This document shows, in pieces, positions 1 through 64,000 of a stretch of DNA of 64,000 nt. Under the pieces are notes generated by a model. That model was not told the origin of the DNA. It did not search any database and saw nothing but the letters and a program-made list of their open reading frames with translations. Source of the stretch: Candidatus Latescibacterota bacterium (GTDB taxonomy: Bacteria; Latescibacterota; UBA2968; GCA-2709665); assembly GCA_965203805.1 (NCBI GenBank), contig OZ241917.1, forward strand, positions 3,648,001 to 3,712,000, given 5' to 3'. Numbering within the stretch: the first letter of the stretch is position 1; every line of letters starts with the position of its first letter. The position numbers were made by a program, and so were the translations under genes.

Positions 1-1
1 T

Positions 2-469
2 CAGGTAGGCCATTCCCCGGTAGTAGCGGGCCTCGGCCACCAGTTCCGCCGGCGCCCCTGCTTCGTTCGGCGCGATCTCGTCGATTACGAAATCGGCCAG
101 CGCCCGTAGCTCCTGGACGTTCCAGTACACCCCGGTGGCGCTCGTCCCCGTCGAGTTCATTATGTCCGGGGTGATCTCGTTGGGGGCGTCCAGGGTCTGG
201 ATGAGCCCCGTGCCATGGATCGAATAGTTGTCGGTCACGACCTCGGCGACGACGTAAGCGTTGACGAGGCGGGCGAACTGCGCCCTGAGCCCGGGCAGGA
301 GCGCCTCGGTCGTGTTGGTGGCCTGCGCCAGGTCCTCGTGGGTGGTGGTCGGATTATTCACCCGGGTGGGATTTATGGCGTCACAGCCACCGGCCACAAG
401 GACGCCGAGAAGCATCACGGCCATGGTCGGCAGTCCCCGTCTCAGGATCGAAACGTTCATGTTCATCAT
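2..469 (-). CDS. SusD/RagB-like outer-membrane lipoprotein, 5' part (runs off the window)
   Basis: Read manually: MMNMNVSILRRGLPTMAVMLLGVLVAGG-C-DAINPTRVNNP..., a signal peptide with lipobox Cys. GGAGA lies upstream. Directly downstream of a SusC-type receptor on the same strand. Confidence 0.75.
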   Translation of the reverse strand, partial: MMNMNVSILRRGLPTMAVMLLGVLVAGGCDAINPTRVNNPTTTHEDLAQATNTTEALLPGLRAQFARLVNAYVVAEVVTDNYSIHGTGLIQTLDAPNEITPDIMNSTGTSATGVYWNVQELRALADFVIDEIAPNEAGAPAELVAEARYYRGMAYL

Positions 470-693
470 GCTGTCTGTTCTCCGTTGGACGCAGGCCATC
501 AGCCTTAATGCGACAGATTCAGCAACGCGGCGTCGCGACAAGACCCTTCGAATTGGGCCGAAAAGGTCTTCCGGAAGGACAATTTTTCCGTTCACGTCCA
601 GTGACCTGAAGGATCATAGAAATCAGCAGTTAAATCGCCTTTATTCACTTGCACATTTTCGAATTAACGTCCCCGAATAATGACGAATCAAGG

Positions 694-3675
694 TTAGAAG
701 ACCACCTCGACACCGAGCTTGAACTGCCGGTTCGGCGAGAGTGTCGTACTGGTCTCGCCTCCCAGCTGCAGTCCGCCGCCGGAAAGCCCGTTGAGTTCGC
801 CGTCGACGATCCCGTTGCGGGACCATATCCACAGGTTGCGGCCACTCGCGAGCAGCGAAGCACGGCCGGCGCTGATGCTCCCGGCAACTGCCTCCGGCAG
901 CGCATACCGCACCGCGACCTCCCTGAGCTTGAAGAAGTCACCGTCGTAGAGGAAGGCGCTCCGCGCGGCGTTCTGGCTGTACTTGCCCATCGCGGAGCCG
1001 TTCTCGTCGTACCGGATCGGGAAGGCGTATTCGCAGCCGTCGTCGGCGCCCTCTTCCATCCCGCAGCGTACGCGCTCACGACGGTAGATGCCGTTGAAAG
1101 TTGCCCAGACCGAACCCCAGTCGAACACCTGATGACCACCGGCCCAGTCGGCCAACGCACTGATCGTCAGATTGTTGCCGATCGCGATCGTGCTGTTGAA
1201 GCTTCCGCTCTTGTCCGGAACCGGAAATCCGCCGGTGAACCGGCGCTCGGAGCCGTCCGGCAAGCCGTCGCCATTGGTGTCTACCGGCATGGTCACCCAC
1301 CATGCGCCGACTGGACCTCCGCGGCAATCCCCGTCTACCATCCTCCAGCAGCCGGTCACACGTTTCTGGGAACCGTCCGCGCCGAAGTCCGCCACGCCGC
1401 CCATGTCGGTGACTTCATTGTGAGTGTAGCGGAACGTTCCACCCAGGCGCCAGGCCAGTTGCCTGGTGTTCAGAATGTCCACGTTGGCGCTTAGTTCAAC
1501 CCCGCGGTTCAGGATCTCACCCACGTTCTCCTGCTGGGTGCCCTGCCCGGTAACCGGCTGGCGGGGCACCTGGAACAGCGCGTCGGTGGTGCGGGCGTCG
1601 TATACCGTCAGGTCGATCCCGACCCGGTTGTTCCAGAGTGCGGCGTCGATTCCGGCCTCGATCGTGGAAGTCTTCTCCGGGCGAAGTTCAGCGTTGCCCG
1701 GGTTGGCAAACCTCGGGGCCGACTCCCCGCGGAAGGAGATGGCCGAGAAGGTCCGGTCCTTCAGAAAGGCACCCGGGAACCGGCCGGTCTGCCCGTAGGC
1801 GGTCCGGAGCTTGAGTTCGTCCACGAAAGGAAGGCTGACGTCGTCCGAGAGGATGTACGACCCGGTGGCCTTGGGATAGAGTTCCGTGTCGATATTGTCT
1901 CCGAAGCTGGAGCCGGCGTCGATGCGGAACCCGCCTCCGAGGTAGAGCTTGTTCCAGAAGCTGAGTTGTTCGTCCACGTACAACCCGCCGTTGAACACCT
2001 CGATGTTGATCTCGAAGGCGGTAATCTCGGCCGCCGCGTCGAAGTCGAAGGAACCTGGGAGGGCGAAGCCCAGCCCGTTGCCGTTGATGATACTCTCGTC
2101 TTTGCGAAAGCCCTGCACGCCCACGGTGAGCGAGGACCCGATGCTCCCGCCCGGGTTCTCCCACGCGTAGGTCGCGCCCGCGTCGAGCGACACCGAGGTG
2201 AAGGAGCGGTCCCGCCGGTTGAGTTGTCCGGTGGGTTCGCCCGGCGTGAAGCCGATCGGTTGGTAGATCCGCTGCTGGTTGCTCCGGTTGTCGCTGCCCA
2301 CCGTAAGCCTGGCGGTCAGGTCGTCGCGGATGTTCCAGCGGGCGCCAACGGAGAAAATGAACCTGTCGACCCATTCGTCGATGTCGGGCATCAGGAAGAT
2401 TTCGTGCGCCTCCTGGAGGGTGGCGGCTCTGGAAAAGAAGAGGGCGTCGCCGACCTCGAAGGTGGTGATGGGATCCGCGATGGAGGAACCGTTGTAGAGC
2501 CGCTGAAAGTTGTGGCGGACGTAGCTGCCCGAGAACTCCAGGGTGAAATCCTCGCGGACGGACGCCTGCAGGCCGCCCCGCAGGTTGTAGTTGGTGCTGG
2601 CATCCTTGGGCTGGCTGCCGGTGCGGTCCGCGAGGCGGCCGCTGACGCTGTACGTCACGTTGGCGGTGCCTCCGTTGACGCCGAGGTAGTAGCTCTGGGT
2701 CCGACCGTTCCTGAAGTGCTGATCTTCCAGGAAGGTGGCCGTGACCTCCCCGGACTCGACCCGGTCCGGGAAGATCACGCCGGTATCGAAGATGTACTTG
2801 AGTTCCGGCACCTCGATGCCCTGCTCTACGCGGGCCGTAATGCGCGGCGCCCCGGGGGTGCCCTTCCTGGTGAAGATCTGGATTACCCCGGTTGCGGCGT
2901 CGGAACCGTACAGAGTGGAGGCGGCGCCGCCCTTGGTGATCTCGATGCGATCGATGTCGCTGGTGAGCAGGTCGGCGAGCGCGGAGGACTGCTCGCCCCC
3001 GGTGCCCGCGGCGGTCGACTGGTCGTTGTCGACGCGCACCCCGTCCACGTAAATGATCGGGGTCTGGGCGCCGAACACCGAGGAAATTCCCCGGAAGTTG
3101 ATCAGCGAGCCGGTGCCCGGCTGCGCCGAGGTGGCGTTGACGGTCGCGCCCGCGACGCGGCCTTGAATCAGCTGGTCGACGGACTGGACTGGCGCCAACG
3201 CGATGTCTTCGGTTGAAAGTACATCGACCGACGCGCCCAGGGCGCGCCGCGCGGTTTCGGCCCCCACACCGGTCACGACGATTACGTCGAGCGCGATCGC
3301 CGTTGGCGACATCTCGAATTCGATGTTGTGTGTCTCCCCGCCACCGACGGTCACGGTCTGATAGGCTTCACTGTACCCAATATACGTCGCGCGCACGGCC
3401 TGTTCGCCGACGGGAACATTGAGAAGCGTGAAACGGCCTGCTGCGTTGGTGAGTTGGCCGATTCCGGTACCCGTTATGAGGACCCGTGCATCGGCGAGGG
3501 GACGCCCGGATGAGGCGTCCAGGATCTGGCCCGTGATTACGCCGGTCCGACTTTCGGCCGTCGCCGGGGCCCAGCCTGCGATCGCCACCAGCACGGTCAA
3601 GGCGGCAATCGCAACACCCCTGAGTAGCGACTGACTGTGGATGATTCCCCCTTTGCGGCGCGCTCGTCCGTCCAC
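694..3675 (-). CDS. SusC/RagA-type TonB-dependent outer-membrane receptor
   Basis: Signal peptide, CarboxypepD_reg-like N-terminus (GQILDASSGRPL), plug motif (DIDRIEITKGGAASTLYGSDAATGVIQIFT), LRPEK, C-terminal Phe. GGAGG SD before GTG. Confidence 0.92.
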   Translation of the reverse strand: MDGRARRKGGIIHSQSLLRGVAIAALTVLVAIAGWAPATAESRTGVITGQILDASSGRPLADARVLITGTGIGQLTNAAGRFTLLNVPVGEQAVRATYIGYSEAYQTVTVGGGETHNIEFEMSPTAIALDVIVVTGVGAETARRALGASVDVLSTEDIALAPVQSVDQLIQGRVAGATVNATSAQPGTGSLINFRGISSVFGAQTPIIYVDGVRVDNDQSTAAGTGGEQSSALADLLTSDIDRIEITKGGAASTLYGSDAATGVIQIFTRKGTPGAPRITARVEQGIEVPELKYIFDTGVIFPDRVESGEVTATFLEDQHFRNGRTQSYYLGVNGGTANVTYSVSGRLADRTGSQPKDASTNYNLRGGLQASVREDFTLEFSGSYVRHNFQRLYNGSSIADPITTFEVGDALFFSRAATLQEAHEIFLMPDIDEWVDRFIFSVGARWNIRDDLTARLTVGSDNRSNQQRIYQPIGFTPGEPTGQLNRRDRSFTSVSLDAGATYAWENPGGSIGSSLTVGVQGFRKDESIINGNGLGFALPGSFDFDAAAEITAFEINIEVFNGGLYVDEQLSFWNKLYLGGGFRIDAGSSFGDNIDTELYPKATGSYILSDDVSLPFVDELKLRTAYGQTGRFPGAFLKDRTFSAISFRGESAPRFANPGNAELRPEKTSTIEAGIDAALWNNRVGIDLTVYDARTTDALFQVPRQPVTGQGTQQENVGEILNRGVELSANVDILNTRQLAWRLGGTFRYTHNEVTDMGGVADFGADGSQKRVTGCWRMVDGDCRGGPVGAWWVTMPVDTNGDGLPDGSERRFTGGFPVPDKSGSFNSTIAIGNNLTISALADWAGGHQVFDWGSVWATFNGIYRRERVRCGMEEGADDGCEYAFPIRYDENGSAMGKYSQNAARSAFLYDGDFFKLREVAVRYALPEAVAGSISAGRASLLASGRNLWIWSRNGIVDGELNGLSGGGLQLGGETSTTLSPNRQFKLGVEVVF

Positions 3676-3677
3676 GG

Positions 3678-5549
3678 TTATCCTCCCGGTCTGTAGGATC
3701 CAAAAGCGGAACGCAGCCTGTCCGATATCTCGCCGACCGTCGCACCGGCCAACCCTGCCGCCACGACCGCTTCCGTAATCGACCCCGCGCCCCGCGCCCG
3801 CCGTTCGATTTTGTCCAGCGCAGCCTGCGCGGCGTCGGAATCCCGCAGGCCCCGCGACCGCCTCAGGTCAAGCTTCTGCCTGTGTTCCGAGTCCTGTGTG
3901 GGCTGGAACGTCGAAACCGGCGTTTCCGGGTCTCCCTGAAACCGGTTCACCCCCACCACGACGGTCTCGCCGGACTCGATCTTCTTTTGCGCATCGTATG
4001 CCGAGTCCGCGATACAGGCCGCCGTAAAGCCGTTTGCGGCCGCCTCCCCGGCTCCCCCCTCCCGATCGACCGCTTCCAGTACGGCCAGGGCTTCCTCCTC
4101 CAGCGCATCGGTCATTTTTTCAACCGCGTACGACCCTCCCATGGGATCTACGGTATCCGGGATGCCGCTTTCGTAGGCCAGGATCTGCTGGGTACGTACC
4201 GCCAGCTGCGCCCCCGTGTCCGACGGCAGGCCCAACGCTTCATCGTACGCGTTGACGTGCAATGACTGGGCGCCGCCCAGAACGGCGGCCAGCGCCTGCA
4301 GCGTGGTCCGTGCGCAGTTGTTCATCGGCTGCTGGGCCGTGAGGGTCGAGCCCGCGGTCTGGGCATGGAATCTCAGGCGCCTGCAGCGCGGGTCATTCAC
4401 GCCAAGGCGTTCCCGGACGAGGCGGCTCCAGAGTCGCCGCGCGGCGCGGAATTTGGCGATTTCCTCCAGAAAATTGTTGTGAACGCCGTAAAAGAAGGAA
4501 AATTTCGGGAGGAACCGCTCCGGCTCGAGGCCTGCCGCGGTGGCGGCGTCGGCATACGACAGGGCGTGGGCGACCGTAAAGCCAAGCTCCTGTGCGGCGG
4601 TTGCGCCGGCCTCCCGCATGTGGTAACCGCTGACGCTGATTGGGTTCCACTTTGGCGCCTCCCTGAGACAATAGTCCATCAGATCCACCACCAGGCGCAT
4701 CGAGTCGGCAATCGGGAAGACATATGTTCCACGTGAAACATATTCCTTGAGAATATCATTCTGGACCGTGCCGGTAAGCGCCCGCGAAGGCAGTCCGCGT
4801 TTCTTTCCGAGGCCCGCGTAGAACGCGAACAGGATGCAGGCTGTCGCGTTGATCGTCATGGATGTGCTGATGCGGTCCAGCGGGATTCCATCGAACAGGG
4901 TATCCAGGTCCCAGAGCCCGTCTACCGCCACGCCCACCCTGCCAACCTCGCCGCCCGCGTTTGGATGGTCCGAGTCGTACCCCATCTGTGTGGGCAGGTC
5001 GAACGCCACGCTCAAGCCGGTCTGGCCCCGGGCAAGCAGATCGCGAAACCGGGCATTGGTCTCCGCGGGAGTGGAAAATCCCGCGTACTGGCGGAAGGTC
5101 CAGAGGCGGCCGCGATACATGGAGGGATAGGCGCCGCGGGTGAACGGGGGTTCGCCCGGGCGTCCGATCCGGTCCGGAGCGTCGCGGCCGCCTCCGTCTC
5201 CGCTGCCCCGTGCCCCCGTGGGATTTCCTTCGCTATCGACGCCGCCGTCGCACCTCGCCGCGCTTTCGGCGGGGTCGGCAAGCACTCCTGCCATCCGGTC
5301 GAACAGGCGCCTGGCCTCTGCCGAGGCGGCGCGCTGCCTGTAGGCCTGTAACAGCAGGGTTCCGGAGTCCAGGCCAAGGGCGGCCGCCAGGTCCAGGCAT
5401 CGCTTGTCTGAAGGAATTCGCTTTCCGCTCTCGATCTGTCCGATATAGGTGCCCCAGACGCCGATCCTTTCACCCAGCCCCTGCTGGCTGAACCGGCCCT
5501 GGCGAGCCTTCCTGATCAAATCGCCGAAAACCATCGCCGAAGCCTCCAT
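3678..5549 (-). CDS. XRE-family HTH fused to a methylmalonyl-CoA mutase large (substrate-binding) subunit; no B12-binding domain
   Basis: N-terminal FGDLIRKARQGRFSQQGLGERIGVWGTYIGQIESGKRIPS (Cro/C1 HTH), a Gly-rich linker, then PFTRG, RQYAGF, GLSVAFDLPTQMGYDSD, QNDILKEY, SGYHMREAG, HAQTAG. No DxHxxG motif. Start at 5549 or 5534. Confidence 0.88.
   Translation of the reverse strand: MEASAMVFGDLIRKARQGRFSQQGLGERIGVWGTYIGQIESGKRIPSDKRCLDLAAALGLDSGTLLLQAYRQRAASAEARRLFDRMAGVLADPAESAARCDGGVDSEGNPTGARGSGDGGGRDAPDRIGRPGEPPFTRGAYPSMYRGRLWTFRQYAGFSTPAETNARFRDLLARGQTGLSVAFDLPTQMGYDSDHPNAGGEVGRVGVAVDGLWDLDTLFDGIPLDRISTSMTINATACILFAFYAGLGKKRGLPSRALTGTVQNDILKEYVSRGTYVFPIADSMRLVVDLMDYCLREAPKWNPISVSGYHMREAGATAAQELGFTVAHALSYADAATAAGLEPERFLPKFSFFYGVHNNFLEEIAKFRAARRLWSRLVRERLGVNDPRCRRLRFHAQTAGSTLTAQQPMNNCARTTLQALAAVLGGAQSLHVNAYDEALGLPSDTGAQLAVRTQQILAYESGIPDTVDPMGGSYAVEKMTDALEEEALAVLEAVDREGGAGEAAANGFTAACIADSAYDAQKKIESGETVVVGVNRFQGDPETPVSTFQPTQDSEHRQKLDLRRSRGLRDSDAAQAALDKIERRARGAGSITEAVVAAGLAGATVGEISDRLRSAFGSYRPGG
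4725..4740. promoter_or_regulatory. parS: parS centromere-like site
   Basis: TGTTCCACGTGAAACA fits the ParB/Spo0J consensus TGTTNCACGTGAAACA; the palindrome extends to ATA...TAT (4722-4743). Lies inside the mutase gene. Confidence 0.8.
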
Positions 5550-5625
5550 TCGGGAATCGCGGCACCGGATAATGCGAACGCGACGCCGGGACCGGGTAAA
5601 CACACGCTTGTGTGTGTGCAGATCA

Positions 5626-5660
5626 AGTATAAAATACTGTTTTTAAATACGTTTATAAAA
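5626..5660. promoter_or_regulatory. AT-rich promoter region with two palindromes, candidate operator for the XRE-mutase operon
   Basis: AGTAT-AAA-ATACT (5626-5638) and TTTTAAATACGTTTATAAAA (5641-5660, 16/20 self-complementary), 80-110 bp upstream of the start. Confidence 0.45.
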
Positions 5661-5670
5661 CCTGAAACCG

Positions 5671-6105
5671 GTGAGACGTGAGACGCAAGACGGTAGATGA
5701 CGTCCTTGCACGATTGGTCATTGCTCTATGCCGCTGGTATGAAATGAAACCGCACAGGGCAGGCAATCTCTCACGTCTTACGTCTCCCCGCTCTTCAGGC
5801 ACTCACAGTATCTCACGTCTCACGTCTACCCTCTCACCGCCCTTAGGGAATTTGAGGAGATGTGGACGTTGAGTTTTATTCTTGGTTTTGATTCTAACTG
5901 ACGGCTGAATTCTGGTTTGTTGGGGCCTGCCTGCAGCGCCTGTCTGCGTGCGTACACGCACAGGCAGGCAGTACGCTACGCAGGCAGGCAACCCTTGTGG
6001 TTGCCCGCCTTTCGCGTGTTTCCGGGTTTCCTTTGTGTCTTTGTGTCTCCGTGTGAGCAGATTTTCGCTTCAAGCCGACTGCTGAACGCCGATGGCTGAA
6101 AGCTG
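5671..6105. repeat. Intergenic repeat mosaic 1
   Basis: GTGAGAC/TCTCACG heptamer runs, AGGGAATTTGAGGA (5845), nested hairpin inserts within a GGGCAACC-GGTTGCCC hairpin, CTTTGTGT octamers, GCTGA heptamers. Confidence 0.8.
5926..5988. repeat. Two nested mini hairpin inserts (outer 5926-5988, inner 5939-5968)
   Basis: CCTGCCTGCagcg[CCTGTCTGCgtgcgtacacgcaCAGGCAGG]cagtacgctacGCAGGCAGG; removing it restores GGGGCAACCCTTGTGGTTGCCC. Confidence 0.85.
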
Positions 6106-6109
6106 CCTT

Positions 6110-6967
6110 TCAACCCGAAACGACCGTATTCTCGAGCCGGCCGATGCCGTCGACTTCGCACACGACGCTGTCGCCAGCCTTGAGCCAGAGTTGCGGCTCC
6201 CGGGCCATTCCGACGCCCGGCGGCGTGCCCGTAAATATCAGGTCTCCCGGCTGGAGGGTGACAACCCGGGACAGGTAGGCGATCAGCTGGTCGACCTTGA
6301 AAATCAGTTGCGCGGTATTCGAGTCCTGTACGGTCTCGCCGTTCAGAATACAGCGAATATCCAGGTTATGGGGATCGCCCGCCTCGTCGGGGGTGACAAG
6401 TTCCGGGCCCAGCGGCGCGAAGGTCTCGAAGGTTTTGCCCAGCAGCCATTGGCCGCCGGGTTTTTCCAACTGAAAGTCCCGCGCGCTCACGTCGTGGCCC
6501 ACCGTATAGCCCGCGACGTGGCGCATCGCATCGGATTCGGGGATATCCTTTCCCGCCGTTCCGATGACAACAACCAGTTCGACCTCATAGTCGATGGAAC
6601 TGCTGATCGACGGCAGGCGGATCGCGTCGCCGGGTCCGATGATGGTGGAAGAGAACTTGGAAAACACCACGGGCTCGGATGGAATGGGCATATTGCTTTC
6701 CGCAGCATGGTCCGCGTAGTTCAGGCCGATGCAGAGGATCTTTTCCGGGTTCTGGATGGGCGCCACCACGCGGACGGCGCCGGTGTCGATGCCCTCGCCC
6801 CGCGCTGCCGCCGCTCCCGCCGCGGCCAGAGCGGCCGGCCCCGCCTCCAGCAGACCGACCATGTCCGACGGAATGCCGGGATCGACGCGGCTCACGTCCA
6901 CGATCGTGTCTCCCGACCGGACGCCCACGCGTCGCGATCCCTGGTGTTCGAAAGTGAGCAATCTCAT
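6110..6967 (-). CDS. Fumarylacetoacetate hydrolase family protein
   Basis: KILCIGLNYADH, DYEVEL, HDVSARD, GKTFETFAPLGP, GDLIFTGTPPGVG. Start moved to MRLLTF. Confidence 0.92.
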   Translation of the reverse strand: MRLLTFEHQGSRRVGVRSGDTIVDVSRVDPGIPSDMVGLLEAGPAALAAAGAAAARGEGIDTGAVRVVAPIQNPEKILCIGLNYADHAAESNMPIPSEPVVFSKFSSTIIGPGDAIRLPSISSSIDYEVELVVVIGTAGKDIPESDAMRHVAGYTVGHDVSARDFQLEKPGGQWLLGKTFETFAPLGPELVTPDEAGDPHNLDIRCILNGETVQDSNTAQLIFKVDQLIAYLSRVVTLQPGDLIFTGTPPGVGMAREPQLWLKAGDSVVCEVDGIGRLENTVVSG

Positions 6968-7130
6968 ATGAAGGTTACCTTTCCTGAACGGGATGACGTT
7001 GTCCTGCGGAACAGGGCGCGAAGGATAACATGCGGGCCGAAACCTGTCAAGGGATAACCGTCCGTTGGTAAAGTCCATGCGGGCTGACAGGCACGATGAG
7101 ACGGGCCGCATGCGGGTTCCGAACGATGAG

Positions 7131-7340
7131 TAATCCACGATGTTGAAAACTCGATCAAAATCGATGTGGAGAATTTAGCTATTGTTTTTATGTTGGTTAA
7201 ATGAAGCAATCCACAGAATTCCACCACCAATGGCTGAAGTCTGTGGAAAACATGTGGAAGAGTCCGGAGGCACTTCCACATGCGGTAAGAGGGTAGGCGT
7301 GAGACGGTAGAGGATAACGTTACCACAGTGTTTTCACGCT
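7131..7340. other. Candidate replication origin (oriC): cluster of DnaA-box-like 9-mers with an AT-rich stretch
   Basis: TAATCCACG 7131, TGTTGAAAA 7141, TGTGGAGAA 7165, CAATCCACA 7207, TGTGGAAAA 7242 (exact TTWTNCACA on the minus strand), TGTGGAAGA 7253, ACTTCCACA 7272, AGAGGATAA 7309, GTTACCACA 7319. AT-rich 7172-7205. parS is 2.4 kb away. Confidence 0.6.
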
Positions 7341-7399
7341 AACCGTGCCTGTTTCTCTACCGTTATCGTAACGACAAGAAAATCCATCGTGCACTCATA

Positions 7400-8000
7400 T
7401 CGTCTCCCGTCTCCCCGCCTTTAGGGACCTACCCCCTAACCCCCTTCCTGAGAGGAAGGGGGAACGGTGACGGATCGATGGACTAGGCATGCAAATGTGC
7501 CGGGTGGCGATTCGCTGTCAATCAGAGTATCTATAGATGACCGGCCCGCGGCGCCTGGTCTTACTCCCCCTCTCCCCGCGGGAGAGGGGGCCTGCCTGCC
7601 GGTGGTTTTTCGGCAGGCAGGGGGGAGAGGTCTGCGCGCCGATCGCCGGAAGATTTCGTCCGGCCATATCAGTGCCCCGTGGCCGCAGGTTATCATCTCC
7701 CGTCTACCGTCTCCCCTCTCACCGCCTTCAGGGAATTTGGGGAAAAGGGGATTTTGAATTAGGTTTTCGCTTTTGCTTCAAGCTGACGGCTGAATGCTGA
7801 CCGCTGATTGCTGCTTTTCGACGGCAGGGAATTTGGGGAGACGTGGAAGTTGAAGTTGATTTTCGGCTTTGATCCTTACTGACAGCTGTCGGTTGACTGC
7901 TCTGTTTCTCTTTGTGTCTTGGTGTCTTTGTGTGAGCTGATTGCCGTTTTTGATCTTTGCTGACGGCTGACTGCTGACTGCTGAGAGCTGGTTTCTTCTG
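7400..8000. repeat. Intergenic repeat mosaic 2
   Basis: CGTCTCC heptamers, CCCCCTTCC/GGAAGGGGG and CCCCCTCTCCC/GGGAGAGGGGG hairpins, mini insert at 7591-7621, AGGGAATTTGGGGA at 7730 and 7826, GCTGAnn heptamer runs, CTTTGTGT runs. Confidence 0.8.
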
Positions 8001-8177
8001 CTTCCCCACCGGCCCGTAAACCCTGTCATCCCGCGTCAACCGCTCCGTCCGCGCCGGTTCCGCGACCCAAATTTTCCCTTGCTCCCCTCCGGCGATTATT
8101 CTATATTTCCGCAAATCTGCGATGGGCGTTATCGCGCCCTGAAATGCGATAATCCGGGCAATGGAGAATGCTGGCTC

Positions 8178-8759
8178 GTGATTGAAAAGGTAAAGGACGA
8201 CGTCGCCGAACTGCTCGAACCCTCCACGCAGTTTCTGGTGAAAAAGCGGTTCCGGCCGAATGCGCTGACCCTGGTCGGGTTTCTCCTGAACCTGGTCGCG
8301 GCGCTGCTCTTCGGATTCGATTACATCCGGTGGGCCGGTCTTGTCGTGCTGCTCGCCGGCGTGTTCGATTTTCTGGATGGACAGGTGGCCCGCGTGGGGC
8401 GGAGCGAAACCACGTTCGGCGCGCTTCTGGACTCTACTGTAGACCGTTATTCAGAGATTTTCATCTGGTTCGGCATGGCGGTCAGCTTCATCAGGTCTGA
8501 CTCGCTGTGGACCACGTCCGCCGTGTTTTTCGCGCTTGCCGGCTCGTTGATGGTGAGCTATATCCGGGCGCGCGTCGAGGGTCTGGGCGAAGAATGCAAG
8601 GTCGGTTTCATGCAACGGCCGGAAAGGGTTATCGCCATTGGCGTGGGGGCGCTGGTGGGCGAAATCGGGCTTACGGTAGCGATCTGGGCCATTGCGTTTC
8701 TGGCCAACTATACCGCGTTGCACAGGGTTTTGTATTTCCGCAAGCGGTCCCGGGATTGA
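8178..8759 (+). CDS. CDP-alcohol phosphatidyltransferase family protein
   Basis: DFLDGQVAR...FGALLDSTVDRY signature; hydrophobic; GTG start after GGAGA. Confidence 0.9.
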   Translation: MIEKVKDDVAELLEPSTQFLVKKRFRPNALTLVGFLLNLVAALLFGFDYIRWAGLVVLLAGVFDFLDGQVARVGRSETTFGALLDSTVDRYSEIFIWFGMAVSFIRSDSLWTTSAVFFALAGSLMVSYIRARVEGLGEECKVGFMQRPERVIAIGVGALVGEIGLTVAIWAIAFLANYTALHRVLYFRKRSRD

Positions 8760-8817
8760 ACCGGTGGCGGGCAGGACTCGCCTGAACTGAAAGCAAGCCG
8801 GAGGAGCAGCAGGGAAG

Positions 8818-8843
8818 AAGGCGCACAAGGGTGCGCCTTTTTT
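8818..8843 (+). terminator. Rho-independent terminator
   Basis: AAGGCGCAC-aagg-GTGCGCCTT followed by a T run. Confidence 0.75.
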
Positions 8844-8979
8844 GTACGTATCTGCCAGCAGGAATCCGGAAGCGAATCGGTTATGTGTTATCTTCCGGAT
8901 TTTTTATATTCCCGCAGAACGGCGACGCGCCGAAACGGGTCGCCGGGGCGGGCGCCACAAAAAGCACAACGGCCGGACG

Positions 8980-9000
8980 CCTGTCTGCCGGGCAGGCAGG
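8980..9000. repeat. Mini hairpin insert (21 bp)
   Basis: CCTGTCTGCC-g-GGCAGGCAGG at the loop edge of GGCCGG-acg-CCGGCC. Confidence 0.75.
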
Positions 9001-9053
9001 CCGGCCGGCCGGATGGGCTTTCTCAACGGGCTGTTTGGGGATGGAGGCACGGG

Positions 9054-9917
9054 TTGGAGCCGCTGGACGAACAAACGAACCTCGCATTCTTTACGGACCT
9101 GGACGGGACGCTGCTGCAAAGCGATCGAAGGGCAAGCGCCAGGAGCCTTGATGCGCTGAAAACGCTGGGGAGAAAGAAAATCTGCAGGGTGGTGGTCACC
9201 GGCCGGTCGCATATGTCCGCAAGCACCGTCTTGCCCGATACCTTTCCGATCGATTATCTGATTACCTCGTCGGGCGTCGGCATATTCGATTTCCGGGATC
9301 AGACGCTGGTGGAATCCCACTCCCTTTCGAACGGCGTTGTGTGCCGCGTTACGGGATATCTCATCGACAGGGGATTCGACTTCATGGTTCACGCGCCGGT
9401 TCCGGAGAACCATACGTTCGAGTACTGGGAACAGAACGAAGACAATCCCGATTTCTTGCGACGGCGTCAAAACAACGCTGAACACTGTCGCCCCTTGAAT
9501 CCCGGCCGCCCGGTAAACGGCCGGGCCTCTCAATTTCTGGTGGTCTGTCCCGTAGAAGCGGACCCCTGGCGCACGCATAACGGGCTCTGTAACGACCTGA
9601 AAGACCTGTCGGTGATCCGGACCACGTCGCCTTCGGACCACCGGTCCACGTGGTTCGAGATTTTTCCGCGACAGGTATCCAAGGCCCGGTCCGCCGCGCG
9701 GTTGTGCGAGCGGCTGGGTGCGGATGCGCGGCGTTCCGCGGCTGTGGGCAACGACTACAACGACCTGGACATGTTACAGTGGTGCGGTTTTCCGTATGTC
9801 GTCCGGAACGCGCCGGAGCCCTTGAGAAAACGGTTCCCAGTGGTTTCCAACCACAACGCGGACGGGTTTTCCGAGGCGGTCCGGCGGTGGCTCGACGAGA
9901 TTGAGACGACCGCATAG
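9054..9917 (+). CDS. Cof-type HAD-superfamily hydrolase
   Basis: DLDGT motif I, VTGRS motif II, SK...GNDYND motifs III/IV; TTG start after GGAGG. Confidence 0.88.
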   Translation: MEPLDEQTNLAFFTDLDGTLLQSDRRASARSLDALKTLGRKKICRVVVTGRSHMSASTVLPDTFPIDYLITSSGVGIFDFRDQTLVESHSLSNGVVCRVTGYLIDRGFDFMVHAPVPENHTFEYWEQNEDNPDFLRRRQNNAEHCRPLNPGRPVNGRASQFLVVCPVEADPWRTHNGLCNDLKDLSVIRTTSPSDHRSTWFEIFPRQVSKARSAARLCERLGADARRSAAVGNDYNDLDMLQWCGFPYVVRNAPEPLRKRFPVVSNHNADGFSEAVRRWLDEIETTA

Positions 9918-9930
9918 AAGAGGACAAACC

Positions 9931-12264
9931 ATGCCTGCAGGACTTACCGAAGCCGACCTGGCCGCCGCATTGCCGGATGTGACCGCCACGCTGCGCCTGC
10001 CCGGCCTGATCGACAGCGCCGCCATCTATCGCGACCGGTGGGGCATCCCCCACATCCGGGCGGAGAACGAGCACGATCTCTTCTTCGCCCAGGGTTTCGC
10101 CACGGCCCAGGACCGGCTCTGGCATATGGACTATGACCGGCGCCGGGCGCTGGGGCGTTGGGCGGAAATCGCCGGCCCGGACGGCGTGGATCAGGACCGG
10201 CTGTTGCGAACAGCGGGAATGGGACGCACGGCGCGGCTGGATTACGAGGCGGCCGGTGCGGAGGCGAGGGCGATGGTGGATGCGTATACGGCCGGCGTGA
10301 ACGCGTTCATGGAAACGACGCCGGCGTACCCGGTCGAATATAAGCTTCTGGACGGTACGCCCGAATCCTGGGAGAACTGGCACTGCATTGCCGTCTACAA
10401 GATGCGCAATACGCTGCTGGGGACGTTCGAGCCGAAACTCTTCCGAACGCGTCTGGCGCTCACCATCGGCCCCGAGAACGCGGCGCGTCTGATCAAGGGG
10501 TATCCCGGCGGCCACCTGCTCACCGTGCCCCCCGGCGAGGTCTACCAGGGGCCTGGTGTCGACGGCCTGGAGGAACTCAGCGGGGCCCTGGAGGACGTCA
10601 ACTGGCTGAAAGAGACGGATGCCGGATCCAATGCCTGGTCGATCTCCGGCGAGCTGACCCGGTCCGGATTGCCGCTGATGGGAGGAGACTCGCACCGTGC
10701 TCTGGACACGCCCAGCGTCTACTATCAGGCCCATCTCTCCTGTCCCGACCTTTCGATTGTCGGCTCCTCGGTACCCGGGATGCCCGGGATCCTGCACTTC
10801 TGTCACAACGCGCACGTGGGCTGGGGGATGACCTACGGCAACGCCGACACCCAGGACCTGTTCGTGGAGCGGTTCCGGGAGCGGGACGGCGGGCGGGAGT
10901 ATCAATTCAGGGAGACGTGGAGGCAGGCCGAAGTCCTGCACGAGACCATCGCGGTCCGGAACGCGGCGCCGGTGGAGATCGAAGTGACCCTCACGCATCA
11001 CGGCCCTGTCATCGCGGGAGATCCCGCGGCGGGTTACGGCATTGCAATCAGCGATCCCGGCCTGATACAGGGCACGCCATGGCTGGATGCCGCACGCGAA
11101 GCGATGCGCGCGACCACCGTCCATGAACTGCACGATGCATTCAGGAACTGGACGGACCGGGTCAACAACTACGCGGTCGTGGACGTCCGGGGCAATTTCG
11201 GATATCTGCACGAGGGAAAGATCCCCATTCGCACGGAGGCCAACGGCTGGCGGGCCGTGCCGGGGTGGACCGGGGAATACGAGTGGCAGGGGTATATCCC
11301 TCACGACGACCTGCCGCGGGCGATCTGTCCGCGGGCCGGGTACGCCGTGACGTGCAACCAGCGCGTAGCCGGATATGACTACCCGTACTACGTGGGTCTG
11401 AATTTCAGCCCGGAATATCGCGCCAGGCGGCTTCAACTGAATATACTGGACCTGAATCCGGGGGGGGCGGTGGTGGACGATATGGCGCGGATGCACGCCG
11501 ACCGGACCTCCATTCCGGCCGAAATCTTCACCGAGGCGCTCCTTGGGATACAGCCTCGGGACACGGCGTCCGAGCGGGCGCTGGCGCTCCTGCGCGAGTG
11601 GGATTATCGCATGGACCGGGACCTCGCGCAGCCGACGATTTACAGCCAGACCCGCCTGTGCGCCACCCGGGTGCTGGCGGAGCATCTCCTGGGCGACATA
11701 GCGGCTCCGGCGCTCGAGGGGGCTTCAGGAGCGGAAGCGCATATCCGTCTGATCGTTCTGGAGATGACCCTGGGGATCGAGAACGGCGACGAATCGATGT
11801 TACCGGACGGGCGCACCTGGGGCGATCTGTTGGCGGAGAGCCTGAAGCAGGCGGTCGCGGACCTCGAGGACCGGCTTGGTGAGGACATGACGGATTGGCG
11901 GTGGGGCCGCGTCCACCATACCCGGCCGAGACACCCGCTCTCAACGGTTTTTCCGGAATGCGCAAGGCTTCTGGATCCGCCCGGCCTGCCAACGCACGGA
12001 GACGGAGACGTGCCGCTTGCCGGCGGCTATGACGTGAGTGAACCCTTTGTTGCGACGGGGTTGTCGGTCAACCGGTACATTCACGATCCGTCGGACTGGA
12101 ACAACTCCCGGTGGATCGTGCCGCTTGGGGCCTCGGGGCATCCCGGCAGCGCTCATTATGCGGACCAGGCGCAACTCTGGGCCGACGTGGGGTATATCCC
12201 GCAACTGTGGGACTGGGATACGATTGTCTCCGAGGCGGAAACACGACAGGAATTGAATCCGTAG
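9931..12264 (+). CDS. Penicillin acylase family protein (Ntn hydrolase, peptidase S45)
   Basis: RDRWGIPHI, AQGFATAQDRLWHMD, GSNAW autocleavage site, GASGHPGSAHYADQ. No obvious signal peptide. Confidence 0.92.
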   Translation: MPAGLTEADLAAALPDVTATLRLPGLIDSAAIYRDRWGIPHIRAENEHDLFFAQGFATAQDRLWHMDYDRRRALGRWAEIAGPDGVDQDRLLRTAGMGRTARLDYEAAGAEARAMVDAYTAGVNAFMETTPAYPVEYKLLDGTPESWENWHCIAVYKMRNTLLGTFEPKLFRTRLALTIGPENAARLIKGYPGGHLLTVPPGEVYQGPGVDGLEELSGALEDVNWLKETDAGSNAWSISGELTRSGLPLMGGDSHRALDTPSVYYQAHLSCPDLSIVGSSVPGMPGILHFCHNAHVGWGMTYGNADTQDLFVERFRERDGGREYQFRETWRQAEVLHETIAVRNAAPVEIEVTLTHHGPVIAGDPAAGYGIAISDPGLIQGTPWLDAAREAMRATTVHELHDAFRNWTDRVNNYAVVDVRGNFGYLHEGKIPIRTEANGWRAVPGWTGEYEWQGYIPHDDLPRAICPRAGYAVTCNQRVAGYDYPYYVGLNFSPEYRARRLQLNILDLNPGGAVVDDMARMHADRTSIPAEIFTEALLGIQPRDTASERALALLREWDYRMDRDLAQPTIYSQTRLCATRVLAEHLLGDIAAPALEGASGAEAHIRLIVLEMTLGIENGDESMLPDGRTWGDLLAESLKQAVADLEDRLGEDMTDWRWGRVHHTRPRHPLSTVFPECARLLDPPGLPTHGDGDVPLAGGYDVSEPFVATGLSVNRYIHDPSDWNNSRWIVPLGASGHPGSAHYADQAQLWADVGYIPQLWDWDTIVSEAETRQELNP

Positions 12265-12409
12265 TCGGCCGGCGTCACCAACATCCGGGGGATCCCGCTT
12301 ACGGCTCGAGGATGTCCGCTAAGCGCCTGGTAGCGCGCGTATATTGCACATCGACGCCTGACTGCTGGTAGTCGTTTCCTGACTAAGTGCCTATTTTTTC
12401 TTTTTTTAT

Positions 12410-13035
12410 GTCCTTTTTCTTGTACGCCCAAGAAAAAGGACCAAAAAGAACGGCGCCTGCCTGCCAAAGCGTCACTGGCAGGCGCAGGCAGGCCGCTCGG
12501 CGCCTGTCTGCGTGCGTGAGACAGCACGCACAGGCAGGCGGGGCCGGTTTTTCCGTGAACCACCTCAGCGGCGCAATTGGAATCTGGGTGCCCTGTCACC
12601 GAAACAGCCCCGACCGAACTACGTTGCTGGACGGATTGGCACGGAAAAACCCCCAGCCACACCACAGTACGCTTGATGGGGCCTCACAAAAAACCGTACG
12701 CGGATGTTCCTGCGCGATGAAGCGTTTACAGACCCCCCAACACCGCCACCAACCTACTGCCTATCCCCTTCCCGAAGGAAGGGGGAAGTGTGATCGCGTG
12801 AAGACATTTCTTACTGCTCCCCCTCTCCCTTTGGGAGAGGGGGCCGGGGGGAGAGGTTTGGGTTTCATCGGTTGCCGCCACGTGACGGCGCTGACGTCAA
12901 CGGGTTTGGCTTTTGTTTCAAGCTGATTGCTGAGAGCTGATCGCTGAATGCTGCTTCCCGCCGGAGGCAAGGAATTTGGGGAAAAGGGGTTTTTGGATTT
13001 GATTTTCGTCCATTGCCTTTAGCTGTCAGCTGTCA
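12410..13035. repeat. Intergenic repeat mosaic 3 with two mini hairpin inserts (12456-12492, 12503-12538)
   Basis: TCCTTTTTCTTG...CAAGAAAAAGGA hairpin, two CCTG(C/T)CTGC...CAGGCAGG units, CCCCTTCC/GGAAGGGG and CCCCCTCTCCC/GGGAGAGGGGG hairpins, GCTGA heptamers, AAGGAATTTGGGGA (12969). Confidence 0.8.
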
Positions 13036-13068
13036 TTGCCGACAACTACCCGCGAGAGGAGATTCGAA

Positions 13069-13404
13069 ATGGTACAAATCGTAAAACCGGACCAGAGGGA
13101 CATGAAGCTGTACGACGCGCCGGGGGCCAGGGTACAGGTGTCCGACCCCATTCTGGGAAAGGACGACTGTCTCGCGGCGGGATTCACGGAATATCTGGAA
13201 CCGAGCCGTCTGGAGTGGACATTCGACTACAATGAGGTCTTCTTCATGCTGGAAGGCGCGCTGGAAGTTCACGCGGAGGGGCAGGAGCCGGTGTCTTTCG
13301 AGGTTGGCGATCTGGGCTATATCGAAAAGGACACGACCACCGTAATCACGGTACCGGAGGGCGCGCTGCTGCTGCACGTTACCCAGCCGGCGTGGCGGGA
13401 ATGA
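13069..13404 (+). CDS. Cupin protein, EutQ-like
   Basis: LAAGFTEY...LEWTFDYNEVFFMLEGALEV...GDLGYI; GAGGAG SD. Confidence 0.75.
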   Translation: MVQIVKPDQRDMKLYDAPGARVQVSDPILGKDDCLAAGFTEYLEPSRLEWTFDYNEVFFMLEGALEVHAEGQEPVSFEVGDLGYIEKDTTTVITVPEGALLLHVTQPAWRE

Positions 13405-13429
13405 AGCAGGACGGGAGGCTGCCGGAAGT

Positions 13430-14491
13430 TCAATTGAACGCGGGCGCGACGTGTTCCGAGAACATGCGCAGAGACTTGCAGACCAGGTCGGGATGCAGGT
13501 CGCCGATGCGGGTCCACCCCATAAAGTTCTGCAGTCCCGTGTGTTTCCGGATCCAGCTGATTTTGTCGGCGGCAAAATCGGGATCCCCCACGATGGCGTG
13601 TTCCGCCAGGATTTCGTCGAAGCTGATGTTGGAAAACTTCTGTTTCAGCTCCTGGTAGAATTCCATCTGTCCGGGTGGCGCGATTTCGGGCGGGGGCGCG
13701 ATCACCTCGGCCAGCAGGGTGCGGAAGTACCACATCAGTTGATCGTGACATTCCTCGCGGGCCTTTTCGGTGGTTTCGGCAACGTACAGGAACCTCGCCA
13801 GGGGGAAGTCCAGTTTGCCCGACATCCCGCACGCATCGGCCGTCTTGTGGTACGCCTCGTAGAGTTCGAACACCTGCTCGTAGGGATGCAGGAACGAAGT
13901 CAGGACGTTATAGCCGTTCTTGATGACCCATTCGTAAGTTGAAGGACTCACCGCCGCCACGTAAACCGGCGGGTGCGGCTGTTGTACGGGTTTCGGGATC
14001 ACGTTGACCTTCCGGACCTTGTGGAACCTGCCGTCGTATTCCACGGGACCCGTCCAGGCCTTCAGGATGATCTCCAGTTCTTCCTGAAAGCGGTCGCGGC
14101 TTTCCTCCAGGTCGATTCCCCAGTTGTGAAACTCCTCGAGCTGATAGCCGCGTCCCACGCCGAAGAGGAGCCTTCCCCTGGACATGATATCCACGGTGGC
14201 GAAGTCTTCCGCCACGATGACCGGGTTGTGGAAGGGCAGCACGACAACCGCGGTGCCGATTTTGATGCGTTCGGTAATGGCCGAGGCGTACGCGGCCATG
14301 GTATGGATGGACGGGGTGATCGAGTAATAATTCGCGCCTGGCGCTTTGTGGTCGAAGTGGTGTTCGGCCAGCCAGATGGCGTCCCAGCCGGTCTCGTCCA
14401 TGAGCTTGAACTGTTCGAATGCTTCGTGGTAGACTTGCGCGTGATCTTTGCCGGGCGGGGTTTCCAGCAGATAGAACTGGCCGAATTGCAT
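13430..14491 (-). CDS. LLM-class (luciferase-like) flavin-dependent oxidoreductase
   Basis: WLAEHHF, TERIKIGTAV, AEDFATVDIMSRGRLLFGVGRGY, PKPVQQPHPP. Confidence 0.92.
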   Translation of the reverse strand: MQFGQFYLLETPPGKDHAQVYHEAFEQFKLMDETGWDAIWLAEHHFDHKAPGANYYSITPSIHTMAAYASAITERIKIGTAVVVLPFHNPVIVAEDFATVDIMSRGRLLFGVGRGYQLEEFHNWGIDLEESRDRFQEELEIILKAWTGPVEYDGRFHKVRKVNVIPKPVQQPHPPVYVAAVSPSTYEWVIKNGYNVLTSFLHPYEQVFELYEAYHKTADACGMSGKLDFPLARFLYVAETTEKAREECHDQLMWYFRTLLAEVIAPPPEIAPPGQMEFYQELKQKFSNISFDEILAEHAIVGDPDFAADKISWIRKHTGLQNFMGWTRIGDLHPDLVCKSLRMFSEHVAPAFN

Positions 14492-14677
14492 TTCAGATCT
14501 CCTGAGTGAATGGAACGACGTGCCGGTTTCCGGCGATTAAGTTATGGATCGTACTAATGATGTCAAGCGGTTTTGCGGGTCGATGCCGCGGGAGGATTCG
14601 CCATTGGCGGAGGCGCCGGCGGCTCCGCGTCCGCCGGTTGTGGAGCGGTTCCGCACTGGACCAGGGAGGATCGGGAA

Positions 14678-17600
14678 ATGACGCCCAATCGAATTGAATG
14701 CTGCCTGCTCTTGCTGACGGGCATTCTCATGACGGGTTGCGCTTCGAAACGCAACGAGACCGAGACGATTACTTATTCGCGGGAAACGGCCAGGCTGGTC
14801 AGCCACGCGACATCCGACATGATCCGCGCCGGCGACGACATTCGCGTACGGTTCGTGTCGCCCGTCGTTTCCGGAAACCGGGTCGGACATGGGCTCGAAG
14901 AGACCGTATTCGCTTTCGTGCCGCACATCGACGGAAACGCCCGCTGGGCGGACAGGCGCACCCTCCTCTTCAAGCCGGACGAGCCGCTCCCGTTCAGGCA
15001 GCGCTACAGGGGAACCCTGGATCTCGCCGCCCTGTTTCCGCGGCGACCAGATCTGCGGCCGCTGGAATTCGCGTTTCACGTCGCCGGCCGGGAGATTGTT
15101 TCGTTGAACGCGGATTTTGAGGTGATCGAGAAGGACGATCCGCGACGGGTGGTCTATAAAGGCCGTGTCGTGTTCAGCGAGAAGACCCCGCTCGAACAGG
15201 TGCGGCAGGCTGCCCGGTTGTCGATGTATTCTGGCCGGAAATCGCTTTCTCTTGCCTGGACGGCGGACGCGGAGGGGAAGGTCTTCTCATTTGTATCCGA
15301 ACCGATCGAACGAAGCAAAACAACGAGAGTGCTCCGTTTCAACCTCGAAAAGGAGGCGCTGGCGATTTCGCGGGACTACGTGGAAAAGAGGAGGCTGACG
15401 CCCATAACGGAAATGAAAATTGTCAAAGTCGAAGGTCGGGGGGAGGGACGGCAGCCCGGCCTCGCGGTCGAATTGACGGACGAACCGGACCCCCACCAGG
15501 ATCTCCAGGGGCTGATTGCCGTGGACCCGCCGATGGACGTCCGGATCAGGGCGGCGGGAAGAAAAATCCACGTGAGCGGCGAGTTTGAGCACGGCAGGCA
15601 CTATACCCTCACCGTCCATCCGGGCATTCGCAGCCGATGGGGGGCGGCGACGGCCTCGGAACGCACCGAAACCATCCAGATACCCGATCTGAAACCCCGG
15701 ATTCGATTCTCCGAAGACGGGATGATTCTGCCGACGATCAACCGGCAGCGCGTGCGGTTCCGGACGGTGAACGTGAGCCGCGTGAGGCTGGAGATCAAAC
15801 AGGTTTTCGACTCGAATCTGGGGCAGTTCCTGCAGACGCAGAGCCTGAAGAGCGACGGCGACCGCCGGCGGAGTTTCTCCTCCTGGCAGGTCAACCGCGT
15901 CGGCGTGGGGCTGGTGGATACGGTCCTGGAGATCGGTGCGGTCCGCAACCGGTGGCTGCAGCACGAACTGGATCTGAACGAGTTGCTCGATCCGACCGAA
16001 AAAGGGCCGCTTCTGATCAGTCTCAGCTTTAAACACATCGATATGCTTTACGGCGCGCCCGGCGAGGCCGAGGAAGCGCGAAAGCAGCGGCGGCGGAACC
16101 GTGGAAATTACGACTTCCGCAACCATCCCTTCTCGCCCGAATACGTCCACCGCTTCGGAAGGGCATTCAAGCCGGTAATCGTCAGCGATATCGGGCTGAC
16201 GTACAAGAAGGCGCACCGCCGGCACTTCGTTTATGCGCGAAATGTCAGCAACGCGGCGCCCATGGCCGGGGTGGCGGTCACATTGCGCACCTTCCAGAAC
16301 CAGGTGGCCGGACGGGGCGTGACCGACAGGTACGGCGAGGCGGCGATTTCTGGTGGAAGGCGGGACATCTTTTACGTCGAAGCCGAAAAAGACGGTCAGA
16401 AGAGCATCATCAAGTGCAACGAAATGGCTTGGAACCTGTCCACGTTCGATACGGGGGGCGCCGCTGCGCCGCCGGACGGCGTCCGGGCGTTTATCTACAC
16501 CGAACGGGGCGTTTATCGACCCGGCGACGAGATCCATCTTTCGCTGATCGCGCGCAATTCCGAGCAGACCTTCCCAGAGAACCACCCTGTTACGCTGAAG
16601 CTCTATAACCCGAGAAATCAGCTGGTGCTGGAGCGGACTGCCCGTGATGGAAAGGATGGATTCTACGTTTTCAGCTTCAAGACAGAGCCCCACGATCCAA
16701 CGGGAAACTGGCGGGCGCGTTTGGCAGTGGGAAGCCGCACGTTCGAACATACGGTGAAAGTCGAGACGGTGGCCCCCTATCGGTTGAGGGTCTGGATCGA
16801 GCCCGAAAAGCAGAATTTGACGGCTGAGGACAACGAACTTCGACTCGGGCTCCTGAGTACCTATCTGTTTGGCAATCCGGCCGTCGGGCTGGATGCCGAG
16901 GTCACGGCCGAACTCCGGCATTCAGCGAAACAGTTTTCCGGCTATCCGGAGTTCAGCTTCACCAACGAAGGTGTGACCCATAGGCCGGTGCGCACCAGCA
17001 TCTTCAAGGGCAGACTCGACACGCTGGGGCGGGCGCGCGTGCGCTGGCGATTGCCTCAGCTTGACGGGACGCCGTCTGCGATCCAGGTCGTGATCAATGC
17101 CACGGTGCTGGAAAGAGGCGGCCGTCCCAACCGCAGCCGCGAAACCCTGGCGCTGGATCCGTACGACCGCTACGTGGGGGTGCGAAAGCCGCGGTTCGAC
17201 TACGGATACGCCCGGATGGGGTCCGCGGTGGAGATTCCGATCGTGCTCGTAACCCCTGAAGGGGAGGCAGCGGCGGGTTTGCCGCTTGAGTATCGCATTT
17301 TCAGAAGCACGGCACACTGGTGGTGGGAGTACGAGTCCCGCGATCAGTTCCGCCTCAGGTTCAAAAAGGACCAGAATACGGAACAGATCGACAGCGGTTC
17401 GCTGTTCTCGAAGACAACCCCCGTGCCGTTGGTATTTACGCCCGACCAGCGGGGAGAGTATCTGATAGAAGTCCAGGATGCCGCGGGACATACCGCCGCA
17501 TTCTTCATACGCGCCTATCCGTGGGGCGAAGCGCAGGCCGATCCCAAAACAGCTGGCATGCTGGCGCTCAGGACCGACAGGAAGTCCTATGCCCCCGGCG

Positions 17601-20209
17601 ATTCCGCGATTGTGACGTTTCCCGCGCCGCGACAGGGCGCGATTCTGGTCTCGGTGGAACAGGACAGCCGCGTACTGCAGACCCGATGGCACGATCCGGA
17701 CGGTCTACGGGACGAGTTCCGGGTTTCGGTGCCCATCTCGCGGGATATGGCGCCCACCGCGTACGTCGGCGTCTCGGTCCTGCAGCCGTACAGCCAGACG
17801 ATGAACGATCGACCAATCCGCCTGTACGGCGTCGTTCCGCTCAATGTAAGCGATCCGCATACCCGCCAGGAAATCTCCGTTCGCATGCCGGACGAACTGA
17901 GGCCCGAGTCCCCGTTTCAGGTTCAGGTCGAGACGGACGACGGAGAGCCGGCGCAGTTCACACTGGCTGTGGTGGACGAGGGATTGCTGGCGCTCACGGG
18001 GTATTCCACGCCGGACGCCTGGAAGTCGTTTTACAGGAAACGCCGCCTGGGCGTGGTGACCCACGACGTGTATTCCCACGTCATCGGCGCCAACAAGGGC
18101 GACGTCTTCAAGACCTTTGCCGTTGGAGGCGGCTTCGCGAAGGCTTACAGGACTTCCCAGCTGGATGCGAAGGGCAGGAAGCGATTCAAGGCGGTATCGC
18201 TGTTCAAGGGACCGATTGAAACCGACGCGCGGGGACGGGCCGCCGTTGATTTCGATATGCCGGACTACACGGGTTCGGTGCGTGTGATGGTCGTTTCCGC
18301 CGGCAGGGGGCGATACGGCCGGGCAGAGACATCCGTGCCGGTGAAGTCCGACCTGATGGTGATGCCCACGCTGCCGCGCGTGCTTGGGCCGGAGGACCGA
18401 ATCACCGTTCCCGTGACCGTTTTCGCGATGGCCGACAGTATCGGTCCGACCGTCGTTTCGATGCGGACCGAAGGCCCCGTTTCCATTGTCGGACCTGCGC
18501 GGCAGGAGCTGGCCTTCTCCGCGGCGGGCGAAAAGGACCTCACGTTCGCTCTACAGGCGTCGGCGGCCGTGGGACAGGCACGGGTTGTCGTGACCGCGGA
18601 GGCGCAGGGGCTTGCGGCGGACCATGAGACCGATCTGAAGGTGCGCGCCTCGGCAGCCAGGATCTATTCGACGGAGGAGCAGAGTGTCCGGCCGGGCGAG
18701 AGGGTCCGGTTTGCGGTACCGGACAGAGGACTGCCCGGTACCAATCGCGCCATCGTGGCCTTACGCCGCCGCCCCGACCTGGGGATGACCCATCGGCTGC
18801 TCGGGCTGATACGCTACCCGTACGGTTGTATCGAGCAGACGGTGTCAGCCGCGTTCCCGCTGCTCTATCTGGGAACGCTGCTGGAAGGCGTAACGTTTGC
18901 CGGCCCCGCAACGAGCGATATCGACCGGTATATCAATCTGGCGATCCGCAAGTTGAGGAACTTCAAACTTGCGTCCGGAGGGTTCACGTACTGGCCCGGC
19001 GCATCGTCGGTCTCGACCTGGGGCTCCCTGTACACGGGGCATTTTTTAATCGAAGCAGGGAAACTGGGATACCACGTTCCTCAGGACCTGATGGCCAACT
19101 GGCTGCGTTACGAGAAGTCGCGTGCACTGACCGCTAAAGACGACCTGATGGAACGGGTTTATCGGGTCTATCTCCTGGCGCTTGCCGGCGAATACCGGAT
19201 CGGCCCGATGAATCTGCTGAAAGAGACCGGCATCAAGGACATGAACGACACCCAGAAGTGGATGCTGGCCGCGGCCTATCACCTTGCCGGCGTGGAGCGG
19301 ACAGCCGCGCAGATCCTCATCCCGGCGGGAAAGCGGGTGGAAGATTACCGCGAATCGGGCGGCACCTACGGCTCGAGCCTGCGGGATATGGCGATCATTC
19401 TGAATACGCTGGTTATGTTCGAACGCTGGTCGGAGGCGGACGAGATCGCCAATCAGTTAGGAAAAGCGCTCGCGTCGCAGGAATGGTACAACACCCAGAC
19501 CACCGGGTTCATGCTTCTGGCCATGGGGAAGTATCTTCGTTCTCTTTCCGGGGAAGACGATCGCCCGCCCGTGCTCGCTGGCACCCTTTACCTTGCGGAT
19601 GGGAAGGAAGTGCCGTTTGAGACGGATCGATCCGTCTATCAACTGGAAATCGAAGACGGCTTCGGCCGGGAAATCGAGGTATTTCTGGATTCAACGTCGA
19701 CCGTCAACAGGGCGTTCGCAACCCTGGATTGGGACGGCGTTCCGCTTACCGACGACCTGGGAGACACGTCCAGCAAGCTGAGTCTCGAGGTGGCCTGGCT
19801 CAATGAGGCAGGCCTGCCGGTCGAGCCCGCCGAACGCTCCCAAGGCGAGAACTTCTGGGGTCATTTCCGCGTGCGCAATCTGTCGGCCGTTCGAAAAATC
19901 GAAGAGGTGGCGCTGGTTCAGGTCCTTCCTGCCGGTTGGGAGATCGACAACCCGCGACTGTCCGCCCGGACCGCTCCGGGATGGACGACCCGCCTGGATC
20001 TGAACCTGGAGGAGTATCTGGACGTGCGCGACGACCGCGTGATGTGGTTCTTCGACATCGGCAGGCGCACCAAATTGGACTTCGTGGTCCGATTGAACGC
20101 GGTTACGGTCGGGTCATTCAGGCTGCCCGCAACGGTTGCCGAAGCGATGTACGATCGGACCTACAGGGCGACGGCGGCAGGAAGACCGGTCGAGGTCAGG
20201 CATAGATAG
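14678..20209 (+). CDS. Bacterial alpha-2-macroglobulin lipoprotein
   Basis: Lipobox LMTG-C, YTERGVYRPGD, AVVDEG, thioester motif YPYGCIEQ, DVRDDR, AEAMYD; followed by pbpC. Confidence 0.95.
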   Translation: MTPNRIECCLLLLTGILMTGCASKRNETETITYSRETARLVSHATSDMIRAGDDIRVRFVSPVVSGNRVGHGLEETVFAFVPHIDGNARWADRRTLLFKPDEPLPFRQRYRGTLDLAALFPRRPDLRPLEFAFHVAGREIVSLNADFEVIEKDDPRRVVYKGRVVFSEKTPLEQVRQAARLSMYSGRKSLSLAWTADAEGKVFSFVSEPIERSKTTRVLRFNLEKEALAISRDYVEKRRLTPITEMKIVKVEGRGEGRQPGLAVELTDEPDPHQDLQGLIAVDPPMDVRIRAAGRKIHVSGEFEHGRHYTLTVHPGIRSRWGAATASERTETIQIPDLKPRIRFSEDGMILPTINRQRVRFRTVNVSRVRLEIKQVFDSNLGQFLQTQSLKSDGDRRRSFSSWQVNRVGVGLVDTVLEIGAVRNRWLQHELDLNELLDPTEKGPLLISLSFKHIDMLYGAPGEAEEARKQRRRNRGNYDFRNHPFSPEYVHRFGRAFKPVIVSDIGLTYKKAHRRHFVYARNVSNAAPMAGVAVTLRTFQNQVAGRGVTDRYGEAAISGGRRDIFYVEAEKDGQKSIIKCNEMAWNLSTFDTGGAAAPPDGVRAFIYTERGVYRPGDEIHLSLIARNSEQTFPENHPVTLKLYNPRNQLVLERTARDGKDGFYVFSFKTEPHDPTGNWRARLAVGSRTFEHTVKVETVAPYRLRVWIEPEKQNLTAEDNELRLGLLSTYLFGNPAVGLDAEVTAELRHSAKQFSGYPEFSFTNEGVTHRPVRTSIFKGRLDTLGRARVRWRLPQLDGTPSAIQVVINATVLERGGRPNRSRETLALDPYDRYVGVRKPRFDYGYARMGSAVEIPIVLVTPEGEAAAGLPLEYRIFRSTAHWWWEYESRDQFRLRFKKDQNTEQIDSGSLFSKTTPVPLVFTPDQRGEYLIEVQDAAGHTAAFFIRAYPWGEAQADPKTAGMLALRTDRKSYAPGDSAIVTFPAPRQGAILVSVEQDSRVLQTRWHDPDGLRDEFRVSVPISRDMAPTAYVGVSVLQPYSQTMNDRPIRLYGVVPLNVSDPHTRQEISVRMPDELRPESPFQVQVETDDGEPAQFTLAVVDEGLLALTGYSTPDAWKSFYRKRRLGVVTHDVYSHVIGANKGDVFKTFAVGGGFAKAYRTSQLDAKGRKRFKAVSLFKGPIETDARGRAAVDFDMPDYTGSVRVMVVSAGRGRYGRAETSVPVKSDLMVMPTLPRVLGPEDRITVPVTVFAMADSIGPTVVSMRTEGPVSIVGPARQELAFSAAGEKDLTFALQASAAVGQARVVVTAEAQGLAADHETDLKVRASAARIYSTEEQSVRPGERVRFAVPDRGLPGTNRAIVALRRRPDLGMTHRLLGLIRYPYGCIEQTVSAAFPLLYLGTLLEGVTFAGPATSDIDRYINLAIRKLRNFKLASGGFTYWPGASSVSTWGSLYTGHFLIEAGKLGYHVPQDLMANWLRYEKSRALTAKDDLMERVYRVYLLALAGEYRIGPMNLLKETGIKDMNDTQKWMLAAAYHLAGVERTAAQILIPAGKRVEDYRESGGTYGSSLRDMAIILNTLVMFERWSEADEIANQLGKALASQEWYNTQTTGFMLLAMGKYLRSLSGEDDRPPVLAGTLYLADGKEVPFETDRSVYQLEIEDGFGREIEVFLDSTSTVNRAFATLDWDGVPLTDDLGDTSSKLSLEVAWLNEAGLPVEPAERSQGENFWGHFRVRNLSAVRKIEEVALVQVLPAGWEIDNPRLSARTAPGWTTRLDLNLEEYLDVRDDRVMWFFDIGRRTKLDFVVRLNAVTVGSFRLPATVAEAMYDRTYRATAAGRPVEVRHR

Positions 20210-20296
20210 AACGCCACCGGGCCGTCGTCTTTCCGGCCGCCGGCAGCGACGGCGGGGCGATTCGGGGAACGACGGTCTGTTGCAGAGGCTGAGATT

Positions 20297-22678
20297 ATGG
20301 TTTCACTGAGAAAGCGGACGGTGAAGGTAGGATGGCGCCGCGTGGCCCTTCGTGCACTTGGAAGACGCGGGAGGGCGGGGCTCCTTCTTACACTCCTTCT
20401 CTTCCCCGTGGCGATTTACGTATCGACTCCCCTGCCGGATCCGCTATTCGATCCCGACTACAGTACGGTTGTGCTGGACGAACGGGGACGGATCCTGCGG
20501 ATGTTCCTGAATGGCGATGAGCAGTGGCGTTTCCCCCACCGGGCGAATGCCGATGTTCCTCACGCGCTCGAAGCCGCGGTTCTCTGTTTCGAGGACCGCC
20601 GCTTTTACAGGCATCCCGGCGTGGACCCGCTGGCGCTGCTTCGCGCCGTTTATCAGAATTTCCGTGCCGGAGAGGTCGTTAGCGGCGCGAGCACGCTGAC
20701 GATGCAGGTTGCCCGGATGACCTCGCCGAAGAAGAGGACCTATATCAATAAAGCTATGGAGATGCTCCAGGCATTGAAAATGGAACTTCATTACGACAAG
20801 AAGCGGATCCTGAACCTCTACCTGGACCACGCGCCATACGGCGGAAATGTCGTGGGCTACCGTGCGGCAGCGCACCGGTATTTCGGCAAGTCTGCTGAAC
20901 GGCTGACCTGGGGAGAGGCCGCCACGCTGGCGGTCCTTCCGAATGCGCCCGGGCTGATATCGCCTCTTGCGGACCCGGACAAACTGCGGGTCAGGCGAGA
21001 CCGGCTTCTGAGCCGGCTGCGGAACGAAGGGGCGATAGACGTCGAGACCTTTGACCTGGCGAGGCTGGAAGCGGTTCCGGAGGGCGCCCTGCCGTTGCCG
21101 ATGGACGCGCCGCATCTGTCGCGGCGGCTGGCGTCGCGGCACCGGAGTACGTATTTGAGGACCACGCTAAGACGGGACATTCAGAAACAGAGCGCGAAAC
21201 TCGTCAATCGACACGCTGCCTTCATGCGGCGCCTGGGGGTCCGGAACGGCGCGGCCCTGGTGGTCGAAACACGAACGGGAGAGGTGCGCGCGTACGTCGG
21301 ATCCCAGGGCTTTTTCGACGCCCGGAACCAGGGCCAGGTGGACGGCGTTGCGGCCGCACGGTCCTCCGGATCTCTTCTCAAACCGTTTCTGTTCGCCCTG
21401 GGCGTCGACGAGGGCCTCCTGCTGCCCCGGACGCAGGTCCGGGACCTGCCCACGCACTACGGCGCTTTCTCCCCGGGGAACGCGGATGGGACCTATGCCG
21501 GTCTGGTTGCGGCCAAAGAAGCGCTGGTTCGTTCCCTGAACGTGCCCGCGGTCCGTCTGCTGGATGCGTACGGGATGGACCCGTTCCACCGGTTTTTGAA
21601 AGCCGCCGGCCTGACGACGCTCTTCCGGTCTTCCGTTGATTACGGGCTGCCGATGATTCTCGGAGGCGTCGAAGTCAGCCTGTGGGACATGGCGCAATGC
21701 TACCGCGCGCTGGCCAACGGCGGGCGCTTCGATCCCCTCAAGGTCATGGCAGGAGCGCCCGGCGCGGAAGGTCCCTCGCTTATCAGTCCCGGCGCCTGTT
21801 ATCTGACACTCGACGTGCTTCGGGATCTCAAGCGCCCCGGCGTGGAATATTACTGGCATCAGTTCCAGAACCAGTGGCCGATCGCCTGGAAGACGGGTAC
21901 CAGCTACGGGAAGCGGGATGCCTGGGCCGTCGGCGTCAGCCCGGAGTGGACGGTGGCGGTCTGGATCGGCAACTTCGGGGGTCGAGGGAATGCGGACCTC
22001 ACGGGCGCGAGTTCGGCCGCGCCCCTCCTGTTCGACCTGTTCAACATGCTGCCGAAGCGACGGGAGCACGCCTTGTTCGAAACGCCGGATTCCAGCCTGC
22101 GTCCGCTTCAGCTTTGCGCGGATACCGGATTCCGGGCGGGTCCGGACTGCGAGCGTCCGGTACCCGTTCAGGCGCCCCGGCATATGAAACCCCTCCGAAC
22201 CTGTCCCTACCACCGGACCTTCCAGGTGACGATGGACCAAAGCCATCGCGTGTGTTCGCTCTGCTGGCAACCCGGGGCGCGTCGTTCTGTAAAGCGGCTG
22301 GTCTTTCCGGCGGATGTCGCGCAAGTCTTGCGTGAACGGGGGCATGTTCCTGGCACGGTTCCGCCGCACAATCCGGAATGCCCGGCCGCGACCGAGTCCC
22401 TTCCGTTGAAAATCACCTACCCGCAACAGAACGCCAGGCTGTGGCTTCCCAGGGATTTCGGCGGCGCGCTGCAGAAGATCGCGATGCGGGTGGCTCACCG
22501 GGAGACGAATCGCATTCTGTACTGGTACCTGGACGACCGGTATCTGGGGAGCAGCCGCGGACGGCACGTCAAAGCCGCGGAACTTTCGAAGGGATGGCAC
22601 ACGCTGGACGTGGTGGACGAGATGGGCAACCGGGATCGAAAGCGCTTCTTCGTCGACATGAGACACAACGGCGGATGA
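20297..22678 (+). CDS. pbpC: Penicillin-binding protein 1C
   Basis: EDRRFYRHPGVD, GASTLTMQVAR, SGSLLKPF (SxxK), SLN, KTGTS; usual position after A2M. Confidence 0.93.
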   Translation: MVSLRKRTVKVGWRRVALRALGRRGRAGLLLTLLLFPVAIYVSTPLPDPLFDPDYSTVVLDERGRILRMFLNGDEQWRFPHRANADVPHALEAAVLCFEDRRFYRHPGVDPLALLRAVYQNFRAGEVVSGASTLTMQVARMTSPKKRTYINKAMEMLQALKMELHYDKKRILNLYLDHAPYGGNVVGYRAAAHRYFGKSAERLTWGEAATLAVLPNAPGLISPLADPDKLRVRRDRLLSRLRNEGAIDVETFDLARLEAVPEGALPLPMDAPHLSRRLASRHRSTYLRTTLRRDIQKQSAKLVNRHAAFMRRLGVRNGAALVVETRTGEVRAYVGSQGFFDARNQGQVDGVAAARSSGSLLKPFLFALGVDEGLLLPRTQVRDLPTHYGAFSPGNADGTYAGLVAAKEALVRSLNVPAVRLLDAYGMDPFHRFLKAAGLTTLFRSSVDYGLPMILGGVEVSLWDMAQCYRALANGGRFDPLKVMAGAPGAEGPSLISPGACYLTLDVLRDLKRPGVEYYWHQFQNQWPIAWKTGTSYGKRDAWAVGVSPEWTVAVWIGNFGGRGNADLTGASSAAPLLFDLFNMLPKRREHALFETPDSSLRPLQLCADTGFRAGPDCERPVPVQAPRHMKPLRTCPYHRTFQVTMDQSHRVCSLCWQPGARRSVKRLVFPADVAQVLRERGHVPGTVPPHNPECPAATESLPLKITYPQQNARLWLPRDFGGALQKIAMRVAHRETNRILYWYLDDRYLGSSRGRHVKAAELSKGWHTLDVVDEMGNRDRKRFFVDMRHNGG

Positions 22679-22904
22679 CGAAACTGCGTTTCAGTGACAC
22701 GTCCCGGCATGTACGTTTCTCCGTACCGCGTGAAATTGCGACACGGGACTTGAAAACCGGGTCCGTCTTTGCTATCTTGGGACACGGCGAGATGGAAATC
22801 GTCAGCCGTCAGGAACGGAGGCGGCGCCCTGCCCCGGACCTGTCGATTCTCGCCCGGGGCGAAGAGAGAGGACAACCGCTGGCCGCCGATCGCCGGTTTA
22901 AATT

Positions 22905-23885
22905 ATGGAAATCAAGAGCGACCCACCGGCCGGACCCGGCACACCGACGCGCGGAACGGTTGATGTTTCCATCGTGATTCCGCTATTGAACGAAGCGGAC
23001 AGCCTTCGACCGCTGATGGAACAGATCCGGACGACCCTGGCTGCAACCGGGCTTCGTTTCGAAGTGATTTTCATAGACGATGGCAGTACTGACGGATCAA
23101 TCGCGATTCTGGAGGAGCTCCACGGCGTCCACGACGAAGTCCGGGTCATTCAGTTCCGCCGCAACTTCGGCAAAGCCGCGGCGTACGCCGCGGGATTCGA
23201 CGTGGCGGCGGGGCGGACGATCATCACCATGGATGCCGACCTCCAGGACGATCCGGCGGAAATCCCTCATCTGATCGAAGAAATCGACAGCGGTCTCGAC
23301 CTGGTTTCCGGGTGGAAGAAGAAGCGCTTCGATCCCCTCAGCAAGACCATCCCGTCCAGGTTCTTCAACTGGGTAACCGGCCGGATTTCCGGCATTCCGA
23401 TACACGATTTCAATTGCGGTCTTAAGGCGTTCCGCCGCGAGGTCGTGGGCGACATCAAGATATACGGCGAACTGCATCGGTACATTCCAGTCCTTGCCCA
23501 CATGGAAGGCTACCGCATCGGAGAAATCGTCGTACAGCACCGCCCCCGCCGCTTCGGCGTCACCAAATACGGGTGGACGCGTCTGCTGAAGGGCTTCTTC
23601 GATCTGCTTACCGTCATGTACCTGGGTCGGTACATCGGACGTCCGTTACACCTGTTCGGCACGATAGGCGTCATGCTGAGCGCGTTGGGCGTTGCGATCA
23701 ACGCCTTTATCGCATTTCTATGGTTCAGCACGGGGACCATTCAGAACCGCCACCCGCTACTTTTCCTTGGAATCCTGCTGTCGGTGCTGGGGGTTCAGTT
23801 CGTGTGCACCGGCCTCCTGGCCGATATGATCACGCGGCAGACGCTTCTCCACGAGAAATACAACATCCGAAGAATCCTCAAGTAG
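22905..23885 (+). CDS. Glycosyltransferase family 2 (ArnC/DPM-synthase-like)
   Basis: SIVIPLLNE, DDGSTD, RNFGK, MDADLQDDP, HDFNCG, two C-terminal TM helices. Confidence 0.92.
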   Translation: MEIKSDPPAGPGTPTRGTVDVSIVIPLLNEADSLRPLMEQIRTTLAATGLRFEVIFIDDGSTDGSIAILEELHGVHDEVRVIQFRRNFGKAAAYAAGFDVAAGRTIITMDADLQDDPAEIPHLIEEIDSGLDLVSGWKKKRFDPLSKTIPSRFFNWVTGRISGIPIHDFNCGLKAFRREVVGDIKIYGELHRYIPVLAHMEGYRIGEIVVQHRPRRFGVTKYGWTRLLKGFFDLLTVMYLGRYIGRPLHLFGTIGVMLSALGVAINAFIAFLWFSTGTIQNRHPLLFLGILLSVLGVQFVCTGLLADMITRQTLLHEKYNIRRILK

Positions 23886-23929
23886 CGCCTCCGTTCGCGC
23901 CCGGAACCCCGAGACATGGAGACAGGCAC

Positions 23930-23964
23930 AAAAAAACGACAGACCATAGGACATGGTCTGTCGT
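23930..23964 (-). terminator. Rho-independent terminator (minus strand)
   Basis: 12-bp stem ACGACAGACCAT/ATGGTCTGTCGT with a T7 tail on the minus strand. Confidence 0.75.
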
Positions 23965-24022
23965 ATACGACGAACTGCCGGCACAAACGAAGTCGTTACG
24001 TCGCGGGTGTTGCAGCCGTGGC

Positions 24023-24193
24023 TCAAAAGGCCATCGGCATTCCGTGGACCTGCGGGCGGCCCAACACCGCCTGATCGTGCCGGCGTACCACGCGCCTGAG
24101 CTGTTCGGAGCGCCTATCGTTTCCCTTGATCGCGTAATAAAGCGCCAGAAAGGCCAGGCGGTCGCGCGGATTCAGTGCTGTCTTGAGATCCAT
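24023..24193 (-). CDS. Small protein of unknown function (56 aa)
   Basis: MDLKTALNPRDRLAFLALYYAIKGNDRRSEQLRRVVRRHDQAVLGRPQVHGMPMAF; GAGG 7 nt before ATG; sigma-54-like promoter upstream and terminator downstream. Confidence 0.6.
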   Translation of the reverse strand: MDLKTALNPRDRLAFLALYYAIKGNDRRSEQLRRVVRRHDQAVLGRPQVHGMPMAF

Positions 24194-24259
24194 TTCAGGG
24201 CCTCGAACGTTAAGGGTGACAGAAAGAAATTAACACTGATGAACACACTCTGAAAATAT

Positions 24260-24276
24260 AGCGAATATCGTGCCAA
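24260..24276 (-). promoter_or_regulatory. Sigma-54 (-24/-12) promoter
   Basis: TTGGCACG-ATAT-TCGCT, one mismatch to TGGCACG-N4-TTGC. Confidence 0.6.
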
Positions 24277-24522
24277 CAATTCGGACCAGGCGTGTTGTTT
24301 TCCATTTATTCAGCATTTGCGGGCATTTTTCGGGCACAAGTTGAACGTTTGACGCGGTCACGCGTAGCACAATGTGTTCAATTGCACCACACAGTGTGAA
24401 AAATCCGGTGAAATTCGCCCACTCGCCGGACGGGGCCAGGTGAACCCTGACCAACCGTTCCGGCGGCACGATCTCACCGGACCCACGCCGTTGCCTTATT
24501 AAGGGCGGGAGGCGGTATCCAT

Positions 24523-25809
24523 ATGCTGGATCTGAACCGGATTCGGGAGGATCCCGATGGCGTCAGGCAGGCGCTGTTGAAGCGGCTGGACGGGGTGGAT
24601 TTTGCGGACTTGCTCCAGTGGGACCGGGACCGGAGAGCCCTTATCGCCAGAATAGGGGGCCTGCGCGAACGTCGAAACAAGGTCTCCGCGCAGATCCCGC
24701 AGATGAAGCGTGCGGGCAGGGACACGACCGATATCCAGAGTGAAATGAAGGCGGTTTCCGGGAACATCAGGACCCTTGAGACGGAGCTCTCGGAATTTGA
24801 ACGCCGTATCCGGAGCTTTCTGGAGGAACTGCCCAATATTCCGGCAAACGACGTTCCCCCGGGAGGGAAGGAGAACAACGAGGTCATTCGAACCTGGGGC
24901 GAAATGCCGGAATTGGCGGAAGGGGCCAAAGACCACGTCGACCTTGTAACCTCGCTGGGGCTGATCGACTACGAGCGCGGCGTGAAGATGGGCGGCGCCG
25001 GGTTCTGGCTCTATCGGGGCGACGGCGCCCGCCTGGAATGGGCGCTCCTGAACTACTTCGTCGAAGCGCACCTCCGGGACGGCTACGAATTTGTACTGCC
25101 GCCGCACCTGCTCACGTATGACTGCGGTTACACGGCCGGGCAGTTTCCCAAGTTCGCTGACGACGTGTTTCATCTGAAGTGGGAAAGCGAAAAGGAGTCG
25201 CGGTTCCTCCTGCCAACGTCCGAGACCGCCCTGATCAACTTCCATCGGGACGAAATTCTGCCGGAAGCGGACCTGCCCAGGAGATATTTTTCCTATACGC
25301 CATGCTACCGGAGAGAGGCCGGCAGCTATCGGGCCCAGGAACGCGGCATGATTCGAGGACACCAGTTCAACAAGGTCGAGATTTTCCAGTTCACGCGCCC
25401 CGAAGACTCCGATCTCGCCCTGGAAGAGCTGATTGCCAAGGCCGAAGGCCTGGTTCAGGGTCTGGAGTTGCACCACCGCGTTTCCAAACTGGCCGCCCAG
25501 GATGCCAGCGCGGCGATGGCCAAGACCTACGACATCGAGATTTGGATTCCGAGCATGGGAGAGTACAAGGAGGTCAGTTCGGCATCCAACGCGAGCGACT
25601 ACCAGGCCCGGCGCGGCCGCATCCGGTTCAAACGCGCCGAGACGGGGCGGAATGAATTCGTGCATACGCTCAACGCCTCAGGCCTGGCGACCAGCCGCCT
25701 GATTCCAGCCATTGTCGAGCAGACTCAGCGACCCGACGGCTCGGCTGTCATTCCGAGAGTCCTTCGGCCGTATATGGGCGGGCAGGAAGTCCTGGAACCC
25801 GCGGCGTGA
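24523..25809 (+). CDS. serS: Serine--tRNA ligase
   Basis: N-terminal coiled coil, LPNIP, GQFPKF, LLPTSE, YRREAG, HQFNKVE, HTLNASGLA. Confidence 0.97.
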   Translation: MLDLNRIREDPDGVRQALLKRLDGVDFADLLQWDRDRRALIARIGGLRERRNKVSAQIPQMKRAGRDTTDIQSEMKAVSGNIRTLETELSEFERRIRSFLEELPNIPANDVPPGGKENNEVIRTWGEMPELAEGAKDHVDLVTSLGLIDYERGVKMGGAGFWLYRGDGARLEWALLNYFVEAHLRDGYEFVLPPHLLTYDCGYTAGQFPKFADDVFHLKWESEKESRFLLPTSETALINFHRDEILPEADLPRRYFSYTPCYRREAGSYRAQERGMIRGHQFNKVEIFQFTRPEDSDLALEELIAKAEGLVQGLELHHRVSKLAAQDASAAMAKTYDIEIWIPSMGEYKEVSSASNASDYQARRGRIRFKRAETGRNEFVHTLNASGLATSRLIPAIVEQTQRPDGSAVIPRVLRPYMGGQEVLEPAA

Positions 25810-25828
25810 AACGCGAATCCGCCGGGCG

Positions 25829-27223
25829 CTACAGACCCAGAATGCGGTTTGCGGTCTCTATCGCCTGTCTGACGCAGTCGGGCACGGAGGAGCCCCGGTA
25901 TGCGCTGCCGGTGAGGTACAGGCCCGGTTGTTCCGCCAGGAGCGATTCCAATTTCCCAACCCGGTCCAGGTGTCCCACGTCGAACTGGGGCCTTCCCTTC
26001 CGCCAGCGGTGAATCCGGGAAAACAACGGCTCCGCGGTCAGGCCCATCACGCGCGCAAGGTCTTCCCTGACGGCACGCACGAGCATTTCGTCGGACATCT
26101 CAATCACGTCTTCCTGAGTGTCCCTGCCGACAAATCCCCTTAGCAACACCCCGTCGTCCGGCGCCCGGTGGTCCAGCTTGGACGACACCCAGGTGCATCC
26201 CGTGGTTCGGAGACCCTCCGATCGCGGAACCAGGAATCCGAACCCGTCAAGGTTGTGCTGGTCGAGAACGTCGGCCTTCCGGTACGCCAGCGCCACGGTC
26301 CCGGAGGAGACGTACCGGACCTGCCGGAGCCGGGCCGACAGCGATGGCGCGAACCCGTCCAGCAGACCGGCCGCTGCATACGCCGGCGCGGCCAGTACCA
26401 CGGCATCGGTTTGCAGAGAATCCCCGCCAAGCGACACGTCAAATCCACGCTTGCGTCTCGCCAGGCCCGTTACCCGGGAGTTTGTGCGCAGGTCGCCGCG
26501 GAGCCGGTCCACAATCGCCTCGACGAGTTCTCCGAGACCGCCGATCAGGGTCTGGAACATCGGTTGCGACGGCACGCCGTCGCCCGAAGACGAATGGTGT
26601 TTCCGCGCGGCGCGAACGGCCCTGATCAGGCTGCCGTATTTGCGCTCCATTTCCGCAAACTGTGGAAAGGTTGCCAGCAGGCTCAGCTTTTCCGGATCCG
26701 CCCCGTGGATGCCCGCAAGCATCGGTCCCCCGATCTTATCGAGGGCCTCCTGCCCCAGGCGCCGCCGGACAAACGACGCCAGGCTCTCGTCGTCCGCGTC
26801 CTTTCGGGGGGGTAGATAACGCTCCAGACCGATCCGCAGCTTGCCGCGAATGGAGAAGAGCGGGGAGCGGGCGATCGGCAGGAACCGCGACGGCACCAGG
26901 GTGAAGTCTTCGGGAAACGGCGCCAATTCACCCGCCTGTACCAGGTAGGTCTTCCGCCGTTCCTCGTTCGGCGCAATCAGCCGGTCCTCGAGCCCCAGGT
27001 CCAGACAGAGCCCGACGCCCCATGGCTTCCGAGTCAAAAGCAAATCGGGTCCACCCTCGATGGTGAACCCGTTGATCCGCTCGGTCAGGATTTCCCCGCC
27101 CCATCGCCCCGTGGCCTCAACCAGCGTGTAATCGACCTCCCTGCCGTGGGCTTCGGCCTTTTCCTGGAGATAATAGGCCGTTGCCAGCCCGGCGATTCCT
27201 CCGCCAGCGATGGTCACATGCAT
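25829..27223 (-). CDS. hemY: HemY-type proto/coproporphyrinogen oxidase
   Basis: GGGIAGL FAD motif, [25 protein letters not shown]; in an operon with hemE and hemH. Confidence 0.93.
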
Positions 27224-27278
27224 TTCGGCACCTCAACACGGCATCGGGAATCGGTACGCGGACCGGAGGCGTCCGGAT

Positions 27279-28211
27279 TCAGGGGCAGGATGTTTCAATC
27301 AGCTTCTCGTCAACCGCATCGGCCACGGCTTCGATGAACGTGGGATCGCTATTCATGGACGCAATACGCCTCACGTCGACCCCCCGCGGTCTCGCGATCT
27401 CCTGAAGGCCGATATCGATATCGTACAGAATCTCCACGTGGTCGCATACGAATCCGATGGGCGCCACGAGCACCTGCCGGTATCCCTGATCGGCAAGGTC
27501 CGGGATCACGTCCTCGATCTGAGGGCCCAGCCACGGTTCTCCCGTATGAGCGGCGCTCTGATAGGAAAACATCCAGTCCACGCCTCCAAGGCGTTCCGCC
27601 ACCGCGTTCGCATTTCCCATCAGTTCGTCGTCGTAGGGATCGCCCATCTTCAGCAGGCGCGCCGGGAGGCTGTGCGCCGTAAAAACGACCTTCACCGCAT
27701 TCAGCTGCGTCCCGGAGAACGACGCCAGGCCCGCGCGAACGTGTGCGACCTGGGCATCCAGCAACGCCGGTTGCTTCCACCAGGAATTCACGAACGAGAA
27801 CCGTATCCGGCTACCCGCCGTCTTCGCGGCCGCATCGACCGCCTCCCGGTACCGTCCGATGCTCAGGCGGGAGTAGTGCGGGGCCATGACAATGGCCACC
27901 CCCTCCTCCACGCCATCCTCACTCATCCGGCGCACCGTGTCCCCAATCCGGGGGGACCAGTGCCGCATGCCCACGTAAACGCGCACATCACGCCCGCGAG
28001 CACCCAACGTCCGCTCGGCGCACGCCGCCTGTTCAAAGGTGTTTTCGTTGAGCGGCGACCTGCCGCCGATCTGCGCGTACCGACGCCTGAATTCCTCCAC
28101 GAATTCGCGGGACATCGGCCGCCCGCCCCGGATATCGTCCAGGTAAGCCTCCATGTCGTCCAGGGAATCCGGACTGCCGTAGGCGAGCATCAGCACCGCT
28201 TTTTTTGCCAT
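27279..28211 (-). CDS. hemH: Ferrochelatase
   Basis: YGSP, GGRSPL, GMRHWSP, FTAHSLP, YQS...WLGP, GFVCDHVEILYDID. Confidence 0.95.
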   Translation of the reverse strand: MAKKAVLMLAYGSPDSLDDMEAYLDDIRGGRPMSREFVEEFRRRYAQIGGRSPLNENTFEQAACAERTLGARGRDVRVYVGMRHWSPRIGDTVRRMSEDGVEEGVAIVMAPHYSRLSIGRYREAVDAAAKTAGSRIRFSFVNSWWKQPALLDAQVAHVRAGLASFSGTQLNAVKVVFTAHSLPARLLKMGDPYDDELMGNANAVAERLGGVDWMFSYQSAAHTGEPWLGPQIEDVIPDLADQGYRQVLVAPIGFVCDHVEILYDIDIGLQEIARPRGVDVRRIASMNSDPTFIEAVADAVDEKLIETSCP

Positions 28212-28217
28212 TGTCAG

Positions 28218-29249
28218 CTATCCGTACGCGTGCACGAAGTCGACCAGCGCGGCCACGTGCTCGACCGGCGTGTGTTGCAGGATGCCGTGGCCGAGGTTGA
28301 AAATATGACCAGGCCGCCCCCGGACGCTGTCCAGGATCCGGGCGGCCTGCATCTCGATCACCGGGACCGGCGCGAACAGCACCGCCGGATCCAGATTCCC
28401 CTGCACGGCCACGTCCTCTCCCAACCGGTCCCATGCTTCGTTCAGTTCAATGCGCCAGTCCACCCCGATTACGTCGCCGCCCGCGCGCTTCAGGAGCGGC
28501 AGCATACCAGATGTTCCCGTTCCGAAATGGATCACCGGCACGTCGCACGTGTCGGCGACCGTCTGTATCGCCCGCCGTGTGTGCGGCAGAACGTATTCCG
28601 CGTAATCCGCGGGGCTCAACGCGCCCGCCCAACTGTCGAACAGTTGCAGCGCCTGCGCCCCGGCCGCGGCCTGAACCCGAAGATAGTCTCCAACGGCGGC
28701 GGACATCTTTTCCATCAGGCGCCGCCATGTCTCCGGGTGCTCGTACATGAGGGCCTTTGCAATCCGGTAGTCGCGCGAAGCGCCGCCTTCCACCGCGTAA
28801 CAGACGAGCGTGAACGGCGCGCCGGAAAACCCGATCAGCGGAACCCTTTCGTCCAGCGCGCGGCGCACCTCGCGAATGGCCGCCGCGGCGAAGTCCATGG
28901 TGTCTGCCGCGGGACGAACGGTGAGGGCTTCCACGTCCGCAGCCGTCCGGACCGGGTTGTGGATCACGGGACCCGCCCCCCCGATGTACTCCAGTTCCAG
29001 GCCCATCGGCTCCAGGAGCGGCAGAATATCCTGGAAGATAATGGCCGCGTCCACGTTAAACGCATTCACGGGCTGCAACGTGATCTTGGTGGCGATTTCA
29101 GGCGTCTTCACCATCTCAAGAAAGGCGTGCCGTTCCTTCAACTTCCGGTATTCGGGCATGTAGCGGCCGGCCTGGCGCATCAGCCAGACGGGCGTCGCGT
29201 CCACCGCCTCGCGGCGGCATGCTTTCAGGAAACGGTCGGCTCGGGACAT
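28218..29249 (-). CDS. hemE: Uroporphyrinogen decarboxylase
   Basis: [43 protein letters not shown]. Confidence 0.97.
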
Positions 29250-29457
29250 AGGCAGGGGATCGCGTCAGGATTCGTTTTGCAGCCCGACAGCGGACAATTG
29301 TAGCGAGACAAGGACAACAGTGGCGAGGGATTCCTGATTGCGCGGTTGAAAAGGGGTCGCGGTCCTCTTGCCGCTCCCGTCTCCCCGTTTCCGGATTCAA
29401 ACAAAGCAGGGGCACGACGTTCCGTGCCCCTGCCGAATCGCAAAGCCCAGCCCGCTG

Positions 29458-30075
29458 CTACGCATCAAGGTCGTTGAAGTGTGTAACCACCTTGCTGATC
29501 AGACCGTATTTTACCGCTTCCTGTGCGGACATCCAGTAGTCCCGGTCCGTATCTTCCACGACTTTGTCCAGCGGCTGGCCGGTCTCCTGTGCATACAGTT
29601 CGTTGATCCGCTCGCGAAGGATGAGAATCTGTTCCGCCGTGCGTTTGACGTCTTCCGCGGTGCCCACCATCCGCATGGAGGGCTGATGGATCATGATTCG
29701 CGCGTTCGGCAGGGCGAACCGGTTCCCTTTTTCCGCGGCCAGCATGATCACCGTGGCCGCGCTGGCGGACAACCCCACGCTGACGATTCTCACCGGCGGG
29801 CGAATGAAGCGAATCAGGTCGTATATGGCGAAGCCGTCGTCCGCGCTGCCCCCCGGCGAGTTGATCAGAATCGTAATCGGTTTTTCCGGATCGTCGCTGT
29901 CCATCAGCAACAACTGGGCGATCACCCGCGTTGTCAGCTTGTGGTCGATCGGATCGGATATCAGAATGGTGCGCGCCTTGATCAGGCTCCTGACGACGAA
30001 CTCGCCCTGACCCCCGGGCTGCGCTTCCTCTTCTTCTTCCTCCGCCGGATCTTCGTTCAACAGGTACTCGTGCAT
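29458..30075 (-). CDS. clpP: ATP-dependent Clp protease proteolytic subunit
   Basis: INSPGG, SASAA (catalytic Ser), IMIHQP, DRDYWMSA; acidic N-terminus. Confidence 0.92.
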   Translation of the reverse strand: MHEYLLNEDPAEEEEEEAQPGGQGEFVVRSLIKARTILISDPIDHKLTTRVIAQLLLMDSDDPEKPITILINSPGGSADDGFAIYDLIRFIRPPVRIVSVGLSASAATVIMLAAEKGNRFALPNARIMIHQPSMRMVGTAEDVKRTAEQILILRERINELYAQETGQPLDKVVEDTDRDYWMSAQEAVKYGLISKVVTHFNDLDA

Positions 30076-30267
30076 CGCAACCTCTTCTTCCCACAAATCA
30101 TCATGATTCGTCGTTTTTCGGGTACCTTAATTCGAATATACGCACCGGTTTGCCCACCATTCAGGCCCGCTCAATTTATCCTATCACCCCGGCATTGTCA
30201 AGGCCATTCCCCTGAATTGAACGCCTGCGCGAATGGCGCGCGAGAACGCGGGCGCTTCCCCCGGAGC

Positions 30268-31527
30268 TCAGCTTTCCGACATCGCCGCGCTGAGAATCCG
30301 TGAGGTGCCGGGCCGCATGATGCGCGGGTCCACCGCCTCCCCCTTCAGCAGCATCTCCCGCACCTGTTTTCCTGAGATGAACACGGGCTGCTCGTCCGGA
30401 TGGCTTTCCATCAGGTCCACCCGTCCCAGCGATTCGTAGAACGCGGCGAAACCCACGTTCAGGGGGCGGATCTCCAGGTTTCCGTTCAGGCGGTCGAACA
30501 CCTCCTGCGCGTCGAAATCTCCCCAGATGGGGCTGCCGTCGTGATAGGGCGCATCGGCGTGTTTGCGACCGATGATGATGTCGGTGAAGCCGAAGTTCTG
30601 GCGGTAGATCGCGTGCATCACCGCCTCTTTCGGGCCTGCGTAGAACATCTTGATATCCAGGCCGATGAGAATCACCCGGTCGGGCACGGCCTCGCCCCTG
30701 GGTTCCCACAATCCGGCATCGCTGTCCCCCTCCCCCAGACCGCGGGACTCGATCAGCGCCTCGTAGGTCCGCATCCGGATTTCCGCGTTGACGTCGTCGG
30801 ATTTGGTTTCTCCCACCAAGGGGTTCAGACATGCCCCGGCGTCGATCCCTTTCCGAATCAGGGTTTCCAGTCCGTGGACCAGGGCGTACTCGTGAGCCCG
30901 GTGCAGCGGGTTGCGGGTCTGAAACGCGACCACCCGACGCCAGCCCGTTTCGGAGAGGAGACGACGGACCTCCGCCGGCGTGTGCATATATCGCCCGAAC
31001 GCGGGATGCTTCGGTTGCGGCAAACCCCTGATCGTGCCGCCCAGAAGGTGGGTCTTGTCCGCATCTCCGTTCAGAACCATATCCGCGCCGGGATGGTCGG
31101 TCCGTTCCGTGAGGTAGACGCTTTTCAGATACGCGTGCTTGTCCCAGGGGAAGACGTCGCTGATCTCGAGAGTACCCGCAAGCTCGCCGTCCGGCCGCTC
31201 AAGGGCAACCGTCTGCCCCGCCTCCAGCTGACCGGCCAGGTCGCTCGAAACCGGAAGCGCCAGGGGAATGGTCCACGCGTACAGCTTCCCGCCGGAATCG
31301 ATGACACATTCGTCGAGCACTCTGTGATACGTCTCCGCGTCCATCGGACCGGTGAGCGGACTCAGCCCGCCGTCTCCGAAACGGTAGACCGTGGACAGAT
31401 CGGCCTCGCTGACCGGAACGCGTGTCAGCTTCGACGCGTTCTCGCGAAAATCGTCCTGCTCGTCGTCCGGAACCATGCGGCAAACCGGCGCCGGCAGCCC
31501 CCCATGCGGCGGTATCAGATCGGACAT
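30268..31527 (-). CDS. sat: Sulfate adenylyltransferase
   Basis: [47 protein letters not shown]. Confidence 0.95.
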
Positions 31528-31640
31528 AGGCGAGACAATCCTCCAAATGGCAAAAGTTCCAGGTTCATCATTCAGCCCCGGCGTTCACGGCAATGTGCGG
31601 TCATACGTGCGCACACACTCTAAGGAAGGCAATATGAAGA

Positions 31641-31855
31641 TGGGGCGGACATTCCTGTCTGCCGTCTCACCAACCTTCTGCAGGAAGGGAGACGACAGTA
31701 ACGCTTCCGTCGCGAAATCATCCAGCAAATGCGTGCGCCACTCGCGTGCTTGGACCCTCGGAAAGCCGGTTTGAGGGTGGGGCAGACATTCCTGTCTGCC
31801 AGCCTTTCCCAGCACCGCTCCCTGAGCCTGCGGTGCCCTGAGCTTGTCGAAGGGT
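31641..31855. repeat. REP-like hairpins
   Basis: TGGGGC(G/A)GACATTCCTGTCTGCC at 31641 and 31778; CCCTGAGC twice, including CCCTGAGCTTGTCGAAGGG (31820-31855). Confidence 0.65.
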
Positions 31856-32000
31856 CGGTGCGGGACCCACCGAATCAGAAAGCGGTAAATATACCGTAAA
31901 ACCCATCGCAGGGCAAAAAAGATGCGCCGAAAATGGGCGAGAGAAAGCTGTTTGCCGAGCGGTTTCTATCGATATCTGTGCATCGGAAGGTACAATTTAA

Positions 32001-33310
32001 GGAACCTCTGATCAACCAGAGGGAATGAGCAAGTTGTAACTTATGGGTCGTTTCGGAGGCTGTTTATGTTGAGAGGGTCGTCATCTTTCGGGTTTGCACG
32101 GGTGATTCCGGCCCCGGATGCGCTCGGTGCCGGCCATTTTGGCCGCCAGCGTCCGAATTGGAGGCACGGGTGCCTATGTAGTAGCCAGTTCCTGACGTGC
32201 CATATGGAAGTTAGCCAAGGCAAACAAGGTGAACAGATGCGCCGTATTCTTCGCCAGACCGCGATACCTGACCTTTCGGTAGCCCCACAGGTGTTTGATG
32301 ATCCCAAAGGGATGTTCCCTGTCTGCGTGCGTGAGACAGCACGCACAGGCAGGGACCCGTGCGCGCGTGCGATTGCTCTTCTTGTTGAACGAAACATCCG
32401 CGCAGTTGAGCCGCTTGCCCCGGCGGGCCTTGCGAAGCACTCGCCATTCCACGTCGTTGGCTTCGGCCCGTTCTTTTCGCGTCTGATCCGCATAGGCCTT
32501 GTCGCCGTAGATGGTCTTTTCTTTTCCGTGCAGACAGGCATCCATCGCCTGCGAATCATGCACCGAAGCGGGGGTGGTCACCACACTGTGCACCCGTCCC
32601 TTCACATCCGCGCCCACGTGCGCCTTCATGCCGAAATGCCACGTGTTGCCCTTCTTCGTGCTGGCCATTTCAGGATCCCGTTTCCGATCCTTGTTCTTCG
32701 TCGAAGAAGGCGCGTGAATGATCGTGGCATCCACGATCGTGCCTTCGTTCACGATCAATCCCCGCCTGGACAAGTAGCGCTTCGTTTGCCGAAACAACGC
32801 TTCCGTCAACCCATGGTGCTCCAGAAAGTGACGGAATTTGCAGATCGTCGTCTCATCAGGTACGCCGTTGATGTTCACACCCGCAAAGCCCTGCCTGCAG
32901 CAGGCAGGGACGCATCGACTCCACGTCGTAGAGACTGTCTTCCATTCCCGGATCGCTCAATCCATACCATTGTTGCATAAAGTAGATACGCAGCATCACC
33001 TCCGCACCGATCGGACGACCTGCCTGCGCCGACTCGGCAGGCAGGCGACCGTTGCCAGGTTTCGGATACTTCCTCTCAATCGATTTAAGCAGTATCTCCC
33101 ACGGCAACACCGCATCCATCTCTTTCAGAAAACGTTCCCTGCGCGTCTGCTTCTTCTTCGTCCTGTACGCCAGATCCGAAAAACTCATTTGTTTCATCCC
33201 TGGGCCCCTCGTTCTATGTCGATCCATCAGAAATCACAACACGACGGCTCACGCTCCAATTCTACGACTTTCTGCATGGCGTGCCAATAGGTAACTTAAT
33301 CAGAGCTTCC
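32001..33310 (-). mobile_element. IS5-family insertion sequence
   Basis: Terminal IRs GGAACCTCTGATCAA / TTAATCAGAGCTTCC (13/15), flanked by a TTAA target duplication (31997-32000, 33311-33314). Confidence 0.93.
32174..33197 (-). pseudogene. IS5 transposase disrupted by three mini hairpin inserts (36, 19 and 27 bp)
   Basis: TRRERFL, PDETTI, IVDAT, WHFGMKAH, YGDKAY, EHPF, KVRYRGL. Removing 82 bp of inserts gives a continuous 942-bp ORF. Confidence 0.92.
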
Positions 33311-33539
33311 TTAAGATATGGAAGATATTGAGGGTCACGCTTGTTTGTCTTGACATCATGCTTAGGGTGATAATTTCGCGTGGATTCGGGTTGACAACGT
33401 CACTTCCGGGCCGTACGATAACAACGGGTGTTGCGTTTTGCGACATGCGCAACGCCATGAATCGCCTCGATGGATTGCCGTGACTGTTACAAACCGACAG
33501 GAGGTCCGAAAGTCTCCCGTCAATCCGCATTGATCCACT

Positions 33540-34646
33540 ATGACCCAGCGATTACCATATTCAAATCAACTGGATATCGCAACACTGAGTAGATTGTTCA
33601 AGCATACGACCAATTCGTACAAGTATCTATTTTTTATGTCGTTGCTGACGATGTTAAAGGATAGGCATTTCCTGGTCGAGGATGGCATTGAGCTCAGCGA
33701 AATTGAGATCGAGATGCTGGTTACAGCGTGGTATCCACATGTTTTTTTTAAGTTGTCATTTGGCACGCAGGACCAGATCGCTCAGGTACTGAATTCTATC
33801 GAGTACATCGGGGATGACAAAGATTACCTGTCATCAACGGGGCGCAGGAAATTGCGGAAACATCTCTCCCACAATAGTAAGTCGTCGGATTACAAATTAA
33901 CGCGTTTCGTCCCGTTTCGAATACTACGCCCGTTTTTCTCCACGGAAACGAGAGGAATACCAGATCAAAGGGTGAACCGAGAGGTCTCCAGCCTTGCCGC
34001 CGAACATTTCCATGTACGACGCCCTCTTTTTCGCTTCGACAATTGTGAGAGAAGGATCTTTATGCATACGGATTGGGTTGCCTATTTGAAAGAACATCAG
34101 ACGATTCTCGAGGGGTGGGGGCTATGGCATTGGTCAGAATATATGCAGCGAAGGAATCCAGGTATTCCCGCTGTAACGCGAAAGTTGTTTCCCCCGGATC
34201 GGAGAGCGCCACTCTATGCACAGCGTAGGTTCTGGGATGCTGCGATTGATGAAACGAACATACGATGCATCTACACAGGGAAGAAGCTGGTTCACGGTTA
34301 TGAATTGGATCACTTCCTGCCGTGGAGATTCGTAGCCCACGATCAGTTGTGGAATCTCATACCCGTCGATTCCCGGGCGAACAGTTCCAAGAGCGACCAG
34401 ATTCCGTCAGAGATTTACATCGACCGCCTGGCTGAAATCCAGAGTGACGCGCTATCTATTGCAAGGGACAGCATGAGCGATGCGAAATGGAAGAGGGAAG
34501 TTGAACCCTATTCCACGGACCTTTATATTAAGGATGTTGAAACTCTGGATCGCGAGAAACTTAAGTCTGCATATTGCAGAACGTTGAGGCCGCTGATGTC
34601 AATTGCGGAACAACAGGGGTTCCAAAGCGGGTGGACTTACAAATGA
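33540..34646 (+). CDS. HNH endonuclease domain protein
   Basis: N-terminal TTNSYKY; C-terminal CIYTG...LDHFLPW...LWNL...ANSSKSD; lower GC than core genes. Confidence 0.8.
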   Translation: MTQRLPYSNQLDIATLSRLFKHTTNSYKYLFFMSLLTMLKDRHFLVEDGIELSEIEIEMLVTAWYPHVFFKLSFGTQDQIAQVLNSIEYIGDDKDYLSSTGRRKLRKHLSHNSKSSDYKLTRFVPFRILRPFFSTETRGIPDQRVNREVSSLAAEHFHVRRPLFRFDNCERRIFMHTDWVAYLKEHQTILEGWGLWHWSEYMQRRNPGIPAVTRKLFPPDRRAPLYAQRRFWDAAIDETNIRCIYTGKKLVHGYELDHFLPWRFVAHDQLWNLIPVDSRANSSKSDQIPSEIYIDRLAEIQSDALSIARDSMSDAKWKREVEPYSTDLYIKDVETLDREKLKSAYCRTLRPLMSIAEQQGFQSGWTYK

Positions 34647-34816
34647 GTTTTTTCCATCGTATAGTGAGAGTTCTTGATCGCATCATACCCTCACAGGTTA
34701 ACCGCACGGCCAGGACTCCCAATGCCGAGACCATTGATGCACTTCAGCAAACACGCGCTGGATCGGGTCTCAAGGAGTACGCTGACCTGGACGCGCTCAA
34801 GGCGGACCATGGTTGA
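34643..34816 (+). CDS. Small protein resembling the C-terminal part of RelB/DinJ antitoxins
   Basis: ATGA overlap with the HNH stop; TPNAETIDALQQTRAG...YADLDAL. No toxin gene follows. Confidence 0.45.
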   Translation: MSFFHRIVRVLDRIIPSQVNRTARTPNAETIDALQQTRAGSGLKEYADLDALKADHG

Positions 34817-34986
34817 GATTTGTGCCTCTTTTCGCGTCGAATCGCCTTGAATAGCGCTTAAAGCACGCCGCAACGTTTGATTAATTCTGGACTTGCAAGA
34901 GAAGACTCCCGGAGGCCGAATCGCCGGGGGTTCTTTGTGTCGCGCGGTTTTCGGGGTGACTGGCGTACCGATCTCCTGGCGCCAGG

Positions 34987-37900
34987 TCAAAACGACGTGC
35001 CGAGGTGGAGGTGGGGAACGGCCCCTTTGGGTTCGGTGAAGCCGTATGCCGCGCCGATGCGGAAGCGGAACGGCACACAGAGCATGCCGACTGCGTACAC
35101 GACCTCGCCACCGGCGGCCAGGAGCGGCTGCGGCCTGGCTGCCTGGAAGTCATTTCGGCCCCACGCGTTGCCGGCGTCTGCGAAGAGCGTGAGAAACACT
35201 CGGTCAAGGTGCAACAGGTCCGTCCGAAAGGCGCGGTTCGCCAGGGTAGCCGGCAGGCGGAGTTCGAGCGACGCCGTCCAGGCCCGCCGTCCCAAGCGGG
35301 GCGTCCCTTCGTATCCCCGAACAGGAAACACACGCCGGCCCGAGCCGCCGATGCTGAAATGTCCCCTGCCGCTGCCCGGGCCGCGCGCGATGCCCGCGCT
35401 TGCCCGGAGCGCCAGCACCGGCGCCGCGAATCCGCCGCCGGGCAGCTTCATGTATGCCCTGACGTCGCCGGTTGTGTCGTCCAGCGACCGGTCATCCGAT
35501 GACGCCCGGTCCATGTCGATGCGTCGCCTGGCCAGGACGGAGAATGACGCGCCCGCCGCCTGCCCGATCTGAAACGCGTGGGACCGGGCGGTCGAGGCGC
35601 GGAAGCGGACCGCGACTTCGCCCAGCGTGCTCGCGGGGCTGTCGAATTGAGTCAGGTCCTTCGGGTTCAGCGCGGAATCCATCCCCTCCCGGTCTTCCCT
35701 CACAACGCCGCCGGAGAGCGTGAGTGAAAGGTTGCTCCACGCCCTGGGGCGCGCCATGGTCATCGACAGTGCCGCATAGCGTGTCCGCTCGAGAACAAAC
35801 GTGGTGTCGACCGGTGCGTCGCCGTTTTCTTTCCTCACCCTGACGCGTTCCTCGTCCCAGTTCTGCGACACGGTCAGGCCAAGCGCGGGATTGCCGAGCC
35901 CGGCATACCGGTACGCCAGAAAACCCGCCGCTCTACCGCCCGAATATCCTCCAGTCGGGAGAAAAGCGTGCGCAGTCAGGGCATACGTGTGTCGTCCCAC
36001 GAGGTCCACCCCGGAGGTAAAGGCGCCAACGGACGCGCCGAGGACCTTCGTCCGTGGCGTTGTCCCGCTCCCGGCGCCCGAGAAGGAAACCGACCCGATG
36101 GGTATCCAAAAGCGCGGCAGCAGGGTCTGCAGCGGCGACCAGGCGCGTATTTGACCGCCGGCAGGGGCCGGGGAGTCACTTGCGACGGCCGCGACCTCAC
36201 GAGCGGTTCTGCCCGCGGCGGTGTCTGTCGAATCGAGAGTGTGTTCAGGCGCCGGAGGGGCGTGGTCCGGATCGAACGGAATGCGTTCGACCTCCCATCC
36301 GTCCACGTGGTACCCGGAGATAAAGAGCCACTTCCCCGACGGGTCCACGCTCGGCATGGCGGCGCCCGTACGGACGTTCGTGAGCATGACCGGCGCCGCG
36401 GCCTTCGCACCGTCGAAACGCGCCGCGAGGATGTTCAGAATGCCGGTCCGGTCGGACGCCCACACCAGCCACCGCCCGTCGGGGCTCCACGCGGGTGCGA
36501 AGTCCAGCGCGCGGTCCCGGGTGACCTGGCTGACGAGGCCGCCGCGTTCGTTGAGGACGACAATGTCTTGATTCCCGTCCGCCCAGCGGGTCGCGGCAAT
36601 TCGCCGGCCGTCGGGTGAAACCGCGGGCAATGCCCAGTAGACGCCGTCTTCCGGGTGAACCAGTGTGTCGATAGCGCCGGTATTGATATTGACGCGGACA
36701 ATGCCGTTCGTCCCCTCTCCCTCGGCAACGGCGACCGCCCAATTCCCCGGTCCGGCCGACGGTGCGCTCAGACGGGCGCCGGTCGTCAATCGGTGCGCCG
36801 CGCCGTCCGGCGTCACCCGGTAGAGGTCTCTGAATCGCCGGTACCGCCCGGAGAATTCCAGCTGATCGACGACAATTTCGCCGTTCGGCGCGAACGTGAA
36901 CCGGCGTGCGCGGATCCGCGCGATTGTCGATTCGCCGCCGCCGCTCGGGCTCGCCGAAACGAGCCTGGTATCGGATCGGCCATCGGAGCGGATGTAGATC
37001 AGGGCCGATCCATCCGGCGACACCTTCGGATGGTCCGCATAGCGGGCGCCATCGGTGAGTCGTTCAGGTTCGGTGATCGCGCCGAATTTCGCGAGCCGGG
37101 CGTCCAGCCCCGCCGCCGAGTCCCGCCACGCATCCGCCCACGCGGCCCATTCGTCCGACAGGCTGACGCCGAAGGCGCTTCTTCCTGCCGCGTTCAGCCG
37201 ATAGGGTATCCACTGGTTCTCCACGGCCTCGACAAAAGCCGCCATCCGGTCCCGCCCGTGCTTCCGCAGGAGGTGTTCGAAGAACATCGGTCCGTACGTG
37301 TACGCGCGATTTCCGCCAGGCCATTGCGGCGAGGAACCTCCCGCCTGGCCGATGGACTCGAAACGGCCTTCCAGCGCTGCCGTCCGCAGCACCATGTCGT
37401 TAAAGGTTCCCAGTACGCGGCCTCTGCCCGTGAGCGCGGACTCATACCACGTCCCGATGCCCTCGATGACCCACCGTGGCGATGTCAGGGCAGGAAAACC
37501 GAAAATCGGCGCGGGAATCCTGCCGAGCAGCCACCGAAGGTTGTACCGGCCGGGCCGGTCCAGGTGAAAAACGTGGGTCAGTTCGTGCACGATCAGAAGT
37601 TGCTGCCAGTCGTCGAAGTAACCGAGCTGGAAACTGTCGACAGGCGGACGTGCGAACAGGACGATGCGGTTTGAAGGGAACGGGGTCGCGTACCCGTTGG
37701 AGACGTCGGTGTGATCGGTGAGGACGATGTCGATCGGTCCCTCCGGCCCATGGACGAAATGTTCGGACAGCCGCGCGTAGGCCCACTCCGCCTGCCCGGC
37801 CGCCCGGCGGGCAAGCGCCTCGAGATGTCCGGGGAACGTAACGCGGAAGTGTTCCGTATCGAGAGTGCGCCAGGGTTCGTCCGGCGGGACAGGCTGCGCC

Positions 37901-38001
37901 GCAACCCGCGCGGCGCAACAGGCGATGCACGCCAGCAGGAGCGGCAGCACCCGCCGGGCAGGGGACGCCGGACTGCGCGATGTGAAGAGAGAGGATTTCA
38001 A
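34987..38001 (-). CDS. Outer-membrane protein with zinc-peptidase-like domain, PD40/TolB beta-propeller and Omp85-like barrel
   Basis: Signal peptide; WRTLDTEHF, HELTH, PRWVIEG; repeated P.xSPDG motifs; FPVRGY and terminal Phe. Confidence 0.75.
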   Translation of the reverse strand: MKSSLFTSRSPASPARRVLPLLLACIACCAARVAAQPVPPDEPWRTLDTEHFRVTFPGHLEALARRAAGQAEWAYARLSEHFVHGPEGPIDIVLTDHTDVSNGYATPFPSNRIVLFARPPVDSFQLGYFDDWQQLLIVHELTHVFHLDRPGRYNLRWLLGRIPAPIFGFPALTSPRWVIEGIGTWYESALTGRGRVLGTFNDMVLRTAALEGRFESIGQAGGSSPQWPGGNRAYTYGPMFFEHLLRKHGRDRMAAFVEAVENQWIPYRLNAAGRSAFGVSLSDEWAAWADAWRDSAAGLDARLAKFGAITEPERLTDGARYADHPKVSPDGSALIYIRSDGRSDTRLVSASPSGGGESTIARIRARRFTFAPNGEIVVDQLEFSGRYRRFRDLYRVTPDGAAHRLTTGARLSAPSAGPGNWAVAVAEGEGTNGIVRVNINTGAIDTLVHPEDGVYWALPAVSPDGRRIAATRWADGNQDIVVLNERGGLVSQVTRDRALDFAPAWSPDGRWLVWASDRTGILNILAARFDGAKAAAPVMLTNVRTGAAMPSVDPSGKWLFISGYHVDGWEVERIPFDPDHAPPAPEHTLDSTDTAAGRTAREVAAVASDSPAPAGGQIRAWSPLQTLLPRFWIPIGSVSFSGAGSGTTPRTKVLGASVGAFTSGVDLVGRHTYALTAHAFLPTGGYSGGRAAGFLAYRYAGLGNPALGLTVSQNWDEERVRVRKENGDAPVDTTFVLERTRYAALSMTMARPRAWSNLSLTLSGGVVREDREGMDSALNPKDLTQFDSPASTLGEVAVRFRASTARSHAFQIGQAAGASFSVLARRRIDMDRASSDDRSLDDTTGDVRAYMKLPGGGFAAPVLALRASAGIARGPGSGRGHFSIGGSGRRVFPVRGYEGTPRLGRRAWTASLELRLPATLANRAFRTDLLHLDRVFLTLFADAGNAWGRNDFQAARPQPLLAAGGEVVYAVGMLCVPFRFRIGAAYGFTEPKGAVPHLHLGTSF

Positions 38002-38002
38002 A

Positions 38003-39277
38003 TCAGTTACCGATATCCTGGTTTTCTGCCGCCGACGCCTCCTCCTCCGGCCTGGCGTCGTGGAGAGCGCCGAAACGTCTCAATCCCGGCACGCCGGCCG
38101 CGGCGCCGAGGACAACGAGGACCGTCCCGATGCCGCCGCTGACCACCGAGATAACCGGACCGAACCAGTGGGCGACAAGGCCCGATTCCAGGCCGCCGAG
38201 TTCATTGGAAGCGCCAATGAAGACGTAGTTTACGGCCAGCACGCGGCCGCGCATCCGGTTGGTCGTGAGCAACTGGACGAGCGTGTGCCGGACGACCATG
38301 CTGACGTTGTCGAAGGCGCCGGTGAGGAACAGCATCGCCAGAGAGAGCCAGAACGATTGGGAAAAGCCGAAGACGATGGTTGCCGCGCCAAATCCGGCCA
38401 CGGCCAGCAGGAGGTTTCGGCCCGCGCGCCGCATGGGAGGCAGGTAGGCCAGGAGGATGGCCATGCAAAAGGCGCCGACACCGGGGGCGGCGCGAAGCCA
38501 GCCGAAGCCCTGGGGGCCGACGCGAAGGATATCCTCCGCATAGATCGGCAGCAGGTAGACCGCGCCGCCCAACAGCACGGCGAACATATCCAGCGCCATC
38601 AGGGAAAGGATCAGGCGGGTCCGCCAGACGTAGCGGATGCCCGCAAGCAGGGTTGTGAGCGAAGGGGCTTCCGCTCGTTCGGGCTCCGCGCGGAAGGCCA
38701 CCCGGGTCAGGAGCAGGACGAACACGAGGGTACTCGCCGCGCTGAGCGCGTACGCGGCGGGAACGCTGAACATCACGACAAAACCGCCCAGGGCCGGGCC
38801 GATCACCCAAGCCATCTGCATCAGGCTGGTGTTCCACGTAACGGCAATCGGAAAGATGTCTCTCGGTACGAGCAGGGGCACCAGGGCGGTCCTGGCGGGG
38901 CGGCCCAGACACGTCGCCGTCGCATCCAGCGCCAGCAACGCGTACATCAGGACGATCGGCCCCTTCCCGATGGAGAGCGCCAGGAGCGCCAGCGACGTCA
39001 GGGTCGTGCCCAGCATGCTGAAGATGACCACCCGGCGGCGGTCGAATCTGTCCGCCAGGTAGCCCGCGGGCAGGGCCAGGAGGATGGTGGGCAGGGCCTG
39101 CGCGAGCCCGACCAGGCCCAGGGAGAGCGCCTGGCCGGTGCGCTGGTAGATCTCCCATCCGATGGCGATGCTCTGGATCTGGTTCCCCACGATGGCGAAG
39201 AACCAGCCGAGAATGTAACGCCGGTAGTTGGCAATGCGGAAGGCCGCGTAGGGATCGTGCTTCCCGGATACAGAGAT
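38003..39277 (-). CDS. MFS transporter (start codon non-canonical or uncertain)
   Basis: GYLADRFDRR motif A, multiple TM helices, MRGRV. The MFS-like N-terminus HDPYAAFRIANYRRY lies upstream of the first GTG (39190). Confidence 0.88.
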   Translation of the reverse strand: MSVSGKHDPYAAFRIANYRRYILGWFFAIVGNQIQSIAIGWEIYQRTGQALSLGLVGLAQALPTILLALPAGYLADRFDRRRVVIFSMLGTTLTSLALLALSIGKGPIVLMYALLALDATATCLGRPARTALVPLLVPRDIFPIAVTWNTSLMQMAWVIGPALGGFVVMFSVPAAYALSAASTLVFVLLLTRVAFRAEPERAEAPSLTTLLAGIRYVWRTRLILSLMALDMFAVLLGGAVYLLPIYAEDILRVGPQGFGWLRAAPGVGAFCMAILLAYLPPMRRAGRNLLLAVAGFGAATIVFGFSQSFWLSLAMLFLTGAFDNVSMVVRHTLVQLLTTNRMRGRVLAVNYVFIGASNELGGLESGLVAHWFGPVISVVSGGIGTVLVVLGAAAGVPGLRRFGALHDARPEEEASAAENQDIGN

Positions 39278-39280
39278 CGC

Positions 39281-40645
39281 CTATTTCTCCCGGCTCTTGA
39301 CAGCGTCGCGGATTTCGCGAATGCCGCCTTCCAGCCTGTCCAGGCGTTCGTTGGCGCTGTTCATCTCTTCCTGAATCTTCGCGACCATACCGGCCTGTTC
39401 TTCAAGTTCCTCTGCGTGTATGGCGTCTTCTTCCTTGACGAGAATACTCGTCAGTGTCGCCGTGAAGACGCCCACCAGGACCATTCCGGTAATCACCAGA
39501 AAAACGGTGAGAATTCTGCCGGTTGGCGTCTCGGGGTTGTGGATGTCGGCGTAACCGCCGGTGACAAGCGTTGTGAAGCTCCACCAGAGGCTTTCCCAGA
39601 ATCCGGAACCGGACTCCATGTGTTCCAGAAACATGAAGACGCATGCGCCGAAGACAAGCGACAGGAGGCCATAGAGCAGGGACCGTTTGAGAAGCCGGAC
39701 GTCCAGCGTGGTGCTGAGGTGGTCCATGCCCCGCCAGAAGAACAGTCCGATACGCATCAACCGCAGCGCCCGCAAAATCCGCACGGCCCGCAGGAGCCGG
39801 CCCAGACGTACGAAGCCGACGTCGCCCGAGGCGGCAATAACCTGCACCGGGGGAAGCGGAATGGACGTGATGAAGTCGATCCAGTTGTTCTTCCAGTACC
39901 ATGTCTTGGAAGCGGCAAGCTTGTGTTCGAAGACGAAGTTGGCCATGAAAATTGTGCAGCAAACCACGTCGATAATCCAGAAGATCCAAAGCGTGCCCAC
40001 AGAGAAGTGGGGGTGTACTTCCACAATCGGTTTCTTGTATTCTGCCCCGCCATCTACAATGTCCACCCCTGTCAGTTTTCCTCCGGTCACCTGCCCGGAA
40101 ACGAGTGCGCCGTTCCCGGCCGTATCCACGATGCGTATGTTCACCCGCTCGTATCCGGCGCCCGCCTTCGCGATCAGGATCTTGCTGATCTTGCCCTCTT
40201 TCACTTCCGCCGTTGCCGTCGCGCCGCCTCCGCTGGCGCCGATGCCGAGCAGGTCCACGACAAGAATCGAGATCAGGAATAGAATCAGAAAAAAGATCAC
40301 GATGTCCTTCACGTAAACGTTCCGGACGCTGCCCAATACGCTGGCTTGCCTGTCCATCAGATGTTTCTTCTGAAAGGCCTGTTCGATGACCCGGGCCTTT
40401 TCCTCCAGCCCCTGTCTTTCCTCGATCAACGTGGAAATCCGCGAATCCGCCGCGTCCAGGTCCAGTTCGTAGCGGCCGTGCTTCTTTTTCAGGGCCACCG
40501 CGTCCGCACTCCCGGCCATACGGTTGATCTTCTCTTCCTCCGAGGCCAACTCGCGGTCGATCTTCTCGATCTCCTCCGCGACCAGGTCTCTCATCCTCCT
40601 GATGCGGTCGAGGGAACACGATTCGATACGCTTCAGATTTGACAT
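39281..40645 (-). CDS. 6TM voltage-gated-type ion channel family protein
   Basis: N-terminal coiled coil, WIDFITSIP (S3), Arg-rich S4 RLGRLLRAVRILRALRLMR, pore ESLWWSFTTLVTGGYAD, S6, C-terminal coiled coil. Confidence 0.85.
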   Translation of the reverse strand: MSNLKRIESCSLDRIRRMRDLVAEEIEKIDRELASEEEKINRMAGSADAVALKKKHGRYELDLDAADSRISTLIEERQGLEEKARVIEQAFQKKHLMDRQASVLGSVRNVYVKDIVIFFLILFLISILVVDLLGIGASGGGATATAEVKEGKISKILIAKAGAGYERVNIRIVDTAGNGALVSGQVTGGKLTGVDIVDGGAEYKKPIVEVHPHFSVGTLWIFWIIDVVCCTIFMANFVFEHKLAASKTWYWKNNWIDFITSIPLPPVQVIAASGDVGFVRLGRLLRAVRILRALRLMRIGLFFWRGMDHLSTTLDVRLLKRSLLYGLLSLVFGACVFMFLEHMESGSGFWESLWWSFTTLVTGGYADIHNPETPTGRILTVFLVITGMVLVGVFTATLTSILVKEEDAIHAEELEEQAGMVAKIQEEMNSANERLDRLEGGIREIRDAVKSREK

Positions 40646-40692
40646 CGTTGTCCTTGCAAATTCAGGTTCAGGTTATGTCGGAAATGGATAAA

Positions 40693-40905
40693 TCAGGTGC
40701 CGGATGAACCTCTTCCTATGGATTCCTCGATGACTGCCAGGTGCTCATGCCAATCGGGCTCCCGCGCGGGCCCCTCCAACGCGTCGCATGCACGAAAGAA
40801 CGCCTTGAGATCCGCCTGTGACTCGAAGGGCCGGGACCGCTGCAAATCCTCGCTCCCCTGGCTGGCCGGAGTTTTCCGCGATATGCTCATTATCTTCCCC
40901 CTCAC
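40693..40905 (-). CDS. Small hypothetical protein or remnant at the island edge
   Basis: ORF with a protein-like C-terminus (DLKAFFRACDALEGPAREPDWHEHLAVIEES); no recognised family. Confidence 0.35.
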   Translation of the reverse strand: MRGKIMSISRKTPASQGSEDLQRSRPFESQADLKAFFRACDALEGPAREPDWHEHLAVIEESIGRGSSGT

Positions 40906-40966
40906 TTCGCGTCCGGTAAACGATAGGGCCGTGCGTTATTGGCGATTGCGAAAACAAGAATGATTC

Positions 40967-40998
40967 TTATTAGCGAAATGGGTATGAATCGATAATAA
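40967..40998. promoter_or_regulatory. Palindromic site TTATTAGCGA-N12-TCGATAATAA (copy 1)
   Basis: Arms and spacer length identical to 45870-45901. Confidence 0.65.
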
Positions 40999-41099
40999 CG
41001 TTGTAGGGTTCGCCGACTTTCGAATAGAGGCGATCATTGCCCAATGCAGTCTGGCGAAGTCGGCCGGCTGTGCGTTTCATTCGCTGCAGATTTCCGAGA

Positions 41100-44000
41100 T
41101 TACTCTGAATCCGAACTGCCGAAGCGGGTACGGATAAATTCCCTGGTACTTTCTGCCGGGAGTTTCACGGTTCCCGGGCCGCTGCGGACAAAAAAATCAC
41201 CGCCGTCTTCCTTTTCGAGACCCTTCCACGAGAGGAACACCGGTTCCGGGCTCCGCTGGCAACTCACCACGCAGACTTCCTTGCCGTCGACAATCTGCAC
41301 TTCCGGATCGATGCAGGTGCCGGCGCGATCGCCGAGACCGTTTCGCACAACCTGTGCAAGATGGAGCATAAACTTGTCTCGCGTGTCGAGCCGGTCGTGT
41401 TCTATGCCAACGGCCGTACCGTCGTCGGCAACGCCGATCAGAAGGTCTCCGCCCTCCGTGTTGAGGAAGGCAGCGATCGTCTTGATCGCCGCGTGGGTGA
41501 TGCGTTTGTCGTCTTTCCGGTCTTCTTTCAGGTTCCAGCGCAGCGTGGACTTGAACTCCAGGGTCTTCGACTCGCCCTGTTTGATGAGGTCCTCGGCGCT
41601 GCGGTGAGTGCGGACATATTGATCGAACAGAATGTTCTTGATGACTTCGCCAAACGCACGGTCATCGGTGATGCGCTTGTAGAGATCGAAGTTGGAATCT
41701 ACGATCTCCTGGATAACCTCCTCAACCTTGTGATCGAAGGTCAATCGGACATTCTCGCGGGTATTCACGCGCGCCGCTGCGCCAAGCGCCGCGTCGTCCG
41801 AGAGCCTGTCCATCATCTGGCCGAGCGTGGCGCGGTGCTCTGGGCCGACACCAGCCCCGAAGCGTTCGTTCAGTTCGGCGATGATTCGCGACAGGGTCTC
41901 CATTTCTTCTTCGTGTAACCCGTGTGTGTCCTTTGTGCCGACCGGGTCGAGATTCGTAGTCCCTCGCTGGAGATTGATTCGGCCTTTACGGGTTTCCTGA
42001 ATTCGGTACGACTCCATGTCGATGTTCTGCTGAACCTCAAGCGGCAGCACGGCCCGGTCCATTGGCAACAGGCGGCGCAGGTGTCTCGAAAAGACGTACA
42101 GCTTCTCCAGATCAACGTCGTTGAACGGTAGTATCTGCGCGAGAAACGCGTAGAGCCGCACGTAGTCAACGAGCTGGCCCCGGAAGTCTATCTTTTCGGG
42201 TTCATCCAGGGCCGAAAAACGGTCGACAATGGGCTTGAGCACGCCATGAAGCCGGTCCTGTTTGGCGTCGCTGTCGAAGAAGACTTTGGCGAATTCGTCC
42301 ACGTCGCCCTGATCGTATACCGGAAAGTCGGCCAGGCGCGTCTGGACCTCGTAGAGCCGGTTGGGATCGGTCGCCTCCGAGAGCAGGGTCGTTTCGAAAT
42401 AGGGCTCGAAGGACTCTTTAATGTCATCGGCATCATTGGCGAAATCAAGTACCATTGTGCCGTCTTTTCCCGGCTCTGTGCGGTTAATCCTGGAAAGCGT
42501 CTGCACCGCGTTCACGCCGCCCAGTTTCTTGTCGACGTACATGGTGTGCAGAAGCGGCTGGTCGAAACCGGTCTGAAATTTGTTCGCACAGATCAGGAAT
42601 CGATATTCCAGCGCCTTGAACGTCCTGGCGGTCTGCGCCTCGGAAACGCCGTTCATGCCCGGTTCGGTATAAGATTGGCCGCCGTCCTCGACAGTGCCGG
42701 AGAACGCAACCAACGCTTTAAACGGATAGCCCTGCTCGGTGAGATAATTCTCCACTGCGAGTTTGAACCGCACGGCGTGCAATCGGGAGCGGGTGACGAT
42801 CATCGCCTTCGCCTTGCCGTCGACCTGGCTTTGCACTTGGTCGGCGAAGTGGTCGACCATGATTCGGACCTTCTGTTCAATGGCATGGGGGTGCAGATCG
42901 ACAAATGATCTGAGCAGATACGTCGCCTTGTTCCTGTCGTAGCGAGGATCGTCTTCCACCGTCTTCAACAGCCGCCAATAGGACTTGTACGTTGTGTAGT
43001 TCTCCAGGACGTCGAGGATGAATCCCTCTTCGATCGCCTGGCGCATGCTGTATAGATGGAACGGTTCGAACGATCCGTCCGGACGGCGTGTGCCGAACAG
43101 CTCCAGCGTCTTGGATTTCGGGGTCGCGGTGAAGGCAAAGGTCGAAAGATTCGGGAGGCGCCCGCGCTTCTCCATTTCCTCAAGGATCGCGTTTTCAAGT
43201 TCCTCTTCCGGTGTTTCGGCACCTGATTCCTCGTCCTCTGCTTCCGTGAGAGAATCCGAAGCCAGTACCGCCTTCAGGCTCTTCGTACTCTCCCCGGACT
43301 GCGACGAATGCGCTTCGTCGACAATCAGGGCGAACCGCTTGCCGGGCAACTGACCGATTTCCTCAGCGATCACCGGGAATTTTTGCAACGTGGTGACGAT
43401 AATTGTCTTCCCGGATTCAAGCGCTTCTTTGAGCTGGCGCGAGGTCGTATCGATATTTTCCACAACCCCCAGGGTCTGCTCGAACTGACGCATTGCGCCC
43501 TGGAGCGCGCGGTCGAGCACGCGCCGGTCCGTGATCACCACAATCGAATCGAAAACGCGTTTGTCTTCGGCATCGTGCAACGTGGACAACTGGTGGGCGA
43601 GCCAGGCGATGGTAAACGTCTTGCCGCTTCCGGCCGAGTGCTGGATCAGATAGCGCTGTCCCGCACCTGTCCGTCGAGCATTGGAAATGAGCTGGCGCAC
43701 ACAATCGAGTTGCTGGTAGCGCGGAAAAACGAGCGTCTTCTTGCCCGTCTTACGACCGTTCTCGTCTTCCTCCTCGACTTCGTGGACGAACTGCCGCACC
43801 AGGTCCAGCACGCTGTCGCGCGACCAGGTCTCCTCCCAGAGGTACGACGTGGCATAGCCGGATTGCGTGGGCGGAACCGGCGGGTTCCCCGCACCGCGGT
43901 TGTTGCCCCGGTTAAAGGGAAGGAAGCGTGTCTTGACACCGGCAAGGCGGGTGGTGACGTAGACCAGTTCCGGATCGACCGCGAAGTGCGCCAGGCAGCG

Positions 44001-44633
44001 ACCATAGGCCAACAACGGCTCGCCGCGGGGGTCGCGGTCCGTCTTGTACTGGCGGATTGCGTCCTCGACGGACTGACCGCTGAGCAGGTTCTTGAGTTCG
44101 GCGGTGAATATGGGGATGCCGTTCAGAAACAGGACCAGATCCAGGCTCTTCTCGTTCTTCGTGCTGTAGCGTACCTGGCGGACAACCGTGAAAAAGTTGG
44201 CCATATACAGTTGGCGCGTCTCCTCGTTGAGCCCGCTGGCCGGCCGGAAGTAAGCCAGCCGAAACGTGCAGCCCATATCCTTAATACCGTTTCGAAACAC
44301 GTGGAGAACGCCACGGCGATCGATTTCAGACGCCAGGCGCCTGAGAAAACGATCCCTGACCTCAGCGCCGTAGTGATGGGACAGCTTCTTCCATTCCTTA
44401 GGCTGCGTCGCAACGATGAAATTGTGAACGTCTCTGGACAGAAGGCACAGGCTGCGGTCGTAGTCCTCGGGCGTTCCCTTGAAGTAACCGCCGGGTTCCA
44501 TTCCCTCGCCGCCGACAGGCAACCGGCCTTCACGGACCCCGGCTGGAAGACCTCCTGATCCATCCTTGCCCTGGCCGAGCAGTGCCGCCTCGATGGCGTC
44601 TTCGAAGGCTTTTTCAGAAACAACGGGACTCAT
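41100..44633 (-). CDS. hsdR: Type I restriction enzyme R subunit with a C-terminal Schlafen/AlbA_2-like domain
   Basis: DLVLFLNGIP...ELKN nuclease, QHSAGSGKT, DEAH, FTATPK, FQTGFDQP, QTLSRINR; tail GESKTLEFKSTLRW...AAFLNTEGGDLLIGVADDG. Confidence 0.93.
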   Translation of the reverse strand: MSPVVSEKAFEDAIEAALLGQGKDGSGGLPAGVREGRLPVGGEGMEPGGYFKGTPEDYDRSLCLLSRDVHNFIVATQPKEWKKLSHHYGAEVRDRFLRRLASEIDRRGVLHVFRNGIKDMGCTFRLAYFRPASGLNEETRQLYMANFFTVVRQVRYSTKNEKSLDLVLFLNGIPIFTAELKNLLSGQSVEDAIRQYKTDRDPRGEPLLAYGRCLAHFAVDPELVYVTTRLAGVKTRFLPFNRGNNRGAGNPPVPPTQSGYATSYLWEETWSRDSVLDLVRQFVHEVEEEDENGRKTGKKTLVFPRYQQLDCVRQLISNARRTGAGQRYLIQHSAGSGKTFTIAWLAHQLSTLHDAEDKRVFDSIVVITDRRVLDRALQGAMRQFEQTLGVVENIDTTSRQLKEALESGKTIIVTTLQKFPVIAEEIGQLPGKRFALIVDEAHSSQSGESTKSLKAVLASDSLTEAEDEESGAETPEEELENAILEEMEKRGRLPNLSTFAFTATPKSKTLELFGTRRPDGSFEPFHLYSMRQAIEEGFILDVLENYTTYKSYWRLLKTVEDDPRYDRNKATYLLRSFVDLHPHAIEQKVRIMVDHFADQVQSQVDGKAKAMIVTRSRLHAVRFKLAVENYLTEQGYPFKALVAFSGTVEDGGQSYTEPGMNGVSEAQTARTFKALEYRFLICANKFQTGFDQPLLHTMYVDKKLGGVNAVQTLSRINRTEPGKDGTMVLDFANDADDIKESFEPYFETTLLSEATDPNRLYEVQTRLADFPVYDQGDVDEFAKVFFDSDAKQDRLHGVLKPIVDRFSALDEPEKIDFRGQLVDYVRLYAFLAQILPFNDVDLEKLYVFSRHLRRLLPMDRAVLPLEVQQNIDMESYRIQETRKGRINLQRGTTNLDPVGTKDTHGLHEEEMETLSRIIAELNERFGAGVGPEHRATLGQMMDRLSDDAALGAAARVNTRENVRLTFDHKVEEVIQEIVDSNFDLYKRITDDRAFGEVIKNILFDQYVRTHRSAEDLIKQGESKTLEFKSTLRWNLKEDRKDDKRITHAAIKTIAAFLNTEGGDLLIGVADDGTAVGIEHDRLDTRDKFMLHLAQVVRNGLGDRAGTCIDPEVQIVDGKEVCVVSCQRSPEPVFLSWKGLEKEDGGDFFVRSGPGTVKLPAESTREFIRTRFGSSDSE

Positions 44634-45829
44634 AATGCGACTCGTGCAGGCGTTGTGGTTTTCGTTTCGTCCTCTTTTGCGACAGACGGCGCATCCAGGA
44701 CTTCCAGCACTGCGTCCGCACAATATACACGGTTTCGCTGTGCTTCGCCAACCGGCGTAACAATTCCTGCCGACTGTAACCTATCGACGGCGCGACGAGC
44801 CGTGGTATAGGCGACACCGAGCTTCGATGCAAGCGTGGGGACGTTCCAGAACGGGAAGTCAGCGAACAGTTCCAGGACTTTCTCAAGATTCGCCGATCTG
44901 GCCCCGGCGAACTGATCCGACCAGAGGTGGAACAATTCGTCGATACGTCGGATCCGACCAATGGCGTCTTCCGCCTGTTCGGCAACACCTTGCAGAAAGT
45001 ACACCAGCCACGCCTCCCACGCTCCGTCGCGGGTCACTCGTAGCAGGTGCTCATAATACTCCTTGCGCGTCGATTCAAAGTACGGGCTCAGGTATAGAAG
45101 TGGCGATGGTAAGACGCCACGCGAAACCAGCAGCAGTGGAATAAGCAGCCGTCCAATCCGTCCATTCCCGTCGAGAAACGGATGAATCGCCTCGAACTGT
45201 GAATGCATAAGGGCGGCGTGGACGAGAGGAGGCAGTGATTCGTCGTGAAGAAAGCTCTCCCACGCGCCGAGGCATCCCGTCAGTTCGTCGGGTGGTGGCG
45301 GCACGTACGTGGCATTATTCAGCACCGACCCGGGCGGGCCTATCCAGTTCTGGCTGCGGCGAAACTCACCAGGCGTTGCTCTTTCGCCACGCACACCGTG
45401 CATAAGACGCTCGTGCAGTTCGCGAACCAGCCGTAGCGAAAGCGGAAGCGTTTCCAGGCGATCAATACCGTAGTCCAACGCCACGATATAGTTCGCCACT
45501 TCCTCCAATTCTTCCGCGCTTCGCTCTACCCTCGCTCCGGCATCTGCAGCGAACAACTCGCCAAGGGAAACCTGCGTCCCCTCGATGCGGCTCGAAAGCA
45601 CGGCTTCCTTGAACAGGAACGACCGGATCAAGAGATACGGAACCGCCATGGGCCTGCCTTCTCCCGCAAGACGGCCCATGGCATTATCGGCACGCGAAAG
45701 CGCGAGTACCAATTCTCCGTCCCAGGAAATCTCGGGTGGAAGAGGGCCCGGGACAAATGCGCTGTACCCACTTGGACATCTGACCGTTCGACCGTGGGGT
45801 TGGCGTTGTCCGTTGTTTCCGGATGTCAC
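44630..45829 (-). CDS. Fic family protein
   Basis: HPFLDGNGRIGR active motif, SSRIEGT inhibitory helix, C-terminal HTH; ATGA overlap with hsdR. Confidence 0.93.
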   Translation of the reverse strand: MTSGNNGQRQPHGRTVRCPSGYSAFVPGPLPPEISWDGELVLALSRADNAMGRLAGEGRPMAVPYLLIRSFLFKEAVLSSRIEGTQVSLGELFAADAGARVERSAEELEEVANYIVALDYGIDRLETLPLSLRLVRELHERLMHGVRGERATPGEFRRSQNWIGPPGSVLNNATYVPPPPDELTGCLGAWESFLHDESLPPLVHAALMHSQFEAIHPFLDGNGRIGRLLIPLLLVSRGVLPSPLLYLSPYFESTRKEYYEHLLRVTRDGAWEAWLVYFLQGVAEQAEDAIGRIRRIDELFHLWSDQFAGARSANLEKVLELFADFPFWNVPTLASKLGVAYTTARRAVDRLQSAGIVTPVGEAQRNRVYCADAVLEVLDAPSVAKEDETKTTTPARVAL

Positions 45830-45869
45830 AATGCTGCCTTCTTATCGATTGAGAAAATAACAACGAGAC

Positions 45870-45901
45870 TTATTAGCGAAAACACCATAATTCGATAATA
45901 A
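45870..45901. promoter_or_regulatory. Palindromic site TTATTAGCGA-N12-TCGATAATAA (copy 2) upstream of fic
   Basis: Imperfect 10-bp inverted repeat about 40 bp before the fic start. Confidence 0.65.
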
Positions 45902-45962
45902 TAATACGCAAAATCGGTGAACGTGGAAATAACAGATATGCGAATTAATCCCAAATGAAGGA

Positions 45963-46454
45963 CTATAAATGTCGAAGCACGAATCGCGCCCGTTCCGTCC
46001 TTAGCATATCAAAGGGCGCCATACACTTGATACCAAGTCCAATACACGCGTCGGGAATCTTGACCTTGCGTGGGGAATTCGATGGAATTTCATGAGTAAC
46101 AACGACATGCTGGCCAGCAAAAGCCTGAGCAACCAGATAATAATCCGCTTTCTGAAAGAACGTGTTGACCGCGGATTGGTCATACGTTTGGCCCATGACC
46201 CATTCGCTCACGGTCGTAAGCGCAGCGAGGAGCGTTGAGTCCGGGCGGAGAAAGAAGCCATATCCTCTTTCCTCGGACCAATCGGCAAGTTCATCTTCAA
46301 TCGCAGACAATTCGTCACGGACCTTTTCGATGCTGTACACTTTATCGTTATTGTTCTGCATTATGAGCCATTCCCAAAAAGCCGGGCAGAAATCAAATCC
46401 GTAGTGGAGGTCTTTGGCTTGGATAAACACGTTGGTGTCGAGAAGATAGGCCAT
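45963..46454 (-). CDS. DUF4411-like PIN-domain protein
   Basis: YLLDTNVFIQA, YGFDFCPAFW, ADYYLVA, VVTHE, KIPDAC. Confidence 0.85.
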   Translation of the reverse strand: MAYLLDTNVFIQAKDLHYGFDFCPAFWEWLIMQNNNDKVYSIEKVRDELSAIEDELADWSEERGYGFFLRPDSTLLAALTTVSEWVMGQTYDQSAVNTFFQKADYYLVAQAFAGQHVVVTHEIPSNSPRKVKIPDACIGLGIKCMAPFDMLRTERARFVLRHL

Positions 46455-47600
46455 TTACAGACCCAACCCCAGGCTCTCGGCGACCTGTTTGAATGTGGAT
46501 AGCTTCCTGACTCCCAGCATCCGAAAGGACTCTGTGTAGGATGTTCGACCCTCAAGAGTGCTCACAACGAGAGCCCTTGCCAATCGCTTGCTGACCCGTG
46601 CCCCCACGTTCCGAATCGCGTGGCCTCCACTACCACCCCGGAGATCGTGAAGACGGTCCAACTCAGTTCTGTATGCCGACCAGAACGAATGCTCATCCAG
46701 TCCTCCGACGTCGTGGACTCTTCGCAGGACCACGAGGGTGCTCACCTTGAAACGACGGGCGAGGCGGTTAACTTCGACCCCTGACCCGGTACGGGAGCGT
46801 AACTCCTCTCGGATGGCGTCGGAAGGTACGAGCATCTCCGCCGCTACCTGATTGCACCAGCGTTCTGTAACGTGATCAGGCATCGATATCGTCTCGATGT
46901 TCGATATCCCGGACTTGCCGAGCCAGAGATGGGCGATCTCATGCGCCAGGGTGAACATCTGAGCGGCTTTTGTGTCCGCGCCGTTGATAAAGATGAGCGG
47001 CGCCAGGGGATCCGAAAGGGCAAATCCGCGAAATTCTTCGGGATCGAGAGGCCGATGCGTGTTGCTGCCCACAATACCATTGACCATCACTAGTATACCA
47101 AGCGAGTCGGCCTCGTCGATGAACAGGCGTAAAGCGTCTGTCCACGTGGGGGATTGACGTCGCTGGGCCAGATCGAACTTTAGCGTCTGCCGAATGCTCG
47201 CCGCAGCCGACACAGGTTCCGCCGTCTCATCCATGCTGCCTACGAACTCTAGAGCCGCCTCGCCAGCGCTGCGCGCTTCGTCCCTGTACCAATCCTGTCG
47301 TTGCTGACAGAGATATAGCGTGTCCAACAGATCCGCGGAAGGCCGGCTGACGCAAACACCACTCATTGTTCGGAAATCGATGACAGGTAGCTCTTCGACG
47401 GGTGGCTCAGCAAGAAACATGTACCCGATCGGGGTATACGTCGTTCTGGCGAAGGTCTCCAGTTGCTTCAATGTCGGCTGCACTTCGCCCTGTTCCCAAG
47501 AGTCCAACTTCGGGAATCGCTTTTGCAGGTCATGAACGCTGCGGCCGGACCGCTCTCGCGCCCAGCGCAGAAGTGCTGGTTGTACGTTTACTCGGTTCAT
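46455..47600 (-). CDS. HTH plus ImmA/IrrE family metallopeptidase
   Basis: N-terminal HTH (LLRWARER...WEQGEVQPT), FRGF, FTLAHEIAH, ERWCNQVAAE. Confidence 0.9.
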   Translation of the reverse strand: MNRVNVQPALLRWARERSGRSVHDLQKRFPKLDSWEQGEVQPTLKQLETFARTTYTPIGYMFLAEPPVEELPVIDFRTMSGVCVSRPSADLLDTLYLCQQRQDWYRDEARSAGEAALEFVGSMDETAEPVSAAASIRQTLKFDLAQRRQSPTWTDALRLFIDEADSLGILVMVNGIVGSNTHRPLDPEEFRGFALSDPLAPLIFINGADTKAAQMFTLAHEIAHLWLGKSGISNIETISMPDHVTERWCNQVAAEMLVPSDAIREELRSRTGSGVEVNRLARRFKVSTLVVLRRVHDVGGLDEHSFWSAYRTELDRLHDLRGGSGGHAIRNVGARVSKRLARALVVSTLEGRTSYTESFRMLGVRKLSTFKQVAESLGLGL

Positions 47601-47629
47601 TTGACTGCCTCGTGACAGATTTTTGCGGG

Positions 47630-48220
47630 TCAGGCTTCTTTGCTGAATGCACTATGCATTGAGCCATTCCACGATTGGGTCAAGTTCGTCAATCGTGACT
47701 CGCCGAATCTGAAAACCATTGTTAACATCAAAAAAAAAAGACCCGCGTACTCGGGAAGGTCCACCCAACTTGGTGGATCTTGACGGGGAGCTTGATGCCG
47801 TGTTTCATAGGTGAATTTTCCTTCTACGAATGTTAACAGAGCAATTCCCTGACTTTTGGCGAACTTAATCGCTCCCCTTTGAAATCCAGAGGTAGAAAAA
47901 ATCATCCCCTTGTGGGAAGCTGTGGATTGGATTTTCATTGCAAAAGCTAAGACATCATCGCGTTCGACCGGTCGACGGTGGCGCTTGCATTCGACGAGGA
48001 CCTTTATGATAGCCCCTCCGAACAAAGAGAACTCAACTACGACATCTATCTCGTAATCACCACCGTGACCTTCAACCTTCTGCCGATGGCGTAGACAGAA
48101 ACCGATTCCTTCTTGCTTCCGAGAATTCGACAGCCAGCGAAGCACTTCTCTTTCGTAATCCTCGGGAGTAATTTCCAGGGATTCTGCTGGATTCCAGGGA
48201 CTCTCGGGGTTTCGATTCAC
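47630..48220 (-). CDS. Mrr-like PD-(D/E)xK restriction endonuclease
   Basis: YEREV, YEIDV...VECKRH, STSGFQRGA. The C-terminus may be shifted at a T10 tract. Confidence 0.8.
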   Translation of the reverse strand: MNRNPESPWNPAESLEITPEDYEREVLRWLSNSRKQEGIGFCLRHRQKVEGHGGDYEIDVVVEFSLFGGAIIKVLVECKRHRRPVERDDVLAFAMKIQSTASHKGMIFSTSGFQRGAIKFAKSQGIALLTFVEGKFTYETRHQAPRQDPPSWVDLPEYAGLFFLMLTMVFRFGESRLTNLTQSWNGSMHSAFSKEA

Positions 48221-48262
48221 TTCACACCCAATTGTAGATAACGGTTTTGGTGCAGGATCGGT

Positions 48263-49552
48263 TCATACAAGACTGCACACGTCGATCTTGCCTGTAACAA
48301 CTGATGATATTAAAGCCGCGCGAAGTTCCTTGAGGCAGTCGATCGCCCCCTCGATTTTGGTCACCAGCGCGTCCAGGTTGGACGTCTTGCGATCGAGAAT
48401 GTCGGCGATGGCGCGCTGCTCACTAACGGGTGGGATGGCAGTATGTTCTGCGTGAACATCATTTCGGTCTACCGCAGGGACAGCAGACTTGATCGAATGC
48501 AAGTAAAACAAGGGCGCTAAATGTACCAACATATATTGTAGAAAACGAGGTTCGTTTCGATGCAGATCGATGCTATAGAGCGCCGTGTTGTGGGGCCAAT
48601 AGGACCGATTTATCAAGTAAAACTGACCGATGGTTCCACAGCGACCTGTAACGATACCGGGCGCACTCGCAACAGCCCTGGAGTGCATAGATGAAATGCC
48701 GGATGAAGTAACGACAGGGACTTCGCCTTCTTCGCGGTTGTCGGATGGCAAATCGTGCCCGCGTTGGAACTTAATCACGGTAATAAGCCGCTTTACCTCC
48801 CAATGCGCTGGAATCTCGCCCAACCACTCGACGCCTGAGTCTTTCATCGCGGCATTCGGATCAAGGCCCCGGGTGACGGCGTGGCTGATGAGCGCGGCGC
48901 GTTTTTCCTGAAGCAATTCGATCAACCGCTCCTTCTTCGCCACAAGCGCGTCGATCCTGGCCGTCTCACGGTCCAGAAAGGCGGCGATGGCGCGCTGTTC
49001 GGGGAGGGGTGGGAGTGGTAAAAATGCCTCTTTGAGAGAGTCAGAATAGATCACGTCGATCGTGGTTGCATTGCTCATGAATTCAAGCTGTGACAAGATC
49101 AAACCACTTTTTTCAATGAGGTATTCTATGTAGTGTCTATAAGCAATCCTTTTTTCGATTTGAATCCTCAGCAGACATGGATGCAAAACGCCTCGCGGTG
49201 CCCCGGTAGGCACGATCATACATCGTCCAATAGTGCCGCGTGTTGTGACAAGCAGGTCACCAGGGAATGTCTCGAACGCCTTAAGCTCGTCAAATTTGGC
49301 TGCCGAAATGTAGTTCCGCCCTCCGTCAATGTCGCGATCTAATACCGTCCGTTGGTTGAAGACCTTAATCTCATTGTCCATCATTTCGGAACTATGCAAC
49401 TGGCTGCCGAAAGGTCCGGTCTTTATAGCACCTTTTCGGCCAATCAACAGATGCTTTATCCTTTTTGTTGACCAGTGAGCCGGAATTCGTCCCAGCCACT
49501 CGATGCCTGAGTCCTTGTAAGCGGGGTAAGGGTGGAGGACGGTGGATGTCAT
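48263..49552 (-). CDS. hsdS: Type I R-M specificity subunit
   Basis: KDSGIEWLGRIPAHW and KDSGVEWLGEIPAHW, two PP..EQRAIA conserved regions, two TRDs, VTGKIDV. Confidence 0.95.
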   Translation of the reverse strand: MTSTVLHPYPAYKDSGIEWLGRIPAHWSTKRIKHLLIGRKGAIKTGPFGSQLHSSEMMDNEIKVFNQRTVLDRDIDGGRNYISAAKFDELKAFETFPGDLLVTTRGTIGRCMIVPTGAPRGVLHPCLLRIQIEKRIAYRHYIEYLIEKSGLILSQLEFMSNATTIDVIYSDSLKEAFLPLPPLPEQRAIAAFLDRETARIDALVAKKERLIELLQEKRAALISHAVTRGLDPNAAMKDSGVEWLGEIPAHWEVKRLITVIKFQRGHDLPSDNREEGEVPVVTSSGISSMHSRAVASAPGIVTGRCGTIGQFYLINRSYWPHNTALYSIDLHRNEPRFLQYMLVHLAPLFYLHSIKSAVPAVDRNDVHAEHTAIPPVSEQRAIADILDRKTSNLDALVTKIEGAIDCLKELRAALISSVVTGKIDVCSLV

Positions 49553-49672
49553 GGCGATCCTATGCTATTCTCCAATGTGGCGCTGGGATTCTCAGGGTCA
49601 TCGCGCCGGGTTGTTGATGATGTCCTGACGAATGCGATTGGGTGCTGCGTCATGCCGTATGGACATTTCTAC

Positions 49673-49700
49673 GTAAGGCAGGGTTGAAACCTGCCCCTAC
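49673..49700 (-). repeat. GTAG-type REP-like hairpin
   Basis: Minus strand GTAGGGGCAGGTTTCAACCCTGCCTTAC. Confidence 0.6.
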
Positions 49701-49736
49701 CGGTGCGGTGTCGAAAGGCGCGTGCGCAATGACCTC

Positions 49737-52700
49737 TCAATCCATCTCGTCTTGCAGAATCTTTCGAATTTGATCGACAGGCAGAAATTTAGCATCGCAC
49801 CAGCGAAGAAGATAGAGTCCCGGACCTTCGTCCAAGTTACGGAAGAGCGCAGCTGCTCTTTTAGGCCACTCATCGTTATTGGTATCGCCAATCAACGCCC
49901 CGAACACCAGGTCTGTGGCCTTTAGAGTCTTTGAATCAACAGGAACGCTAGTCACGACGATAGGTCGCGCCCGCGCCCAAAGGGTATTAATGAAACCTGT
50001 ACCGAGGGCGATATGCGACGGAAGATCCGCACCCGTGTGACCGATGTAAATACATAGAGTCTGGATATCGGATAGGTCGGGAGTCTCGTCGCGTTCAAAC
50101 GCGGACAGCAGGAGTTGCCTGTTGAGCGAAACAGGGCCGTGACGATGCGTAGCGAGGTATATAACCGCGTCAGAATGTGCATCTTTAGAAATCGTCCCGG
50201 CTTGTTCGGCGCTCATGAGTACCGCCTGCAACCAGACACCCTTGGTACCGAACGCCTCGCTGGCGCGTTGCCGCATCATCAAATCCTCGCAGAGCAGTAG
50301 TCGTTTTTTACCCGCCATGACTGCGGGAGCGAATGCATCCCTGGGTGGAAGCCCAATCAGTAATTCGCCCAGATCCGAAAAATGGTCGGGAAATTCGATC
50401 GGTTCCACCTCGCAGGCTTCTTCGATCGTCGCAATCCGCACCTTGAGTTCCATCAGTTTCTCAGCACGTTCCTCCGCCGTCTCTGTGTAACCGATGAATC
50501 TGCCATCTCGGTATCCCAGGTGCATCGATCTTCCGTCGCCACCGCCGGAAAAAATGGCAGTCATCGCCTCTATACGACCGAGTTCAGAAATCGGGATGGC
50601 GAGCGACCCCAAGCGTTCTTTCAGAACCGGAAAAATATCAAGACCTGCGGCGTGCCACGCCGTGAGCGCGTCCAATACTGCGCCAGAACCTGCATGATCC
50701 TCAATGAGTGCGAGTGCCCCCTTGCGGTCTTCCGCAGTCCCGCTAAAAACCCGCAATTGCATTCCTGCAGAGTAGAGATATTGCGCGAATGCGATTCCCC
50801 CGCTTGGCGTATCTCCTGCAGCGACGGCGACAGGTAATCCTTTTTCAAAATATAGGCTTGCTCTTACGCTTGCAGCTTGGCTTTGACGACGTACTTGCTT
50901 TAAGATCGGCTCGATATCGTCTTCGCGGGTAGTTATAGAGGCAAATCCCGGGGCGTCCGGAAACCTCTGGCCGAAACTTTGGGCAAGATGGTGGAAAGCT
51001 TGCAGCCAGCGGGGCCTAATTTCCGATACGGTCCATTTTTCGGCTACTCCAAGGGAGTTTACGTGTTCGAACACGTCTCCGGTCTTTAATCCCAGTGACT
51101 TGGCAAAAAAGGCATTTGTTGGTTCGATCTTCTCGCCCCATGGCCTGTCCGCCGTCTCGCCAACCAAACCCGTGGACTCTTTTCCATTGGTTTCAGCCAA
51201 ATGGACCCAGACGCCGGTAGCAACCCACCCGTCAAAAACGTGATCCTGCCGATCCCAGGTACAATTAAAAACGAGCCCGAGGTATTTCATGACTATATCG
51301 GGACTGTCTAGACCACCAGTCAGGGCTTCGTATCCCAAATTGAGTGCGCGTGAATACTCACTATACTCAGATAGGACATGGCTGAATTCCATGCGCTCGA
51401 GGGGTGAACCCGGCAGTGCGTCCACGCCTTCACGCTGCAGTAGTACAGCAACGGATTCTCTGTCACCGATCGCAATCAGTGATCGGATTAAGTATAGGAT
51501 ATTTTCAAGACAGCGTTCTTGCTCGAATGCGTCTGTAAAGGGGGTAACCGCGTCTCGGGGAACTCCTCGGTTGAAGTGGCAAACCCCTTCCAGCCGCCTA
51601 AAGTACGGGAGGCCACGAAGTTTGGGGGCAAGCCCCTCGAAAAACTGTGTGGCGCGTTGGCGTATTGGGATCTTATAGACGAACGCGTGAGCCAGCATTC
51701 TTAGTGGTTTGCTGTCGCGATCCAAAGGTACGTGGCCGAACAAAGTATCTGTTACGACGTCAAGTCTTCGGCGGTCCATGGCTTCTGTGGCGAAACGGAA
51801 CCGCGAAGTTAGACCATCGTCTCCGTCCTCGAGAGCTGATTCTGCTGCCTCGAATAGCGCGTCTGACAGATCCTCCCATTTATTGAGCCTTGCGAGTTGA
51901 GCAAGAATTGTCAATGCACGACTGTCTCCTTGCAATATTCCCTGCTCGGCTTCGACGATTGAACGTCGTCTTTCTTGAGGCACCAATTGTGTTCTAGCAA
52001 GTGTTCCGCAAGCACGAGCAATTCCGCGTTCGGATTCCGGAAAAACCTCCAGATGCTTGTCAACGATGCTTGAGACTCTACCCCAATCTCCCGTAAGGAT
52101 AGCGATGTTGAAACGCATCATCACGGTCTGTGCATTGATATCTAGCCCCGAAATCAACTCGAGCGCACGTTCGGACTCACCTTCCTGAGCAGATATGAAG
52201 GCAACATGCTCCTTGACGGTAACCTCGTTAGGGAAGCGCTCAAGCGCCTCGCTGGCAACTTTATTTGCCTCTTCATTCCTGGCCAGAAGGCGGTAAGCAA
52301 TTATAAGGTTTAGCGGAATGGGATATAGATCGCCGCGACGATACACGGTCCGATCACGAACTTCAGGCCACCTGGCTTCGTATATCTCGACAGCCTTGTC
52401 GATATCAACGCGCGCGGCATCATCGAGTATCTCGTCATTGGCAAGCCGATTTGGGTCAATCGCTCTAGATAGGAGCGCAGAGGCGTAGAGTTCTTGTAAT
52501 TCGACTCTTTCAGGGAAGGCATGATGGGCGGCAATTGCCGCTTCCCACCAGGCCCCGTGCTCTCCGCGTTCCATGAGCCAATGGACTCTCGCCACGGCAA
52601 CCTGAGGAGTGTTTCGCACTAGTTCGGGGACGTGCGTGATTGGATTGTCAATGTCCATTTCAGTTTTGAGGCTAAGGACGTAAAACGCCGCCAATTCGGC

Positions 52701-53642
52701 GTTGTTAGGGTTATTGAGAAGGCGGGGTTCAGCAAACGCCCGGATGCTGCGCCAGTCTTGCTTCAAATAGAATCCAAATGCCTTGTTGGAGATCGCCGTT
52801 GGATCTTCTGGTGAAATTCCCCAAGCGGCGATAAATCCGTTCGCGGCCTCTTCCTCATCTCCAAGTTCCAACTGGCACGCGGCGATATTCGACGCGATCC
52901 TGAATCGAATATGGTCTGTTGCCCTGTTGTCGAGCTTCGTTTGAAGCTCTGTTAGCAACTGCAGGGCACCTGTTGGATTTGTCGGCAGAAATGCCTTATA
53001 GGCATCAATAAGTTGGTCGTACTCATTGTCGATTCCAGTATGACGTAATTCTACTTGGATTGCATAAAGTGTGGAAATCTGGCGACTAATTTCTTCAAGT
53101 TGGGGTTTAATATCTGCGGACTGACTCGCGGATAGATCTCTTATAGCTTGGTCGATTTGATCACGTTTTGGTGTATGGAGCGGATCGAACGCATCAAGTG
53201 CTTCGGGATAACGGCTGATTTCGCGCTGCAGGCTGTCCCAACCATATATGCTGATGCTGAGTTCCTGATCTCGGTCTTTTTCTGAAACAAGAGAAAGTTC
53301 TAAGGCCAGACTTTGGAGCTTGGCGTCGTCACGATCGGTCGTGACAATGATATACTCCGAGAGAGGAGGCTTGAAGCCCAATGCCTTTTCGACCTCGTCT
53401 CGCACTTCCTTTTCAGTTAATGATTGTCCTTCGCCTTTCAGTTTGCACTGAATACCAACAATCCTGTTCGATTTGCCGCCCCTTCTGCCAACCAGGTCGA
53501 CGCCATATTGACGTTGGCCCCGTCGGCCGAAACATTGAACGTTGTCGTCATTCAAAATGCAACGCCACAAGACTTCGTTACAACGCTCGAAGGCCTGCTC
53601 GTCGATGGGCTTGGGAATCTGTGTCGCGCCGAATTCGGACAT
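49737..53642 (-). CDS. Large predicted defence protein: PD-(D/E)xK nuclease-like N-terminus, TPR, GreA/B-C-like and PIN-like domains (1301 aa)
   Basis: FERC...GRRGQRQYGVD...IQCK; long helical repeats; FAKSLGLKTGDVF; AVLDALT...LLCED. Start moved to MSEFGATQIPKP. Confidence 0.7.
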   Translation of the reverse strand: MSEFGATQIPKPIDEQAFERCNEVLWRCILNDDNVQCFGRRGQRQYGVDLVGRRGGKSNRIVGIQCKLKGEGQSLTEKEVRDEVEKALGFKPPLSEYIIVTTDRDDAKLQSLALELSLVSEKDRDQELSISIYGWDSLQREISRYPEALDAFDPLHTPKRDQIDQAIRDLSASQSADIKPQLEEISRQISTLYAIQVELRHTGIDNEYDQLIDAYKAFLPTNPTGALQLLTELQTKLDNRATDHIRFRIASNIAACQLELGDEEEAANGFIAAWGISPEDPTAISNKAFGFYLKQDWRSIRAFAEPRLLNNPNNAELAAFYVLSLKTEMDIDNPITHVPELVRNTPQVAVARVHWLMERGEHGAWWEAAIAAHHAFPERVELQELYASALLSRAIDPNRLANDEILDDAARVDIDKAVEIYEARWPEVRDRTVYRRGDLYPIPLNLIIAYRLLARNEEANKVASEALERFPNEVTVKEHVAFISAQEGESERALELISGLDINAQTVMMRFNIAILTGDWGRVSSIVDKHLEVFPESERGIARACGTLARTQLVPQERRRSIVEAEQGILQGDSRALTILAQLARLNKWEDLSDALFEAAESALEDGDDGLTSRFRFATEAMDRRRLDVVTDTLFGHVPLDRDSKPLRMLAHAFVYKIPIRQRATQFFEGLAPKLRGLPYFRRLEGVCHFNRGVPRDAVTPFTDAFEQERCLENILYLIRSLIAIGDRESVAVLLQREGVDALPGSPLERMEFSHVLSEYSEYSRALNLGYEALTGGLDSPDIVMKYLGLVFNCTWDRQDHVFDGWVATGVWVHLAETNGKESTGLVGETADRPWGEKIEPTNAFFAKSLGLKTGDVFEHVNSLGVAEKWTVSEIRPRWLQAFHHLAQSFGQRFPDAPGFASITTREDDIEPILKQVRRQSQAASVRASLYFEKGLPVAVAAGDTPSGGIAFAQYLYSAGMQLRVFSGTAEDRKGALALIEDHAGSGAVLDALTAWHAAGLDIFPVLKERLGSLAIPISELGRIEAMTAIFSGGGDGRSMHLGYRDGRFIGYTETAEERAEKLMELKVRIATIEEACEVEPIEFPDHFSDLGELLIGLPPRDAFAPAVMAGKKRLLLCEDLMMRQRASEAFGTKGVWLQAVLMSAEQAGTISKDAHSDAVIYLATHRHGPVSLNRQLLLSAFERDETPDLSDIQTLCIYIGHTGADLPSHIALGTGFINTLWARARPIVVTSVPVDSKTLKATDLVFGALIGDTNNDEWPKRAAALFRNLDEGPGLYLLRWCDAKFLPVDQIRKILQDEMD

Positions 53643-53711
53643 GAAAATCGCCCTTGAATATATCGTATTCTTGCTGCAGTTCGTCTGGTCGAGAGCTTGT
53701 GAGACGTCAAA

Positions 53712-53739
53712 TGTCGGCAATAAATCGTAACTGCCGACA
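53712..53739. promoter_or_regulatory. Palindromic site TGTCGGCA-N12-TGCCGACA (downstream of abiEii)
   Basis: Perfect 8-bp inverted repeat; same arms and spacing as 55342-55369. Confidence 0.7.
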
Positions 53740-53797
53740 ATTGCTGGCAGTATGTTTCCGCTATCAGCGGAGCGACCCTGTATTCCGCCATGCATCC

Positions 53798-54721
53798 CTA
53801 TTCGTATCTCCACGGTCCGCCCGCCTTCCAACTCCCATGGAAACCACTTCTGCGCGCCACGGCATCCCAAGGGTCTCTGAAAAAGGATATAAGACGGTCG
53901 CCCAAAGAACTGAAATCTGCGGGCGCACCCAAGAGCACGTTCCGTTCCACATAGGTACGCCACCGCCCGGCACGTTCTGAATCAGCATAAAAACGGGGAG
54001 TCAGAGCAACCGGAAGAGCGTCTGAAAACGCGGTACGGCGGCGGTCGAAGGTCGCACGCATAGATCTCCCGAGTTGATCGCCCCCAAAAGGGAAATGCTG
54101 CACCAGGGTATAAAGATCGTAAAAGTCCTTGTTTCGACTGTTTCTTTCGCCGAGCACGACCATCGCATGAAGCTTTTCCGCAACGACGGCCTCCCGAGGG
54201 TAGACTCGGATATCTGGACTGGGATTGTCGAGCAAGGTCTTGTATAGAGTGTCGGTCGGAGGTGGTTCGACGGCATTTCCAAAGCCAATATCGATCTGCA
54301 TATTTATGCGTGCGTTTTCCAATGTCGCGTTGAAACGTACACGGAGACTATCATACATGTCCTGATCGCGAATGGTTTCGGTTGCAATGTTGCTTGTATC
54401 GAAGACAACTCCGTCGTCGTCAACGGGAGTCTGACAGATTTCCTGGATTGCGGACTTAACGTCGCCAAACAACGAACTGCCGTAGCCCGTGAAATCCAGG
54501 TCGCGTGTCGGTCGGTAGACTGCTTCACCCCAATGGACAAGGAGCATGGCGCCCTTCAAGATATAGCGATTACGATGCGGTGACTCTCCAAGTCGATAGA
54601 GGAATCGCTCTGCCGCGTATCGCTCCAGTAGAAACTTAAAATCCTCACCAGTTTGACGGCTCCGGTTCAACAGCCTTGCACGTACCGATGCGCCGACGTT
54701 GCGGGGCCTTTCGCGTGTCAT
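53798..54721 (-). CDS. abiEii: AbiEii/AbiGii nucleotidyltransferase toxin (type IV TA)
   Basis: ASVRARL, ERFLYRL, LKGA, RPTRDLD, AEKLHA, NSRNKDFYD. Confidence 0.9.
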   Translation of the reverse strand: MTRERPRNVGASVRARLLNRSRQTGEDFKFLLERYAAERFLYRLGESPHRNRYILKGAMLLVHWGEAVYRPTRDLDFTGYGSSLFGDVKSAIQEICQTPVDDDGVVFDTSNIATETIRDQDMYDSLRVRFNATLENARINMQIDIGFGNAVEPPPTDTLYKTLLDNPSPDIRVYPREAVVAEKLHAMVVLGERNSRNKDFYDLYTLVQHFPFGGDQLGRSMRATFDRRRTAFSDALPVALTPRFYADSERAGRWRTYVERNVLLGAPADFSSLGDRLISFFRDPWDAVARRSGFHGSWKAGGPWRYE

Positions 54722-55311
54722 AGATGAAGCGCCTCCAGGTAGCTCCGCATAACCGTCTGCGCGCGGCAGACTTCCGCGGCTCGCACAATCTCATCCACGG
54801 TCGCTGAACGCGATCGCAGCGCATCGTGAAGCGCCTCAAGCGCTATATCGAGTCCGAGTTTGTTGCGATAGCGGAAACAATCGACAACCGTTCGGGCTGG
54901 CGAAGTGATGCGAAAGGGCACCCCAAGCGCAGACTGGAGGGTAACGCCGTAGGTTAGCATCGGGCCTGAAAATCGTACTATCCGTACCCGGGCGGGCGGG
55001 TGTGTGGGTTTGCGGGCTTTTCGGTCCAGAGCGATCCAGACCTCATGAGGAGACTGTGTACCGATATCATGGTAGCGAAGCGCCGTTAGCAGGCACATGA
55101 TGGCGTTCGGTATCGCAGCAGCTACCATTGCGATCGTCTCTGCCTCTGTCGTTTCCACCTCTGCGAGTCGATAGAGGCCGTTTCCCATATTGTCGACGAG
55201 TCCTTCAGCCACAAGACCCATGAGTCTTCGATGCGAGATCCCGAAACGCGCAAGGTCTTTAGGTCGAAAATAGGTACCCAGGCCAGCTTCTTGTAGTTGA
55301 GTGATGTCCAT
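54718..55311 (-). CDS. abiEi: AbiEi antitoxin / transcriptional regulator
   Basis: wHTH with GLYRL, CLLTALRYH, ARTVVDCFRYRNKLG; ATGA overlap with the toxin. Confidence 0.9.
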   Translation of the reverse strand: MDITQLQEAGLGTYFRPKDLARFGISHRRLMGLVAEGLVDNMGNGLYRLAEVETTEAETIAMVAAAIPNAIMCLLTALRYHDIGTQSPHEVWIALDRKARKPTHPPARVRIVRFSGPMLTYGVTLQSALGVPFRITSPARTVVDCFRYRNKLGLDIALEALHDALRSRSATVDEIVRAAEVCRAQTVMRSYLEALHL

Positions 55312-55331
55312 TGAGTCAACTGTTCTCGAAT

Positions 55332-55386
55332 CGACAATGATTGTCGGCACTTAATTGGAACTGCCGACAATCTATTCTATTGTCGG
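55332..55386. promoter_or_regulatory. abiE operator-like inverted repeats
   Basis: Four alternating CGACAAT/ATTGTCG motifs; core GATTGTCGGCA-N12-TGCCGACAATC (55339-55372). Confidence 0.7.
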
Positions 55387-55425
55387 ATTGTCCCTTCCAC
55401 CCTCAATGTAGAGCACCGCGCTCAC
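55372..55425 (-). pseudogene. 5' stub of a DUF4276-like partner gene
   Basis: GTGA overlap with the ATPase stop; VSAVLYIEGGRDNPTIE* has the YxEGG start typical of such partners and stops inside the abiE repeats. Confidence 0.55.
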
Positions 55426-56639
55426 CAGCGATTCCCTCCCAACTGCCCTGAACTCCAGAGACTGCCAAGTGTATAATCCTTCAGCCATTTGGCAAGATCG
55501 TCTTTGTCGAGCCGACGCATCTGCGTCTGCCCATCTCGCTTCTCGCAGACCACGACACTTTCGGGGGAGTCAGTTAGCGCGTCGACGATCACGTCGGAAT
55601 GAGTTGTTACGATCAACTGACTGCGGCTGGACGCGGAGACCAGCAAATTGGCCACCGTGGGTAAAAGGTCCGGATGCAGGCCCAGTTCCGGTAGCTCAAT
55701 GACAACGAGAGGAGGCGGTTCGGGATGGTGCAGAATGGCCAGCAGGCACAAATAACGGAGCGTTCCGTCCGAAAGGCGCGTGGCGGGAATCGTTCGATTG
55801 CCGGCCTCTTCCAGGAATAACCCAACGGTTCCGCCGGCGACCGGACAGGTGATGTCGACGATGCCGTCAAAGAGTTTCCCCAAAGATTCGACAACTTGCC
55901 TTTTGTTCTCACCCTGGAAGTGCGACAGCACGAGCGCCAGATTCGCGCCGCCCTCGTCCAGAAAATCGGCGCGGTCATGGGCGCGCTGATTCCTTCGGCA
56001 CGCTGCCGAAGGACCAAGAAACCAGTCGCGGTAAAGGCGAATACGCCCGTATTGTTCCTTCAGATTCCACAGAACCGGATACTCGGCGCTTGCCAGGTGA
56101 ATGATCGAATGTTCAGGGTGATAGTGGCTTTGGAACCCTATACTTCGGATTCCTCTTACAATGGTTGGTGGTGGTCCCGACGGAGCGGCCGAATATTGAG
56201 ACGTCGACCTGTCAGCTAACGAATCGATATCCGGCTTTTCCTTTCTGGGCGGACGATAGTAGGAAAGTGGGGGAAGTGGACCGACGTACGCGCCTGACGG
56301 CTCGACCTGCTCGTCGATCACTTCGGGACGATCGTTATGGTCGCCAAGTGTCAGCGAGTGGCGAACCAGGCCGCCCGGTTGACATTCCACAGACGCTTCC
56401 AATGTGAATGAGTCCATCGTATTGGGCCCGCGCCACAACCATGACCGAACGCCGCCCGTGCGCGAGATTGGTTCCGTTATACTGCTCGGTGCGGCCTTGA
56501 GTAGCGCAATTGCCTCGAGAAAGTTTGACTTTCCTGAGCCATTTGGGCCGACAAGGACGTTCAGCGGTTCCAGGGGCAAGTCAACCCCATCGGGTCCGAA
56601 GGACAGGAGGCCTGCAATTTTCAATTTATGAATCATCAT
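55422..56639 (-). CDS. ABC/AAA_21-type ATPase
   Basis: GPNGSGKSN Walker A, LSDGT signature, degenerate Walker B VVIELPELGLHP, TTHS, C-terminal LW.SGQLGG. Confidence 0.88.
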   Translation of the reverse strand: MMIHKLKIAGLLSFGPDGVDLPLEPLNVLVGPNGSGKSNFLEAIALLKAAPSSITEPISRTGGVRSWLWRGPNTMDSFTLEASVECQPGGLVRHSLTLGDHNDRPEVIDEQVEPSGAYVGPLPPLSYYRPPRKEKPDIDSLADRSTSQYSAAPSGPPPTIVRGIRSIGFQSHYHPEHSIIHLASAEYPVLWNLKEQYGRIRLYRDWFLGPSAACRRNQRAHDRADFLDEGGANLALVLSHFQGENKRQVVESLGKLFDGIVDITCPVAGGTVGLFLEEAGNRTIPATRLSDGTLRYLCLLAILHHPEPPPLVVIELPELGLHPDLLPTVANLLVSASSRSQLIVTTHSDVIVDALTDSPESVVVCEKRDGQTQMRRLDKDDLAKWLKDYTLGSLWSSGQLGGNRW

Positions 56640-56811
56640 ATCGGCGACTCGTACATCAACGTCGGTCTTTCTATCCCACGGACACAACTTTCAAATTGAC
56701 GCGCTGGCTTGGGAAAGCTTGCCCCGAACGAATCAACGGAATCAGCAGGCTATTCAGTTTGAAAACCAGACCAACCTCGGGGTAGGGGGAATTTGGGTGC
56801 TTGTTCCCATC

Positions 56812-56835
56812 GCGCAAACTGACAGTTTGCGCTAC
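56812..56835 (-). repeat. GTAG-type REP-like hairpin (second copy at 61147-61169)
   Basis: Minus strand GTAGCGCAAACTGTCAGTTTGCG in both places. Confidence 0.7.
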
Positions 56836-56977
56836 GGCCGGTTGGCCCGGCAATAATTCCAACGCCAATTTTCCTTCCTAAGCAGTTTCAGATTTCCGGT
56901 ACCCTCTATCCGTTCCTCTATGAATCAGCCATACGAAACGGCAGAACTTAGTCGTAACTGCCGACAACCGATCTCAT

Positions 56978-57316
56978 TCAGCGGTTTGCTGCATTAGGCA
57001 CACGCCGACGGGGAGCGTTTGTTCGTGGGGAAATCACTTCCAAAACCTCAGCCTCGGACCGCGTGGCATGATACAGATCCCAGCGAAGCTGGAGATTCAG
57101 CCAAAACGCGGCCGACACATCGAAATATCTCCCCAGGCGCAGGGCTGTACTCGGCGTGATGCCCCGTCGACCATTTACAAGTTCGTTGACCCGTTGATAG
57201 GGAACATGAATGGCGGTAGCCAATTCGCGCTGTGTTAAATTCACCGGATTCAGGAATTCCTCCAGTAACATCTCACCCGGATGAGTCGGAACACGATGGG
57301 TTGGAATTCGTACCAT
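56978..57316 (-). CDS. higA: HigA family antitoxin
   Basis: PTHPGEMLLEEFL, RVNELVNGRRGIT..TALRL, FWLNLQ..WDL. Confidence 0.9.
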   Translation of the reverse strand: MVRIPTHRVPTHPGEMLLEEFLNPVNLTQRELATAIHVPYQRVNELVNGRRGITPSTALRLGRYFDVSAAFWLNLQLRWDLYHATRSEAEVLEVISPRTNAPRRRVPNAANR

Positions 57317-57422
57317 AGTCCGCACCTCTGGTTGATTCTCGATGGAAGCCGATAACCTACACGTCAGTGGCAATGACGACCTGGCCACGCAAACAGGTGT
57401 GACAATGAATACTTCTGGCGGC

Positions 57423-59576
57423 TCAGGCCACTGTGCCGGACATATCCTTCAACATCTCAAGTATGTCTTTTTCGATGGCCTGAATATCGGCCTCGATTTC
57501 GGCGAGTGGACGTGGTGGTTTGTACTGGTAGAAATAGCGGTTGAAGTTGATCTCGTACCCCACAAAGCCGACTCGTCCGTCGTTTTGATCGCGCTTTGAT
57601 AGGTCGATCCATGCGTCCGGCACGTGGGGCTTGACCTCGCGGTCAAAGAAGGCGCGGACGCTTTCGGGGACGCCGTCATCGTCCACTGGATCCTCCCCTT
57701 CCGCGAGCGGCACCCGTTCGGTGTCGCGCAACTCCGGGTCGGCTTCGGGCGCGCCGCCCCTCCCGTGACAGATCGCGGCGGTCTCGTCCCGCTCGCCCAG
57801 CGCGGCCAGAATCGCTTTCTTTACTGGCGCCGCGAGTTTCAGGCCGGCTTTCATCTCCGCATGCGCAAGTTCCTTGAGAAACACTTCCCGGTCCTTATAG
57901 AGGGTATCGGGCAGCGCTTCCAACATGGCCAATATAGCCTGTTGAAGGGCACGGCCCTCTGCCACCTCGCGTTCACCCGCGTCTCCTCGTTTCTTCGATT
58001 TCGACAGATTCTGAAATCCCTTTTGTTCACCAAGCCGGGTGATGCGTTCGGCATTCGCCTGGAAATTGAGGCGCAAAGGCCGCTCAACCGTAATTTTTCG
58101 GTACCCGAATTGTGTGGTCGGGAAGACGCGGCTGACGGTTTTTTCTTCCTCCTCGCCGTCTTCCGATACCATCCTGACTTCGCCATCCTGATAGTCGTGC
58201 AGAAGTTCCAGTACTTCGTCGGCTTTATCCGGCGGTATCTCACGCCGCTTGTCGCCCAGGCTACGGCGCATCGGCTGCCAAAAGGTCGTGGCATCGATCA
58301 ACTGTACCTTGCCTTTTCGTTCCGGTGCCTTGCGGTTGCTCAGTACCCATACGTACGTGGCAATTCCGGTGTTGTAAAAGAGTTGTTCGGGGAGCGCGAT
58401 CAACGACTCCAGAAGGTCGTTCTCAAGGACGAAGCGGCGAATCTCGCTCTCTCCGCTGCCCGCGTCGCCGGTAAACAGCGGCGAACCGTTCATAATGATC
58501 GCGATGCGTGCGCCCCCCTGGTCCGGCGCCCGAACGTGTGCGAGCATATGCAGCAGGAACAGGGTCTGGCCGTCGCTGATCCGCGGGAGTCCCGGTCCGA
58601 AGCGCCCGGCGGTTCCCCTTTCGTGCTCGGACTCGACCGAACTCTTGTCTCGCTTCCAGTCCTTTCCGTACGGAGGATTCGCGATCAGGTAGTCGAAATG
58701 GCGTGCGGCGTGGCGGTCGTTTGACAGCGTACTGCCGAACGCAATGTTGTCCGCGTCGCGGCCAGTCGGATCCTTCATGTACATGTCTGACTTTGAGACC
58801 GCCCAGGTCTCCGGATTCACTTCTTGGCCGAAGAGATGGATCTCCGCCTTGGGATTGATGGCGGGGCGAAGGATTTCGCCGTTGCTTCGCCTGCCGCTGG
58901 TGATGTGGTCTTTTGCAATCATCAACATACCGCCAGAGCCGCAGCAGGGGTCGTACACACTACGTACGACGCTGGGGTTGGCGATGCGATCATCGTCACC
59001 GGCCAACATGAGATCCACCATCAGATGGACGACGTCCCGCGGCGTGAAGTGCTCGCCTGGGTTCTCGTCCAGGGCTTCGTTGAAACGCCTGATCAGCTCT
59101 TCGAAAATCGTCCCCATCGTCGCGTTGTCGATCCCATCCGGGTGCAGGTCGACGTTTTTGAACCGCTCAAGCACCTGGAACAGCAGCCCCGCTTCGTCGA
59201 GCTTGCTGATCGTGTTGTCGATGTCGAAGCGTTCCAACACTTCCCGCATGTTGTCGCTGAAGCCGGCAATGTAATTCCTCAGGTTGGCGGCAAGTTGGGG
59301 CGCATCGGCAAGCAATGTATCGAAGTCATAGCGCGACGTGTTGTAGAACGCGAAGCCGGATGTCCTGCGGAGCTGCTCCTTCAAGTCTTCGAGCCCCATA
59401 TTCCTCAGCTCTGCCTGGCGTCTGAGCACCTGATGCTTGGTGGGAGCGAGCACGCAGTCCAGACGGCGCAACACGGTCAGCGGCAGAATGACGTCCTGGT
59501 ACTTCCCTCGCTTGAAGCTGTCGCGGATCAGATCCGCGACGCCCCAGATAAAGCTGACGATTTCACTGTGGTTCAT
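57423..59576 (-). CDS. hsdM: Type I R-M N6-adenine methyltransferase subunit
   Basis: GEHFTPR, YDPCCGSGG, GQEVN, ANPPY, LFYNTGI, GYEINFNRYFY. Confidence 0.96.
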   Translation of the reverse strand: MNHSEIVSFIWGVADLIRDSFKRGKYQDVILPLTVLRRLDCVLAPTKHQVLRRQAELRNMGLEDLKEQLRRTSGFAFYNTSRYDFDTLLADAPQLAANLRNYIAGFSDNMREVLERFDIDNTISKLDEAGLLFQVLERFKNVDLHPDGIDNATMGTIFEELIRRFNEALDENPGEHFTPRDVVHLMVDLMLAGDDDRIANPSVVRSVYDPCCGSGGMLMIAKDHITSGRRSNGEILRPAINPKAEIHLFGQEVNPETWAVSKSDMYMKDPTGRDADNIAFGSTLSNDRHAARHFDYLIANPPYGKDWKRDKSSVESEHERGTAGRFGPGLPRISDGQTLFLLHMLAHVRAPDQGGARIAIIMNGSPLFTGDAGSGESEIRRFVLENDLLESLIALPEQLFYNTGIATYVWVLSNRKAPERKGKVQLIDATTFWQPMRRSLGDKRREIPPDKADEVLELLHDYQDGEVRMVSEDGEEEEKTVSRVFPTTQFGYRKITVERPLRLNFQANAERITRLGEQKGFQNLSKSKKRGDAGEREVAEGRALQQAILAMLEALPDTLYKDREVFLKELAHAEMKAGLKLAAPVKKAILAALGERDETAAICHGRGGAPEADPELRDTERVPLAEGEDPVDDDGVPESVRAFFDREVKPHVPDAWIDLSKRDQNDGRVGFVGYEINFNRYFYQYKPPRPLAEIEADIQAIEKDILEMLKDMSGTVA

Positions 59577-59648
59577 GCGTTCGCTCCACGATTTCGACCT
59601 GGCGAATAACGCCGCCTATACCCGTTTAATTCAATAAATGTAATTTAC

Positions 59649-59995
59649 ATGGATGGACAGGATGAACAGGATGAAAACCAAAAAGCGCAACAAAAGCACG
59701 AGAAAACGAACATCAGAAACTACGAAACACGCGAAAAATACGAAAAATACGTGGCTGAAATCAATTGCCACAAGAGACGAAAAACCACAATGTTGCACGT
59801 TAGCCTGACACCCCGACATTTCGCCGGTCAACTAGATTTTGGACGAATCAAGGTTTTCGTTATTTTCTTCACTCATGTTATTGAAAATCAACCGATTATA
59901 CGACAAATGCACCAGTTTTGATGATTAGTTCAGGCTAACAATATAACACAAAATGGCAATAAAGCGGTGGCGAGTGGATAGTGGCCAGTGGTCAG
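59649..59995. repeat. Intergenic repeat mosaic 4
   Basis: GGATG(G/A)ACA 9-mer runs, ACGAAA/CACGAGAAA runs, AGTGGnn heptamers. Confidence 0.6.
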
Positions 59996-60239
59996 TTAAA
60001 ACCGGTGCAAGCCCATCGACACATGGCGTCACGAACGCGTGTTATTAGCGACTGCGAAAACAAGGACGTTCCTTATTATCGGAACAGGTCCAAACCGCAA
60101 ATAATATATCGCAAGACGACGAAAAAAGAACCGGCTTCAGTAATACACAAGCCAGTTCCGGGGACATGGTGTTTCGGCTGGTGACCGTCAATCGTGAGGG
60201 GTGGATGGCGATGGCGGCCAACACTGTCGTCTGCGGGAT

Positions 60240-60413
60240 TCATGCCCCACGCTCAGCCAGGAAGCGGGCCAGGGCGCCCGGACGACGCTCCACCGGCTGT
60301 AGCGTTTGTCCCGGCGCGCCCGATGGAACCAGGATCCCGCGACGGCGAAGCTCATCCAGCCGTTCGTCAATCGTCTGCTGCTTGTGATGTTGGTTCGCGC
60401 GGTTGCCAGACAC
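60240..60413 (-). CDS. Small protein (57 aa), possibly an antitoxin fragment
   Basis: GAGGAG SD with GTG start; MSGNRANQHHKQQTIDERLDELRRRGILVPSGAPGQTLQPVERRPGALARFLAERGA. Confidence 0.45.
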   Translation of the reverse strand: MSGNRANQHHKQQTIDERLDELRRRGILVPSGAPGQTLQPVERRPGALARFLAERGA

Positions 60414-60433
60414 GGGGTCTCCTCTCAGACACT

Positions 60434-60862
60434 CTACGCCGGACGGAACGTCACGACCAATTCCCGGCCGAGCGACCGCAGGGCCTTGTGAATGCGGTTG
60501 GCAGCGGTGTGGTGCCTTGGGTCGAGCATGCGACGCACGACTTTCTCGTTGACGCCGAGACGCCGGGCACAGGCAAGGCGTGTCAGACCGCTGTCCCGGA
60601 ACGCAAGGACGAACGCGGCTTTTGCAGCCATGTCGGGCGGAACGGCAACGTACTGCTCACCCGTGCGTCGGCGACTGGGCTCCGGGATGGGCTCGTTATC
60701 GTCGATACGGCCGGCGACCGCTTCCTCGAGGGCGTCGCGTGCTTCCAGCAGGGCCGCTGACTCGTCGGCGCCTGAGGTGAGACACTCCGGAAAGTCCCTG
60801 AACGAGACGGTGATCTCACCGGAGCGGTCCGGATGAAACCGGGCGGGATAGCGAAACTGCAT
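60434..60862 (-). CDS. hicB: HicB family antitoxin with C-terminal HTH
   Basis: YPARF...VSFRDFPECLTSG...ARDAL...IPEPS; upstream palindrome GGAC-atttgt-GTCC; no hicA seen. Confidence 0.85.
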   Translation of the reverse strand: MQFRYPARFHPDRSGEITVSFRDFPECLTSGADESAALLEARDALEEAVAGRIDDNEPIPEPSRRRTGEQYVAVPPDMAAKAAFVLAFRDSGLTRLACARRLGVNEKVVRRMLDPRHHTAANRIHKALRSLGRELVVTFRPA

Positions 60863-60981
60863 GAGGGTTTCCTGCCTTTCACAACCCAAAAAATAGGACA
60901 TTTGTGTCCGAATAGCAATGGAATCGCGACGGCATCCTTTGACGATCCGGCACGGTCGCGGAATACGACGCCGGGCGGTAC

Positions 60982-61019
60982 GACAAGACCCCGTCGGGAA
61001 TATCCAACGGGGTCTTGTC
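60982..61019. terminator. Strong hairpin downstream of tRNA-Lys
   Basis: GACAAGACCCCGT...ACGGGGTCTTGTC 13-bp stem; no clear T tail. Confidence 0.45.
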
Positions 61020-61056
61020 TTCGACCTCAGGCCGCTGGAAGGAGCGGCTGAAAAAA

Positions 61057-61132
61057 TGGTGCGCCCACAGGGAATCGAACCCCGAACCTTCTGATTAAGA
61101 GTCAGCTGCTCTGCCTATTGAGCTATGGGCGC
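61057..61132 (-). tRNA. tRNA-Lys(CTT)
   Basis: GCGCCCATAGCTCAATAGGCAGAGCAGCTGACTCTTAATCAGAAGGTTCGGGGTTCGATTCCCTGTGGGCGCACCA: 76 nt, 7-bp acceptor stem, CTT anticodon, TTCGA loop, encoded CCA. Confidence 0.97.
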
Positions 61133-61198
61133 ATACACTTGCAGCACGCAAACTGACAGTTTGCGCTACGTTGAAGGACAACGCTATCAAACCGAAAA

Positions 61199-61669
61199 CT
61201 ACGTCCGAACGTAATCCCCGCTGCGGCCGCCGGTTTTTCTGAGGAGGCGGATGTTCCGGATCTCCATCTCCCTGTCCACGGCCTTGCACATATCGTAGAC
61301 GGTCAGCAACGCCGTGCTCACGGCCGTCAGCGCCTCCATCTCCACGCCGGTTTTGCCGGTTACGCGAACGGTGGCTTCCGCTTCGATTCGGTCCGGTCCT
61401 ACCTCGAAACTGACTTCGATGCCGGTGGGATCGACGGGATGGCAAAGCGGGATCAGCTCCCACGTCCGTTTCGCCGCCATGATCCCCGCAATCCGGGCGG
61501 TCTCAAGCACGTTTCCCTTGGGCAGCGCGCCTCCGGAAACCAGCCGCGCCGTTTCCGGCGCCAACACGATCTCGCCGCCCGCGACCGCCACGCGCTCGGT
61601 CACGTCCTTGTCAGTGACGTCCACCATCTTCACGGCGCCATCGTCGGCAATGTGGGTCAGATTCACCAT
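61199..61669 (-). CDS. moaC: Cyclic pyranopterin monophosphate synthase
   Basis: LTH...MVDV..K, ARIAGIMAAK, LIPLCHP, KTGVEMEAL, YDMCKA, KTGG. Confidence 0.96.
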   Translation of the reverse strand: MVNLTHIADDGAVKMVDVTDKDVTERVAVAGGEIVLAPETARLVSGGALPKGNVLETARIAGIMAAKRTWELIPLCHPVDPTGIEVSFEVGPDRIEAEATVRVTGKTGVEMEALTAVSTALLTVYDMCKAVDREMEIRNIRLLRKTGGRSGDYVRT

Positions 61670-61741
61670 GTAAAATGTCCGGGAAATCTCGGAGTTCGAG
61701 TCGTTCAGGACAATTGCGGACGACAAAAAGGCCGTTTCGCG

Positions 61742-62968
61742 CTACCATTCTTCCAGCAGTACGATGTCCACCTCCGCGCCGGCCTCGAGCGTCTCCACCT
61801 CGGCTTCGACCACGAACAGGCTGTTCGCCCGCGAAAGGGAAAACAGGTCCGCCGACCCGTGGTGACCCACCCAGTCGCTCTCCCAACATCCGTTGACCTG
61901 CTCGGACCGCGCGGGGACGAACTGCTTGCGCCCCGGCGACTGCCGGAACGCCTGCGCCAGCCTTCCCCGTACCATCGGCCGGTGACACCCCGACATTTGC
62001 TGCATCTTCCGAACGGCCGGCCGGACCAGCAGTTCCAGGCCCACCACGGCCGAGACGGGATTGCCCGGCAACCCGAAGACGAGCTTATTGCCGCGAGCGC
62101 CAAAGGTGAGGGGTTTGCCAGGCTTCATCCGGATCCGATCGAACTGGATTTTCACCCCGCAATCCCGCATCGCGCCCTGCACCAGGTCGTATATACCCGC
62201 CGACACGCCACCGGAAAGCAGGACCACGTCACAATCGTCCAGGCCGCGTGAGATCACGTTCTTGAGGGCGGATTCGTCGTCTTCCACGATGCCCAGATAC
62301 CGCGTCTTCGCGCCGGAGCGCAACGCCTGCGCCATCATGGAATATCCGTTGCTGTTCCGGATCTGCCCGGCCGCCGGGCTGTTTCCGGGTTCCACGATCT
62401 CGCTGCCGGTCGCGACCACGCCGACGACAGGGCGGCGGTAGACGGGTACGCCGACCACTCCCACCGCCGCAAGGATCCCGATTTCCGGGGGGCGGATCCA
62501 CGTTCCGGCCTCGAGTACAACCTGATCGCGTCTCACGTCTTCCCCGAGGGGCGCGACATTCCGGCCCGGCTCCGTGGGCGCCAGTACCCGCACGCCCTCG
62601 CCGTCCCGCTCGGAAACCGTGTCTTCCACCATCACAACCGTGTCAGCGCCGTCCGGCATTGGCGCGCCCGTCATGACTCGGGCGGCGTGACCGGGCGAAA
62701 CCGTCTCCTGCGGCACGGACCCGGCCGGGATTTCTTCGATTACCGTGAGAATGGCGGGATCTTCACGGCGCGCGTCCGCGACGTCGCTGCCCACCACCGC
62801 GTATCCGTCCATGGTGGCCTTGTCGAACGGCGGCATGTCGATGTCCGATCGGACGTCCTGCGCCAGCGTACACCCGAGCGCGTCCATCAGCCCGACGTTT
62901 GCAACATCGATCGGAGACGTATGCTGCAGGACGATGCGGATCGCCTCGTCCATGCTGATCATATTCAT
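61742..62968 (-). CDS. moeA: Molybdopterin molybdotransferase
   Basis: PPFDKATMDGYA, MTGAPMP.GAD.VVMVE, TGSE, SGGVSAG, MKPGKP, LPGNP. Confidence 0.96.
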   Translation of the reverse strand: MNMISMDEAIRIVLQHTSPIDVANVGLMDALGCTLAQDVRSDIDMPPFDKATMDGYAVVGSDVADARREDPAILTVIEEIPAGSVPQETVSPGHAARVMTGAPMPDGADTVVMVEDTVSERDGEGVRVLAPTEPGRNVAPLGEDVRRDQVVLEAGTWIRPPEIGILAAVGVVGVPVYRRPVVGVVATGSEIVEPGNSPAAGQIRNSNGYSMMAQALRSGAKTRYLGIVEDDESALKNVISRGLDDCDVVLLSGGVSAGIYDLVQGAMRDCGVKIQFDRIRMKPGKPLTFGARGNKLVFGLPGNPVSAVVGLELLVRPAVRKMQQMSGCHRPMVRGRLAQAFRQSPGRKQFVPARSEQVNGCWESDWVGHHGSADLFSLSRANSLFVVEAEVETLEAGAEVDIVLLEEW

Positions 62969-63273
62969 CGGTGATCCCTCCAATTGCGCCTCACGTCAGG
63001 CTATAAATATATACAATGCCGGTTCAATTGTCACTTCCAAACGGAATCCTCCGATTTGCGCAGGATCTGCGGTGAGGCGGCATCCGGACGCTGCTAACCC
63101 ATTCGACGGTAACGTCATCCTCCAGGGTCCGTAATTTGACATTCCCGGATCGAATGCCTACATTAAATGCGTGCGCAAAGCGCTGACAGGCGGGGTCGCC
63201 TTGCGTCTTACCGGTTTTTCCCATTCGTGTTTCCGAGTCCCGATCCCATATTCGTCCCGGAGTTCGATATTTC

Positions 63274-64000
63274 ATGACTGATACTGACGCCAAAACTGCG
63301 ATCATCACGGGCGCGGGCACCGGCATCGGCCGCGCCATCGCCGTCGCTTTTTCCAGTGCGGGGATGAATTGCGTCCTGGCGGGACGCCGCGCCGAAGTCC
63401 TCGAAGAAGCCGCGGGAGCGGCGCGCAATCCACGGGCGGAGGCGCTTTGCGTTACGGCCGACGTCACCTGCCGGGACTCGGTAAGCGCCCTGGCCGACCG
63501 CACGATCGAGCGTTTCGGTCGGATCGACATCCTGGTAAACAACGCCGGCATCAACACGCTGAAGCGCGGTCTCAGAGATATATCCGACGAGGACTGGGAC
63601 CGCGTGGTCGACATCAATCTCACCGGCGCATTCAACGCGTTCCGGGCCGTCATGCCGCACATGGAGGACCAGGGAGACGGTCTGGTTATCAACATCTCTT
63701 CCATGGCCGGGAAACGGTCCGGGATGATCGCGGGTGTCGCGTATTGCGCATCCAAATTCGGAATGGCCGCGCTGAACCAGTCCATCAACGCCGAGTTCCG
63801 CGAAACCGGTATCCGTGCGTGCTGCATCTTTCCCGGAGAGGTCGACACGCCCATCCTGGACCTTCGCCCCAACCCCGTCTCGGACGAGAAACGGGCCGCC
63901 GCGCTCCCCCCGGAAGACATCGCCGCCGCCGCCCTGATGGTCGCCCGACTTCCCGGGCGGGCGATCGTTGAGGAAATCACGATCTTCCCGAGACGGGCGG
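63274..64000 (+). CDS. Short-chain dehydrogenase/reductase (3' end outside the window)
   Basis: TGAGTGIG, DILVNNAG, NISS, YCASK read in frame from ATG 63274. Confidence 0.92.
   Translation, partial: MTDTDAKTAIITGAGTGIGRAIAVAFSSAGMNCVLAGRRAEVLEEAAGAARNPRAEALCVTADVTCRDSVSALADRTIERFGRIDILVNNAGINTLKRGLRDISDEDWDRVVDINLTGAFNAFRAVMPHMEDQGDGLVINISSMAGKRSGMIAGVAYCASKFGMAALNQSINAEFRETGIRACCIFPGEVDTPILDLRPNPVSDEKRAAALPPEDIAAAALMVARLPGRAIVEEITIFPRRA

Follow-up and report, generated by a model that had tools for sequence, protein, structure and literature searches.

A family of very small palindromic units is dispersed through the genome of an uncultured marine bacterium, where a given site either holds a complete unit or lacks it entirely, with blunt and exact ends and without target duplication. 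The family is very probably mobile in the genuine sense, and we rate its members as REP/SDR-like mini mobile palindromes; with moderate confidence we take them to be non-autonomous, ultra-small mobile hairpin elements of 19–41 bp that are moved by a structure-specific enzyme acting in trans. The first-pass annotation of the window (the whole stretch of 64,000 nucleotides analysed here) had listed six copies, and all six were found in their places, every one of them intergenic. It had explained them by repeated independent insertion, which is borne out by the occurrence of one core in unrelated contexts, of different cores at one target and of empty alleles.

Hairpin design and copy number

The genome under study (5.87 Mb; G000, with G001, G002 and so on denoting the genomes of relatives) contains 234 units that fit CCTG[C/T]CTG...CAG[G/A]CAGG, as found with a looser regular expression. 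They comprise 104 distinct sequences in several core families that are nested in one another, up to three levels deep, in agreement with the several templates supposed by the first-pass annotation. Single units measure 19–41 bp, and the set with composites 19–74 bp, with peaks at 33 bp (63 units), 31 bp (49), 27 bp (15), 19 bp (12), 30 bp (12), 36 bp (10) and 37 bp (10). The stricter pattern CCTGYCTGC-N1-30-GCAGRCAGG, which misses the nested pair and the type found at 12503 and 32318 (whose end is ACAGGCAGG), has five matches in the window versus none in each of 100 dinucleotide shuffles; a reversed-pattern control gave no match in 40 of 41 related genomes and a single match in the remaining one. 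Long GC3-rich frames hold 45 of the 234 units, mainly at frame edges or in IS genes.

Each unit is a single imperfect hairpin with fixed arms of 8–9 nt, 5'-CCTG[C/T]CTG(C) ... (G)CAG[G/A]CAGG-3', and a variable inner stem and loop; a CG bulge of 2 nt on one arm is usual, and this design of outer stem, inner stem and 2-nt bulge is common to the units. They start with CCTG and finish with CAGG, and they lack the tetranucleotide tag (GTAG or CGTC) that marks classical REPs. Among 30 distinct 33-mers, 128 of 150 inner-stem cells are paired versus 43–73 with shifted partners, and C-G to A-T exchanges are seen at two stem pairs. The T-variant end always stands opposite G (T..G or the complement C..A in 57 units), T..A being found in 0 of 234.

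This covariation in the fold speaks for spread through RNA, in which the hairpins would be transcribed, copied back to DNA and inserted, a route that has reportedly been suggested for cyanobacterial SDR elements. The same route is suggested for the Allomyces mitochondrial hairpin elements in a section of PMC2800124, the argument being their missing flanking duplications. The units likewise show no target duplication, and T opposite G would be tolerated as G-U in RNA. However, the uncompensated mismatch could also descend from a master copy, and the units showed no feature specific to one strand. The genome has a single reverse-transcriptase gene; a search with its protein detected a homologue in only one of 40 relatives (G016) and none in G001, G011 and G015, although these are rich in units. 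An RNA intermediate seems to us quite improbable.

Filled and empty sites

Two of the copies in the window form a nested pair, in which an inner 30-mer (5939–5968) breaks an outer 33-mer (5926–5988, split into 5926–5938 and 5969–5988; one mismatch to a family sequence of five copies) at AGCG|CAG. The pair in turn splits a host hairpin repeat on the forward strand (5922–6006), and its removal restores the hairpin GGGG|CAACC-CTTGT-GGTTGCCC, just as had been claimed. The full 63 bp are exactly missing at the orthologous sites of G001 (L121) and G012 (L119), where the hairpin is intact; the genome under study itself has six intact copies of this hairpin and two more, at 3509317 and 5655650, that are filled at the same position.

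At 7591–7621 stands a 31-mer whose stem spans 11 bp and whose loop has 9 nt; it is enclosed by a larger host repeat, GGAGAGGGGG[unit]GGGGAGAGGTC. The first-pass annotation had allowed that the units might prove to be fixed parts of one larger repeat; this largely holds for the 31-mer type, for the most part a passenger, which lies within that one repeat in 29 of 29 identical copies, and fails in that unit-free copies of the repeat exist, their site reading TTGG (12), CCGG (10), CTGG (3) or CAGG (2). Extended to the whole family, such a reading would make the units immobile parts of larger repeats and assign the differences to precise palindrome deletion and gene conversion between copies. Palindromes are prone to deletion, few units have single-copy flanks (50 of 234) and the same three units recur in all copies of one IS element, all of which count in its favour together with the fixed 31-mer. 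But one unit sequence recurs in numerous unrelated surroundings, among them single-copy intergenic DNA as well as IS and phage coding sequence, and such placements cannot arise by deletion; moreover, units lie inside units, and the flanks of two IS-borne units offer no direct repeat to guide slippage. As a full explanation immobility is contradicted, and we regard it as very unlikely. For the host repeat of the 31-mer an identity as attC was also considered and rejected: the best match of the integron-integrase model (in the cluster) is classed by its score as XerD (361 bits; cut-off 329.6), whereas for IntI it falls under the threshold.

The 21-mer at 8980–9000, just 5' of the likely start of a HAD-hydrolase gene, splits GGCCGG-ACG-CCGGCC, and the uninterrupted hairpin reads from the sequence once the unit is taken out, as the earlier annotation had it; relatives are too diverged there to offer a clean empty allele. 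One sequencing-run contig crosses the 8980 site with only 5 gap letters.

The last two copies share a host repeat on the forward strand (12435–12653) that shares 87% identity with the non-coding tail immediately 3' of the genome's only IS110-family transposase gene. A 37-mer on the forward strand (12456–12492) sits at GAACGGCG|CCGCTC, and 10 nt away a 36-mer of a different core type on the reverse strand (12503–12538) sits at CCGCTCGGCG|CGGGGCC; in other copies of the host repeat only one of the two types occurs. The 12456 site is occupied by a different 33-mer in 11 paralogous copies and fully empty in three, and the 12503 site is empty in eight paralogs. Both are empty in the G012 ortholog, so that the comparison with relatives proposed in the first-pass annotation yields empty alleles here as well as at 5926. 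The 36-mer is found with 100% identity in G007, G008, G011 and G015, and it matches the unit at 32318–32353 at 36 of 36 positions, as had been noted.

That unit belongs to an IS5-family insertion sequence (DUF772 and DDE_Tnp_1) on the reverse strand at 32000–33313, which is present in five copies of 99.8–100% identity, each with three units: the 36-mer at 32318–32353, in frame in the transposase reading frame; a 19-mer at 32890–32908 with 9-nt arms and a 1-nt centre, which cuts the transposase frame into two ORFs; and a 27-mer at 33019–33045, in frame in the N-terminal ORF of the transposase. All three have empty sites in related IS copies, the 32318 site in G002, G013 and G003 (it is filled in G007) and the 32890 and 33019 sites in G007, G002 and G013. 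The junctions of the 36-mer (TTC|GAC) and of the 19-mer (AGC|G) are unambiguous and allow no shift of the boundaries, which demonstrates that there is no target duplication and that the ends are exactly CCTG...CAGG.

These blunt junctions contradict the identification of the units as MITEs of a DDE transposon, that is, as derivatives of a DDE-type insertion sequence with the same terminal inverted repeats. The perfect inverted repeats of 8–9 nt at the ends and the frequency of units within and beside IS elements fit such an origin, but the units are far smaller than known MITEs, and no parent IS emerged from the 740 orphan half-sites of G000 (the one genome searched), where the only long repeats starting at such ends were unit composites or unrelated repeats. 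We find a MITE origin hardly credible.

Genome-wide, a gap-free empty site whose joined flanks match exists elsewhere in the genome for 89 of the 234 units, and 112 flank contexts hold units. Twelve identical copies of one 33-mer are spread over at least five contexts, and one target position can be filled by different core types in different copies of a host repeat; thus nine of 32 REP-B copies are filled at GGGG|CAGACA, with several core types at that position. Units are inserted preferentially at a G|C step. In the window, five of the six copies have a G|C junction, in line with the first reading, the exception being 7591 (G|G); position -1 is G in 75 and position +1 is C in 82 of the 112 contexts, and after orientation of the units the counts are 42 of 52 and 35 of 52, with few A at -2 and -3. 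In a logo of the target-site flanks only -1 G and +1 C stand out.

The suggested preference for DNA that forms secondary structure does not hold as a general rule, since 91 empty sites, once reconstructed, showed no stronger folding than G|C sites taken at random (mean -8.30 versus -8.29 kcal/mol; one-sided Mann-Whitney p = 0.45), and it survives insofar as certain hairpin repeats are hot spots. Units have landed repeatedly in REP hairpins, in IS elements, in the tail repeat of an IS110-family element and in each other. They increase by new insertion and also passively with a multiplying carrier repeat or IS, and the small share with single-copy flanks indicates that much of the copy number is passive. 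Site by site, parsimony favours gain of units rather than their precise loss.

Distribution and search for the enzyme

Counted per strand, units number 165 in G000, 208 in G001, 81 in G011, 133 in G015 and 124 in G016, and 0–3 in many close relatives; within a sample of 151 genomes of the phylum, counts of nine or more are confined to one bacterial family and one further genome. Certain 36-mers are identical between genera. Units are also found in phages: among the IMG/VR matches listed (120 stretches), at least 17 have two or more units and the G+C content of the contigs runs from 37 to 68%, and the annotated stretches with units encode portal, capsid, Mom or integrase proteins. Such phages may carry units between hosts.

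In the mechanism that we propose, the unit would fold as a single strand and in this form be recognised by a structure-specific enzyme, encoded at another place, which would cut and rejoin it in trans. The best available candidate would be a transposase of the HUH/Y1 (RAYT) type, for which a cognate gene was not identified; that an enzyme of this type moves the units is possible, and we put it forward tentatively. The genome carries an intact-looking RAYT-like gene, and the six genomes with a close orthologue of it have 14–208 units, most genomes without one having 0–15; this association is weak because related genomes are not independent samples. A close orthologue is absent from G015 (133 units), G007 (40) and G024 (32). 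All six orthologues are flanked by another REP, CGAGGGCA-N3-4-TGCCCTCG, and none by these units; a second RAYT group is flanked by a REP of its own in G002, G005, G006 and at one of two G019 loci, and so is a third at the one G012 locus that was inspected. The REPs that stand beside RAYT genes in this clade carry GTAG. A further hint of a Y1 enzyme is that a second REP family, found at the flanks of another RAYT group, has arms equal to the T-variant ends read inside-out. Y1 counts do not follow unit counts across genomes, no unit lies at 19 of the 20 Y1 loci scanned in relatives, no TnpB was found, and the IS200-type Y1 genes and the single IS110-family gene are also without a match to the units.

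Movement might instead be due to an unknown enzyme, or to host replication or repair acting on extruded hairpins, with no dedicated transposase of a known family. The failure of three RAYT groups, the IS200-type Y1, the reverse transcriptase and the IS110-family gene to match is consistent with this, as is the finding that no long repeat begins at unit ends, and the broad span of G+C among the phage contigs suggests a widely available activity. However, this case is built wholly on absence and on the few gene families covered, and the fixed ends of 8–9 nt and the fixed bulge speak for a sequence-specific protein rather than generic repair. We consider such a mover unlikely.

Relation to known small elements

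The units resemble the REP/REPIN-RAYT system in being short imperfect palindromes, mainly intergenic, with copy numbers in the tens to hundreds and an uneven distribution among relatives, and with some copies inside other palindromes or in frame in genes (PMC3116915 and PMC3733652, each in part), and their clade has RAYT genes with REPs of their own. Unlike REPs, they are without the GTAG/CGTC tag and flank no RAYT gene; unlike REPIN doublets, they appear to be single hairpins, down to 19 bp; and, again unlike REP/REPIN, a single pair of ends is common to many core families, with self-nesting to as many as three levels.

SDR units of Nostoc and its relatives, the subject of Elhai et al. 2008, reportedly nest in their own copies and are more alike in fold than in sequence, and to our knowledge no enzyme is known for SDR elements or for the units described here. 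The insertion of SDR5 exactly inside HIP1 is described in a portion of PMC4390886, and SDR elements are also mentioned in passages of PMC3116915 and PMC2884548. The likeness lies in units of ~20–30 nt inserted exactly into other repeats; exact insertion of units of ~21–27 nt into repeats and into their own copies, a trait of SDR elements, is found here. In contrast to SDR elements, the present units have fixed ends and only the core varies, and orthologous empty sites and phage copies are directly shown for them; the described SDR families belong to heterocyst-forming cyanobacteria, another phylum, the present genome having a Candidatus Latescibacterota MAG as its closest named relative, and the sequences probably differ as well.

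IS200/IS605 elements make no target duplication, have hairpin ends that are recognised single-stranded, and insert 3' of a fixed motif of 4–5 nt in an orientation tied to the lagging strand. The units share the lack of target duplication, and they would also resemble these elements in single-strand recognition and in inserting beside a short motif. They differ in that one hairpin makes up the entire unit and the target amounts to no more than a weak G|C step; a search for a partner Y1 gene gave none, and oriented units show no bias between the inferred replication arms (18:16 and 11:7; the positions of origin and terminus are rough estimates from GC skew).

Rickettsia palindromic elements are 100–150 bp long, and the units are much shorter. 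As with these elements and in-frame REPs, palindromic inserts are tolerated in frame in protein genes (PMC3733652, in part), which in the present case concerns transposase and phage genes that hold 27-, 33- and 36-mers; unlike the Rickettsia elements, a frame-breaking 19-mer is also found here, in an IS that nevertheless attained five copies. Mitochondrial GC clusters, repetitive hairpin-forming elements and Allomyces double-hairpin elements are likewise small GC-rich hairpins that invade intergenic DNA, vary between close relatives and are without a known enzyme, the Allomyces elements also being without flanking duplications, and transposon-like behaviour at the DNA level is reported for the GC clusters of yeast (PMC2800124, in part); they differ in belonging to organelle genomes and in their unrelated sequences.

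In size the units are close to the lower limit of known DNA that looks mobile, and the search for the enzyme behind their movement did not find it. It is conceivable, though we doubt it, that they are self-sufficient recognition modules for an undescribed activity or for host replication or repair on extruded hairpins, phage-borne between genera and without a transposase of a known family. If so, they would be the smallest mobile DNA known, with a minimal unit of 19 bp, and this would explain how an IS5-family element with a frame-breaking 19-mer comes to be present in five copies, for example if the hairpin were bypassed or removed during expression.

Empty sites and exact ends of the units

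The genome is a single contig of 5,865,457 bp (59% G+C), in which the window occupies positions 3,648,001-3,712,000; a Candidatus Latescibacterota MAG is its closest named relative, judged by methylmalonyl-CoA mutase (80% identical in amino acids). Our re-reading of the sequence places the six window copies of the hairpin unit (starting at 5926, 5939, 7591, 8980, 12456 and 12503, all intergenic) exactly where the first-pass annotation had put them, and bears out its statements that 32318-32353 repeats the 36-mer of 12503-12538 without a mismatch and that five of the six copies sit at a G|C junction; the exception is the 7591 copy (G|G). The pattern CCTGYCTGC-N1-30-GCAGRCAGG has five matches in the window and none in any of 100 dinucleotide shuffles. 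A looser regular expression applied to the whole genome yields 234 units of 104 distinct sequences, the commonest lengths being 33 bp (63 units), 31 (49), 27 (15), 19 (12), 30 (12), 36 (10) and 37 (10); 45 of the 234 lie inside long GC3-rich open frames, chiefly at frame edges or in IS genes. No master array of units was found, the densest 1.5-kb stretches being IS elements and nested piles, and all matches in an Rfam scan of 5000-14000 fell far below gathering scores. Tandem 7-nt repeats GCTGANN (e.g. GCTGACG GCTGAAT GCTGACC GCTGATT) are abundant in the intergenic DNA at 7760-8000 and 5880-5915. The window also carries defence-type genes at 41100-44723 and 49737-53963; these are a fusion of a type I restriction R subunit with a Schlafen/AlbA_2 domain, and a protein of 1408 aa containing the PIN domain of the TPR-GreAB-C-PIN system.

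Judged by three independent sequence comparisons, with paralogs, orthologs and related IS copies, the units are inserts. Among paralogs, the joined left and right flanks match another site in the genome gap-free for 89 of the 234 units, often at 95-100% identity over 60-80 bp. The stretch 5300-13500 is syntenic in the closest relatives (93% identity in G012, 90-95% in G001), and the ortholog comparison covers the 5926 and 12456/12503 sites, the relatives being too diverged to judge at 8980. In G001 and G012 the 5926 site reads GTTTGTTGG|GGCAACCCTTGTGGTTGCCC: the 63 bp of the nested pair (outer unit 5926-5988, inner unit 5939-5968) are wholly absent, and the hairpin that had been predicted to underlie them is intact. 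After the penicillin-amidase gene, G012 has the same host repeat as window 12435-12653 without either unit (GAACGGCG|CCGCTC...). The third comparison concerns the IS5-family element at 32000-33313 on the minus strand, which encodes DUF772 and DDE_Tnp_1 domains and is present in five copies of 99.8-100% identity (the others at ~1.309, 1.513, 2.631 and 5.652 Mb), each with a 36-mer, a 19-mer and a 27-mer. Related elements in other genomes, at 77-83% identity, lack units exactly: G002, G013 and G003 are without the 36-mer, which G007 has, and neither the 19-mer nor the 27-mer is present in G007, G002 or G013. Because the junctions TTC|GAC and AGC|G permit no boundary sliding, the inserted piece is exactly CCTG...CAGG, with no target duplication.

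The 19-bp unit splits the IS5-family transposase into two frames within DUF772, an interruption missing from the related IS copies without the 19-mer; trans help, frameshifting and bypass are possibilities for multiplication of the element after this frame break. Single-copy flanks on both sides are found for 50 of the 234 units, with at most two such units per 20 kb. Contigs from four sequencing runs over 5300-13500 are short and broken at repeats, and some of their joints skip units (12457 to 12538, 12501 to 12538), which may stem from paralogous copies of the host repeat. We conclude that the unit family is real, well defined and recently active.

Fold, independent insertion and target

Once oriented, the units share one common design: the fixed ends form an outer stem of 8-9 bp, followed inwards by an inner stem of 4-6 bp and a loop of 3-9 nt, and the 3' arm carries a 2-nt CG bulge. 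Across 30 distinct 33-mers, taken from phage contigs as well as from this genome and its relatives, pairing holds in 128 of 150 inner-stem cells, versus 43-73 with a shifted partner, and a switch between C-G and A-T is seen at two inner-stem pairs. The T-variant end is never compensated, the end combinations being C..G 177, C..A 33, T..G 24 and T..A 0 (n=234).

Comparison of 50-nt flanks distributes the units over 112 contexts, and repeated independent insertion, as originally suggested, is supported: one 33-mer with 12 identical copies lies in at least five unrelated contexts. From copy to copy, a single host-repeat position can hold different core types (GAACGGCG|CCGCTC has a 33-mer in 11 copies, a 37- or 41-mer in others), and 9 of the 32 copies of the hairpin repeat REP-B (GGGG|CAGACATTCCTGTCTGCC) are occupied, by several core types. 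The reported nesting is also real and reaches three levels, e.g. a 33-mer within a 30/36-type unit within a 33-mer. Much of the copy number is nevertheless passive. The commonest 31-mer, to which the window copy at 7591 belongs, has 29 of 29 identical copies at one place of one larger repeat, clustered at 3.245-3.471 Mb; in the 27 copies of the larger repeat that lack the unit, the site reads TTGG, CCGG, CTGG or CAGG. The alternative, raised in the first-pass annotation, that the units are fixed internal parts of one larger repeat therefore applies to this one subfamily and fails for the family as a whole. The cluster itself (G000:C1:3245340-3470728, 225 kb) holds ~40 copies of the roughly 120-bp host repeat at spacings of 0.2-2.5 kb, arranged in single-orientation blocks that flip near 3.33 and 3.46 Mb; a reading of it as an integron was rejected, the recombinase there being XerD.

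At the target, position -1 is G in 75 and position +1 is C in 82 of the 112 contexts; for bulge-oriented units the figures are 42 and 35 of 52. The G|C preference is not absolute, since units in the IS sit at C|G or A|C. About half of the junctions would suit a model of GC duplication over two bases or of crossover, but the C|G junctions of the IS exclude this model. The proposed general preference for structured DNA was not upheld: the reconstructed empty 60-mers (n=91) have a mean of -8.30 kcal/mol versus -8.29 kcal/mol for 1000 random G|C sites (p = 0.45), these controls being random genomic G|C steps with coding DNA included and the shuffles preserving mononucleotide content only. Particular hairpin repeats are clear hot spots, namely REP-B, the GGGCAACC hairpin and, on its loop side, the REP next to the RAYT (REP-associated Y1 transposase) gene. 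No replication-arm bias of oriented units was found with arms inferred from GC skew.

Candidates for the mobilising enzyme

Ordinary DDE-type transposition is excluded because the insertion is blunt and without duplication. Our best guess, a tentative one, is that the units may be moved by an HUH-type enzyme acting on a folded single strand. The genome encodes a RAYT-like protein of 201 aa (G000:C1:4533512-4534114; stretches L009 and L091), which reaches the Y1_Tnp cut-off and has an HVH motif; in six genomes (this one and five with orthologues) its gene is flanked by its own GTAG-tagged REP, not by units. The gene sits in a defence island, amid an array of GTAG-tagged hairpins (CGAGGGCA-GGGA-TGCCCTCG). 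Two further RAYT groups in relatives each have their own REP. The second group is flanked by REP-B (GGCAGACA-GGAA/TTCC-TGTCTGCC) in G005, G006 and G002 (L145, L146, L148); REP-B has 32 copies in the genome under study, where neither a RAYT protein query nor a Y1_Tnp family search found the second RAYT group. The REP-B arms are T-variant unit ends in the opposite order (inside-out), resembling an end-to-end junction of units, a match that is a lead and not evidence because REP-B was found by searching with the end motif. The six genomes with close RAYT orthologues contain 14-208 units and most others 0-15, except G015, G007 and G024, these genomes being related and not independent. No link to Y1/RAYT genes emerged: other REPs accompany the three RAYT groups, and there is no correlation across the 41 genomes.

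A 1252-aa frame at G000:C1:4546926-4550681 (L103 14926-18681) combines DUF1156, a D12-type methyltransferase and an internal Y1_Tnp domain, with a 27-bp unit just before the latter; similar frames of 1200-1440 aa occur in G008, G011 and G016.

Movement of the units by an RNA route appears improbable. Reverse transcriptase was rejected as the mover: the genome has one such gene, and a search of the relatives with its product as query gave a homologue in G016 only. The two proteins (G000:C1:1678996-1680561, L167, and G016:C1:679236-680801) share 96% identity across genera, and this query found no copy in the other 39 relatives, a pattern that suggests recent transfer. The IS110-family transposase gene, present once in the genome (G000:C1:4837763-4839357; L168 1432-3030), was rejected as well, IS110-type targeting mismatching the weak G|C target. 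Directly after it lies a roughly 450-bp repeat that also occurs without the transposase at a dozen or more places, window 12435-12653 among them, and that may be a non-coding IS110-family tail spreading alone. A search of the genome gave no match to TnpB and no long repeat starting with unit ends. That an unknown or host activity moves the units we regard as unlikely.

Distribution, known relatives and significance

Counted per strand, the units number 165 in the genome under study (G000), 208 in G001, 81 in G011, 133 in G015, 124 in G016, 40 in G007, 32 in G024, 27 in G008 and 0-15 in the remaining relatives; G015 and G016 represent other genera and G024 another family. A reversed-pattern control gave a single match in one of the 41 genomes and none in the remaining 40, and in a 151-genome phylum sample counts of nine or more are confined to this family and G024. 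Core types are identical across genera, the 36-mer being 100% identical in G007, G008, G011 and G015; neither the GenBank phage collection nor the PLSDB plasmid collection contains a match to this 36-mer. Among the 120 matching IMG/VR stretches listed, the specific CCG...CGGCG architecture is seen in at least 20 units, and 17 stretches hold two or more units. The annotated IMG/VR contigs are genuine phages that encode portal, capsid, Mom, integrase and lysozyme proteins, with some of the units located within the corresponding genes; the units at L214 1030-1384, L242 11109-11141 and L204 9723-9755 fall within portal, capsid-fusion and other large genes or at their ends. Where such phage genes are homologous, the unit occupies the same site and the cores differ.

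Small palindromic repeats are common in bacterial genomes, and the present units work like REP elements and cyanobacterial SDR elements, the latter of which reportedly nest in copies of themselves (as Elhai is said to have described in 2008). To our knowledge, units this small have seldom given clean evidence of movement, and few families have a known mechanism. Compared with REPs, the units fail two defining tests, the tag and a cognate RAYT; compared with MITEs, they fail both tests, the duplication and a parent IS. Passages of earlier reports describe REPs within other palindromes and within reading frames (PMC3733652), SDR5 inserted exactly inside HIP1 (PMC4390886) and mitochondrial hairpin elements without flanking duplications (PMC2800124). 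A full-text literature search with the unit 9-mer gave unrelated primer-like matches only, among the matches listed, and no description of the family turned up in literature searches that covered small dispersed repeats, mobile GC clusters and repeats of Latescibacteria.

The family offers unusual handles: exact blunt ends, defined by the empty sites of orthologs and paralogs and by those of related IS copies; a minimal unit of 19 bp; one fold across many core types; 0 to ~200 copies in close relatives; and copies in phage genes. With all of them, looking for the mobilising enzyme becomes tractable by both comparative and biochemical means. The units reshape other mobile DNA, including REPs, the IS5-family element and the putative IS110-family tail repeat, and they extend proteins by short peptide segments; as such, they contribute small-scale variation to the genomes of uncultured symbiont-like bacteria.

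What the first reader, a model, noticed from the sequence alone, without database searches (positions are those of the whole stretch)
32318..33045. Three tiny hairpin elements inserted precisely, without target duplication, into one IS5 transposase gene
Seen: three inserts share the ends CCTG(C/T)CTGC...CAGGCAGG. They are 32318-32353 (36 bp), 32890-32908 (19 bp: a perfect 9-bp inverted repeat with a 1-nt loop) and 33019-33045 (27 bp). Deleting each exactly restores IS5 motifs: RARV|EHPF, ESMR|RFAG and GNGR|RP. The result is a clean 942-bp ORF with no duplicated or lost bases. The 19-bp insert frameshifts the gene; the other two add 12 and 9 aa in frame. I saw none in the other coding genes, including the ~20 kb defence island. 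Known: duplication-free insertion of hairpin DNA is typical of HUH/Y1 (IS200/IS605, RAYT-REP) chemistry rather than DDE, but those units are much larger. Inference: an ultra-minimal non-autonomous mobile element, or a host mechanism that stamps hairpins into mobile DNA and disables it. No mobilising enzyme is visible here.
Basis: partly seen in the sequence, partly recalled or inferred. Interest (0 to 1): 0.92.

Follow-up and report, generated by a model that had tools for sequence, protein, structure and literature searches.

The report
Tiny mobile hairpins inside an IS5
Three 19-36 bp DNA hairpins really were inserted, base-perfectly and without any duplication, into a jumping-gene's transposase; they belong to a genome-wide family of REP-like mini-elements whose mobilising enzyme is still unknown.

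Summary
The three inserts sit exactly where stated. Homologous IS5 copies lack them base for base, both in four congeneric genomes and in two metagenomes.

They are not peculiar to this gene. The genome holds 231 blocks with CCTG(C/T)CTG...CAG(G/A)CAGG ends, many nested in one another. Eighty blocks have gap-free empty paralogous sites, which collapse to 23 distinct targets. There is never a duplication. The flanks are G|C in 66 of 114 unique-DNA sites.

The elements behave like REPs: short hairpins, multi-copy and about tenfold depleted in coding DNA. They lack both the GTAG and the CGTC tag.

The genome's only two Y1/RAYT genes are each flanked by different cognate hairpins. No SsnA-like nuclease was found. 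The enzyme is therefore unresolved; a RAYT acting in trans is my leading guess, at about 35-40%.

The idea that a host stamps hairpins into mobile DNA is not supported. Most copies are intergenic. The triply hit, frameshifted IS is present as five identical 1310-bp copies, each with its own target duplication, so it transposed after acquiring the inserts.

Verdict: a new variant of a known kind, an orphan REP-like family in which single hairpins are the mobile unit. It is a good natural system for the open question of how REPs spread.

The parts
32001..33310 (-). IS5-family insertion sequence, 1310 bp, with imperfect terminal inverted repeats GGAACCTCTGATCAA / GGAAGCTCTGATTAA. It is one of five 100% identical copies in the genome.
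   Evidence: five copies, 0 differences over 1310 bp. (NF033581 IS5 transposase, 236 bits against a cut-off of 140). (an X5 contig skips 31997-33310, i.e. an empty site for the whole IS).
31997..32000 (.). Left copy of the 4-bp target duplication TTAA made by the IS. The right copy is at 33311-33314.
   Evidence: The other four IS copies have their own direct repeats: TCAA, GTAC, TTGA and ATGAG.
32174..33197 (-). Transposase gene, 942 bp once the inserts are discounted. It is now read as two overlapping frames: 33227..32856 and 32878..32174.
32318..32353 (.). Insert 1: a 36-bp hairpin element, in frame (+12 aa). The same 36-mer stands at window 12503-12538 and at two other genome sites outside IS copies.
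32890..32908 (.). Insert 2: a 19-bp perfect palindrome that shifts the frame by +1 nt. The same 19-mer is also present at four non-IS sites in this genome and many times in G016.
33019..33045 (.). Insert 3: a 27-bp hairpin element, in frame (+9 aa).
5926..5988 (.). Nested composite of the same family: a 33-mer interrupted after its 13th base by a 30-mer. Intergenic.
7591..7621 (.). 31-bp family member, intergenic.
8980..9000 (.). 21-bp family member. It lies upstream of the likely true start of a Cof-type HAD hydrolase, whose profile match begins at residue 69 of the extended frame.
12456..12538 (.). A 37-mer (12456-12492) and, 10 bp further on, the same 36-mer as insert 1 (12503-12538), inside a non-coding host repeat.

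Best explanation
The three inserts are copies of a genome-wide family of very small (19 to about 40 bp) mobile hairpin elements. They are REP-like in size, structure, copy number and mostly extragenic location.

Each unit has an 8-9 bp foot, CCTG(C/T)CTG(C) paired with (G)CAG(G/A)CAGG. The foot closes a variable, often bulged upper stem and loop.

Shown:
- Single hairpins are the unit of movement.
- Insertion is exact, with no duplication and no loss.
- Insertion falls preferentially between a G and a C, so that the flanks lengthen the stem by one pair.
- Elements insert into each other, into other hairpin repeats and into at least five kinds of transposase gene.
- They are rare in ordinary coding DNA.
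- Filled and empty alleles coexist among near-identical copies within the genome, between congeners and in metagenomes.

Inferred:
- The IS5 gene is a tolerated landing site, not a targeted one.
- Movement is a cut- or copy-and-paste of the folded single strand by a structure-specific nuclease-ligase supplied in trans.
- Exact, duplication-free joints are the signature of Y1/HUH enzymes, and the only Y1 enzymes encoded here are two RAYTs. I put about 35-40% on one of them doing it.
- The rest of the probability goes to an enzyme not yet recognised.
For: Family size:
- 234 regex hits and 231 merged blocks in the 5.87-Mb genome.
- 180 strict matches per strand against 0 for the backwards control.

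Precision:
- 80 of 231 blocks have gap-free empty paralogous sites, which collapse to 23 distinct targets.
- Inserts 1-3 are absent from congeners' IS copies, base for base.
- They are also absent from the X4 metagenome contig. In X5, inserts 1 and 3 are absent and insert 2 is present.

Target:
- The +-1 flanks are complementary in 20 of 26 sites with known empty alleles.
- They are complementary in 78 of 114 unique-DNA blocks. G|C accounts for 66 of the 114, against a genome GC-dinucleotide frequency of 8.5%.

Nesting: composites of 63 bp (33+30) and other lengths consistent with sums of units (not checked one by one).

Recurrent hits: several sites carry different subfamilies in different copies of the host repeat. 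G007's IS copy is 82% identical overall yet has the identical 36-mer at the same site.

Extragenic bias:
- 20 of 231 blocks are read-through coding, against 56% of random sites.
- Densities are 0.006, 0.063 and 0.578 blocks per kb for coding-like, non-coding-like and repeated DNA.

In-coding hosts are mostly transposases: IS5, DDE_Tnp_1_4, DUF772, Mu-type and DDE_3.

For a Y1 enzyme:
- Only two PF01797 hits exist in the genome, and both reach the NF047646 RAYT cut-off.
- Both RAYT loci carry a family member: 7 bp after the RAYT-A stop codon, and in the left flanking hairpin about 30 bp upstream of the region similar to RAYT-A in RAYT-B.
Against: Against a RAYT as the enzyme:
- RAYT-A is flanked in all six genomes examined by its own hairpin, CGAGGGCA-GG(G)A-TGCCCTCG, which has a GTAG head in two copies next to the gene.
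- RAYT-B is flanked by GCGG(A/G)CG-GGA-CG(T/C)CCGC, and the CCTG element beside it is an insertion into that hairpin.
- None of the nine RAYT loci fetched from relatives (five of them RAYT-A orthologues) has a CCTG element within 1.5 kb.
- G015 has 140 elements but no RAYT-A or RAYT-B, only a 256-aa RAYT-like gene absent from this genome.
- RAYT above the curated cut-off shows no phyletic signal. 6 of 9 genomes with it have 8 or more elements, against 6 of 13 without it.

Other points:
- No conserved tetranucleotide precedes the insertion site, as IS200/IS605 chemistry would predict. Only position -1 is strongly biased.
- No orientation bias relative to the GC-skew extremes was evident.
- The density in repeated DNA is higher than in unique non-coding DNA, so some preference for repeats or hairpins cannot be excluded.
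Confidence: 0.6

Rival explanations
1. A third REP-nuclease pairing. The hairpins are handled by a dedicated enzyme that is neither a RAYT (GTAG REPs) nor an SsnA GIY-YIG nuclease (CGTC REPs). One candidate is the small DUF559 Vsr-like PD-(D/E)XK endonucleases, or some protein not recognised here.
For: - In family f1, DUF559 is present in 14 genomes, of which 12 have 8 or more elements. It was not found in 8 genomes, all of which have 3 or fewer.
- A CCTG element lies within 300 bp of 7 of 33 DUF559 matches: G016 4 of 7, G000 2 of 5, G007 1 of 2.
- One further G000 copy has a one-mismatch element about 55 bp upstream.
- Many elements carry a T.G mismatch in the foot (CCTGTCTG against CAGGCAGG). 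That Vsr cuts at T:G mismatches is recalled, not tested.
Against: - Close DUF559 orthologues (60-74% identity) occur in four f2 genomes with 0-1 elements (G019, G020, G024, G048).
- G021 has 19 elements and no DUF559.
- G015 has no element beside 4 DUF559 matches, and G013 none beside 4.
- G031 has two DUF559 genes and 2 elements.
- DUF559 genes sit in repeat-dense islands where any hairpin family is common.
- Related genomes are not independent samples.
- A plain nuclease does not explain exact rejoining.
Confidence: 0.15
2. No dedicated enzyme. Hairpins are copied into new sites by replication template switching or short-patch gene conversion between copies of host repeats.
For: - The one-base relation between flank and element end (G|C) resembles the 0-4 nt microhomology of template switching.
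- Many insertions lie in multi-copy repeats, where conversion is possible.
- No consistent enzyme linkage was found.
Against: - The element boundaries are the same to the base at 26 of 26 sites with known empty alleles, including unique sequences such as the IS5 gene. Template switching should give ragged ends.
- Conversion cannot explain first insertions into a single-family gene.
- The patchy distribution within one genus (0 to 190 per genome) looks like the gain or loss of an activity.
Confidence: 0.1
3. A host defence that deliberately stamps hairpins into transposase genes to silence mobile DNA.
For: - Most in-coding copies are in transposase genes of five or more IS families.
- Repeated DNA is 3.5% of the genome but holds 117 of 231 blocks.
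- One insert frameshifts the IS5 gene.
Against: - 114 of 231 blocks are in unique DNA, mostly intergenic, next to ordinary genes.
- Much of the excess in repeats is copying of already-hit repeats. 80 blocks collapse to 23 sites.
- Two of the three IS5 inserts are in frame.
- The triply hit IS made five identical copies with separate target duplications.
- Purifying selection against hits in essential genes explains the pattern without any targeting.
Confidence: 0.05
4. The extra segments are ancestral and were deleted in the homologues, or they are assembly artefacts.
For: Palindromes are prone to deletion. The genome is a single-contig assembly of unknown read type.
Against: - Every match of the distant-homologue scan whose length I compared spans 12 fewer codons than the query. 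The two intact homologues aligned residue by residue lack both in-frame segments.
- The same units occur at hundreds of unrelated sites.
- Contigs of the source run carry the inserts, and independent metagenomes show both states.
Confidence: 0.01

Closest known systems
REP / RAYT systems (GTAG-headed repetitive extragenic palindromes with REP-associated tyrosine transposases; Nunvar 2010, Bertels & Rainey 2011, Ton-Hoang 2012)
   Same: - 19-40 bp imperfect palindromes with a bulge.
- Hundreds of copies, mostly extragenic and close to gene ends, and clustered in mosaic regions.
- No target duplication.
- Occasional in-frame intragenic copies.
- A RAYT is encoded in the genome.
   Different: - No GT(A/G)G head; both ends are symmetric (CCTG)2/(CAGG)2.
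- The RAYT genes are not flanked by these elements but by other hairpins.
- Single hairpins, not doublets (REPINs), are seen inserted, whereas Bertels & Rainey argue that singlets are immobile (passages read).
- Self-nesting is frequent.
CGTC-tagged REPs (NTS/SRM) with SsnA GIY-YIG single-strand nucleases (Di Nocera 2013; Chenal 2025)
   Same: A hairpin repeat family present in hundreds of copies around genes and handled as single-stranded DNA by a small dedicated nuclease. This shows that REP-like families can have enzymes other than RAYT.
   Different: No CGTC tag. The only two GIY-YIG matches in the genome lie in 629- and 678-aa frames, which I take to be UvrC-like; that is an inference, not a test. 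No small ssnA-like gene was found.
Small dispersed repeats (SDR) of heterocystous cyanobacteria (Elhai et al. 2008; recalled from memory, the paper is not held)
   Same: As I recall them:
- 21-27 nt hairpin-forming units.
- Found nested within copies of themselves and within other repeats.
- One family sits at the centre of a palindromic octamer.
- No known enzyme.
- Proposed as the smallest mobile elements.
   Different: A different phylum and an unrelated sequence. Here there are direct filled/empty alleles in near-identical DNA, a defined G|C target and insertions in coding genes. I could not check the paper's details.
Rickettsia palindromic elements (RPE) and intragenic REPs of Opitutus terrae and others (as cited in Di Nocera 2013, passages read)
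   Same: Palindromic repeats inserted in frame within genes that stay open, adding about 10-30 residues. Some genes are hit twice.
   Different: RPE-1 elements are about 100-150 bp (recalled). Those reports concern housekeeping and repair genes, not transposase genes. One insert here shifts the frame.
IS200/IS605 family and their miniature derivatives
   Same: Movement of folded single strands by a Y1 HUH enzyme, with exact excision and insertion and no target duplication.
   Different: Those elements have two different subterminal hairpins, insert 3' of a fixed tetra- or pentanucleotide and are hundreds of bp long. Here one hairpin is the whole element, and only the base next to the joint is biased.

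Membership tests
REP in the broad operational sense (short, palindromic, similar, multi-copy, mostly extragenic; definition as quoted in the RepRanger paper) | Length about 14-40 nt and able to form a stem-loop | tested here: met
   Simple units are 19-37 bp. The three inserts fold at -8 to -11 kcal/mol as DNA.
REP in the broad operational sense | Many similar copies per genome with a common motif | tested here: met
   231 blocks share CCTG(C/T)CTG...CAG(G/A)CAGG. The backwards control gives 0.
REP in the broad operational sense | Seldom overlaps protein-coding regions | tested here: met
   20 of 231 blocks are read-through coding, against 56% of random sites. Density is 0.006 per kb in coding-like DNA against 0.063 per kb in non-coding-like unique DNA. 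The classifier is my own crude codon-usage score.
GTAG REP / RAYT REPtron (Nunvar 2010) | Conserved GT(A/G)G head at one end of the palindrome | tested here: not met
   Both ends are CCTG(C/T)CTG / CAG(G/A)CAGG. No GTAG appears in any of the 70 commonest variants.
GTAG REP / RAYT REPtron | RAYT gene flanked by two copies of the same REP in inverted orientation | tested here: not met
   - RAYT-A is flanked by CGAGGGCA-GG(G)A-TGCCCTCG in six genomes.
- RAYT-B is flanked by GCGG(A/G)CG-GGA-CG(T/C)CCGC.
- CCTG elements stand beside the RAYTs only in this genome, one per gene. None of the nine RAYT loci fetched from relatives has one within 1.5 kb.
GTAG REP / RAYT REPtron | Co-occurrence of the RAYT and its REP family across genomes | tested here: inconclusive
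   - All six genomes with a RAYT-A orthologue have 16 or more elements.
- G015 has 140 elements without RAYT-A or RAYT-B.
- G017, G018 and G031 have RAYTs above the cut-off with 0-2 elements.
- Related genomes are not independent.
CGTC REP / SsnA (GIY-YIG) | CGTC tag and a small ssnA-like GIY-YIG gene, often flanked by the repeat | tested here: not met
   No CGTC tag. There are only two PF01541 matches, in 629- and 678-aa frames.
IS200/IS605-type elements | Insertion without duplication, 3' of a fixed tetra- or pentanucleotide | tested here: inconclusive
   No duplication at 26 of 26 sites. Only position -1 (G) is strongly biased, and there is no fixed tetranucleotide.
MITE (miniature inverted-repeat transposable element of a DDE transposon) | Target-site duplication flanking terminal inverted repeats | tested here: not met
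   Filled and empty alleles differ by the element alone.
IS5 family (the host element) | DDE transposase of the IS5 type, terminal inverted repeats, short target duplication | tested here: met
   NF033581 scores 236 bits against a cut-off of 140. There are 15-bp imperfect inverted repeats and 4-5 bp direct repeats at all five copies.

The most novel reading that the evidence does not exclude
This is a third superfamily of bacterial hairpin repeats, after GTAG/RAYT and CGTC/Ssn. Here a single 19-36 nt hairpin is itself the transposing unit, and it is joined bluntly at G|C by an enzyme class not yet linked to REPs.

Its insertions are reversible or translationally bypassed, which would explain how an IS5 whose gene carries a frameshifting hairpin could still burst to five identical copies. 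Two routes are possible:
- exact excision in a subpopulation of cells;
- a +1 slip at the CUU_UGC motif that the 19-mer places directly after AGGCAGGG.
Probability: 0.3. Interest if true: 0.85.

Novelty: new variant of a known kind. Interest (0 to 1): 0.62.

Why it matters
How REPs spread is still described as poorly understood (Corneloup 2021, abstract and passages read). Direct evidence of REP movement is scarce: Bertels & Rainey found three excision reads among 56 million (passages read).

This genome and its relatives offer dozens of base-exact filled and empty alleles. They also offer a defined target preference, self-nesting, and polymorphism in wild populations from coral and sponge samples. 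Together these make the insertion chemistry directly testable.

The data also challenge the view that single hairpins are immobile remnants. The family fits neither known REP-enzyme pairing.

The IS5 result is a separate puzzle. A transposase gene with a frameshifting insert, and no intact copy in the assembled genome, still multiplied.

Tried and rejected
1. RAYT as cognate enzyme by linkage. I first took the two RAYTs, each next to a CCTG element, as a classical REPtron. This failed on inspection of the orthologous loci. Each RAYT has its own different flanking hairpin, and relatives have no CCTG element there.

2. A second RAYT-like family (256 aa) found in G001, G003, G007, G012 and G015. 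It has no CCTG elements within 2 kb and is not present in this genome.

3. DUF559 endonuclease. This lead came from a gene flanked on both sides by elements. It shows good phyletic fit inside family f1 and adjacency in G016. It fails in family f2 and in G013, G015 and G031. I keep it only as a weak rival.

4. An SsnA-type GIY-YIG nuclease. None was found.

5. An autonomous master element between paired ends. Of the 10 genes I scanned among those lying between consecutive elements, 9 are ordinary housekeeping genes and 1 is a DUF772 transposase.

6. Orientation bias relative to the replication arms. None was evident, and the GC-skew extremes are broad.

7. Palindromic target beyond +-1. Positions +-2 to +-8 are not complementary above chance.

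8. Rfam. No family matched 31500-34000 at E <= 1.

9. Prior description. No paper in the searched library holds both 9-mers together with 'palindrom'. Searches found the REP literature but nothing on this motif. Supplementary tables of those papers were not seen and might list similar repeats. Elhai 2008 is not held and is cited from memory.

10. RNA-level removal of the hairpins. The only RNA contig that skips the 36-mer (X6) comes from the same sample as a DNA contig (X4) that also lacks it. It therefore shows an empty allele being present in an RNA library, not processing. X6 gave no cover of 32890-33350, which says nothing either way.

12. I did not resolve why the DDE_Tnp_1_4 gene with four inserts (L093) stays open, although the insert lengths do not sum to a multiple of three.
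Full report
THE OBSERVATION

The window lies at 3,648,001-3,712,000 of a single-contig genome of 5,865,457 bp with 59% G+C.

On the minus strand between 33197 and 32174 lies an IS5-family transposase gene. It is read as two overlapping frames of 123 and 234 aa. The larger frame scores 236 bits against NCBIfam NF033581, whose cut-off is 140.

- 36 bp at 32318-32353;
- 19 bp at 32890-32908, a perfect 9-bp inverted repeat around one base;
- 27 bp at 33019-33045.

Intact transposases from other phyla were laid on the window by tblastn (L004, a Gemmatimonadetes bin, 80% identity; L005, 78%). They leave gaps of exactly 12 and 9 residues. They change frame between ESMR and FAGV, with one residue of the homologue lying between the two aligned segments at the 19-bp insert.

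All three inserts fold as DNA hairpins of -8 to -11 kcal/mol.

EMPTY SITES

Four congeneric genomes hold IS copies 77-83% identical to this one.
- In a DNA alignment the 36-mer is absent from G002, G013 and G003 as a clean 36-column gap.
- The 19-mer and the 27-mer are absent from G007, G002 and G013. G003's fragment does not reach them.
- G007 carries the identical 36-mer at the identical site.

Contigs of four public runs were laid on the IS. All are contigs, so they show presence only.
- The source organism's run (X1) supports all three inserts with two contigs without differences.
- A coral metagenome (X4) has one 1286-nt contig that skips exactly 36, 19 and 27 bases and otherwise differs at 9 positions.
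- A sponge metagenome (X5) lacks the 36-mer and the 27-mer but has the 19-mer. X5 also has a contig that joins 31996 to 33311, which is an empty site for the whole IS.
- The RNA run X6 comes from the same sample as X4. It also lacks the 36-mer, which is simply the empty allele.

Insertion is therefore the polarity, it is exact, and the states {none}, {1}, {2} and {1,2,3} all exist.

A GENOME-WIDE FAMILY

A regular expression for the shared ends finds 234 hits, which merge into 231 blocks. A strict form finds 180 per strand, against 0 for the same pattern read backwards.

Simple units are 19-37 bp. The commonest are 31- and 33-mers. The foot of 8-9 bp is constant. The upper stem and loop vary and usually carry a 2-3 nt bulge or a T.G pair.

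Longer blocks are elements inserted into elements. Window 5926-5988, for example, is a 33-mer split after base 13 by a 30-mer.

I joined the flanks of each block in a script and searched the genome. Eighty blocks have a paralogous site that runs through the joint without a gap. These collapse to 23 distinct targets. Examples:
- the 21-mer at 433,500, whose empty sites are 99.6% identical over 240 bp;
- the 30-mer at 689,671, with an empty site 99.5% identical.

No site shows a duplication or a loss.

Several targets carry different subfamilies in different copies of the host repeat. Together with the G007 case, this points to recurrent hits at preferred sites.

TARGET

The bases on the two sides of the joint are complementary in 20 of 26 sites with known empty alleles. 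Positions +-2 to +-8 are at chance.

In 114 blocks in unique DNA the flanks are G|C in 66 and complementary in 78. The GC dinucleotide makes up 8.5% of the genome, and the four self-complementary dinucleotides together make up 27%.

The three IS5 sites are atypical: C|G, C|G and A|C. The third can also be read as C|G if the joint is shifted by one base.

A 2-bp core shared by element and target, as in serine-recombinase elements, would fit G|C sites. It does not fit the C|G and A|T sites. The rule is symmetry, not repetition.

WHERE THE ELEMENTS LIE

I used a crude codon-usage score of my own.
- 20 of 231 blocks lie in read-through coding sequence, against 56% of 3000 random sites.
- Densities are 0.006 per kb in coding-like unique DNA, 0.063 in non-coding-like unique DNA and 0.578 in repeated DNA.

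Repeated DNA, defined as at least 200 bp at 85% identity or more, is 3.5% of the genome and holds 117 of 231 blocks. Much of that excess is copying of repeats that were already hit.

Of the 10 genes I scanned among those flanked by elements on both sides, 9 are ordinary: GNAT, MacB/FtsX, a TPP enzyme, H+-pyrophosphatase, HlyD and others. The tenth is a DUF772 transposase.

Among the ten coding-frame hosts that I scanned, seven are transposase-like:
- DDE_Tnp_1_4, with one copy carrying four inserts;
- DUF772;
- a Mu-type C-terminal domain;
- two DDE_3 genes.

This IS5 is an eighth such host. One 30-mer lies in the long open frame ahead of the PHP domain of a DnaE gene.

This is the pattern expected if insertions are purged from needed genes and tolerated in selfish or non-coding DNA. 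I see no need for targeting, though a mild preference for hairpin-rich DNA cannot be excluded.

THE IS ITSELF

The IS runs from 32001 to 33310, with 15-bp imperfect inverted repeats.

The genome has five copies without a single difference over 1310 bp. Each copy is flanked by its own direct repeat: TTAA, TCAA, GTAC, TTGA and ATGAG.

No other relative of this transposase is encoded in the assembled genome at E <= 1e-8.

The IS therefore multiplied after it had acquired all three hairpins, including the frameshifting one. Four explanations remain open, none of them tested:
- a helper copy since lost or not assembled;
- exact excision in some cells;
- a split but functional transposase;
- a +1 slip. 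The 19-mer places AGGCAGGG directly before CUU UGC, and skipping one base after GGG restores the frame. The likeness to the prfB shift site is recalled, not tested.

THE ENZYME

The genome has two Y1 (PF01797) matches, and both reach the RAYT model NF047646, at 104 and 88 bits against a cut-off of 80.

RAYT-A (4,533,512-4,534,117) has a 33-mer 7 bp after its stop codon.

RAYT-B is a domain at residues 331-424 of a 1235-aa open frame of an anti-phage-type DUF1156 methylase. It has a 27-mer in the left flanking hairpin, about 30 bp upstream of the region similar to RAYT-A.

I first read this as a REPtron, but closer inspection does not bear it out.
- In all six genomes with a RAYT-A orthologue the gene is flanked, on both sides and in both orientations, by a different hairpin: CGAGGGCA-GG(G)A-TGCCCTCG. 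There are about 30 copies of it in this genome, half of them beside the gene.
- RAYT-B is flanked by GCGG(A/G)CG-GGA-CG(T/C)CCGC in inverted orientation, and the 27-mer is an insertion into the left copy.
- None of the nine RAYT loci fetched from relatives has a CCTG element within 1.5 kb.

Across 22 genomes of family f1, RAYTs above the cut-off show no association with element number. G015 has 140 elements and neither RAYT.

A small DUF559 endonuclease gives a better fit within f1: 12 of 14 genomes with it have 8 or more elements, against 0 of 8 without it. It also lies within 300 bp of an element in 7 of 33 cases. But its close orthologues occur in four f2 genomes with 0-1 elements.

No SsnA-like GIY-YIG gene was found.

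The enzyme is thus open. On chemistry alone, a Y1/HUH enzyme acting in trans remains my first choice at about 35-40%.

COMPARISON WITH WHAT IS KNOWN

By the broad definition of a REP (short, palindromic, similar, multi-copy, seldom coding) these are REPs.

They fail both defining features of the GTAG/RAYT REPtron that I could test: the tag, and a RAYT flanked by the same repeat (Nunvar 2010, passages). They also fail the CGTC/Ssn pairing (Chenal 2025, abstract and two sections).

Intragenic in-frame REPs are already known, including in DnaE-type genes (Di Nocera 2013, passages).

New here are the following:
- the symmetric untagged ends;
- frequent self-nesting;
- direct proof that single hairpins, as short as 19 bp, are inserted, contrary to the REPIN view that singlets are dead (Bertels & Rainey 2011, passages);
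- a defined G|C target;
- repeated hits in transposase genes.

The nearest parallel I know is the cyanobacterial small dispersed repeats. I could only recall those, because the paper is not held.

I found no paper with this motif.

VERDICT

It is a new variant of a known kind, and interesting chiefly as a natural system for the unsolved question of how REPs move.

Noticed in passing
G000:C1:4546977-4550684 (L103:2978-6685); relatives G008:C1:1912806-1913372, G011:C2:164031-164603 and 169774-170337, G016:C1:3070596-3072674: A RAYT domain sits in frame at residues 331-424 of a 1235-aa DUF1156 anti-phage-type methylase. It lies between the N-terminal DUF1156/methylase motifs and the rest of the protein. 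The same in-frame arrangement, with open frames of 1203-1441 aa, occurs in three other genomes. In G016 two RAYT domains lie in one 1441-aa open frame. It could be a fusion, an intein-like tolerated insertion or a reversible disruption.
   Followed up: partly
G000:C1:4532012-4535614 (L083): RAYT-A is embedded in an array of units of about 300-350 bp. Each unit carries the hairpin CGAGGGCA-GGGA-TGCCCTCG in both orientations, and two copies next to the gene have a GTAG head. This is a small classical REPtron with about 30 hairpins genome-wide, half of them local.
   Followed up: partly
G000:C1:3,240,000-3,475,000: A repeat-dense region with up to 36 element blocks per 100 kb. It is full of other G/C-rich hairpin modules (for example CCCCCTCTCCC-GGG-GGGAGAGGGGG) and small genes, including two DUF559 endonucleases. 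Element orientation flips near 3.33 Mb and again near 3.46 Mb.
   Followed up: partly
G016:C1:892113-892208, 1624137-1624403, 2300084-2300398, 2438219-2438359: Four of seven DUF559 matches in G016 have a CCTG element within 100 bp, and one is flanked on both sides. Element density in that genome is about one per 31 kb.
   Followed up: partly
G000:C1:433390-434823 (L093:591-2024, minus strand): A DDE_Tnp_1_4 transposase gene carries four elements (21, 25, 33 and 19 bp by my pattern) yet stays open for 478 aa and matches the profile in one stretch. The lengths do not sum to a multiple of three, so a compensating change or a different boundary must exist. Paralogous copies carry 1 or 2 of the four.
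   Followed up: no
G000:C1:1261191-1261220 (L098:1392-1421): A 30-bp element lies in the long open frame about 75 codons ahead of the PHP domain of a DnaE-type polymerase gene. Intragenic REPs in DnaE/DnaE2 were noted by Di Nocera 2013.
   Followed up: no
window 32318-32353 and relatives G007, G008, G011, G013, G015: The 36-mer of insert 1 occurs 100% identical at many sites in four other genomes (at least 8 listed in G008, 2 in G013, 4 in G011, 2 in G015), and once at 100% plus 11 times at 97% in G007. The genomes themselves are far more diverged.
   Followed up: no
window 32880-32910, minus strand: The 19-bp insert creates ...GCA GGG CUU UGC... on the mRNA. Skipping one base after GGG restores the transposase frame. 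The CUU_U slip site with a G-rich stretch before it resembles the prfB +1 frameshift site (recalled).
   Followed up: no
window 31997-33314: The IS insertion at this locus is itself polymorphic in nature. A 4870-nt contig of a sponge metagenome joins 31996 to 33311. Runs that hold the stretch are labelled coral and sponge metagenomes.
   Followed up: partly
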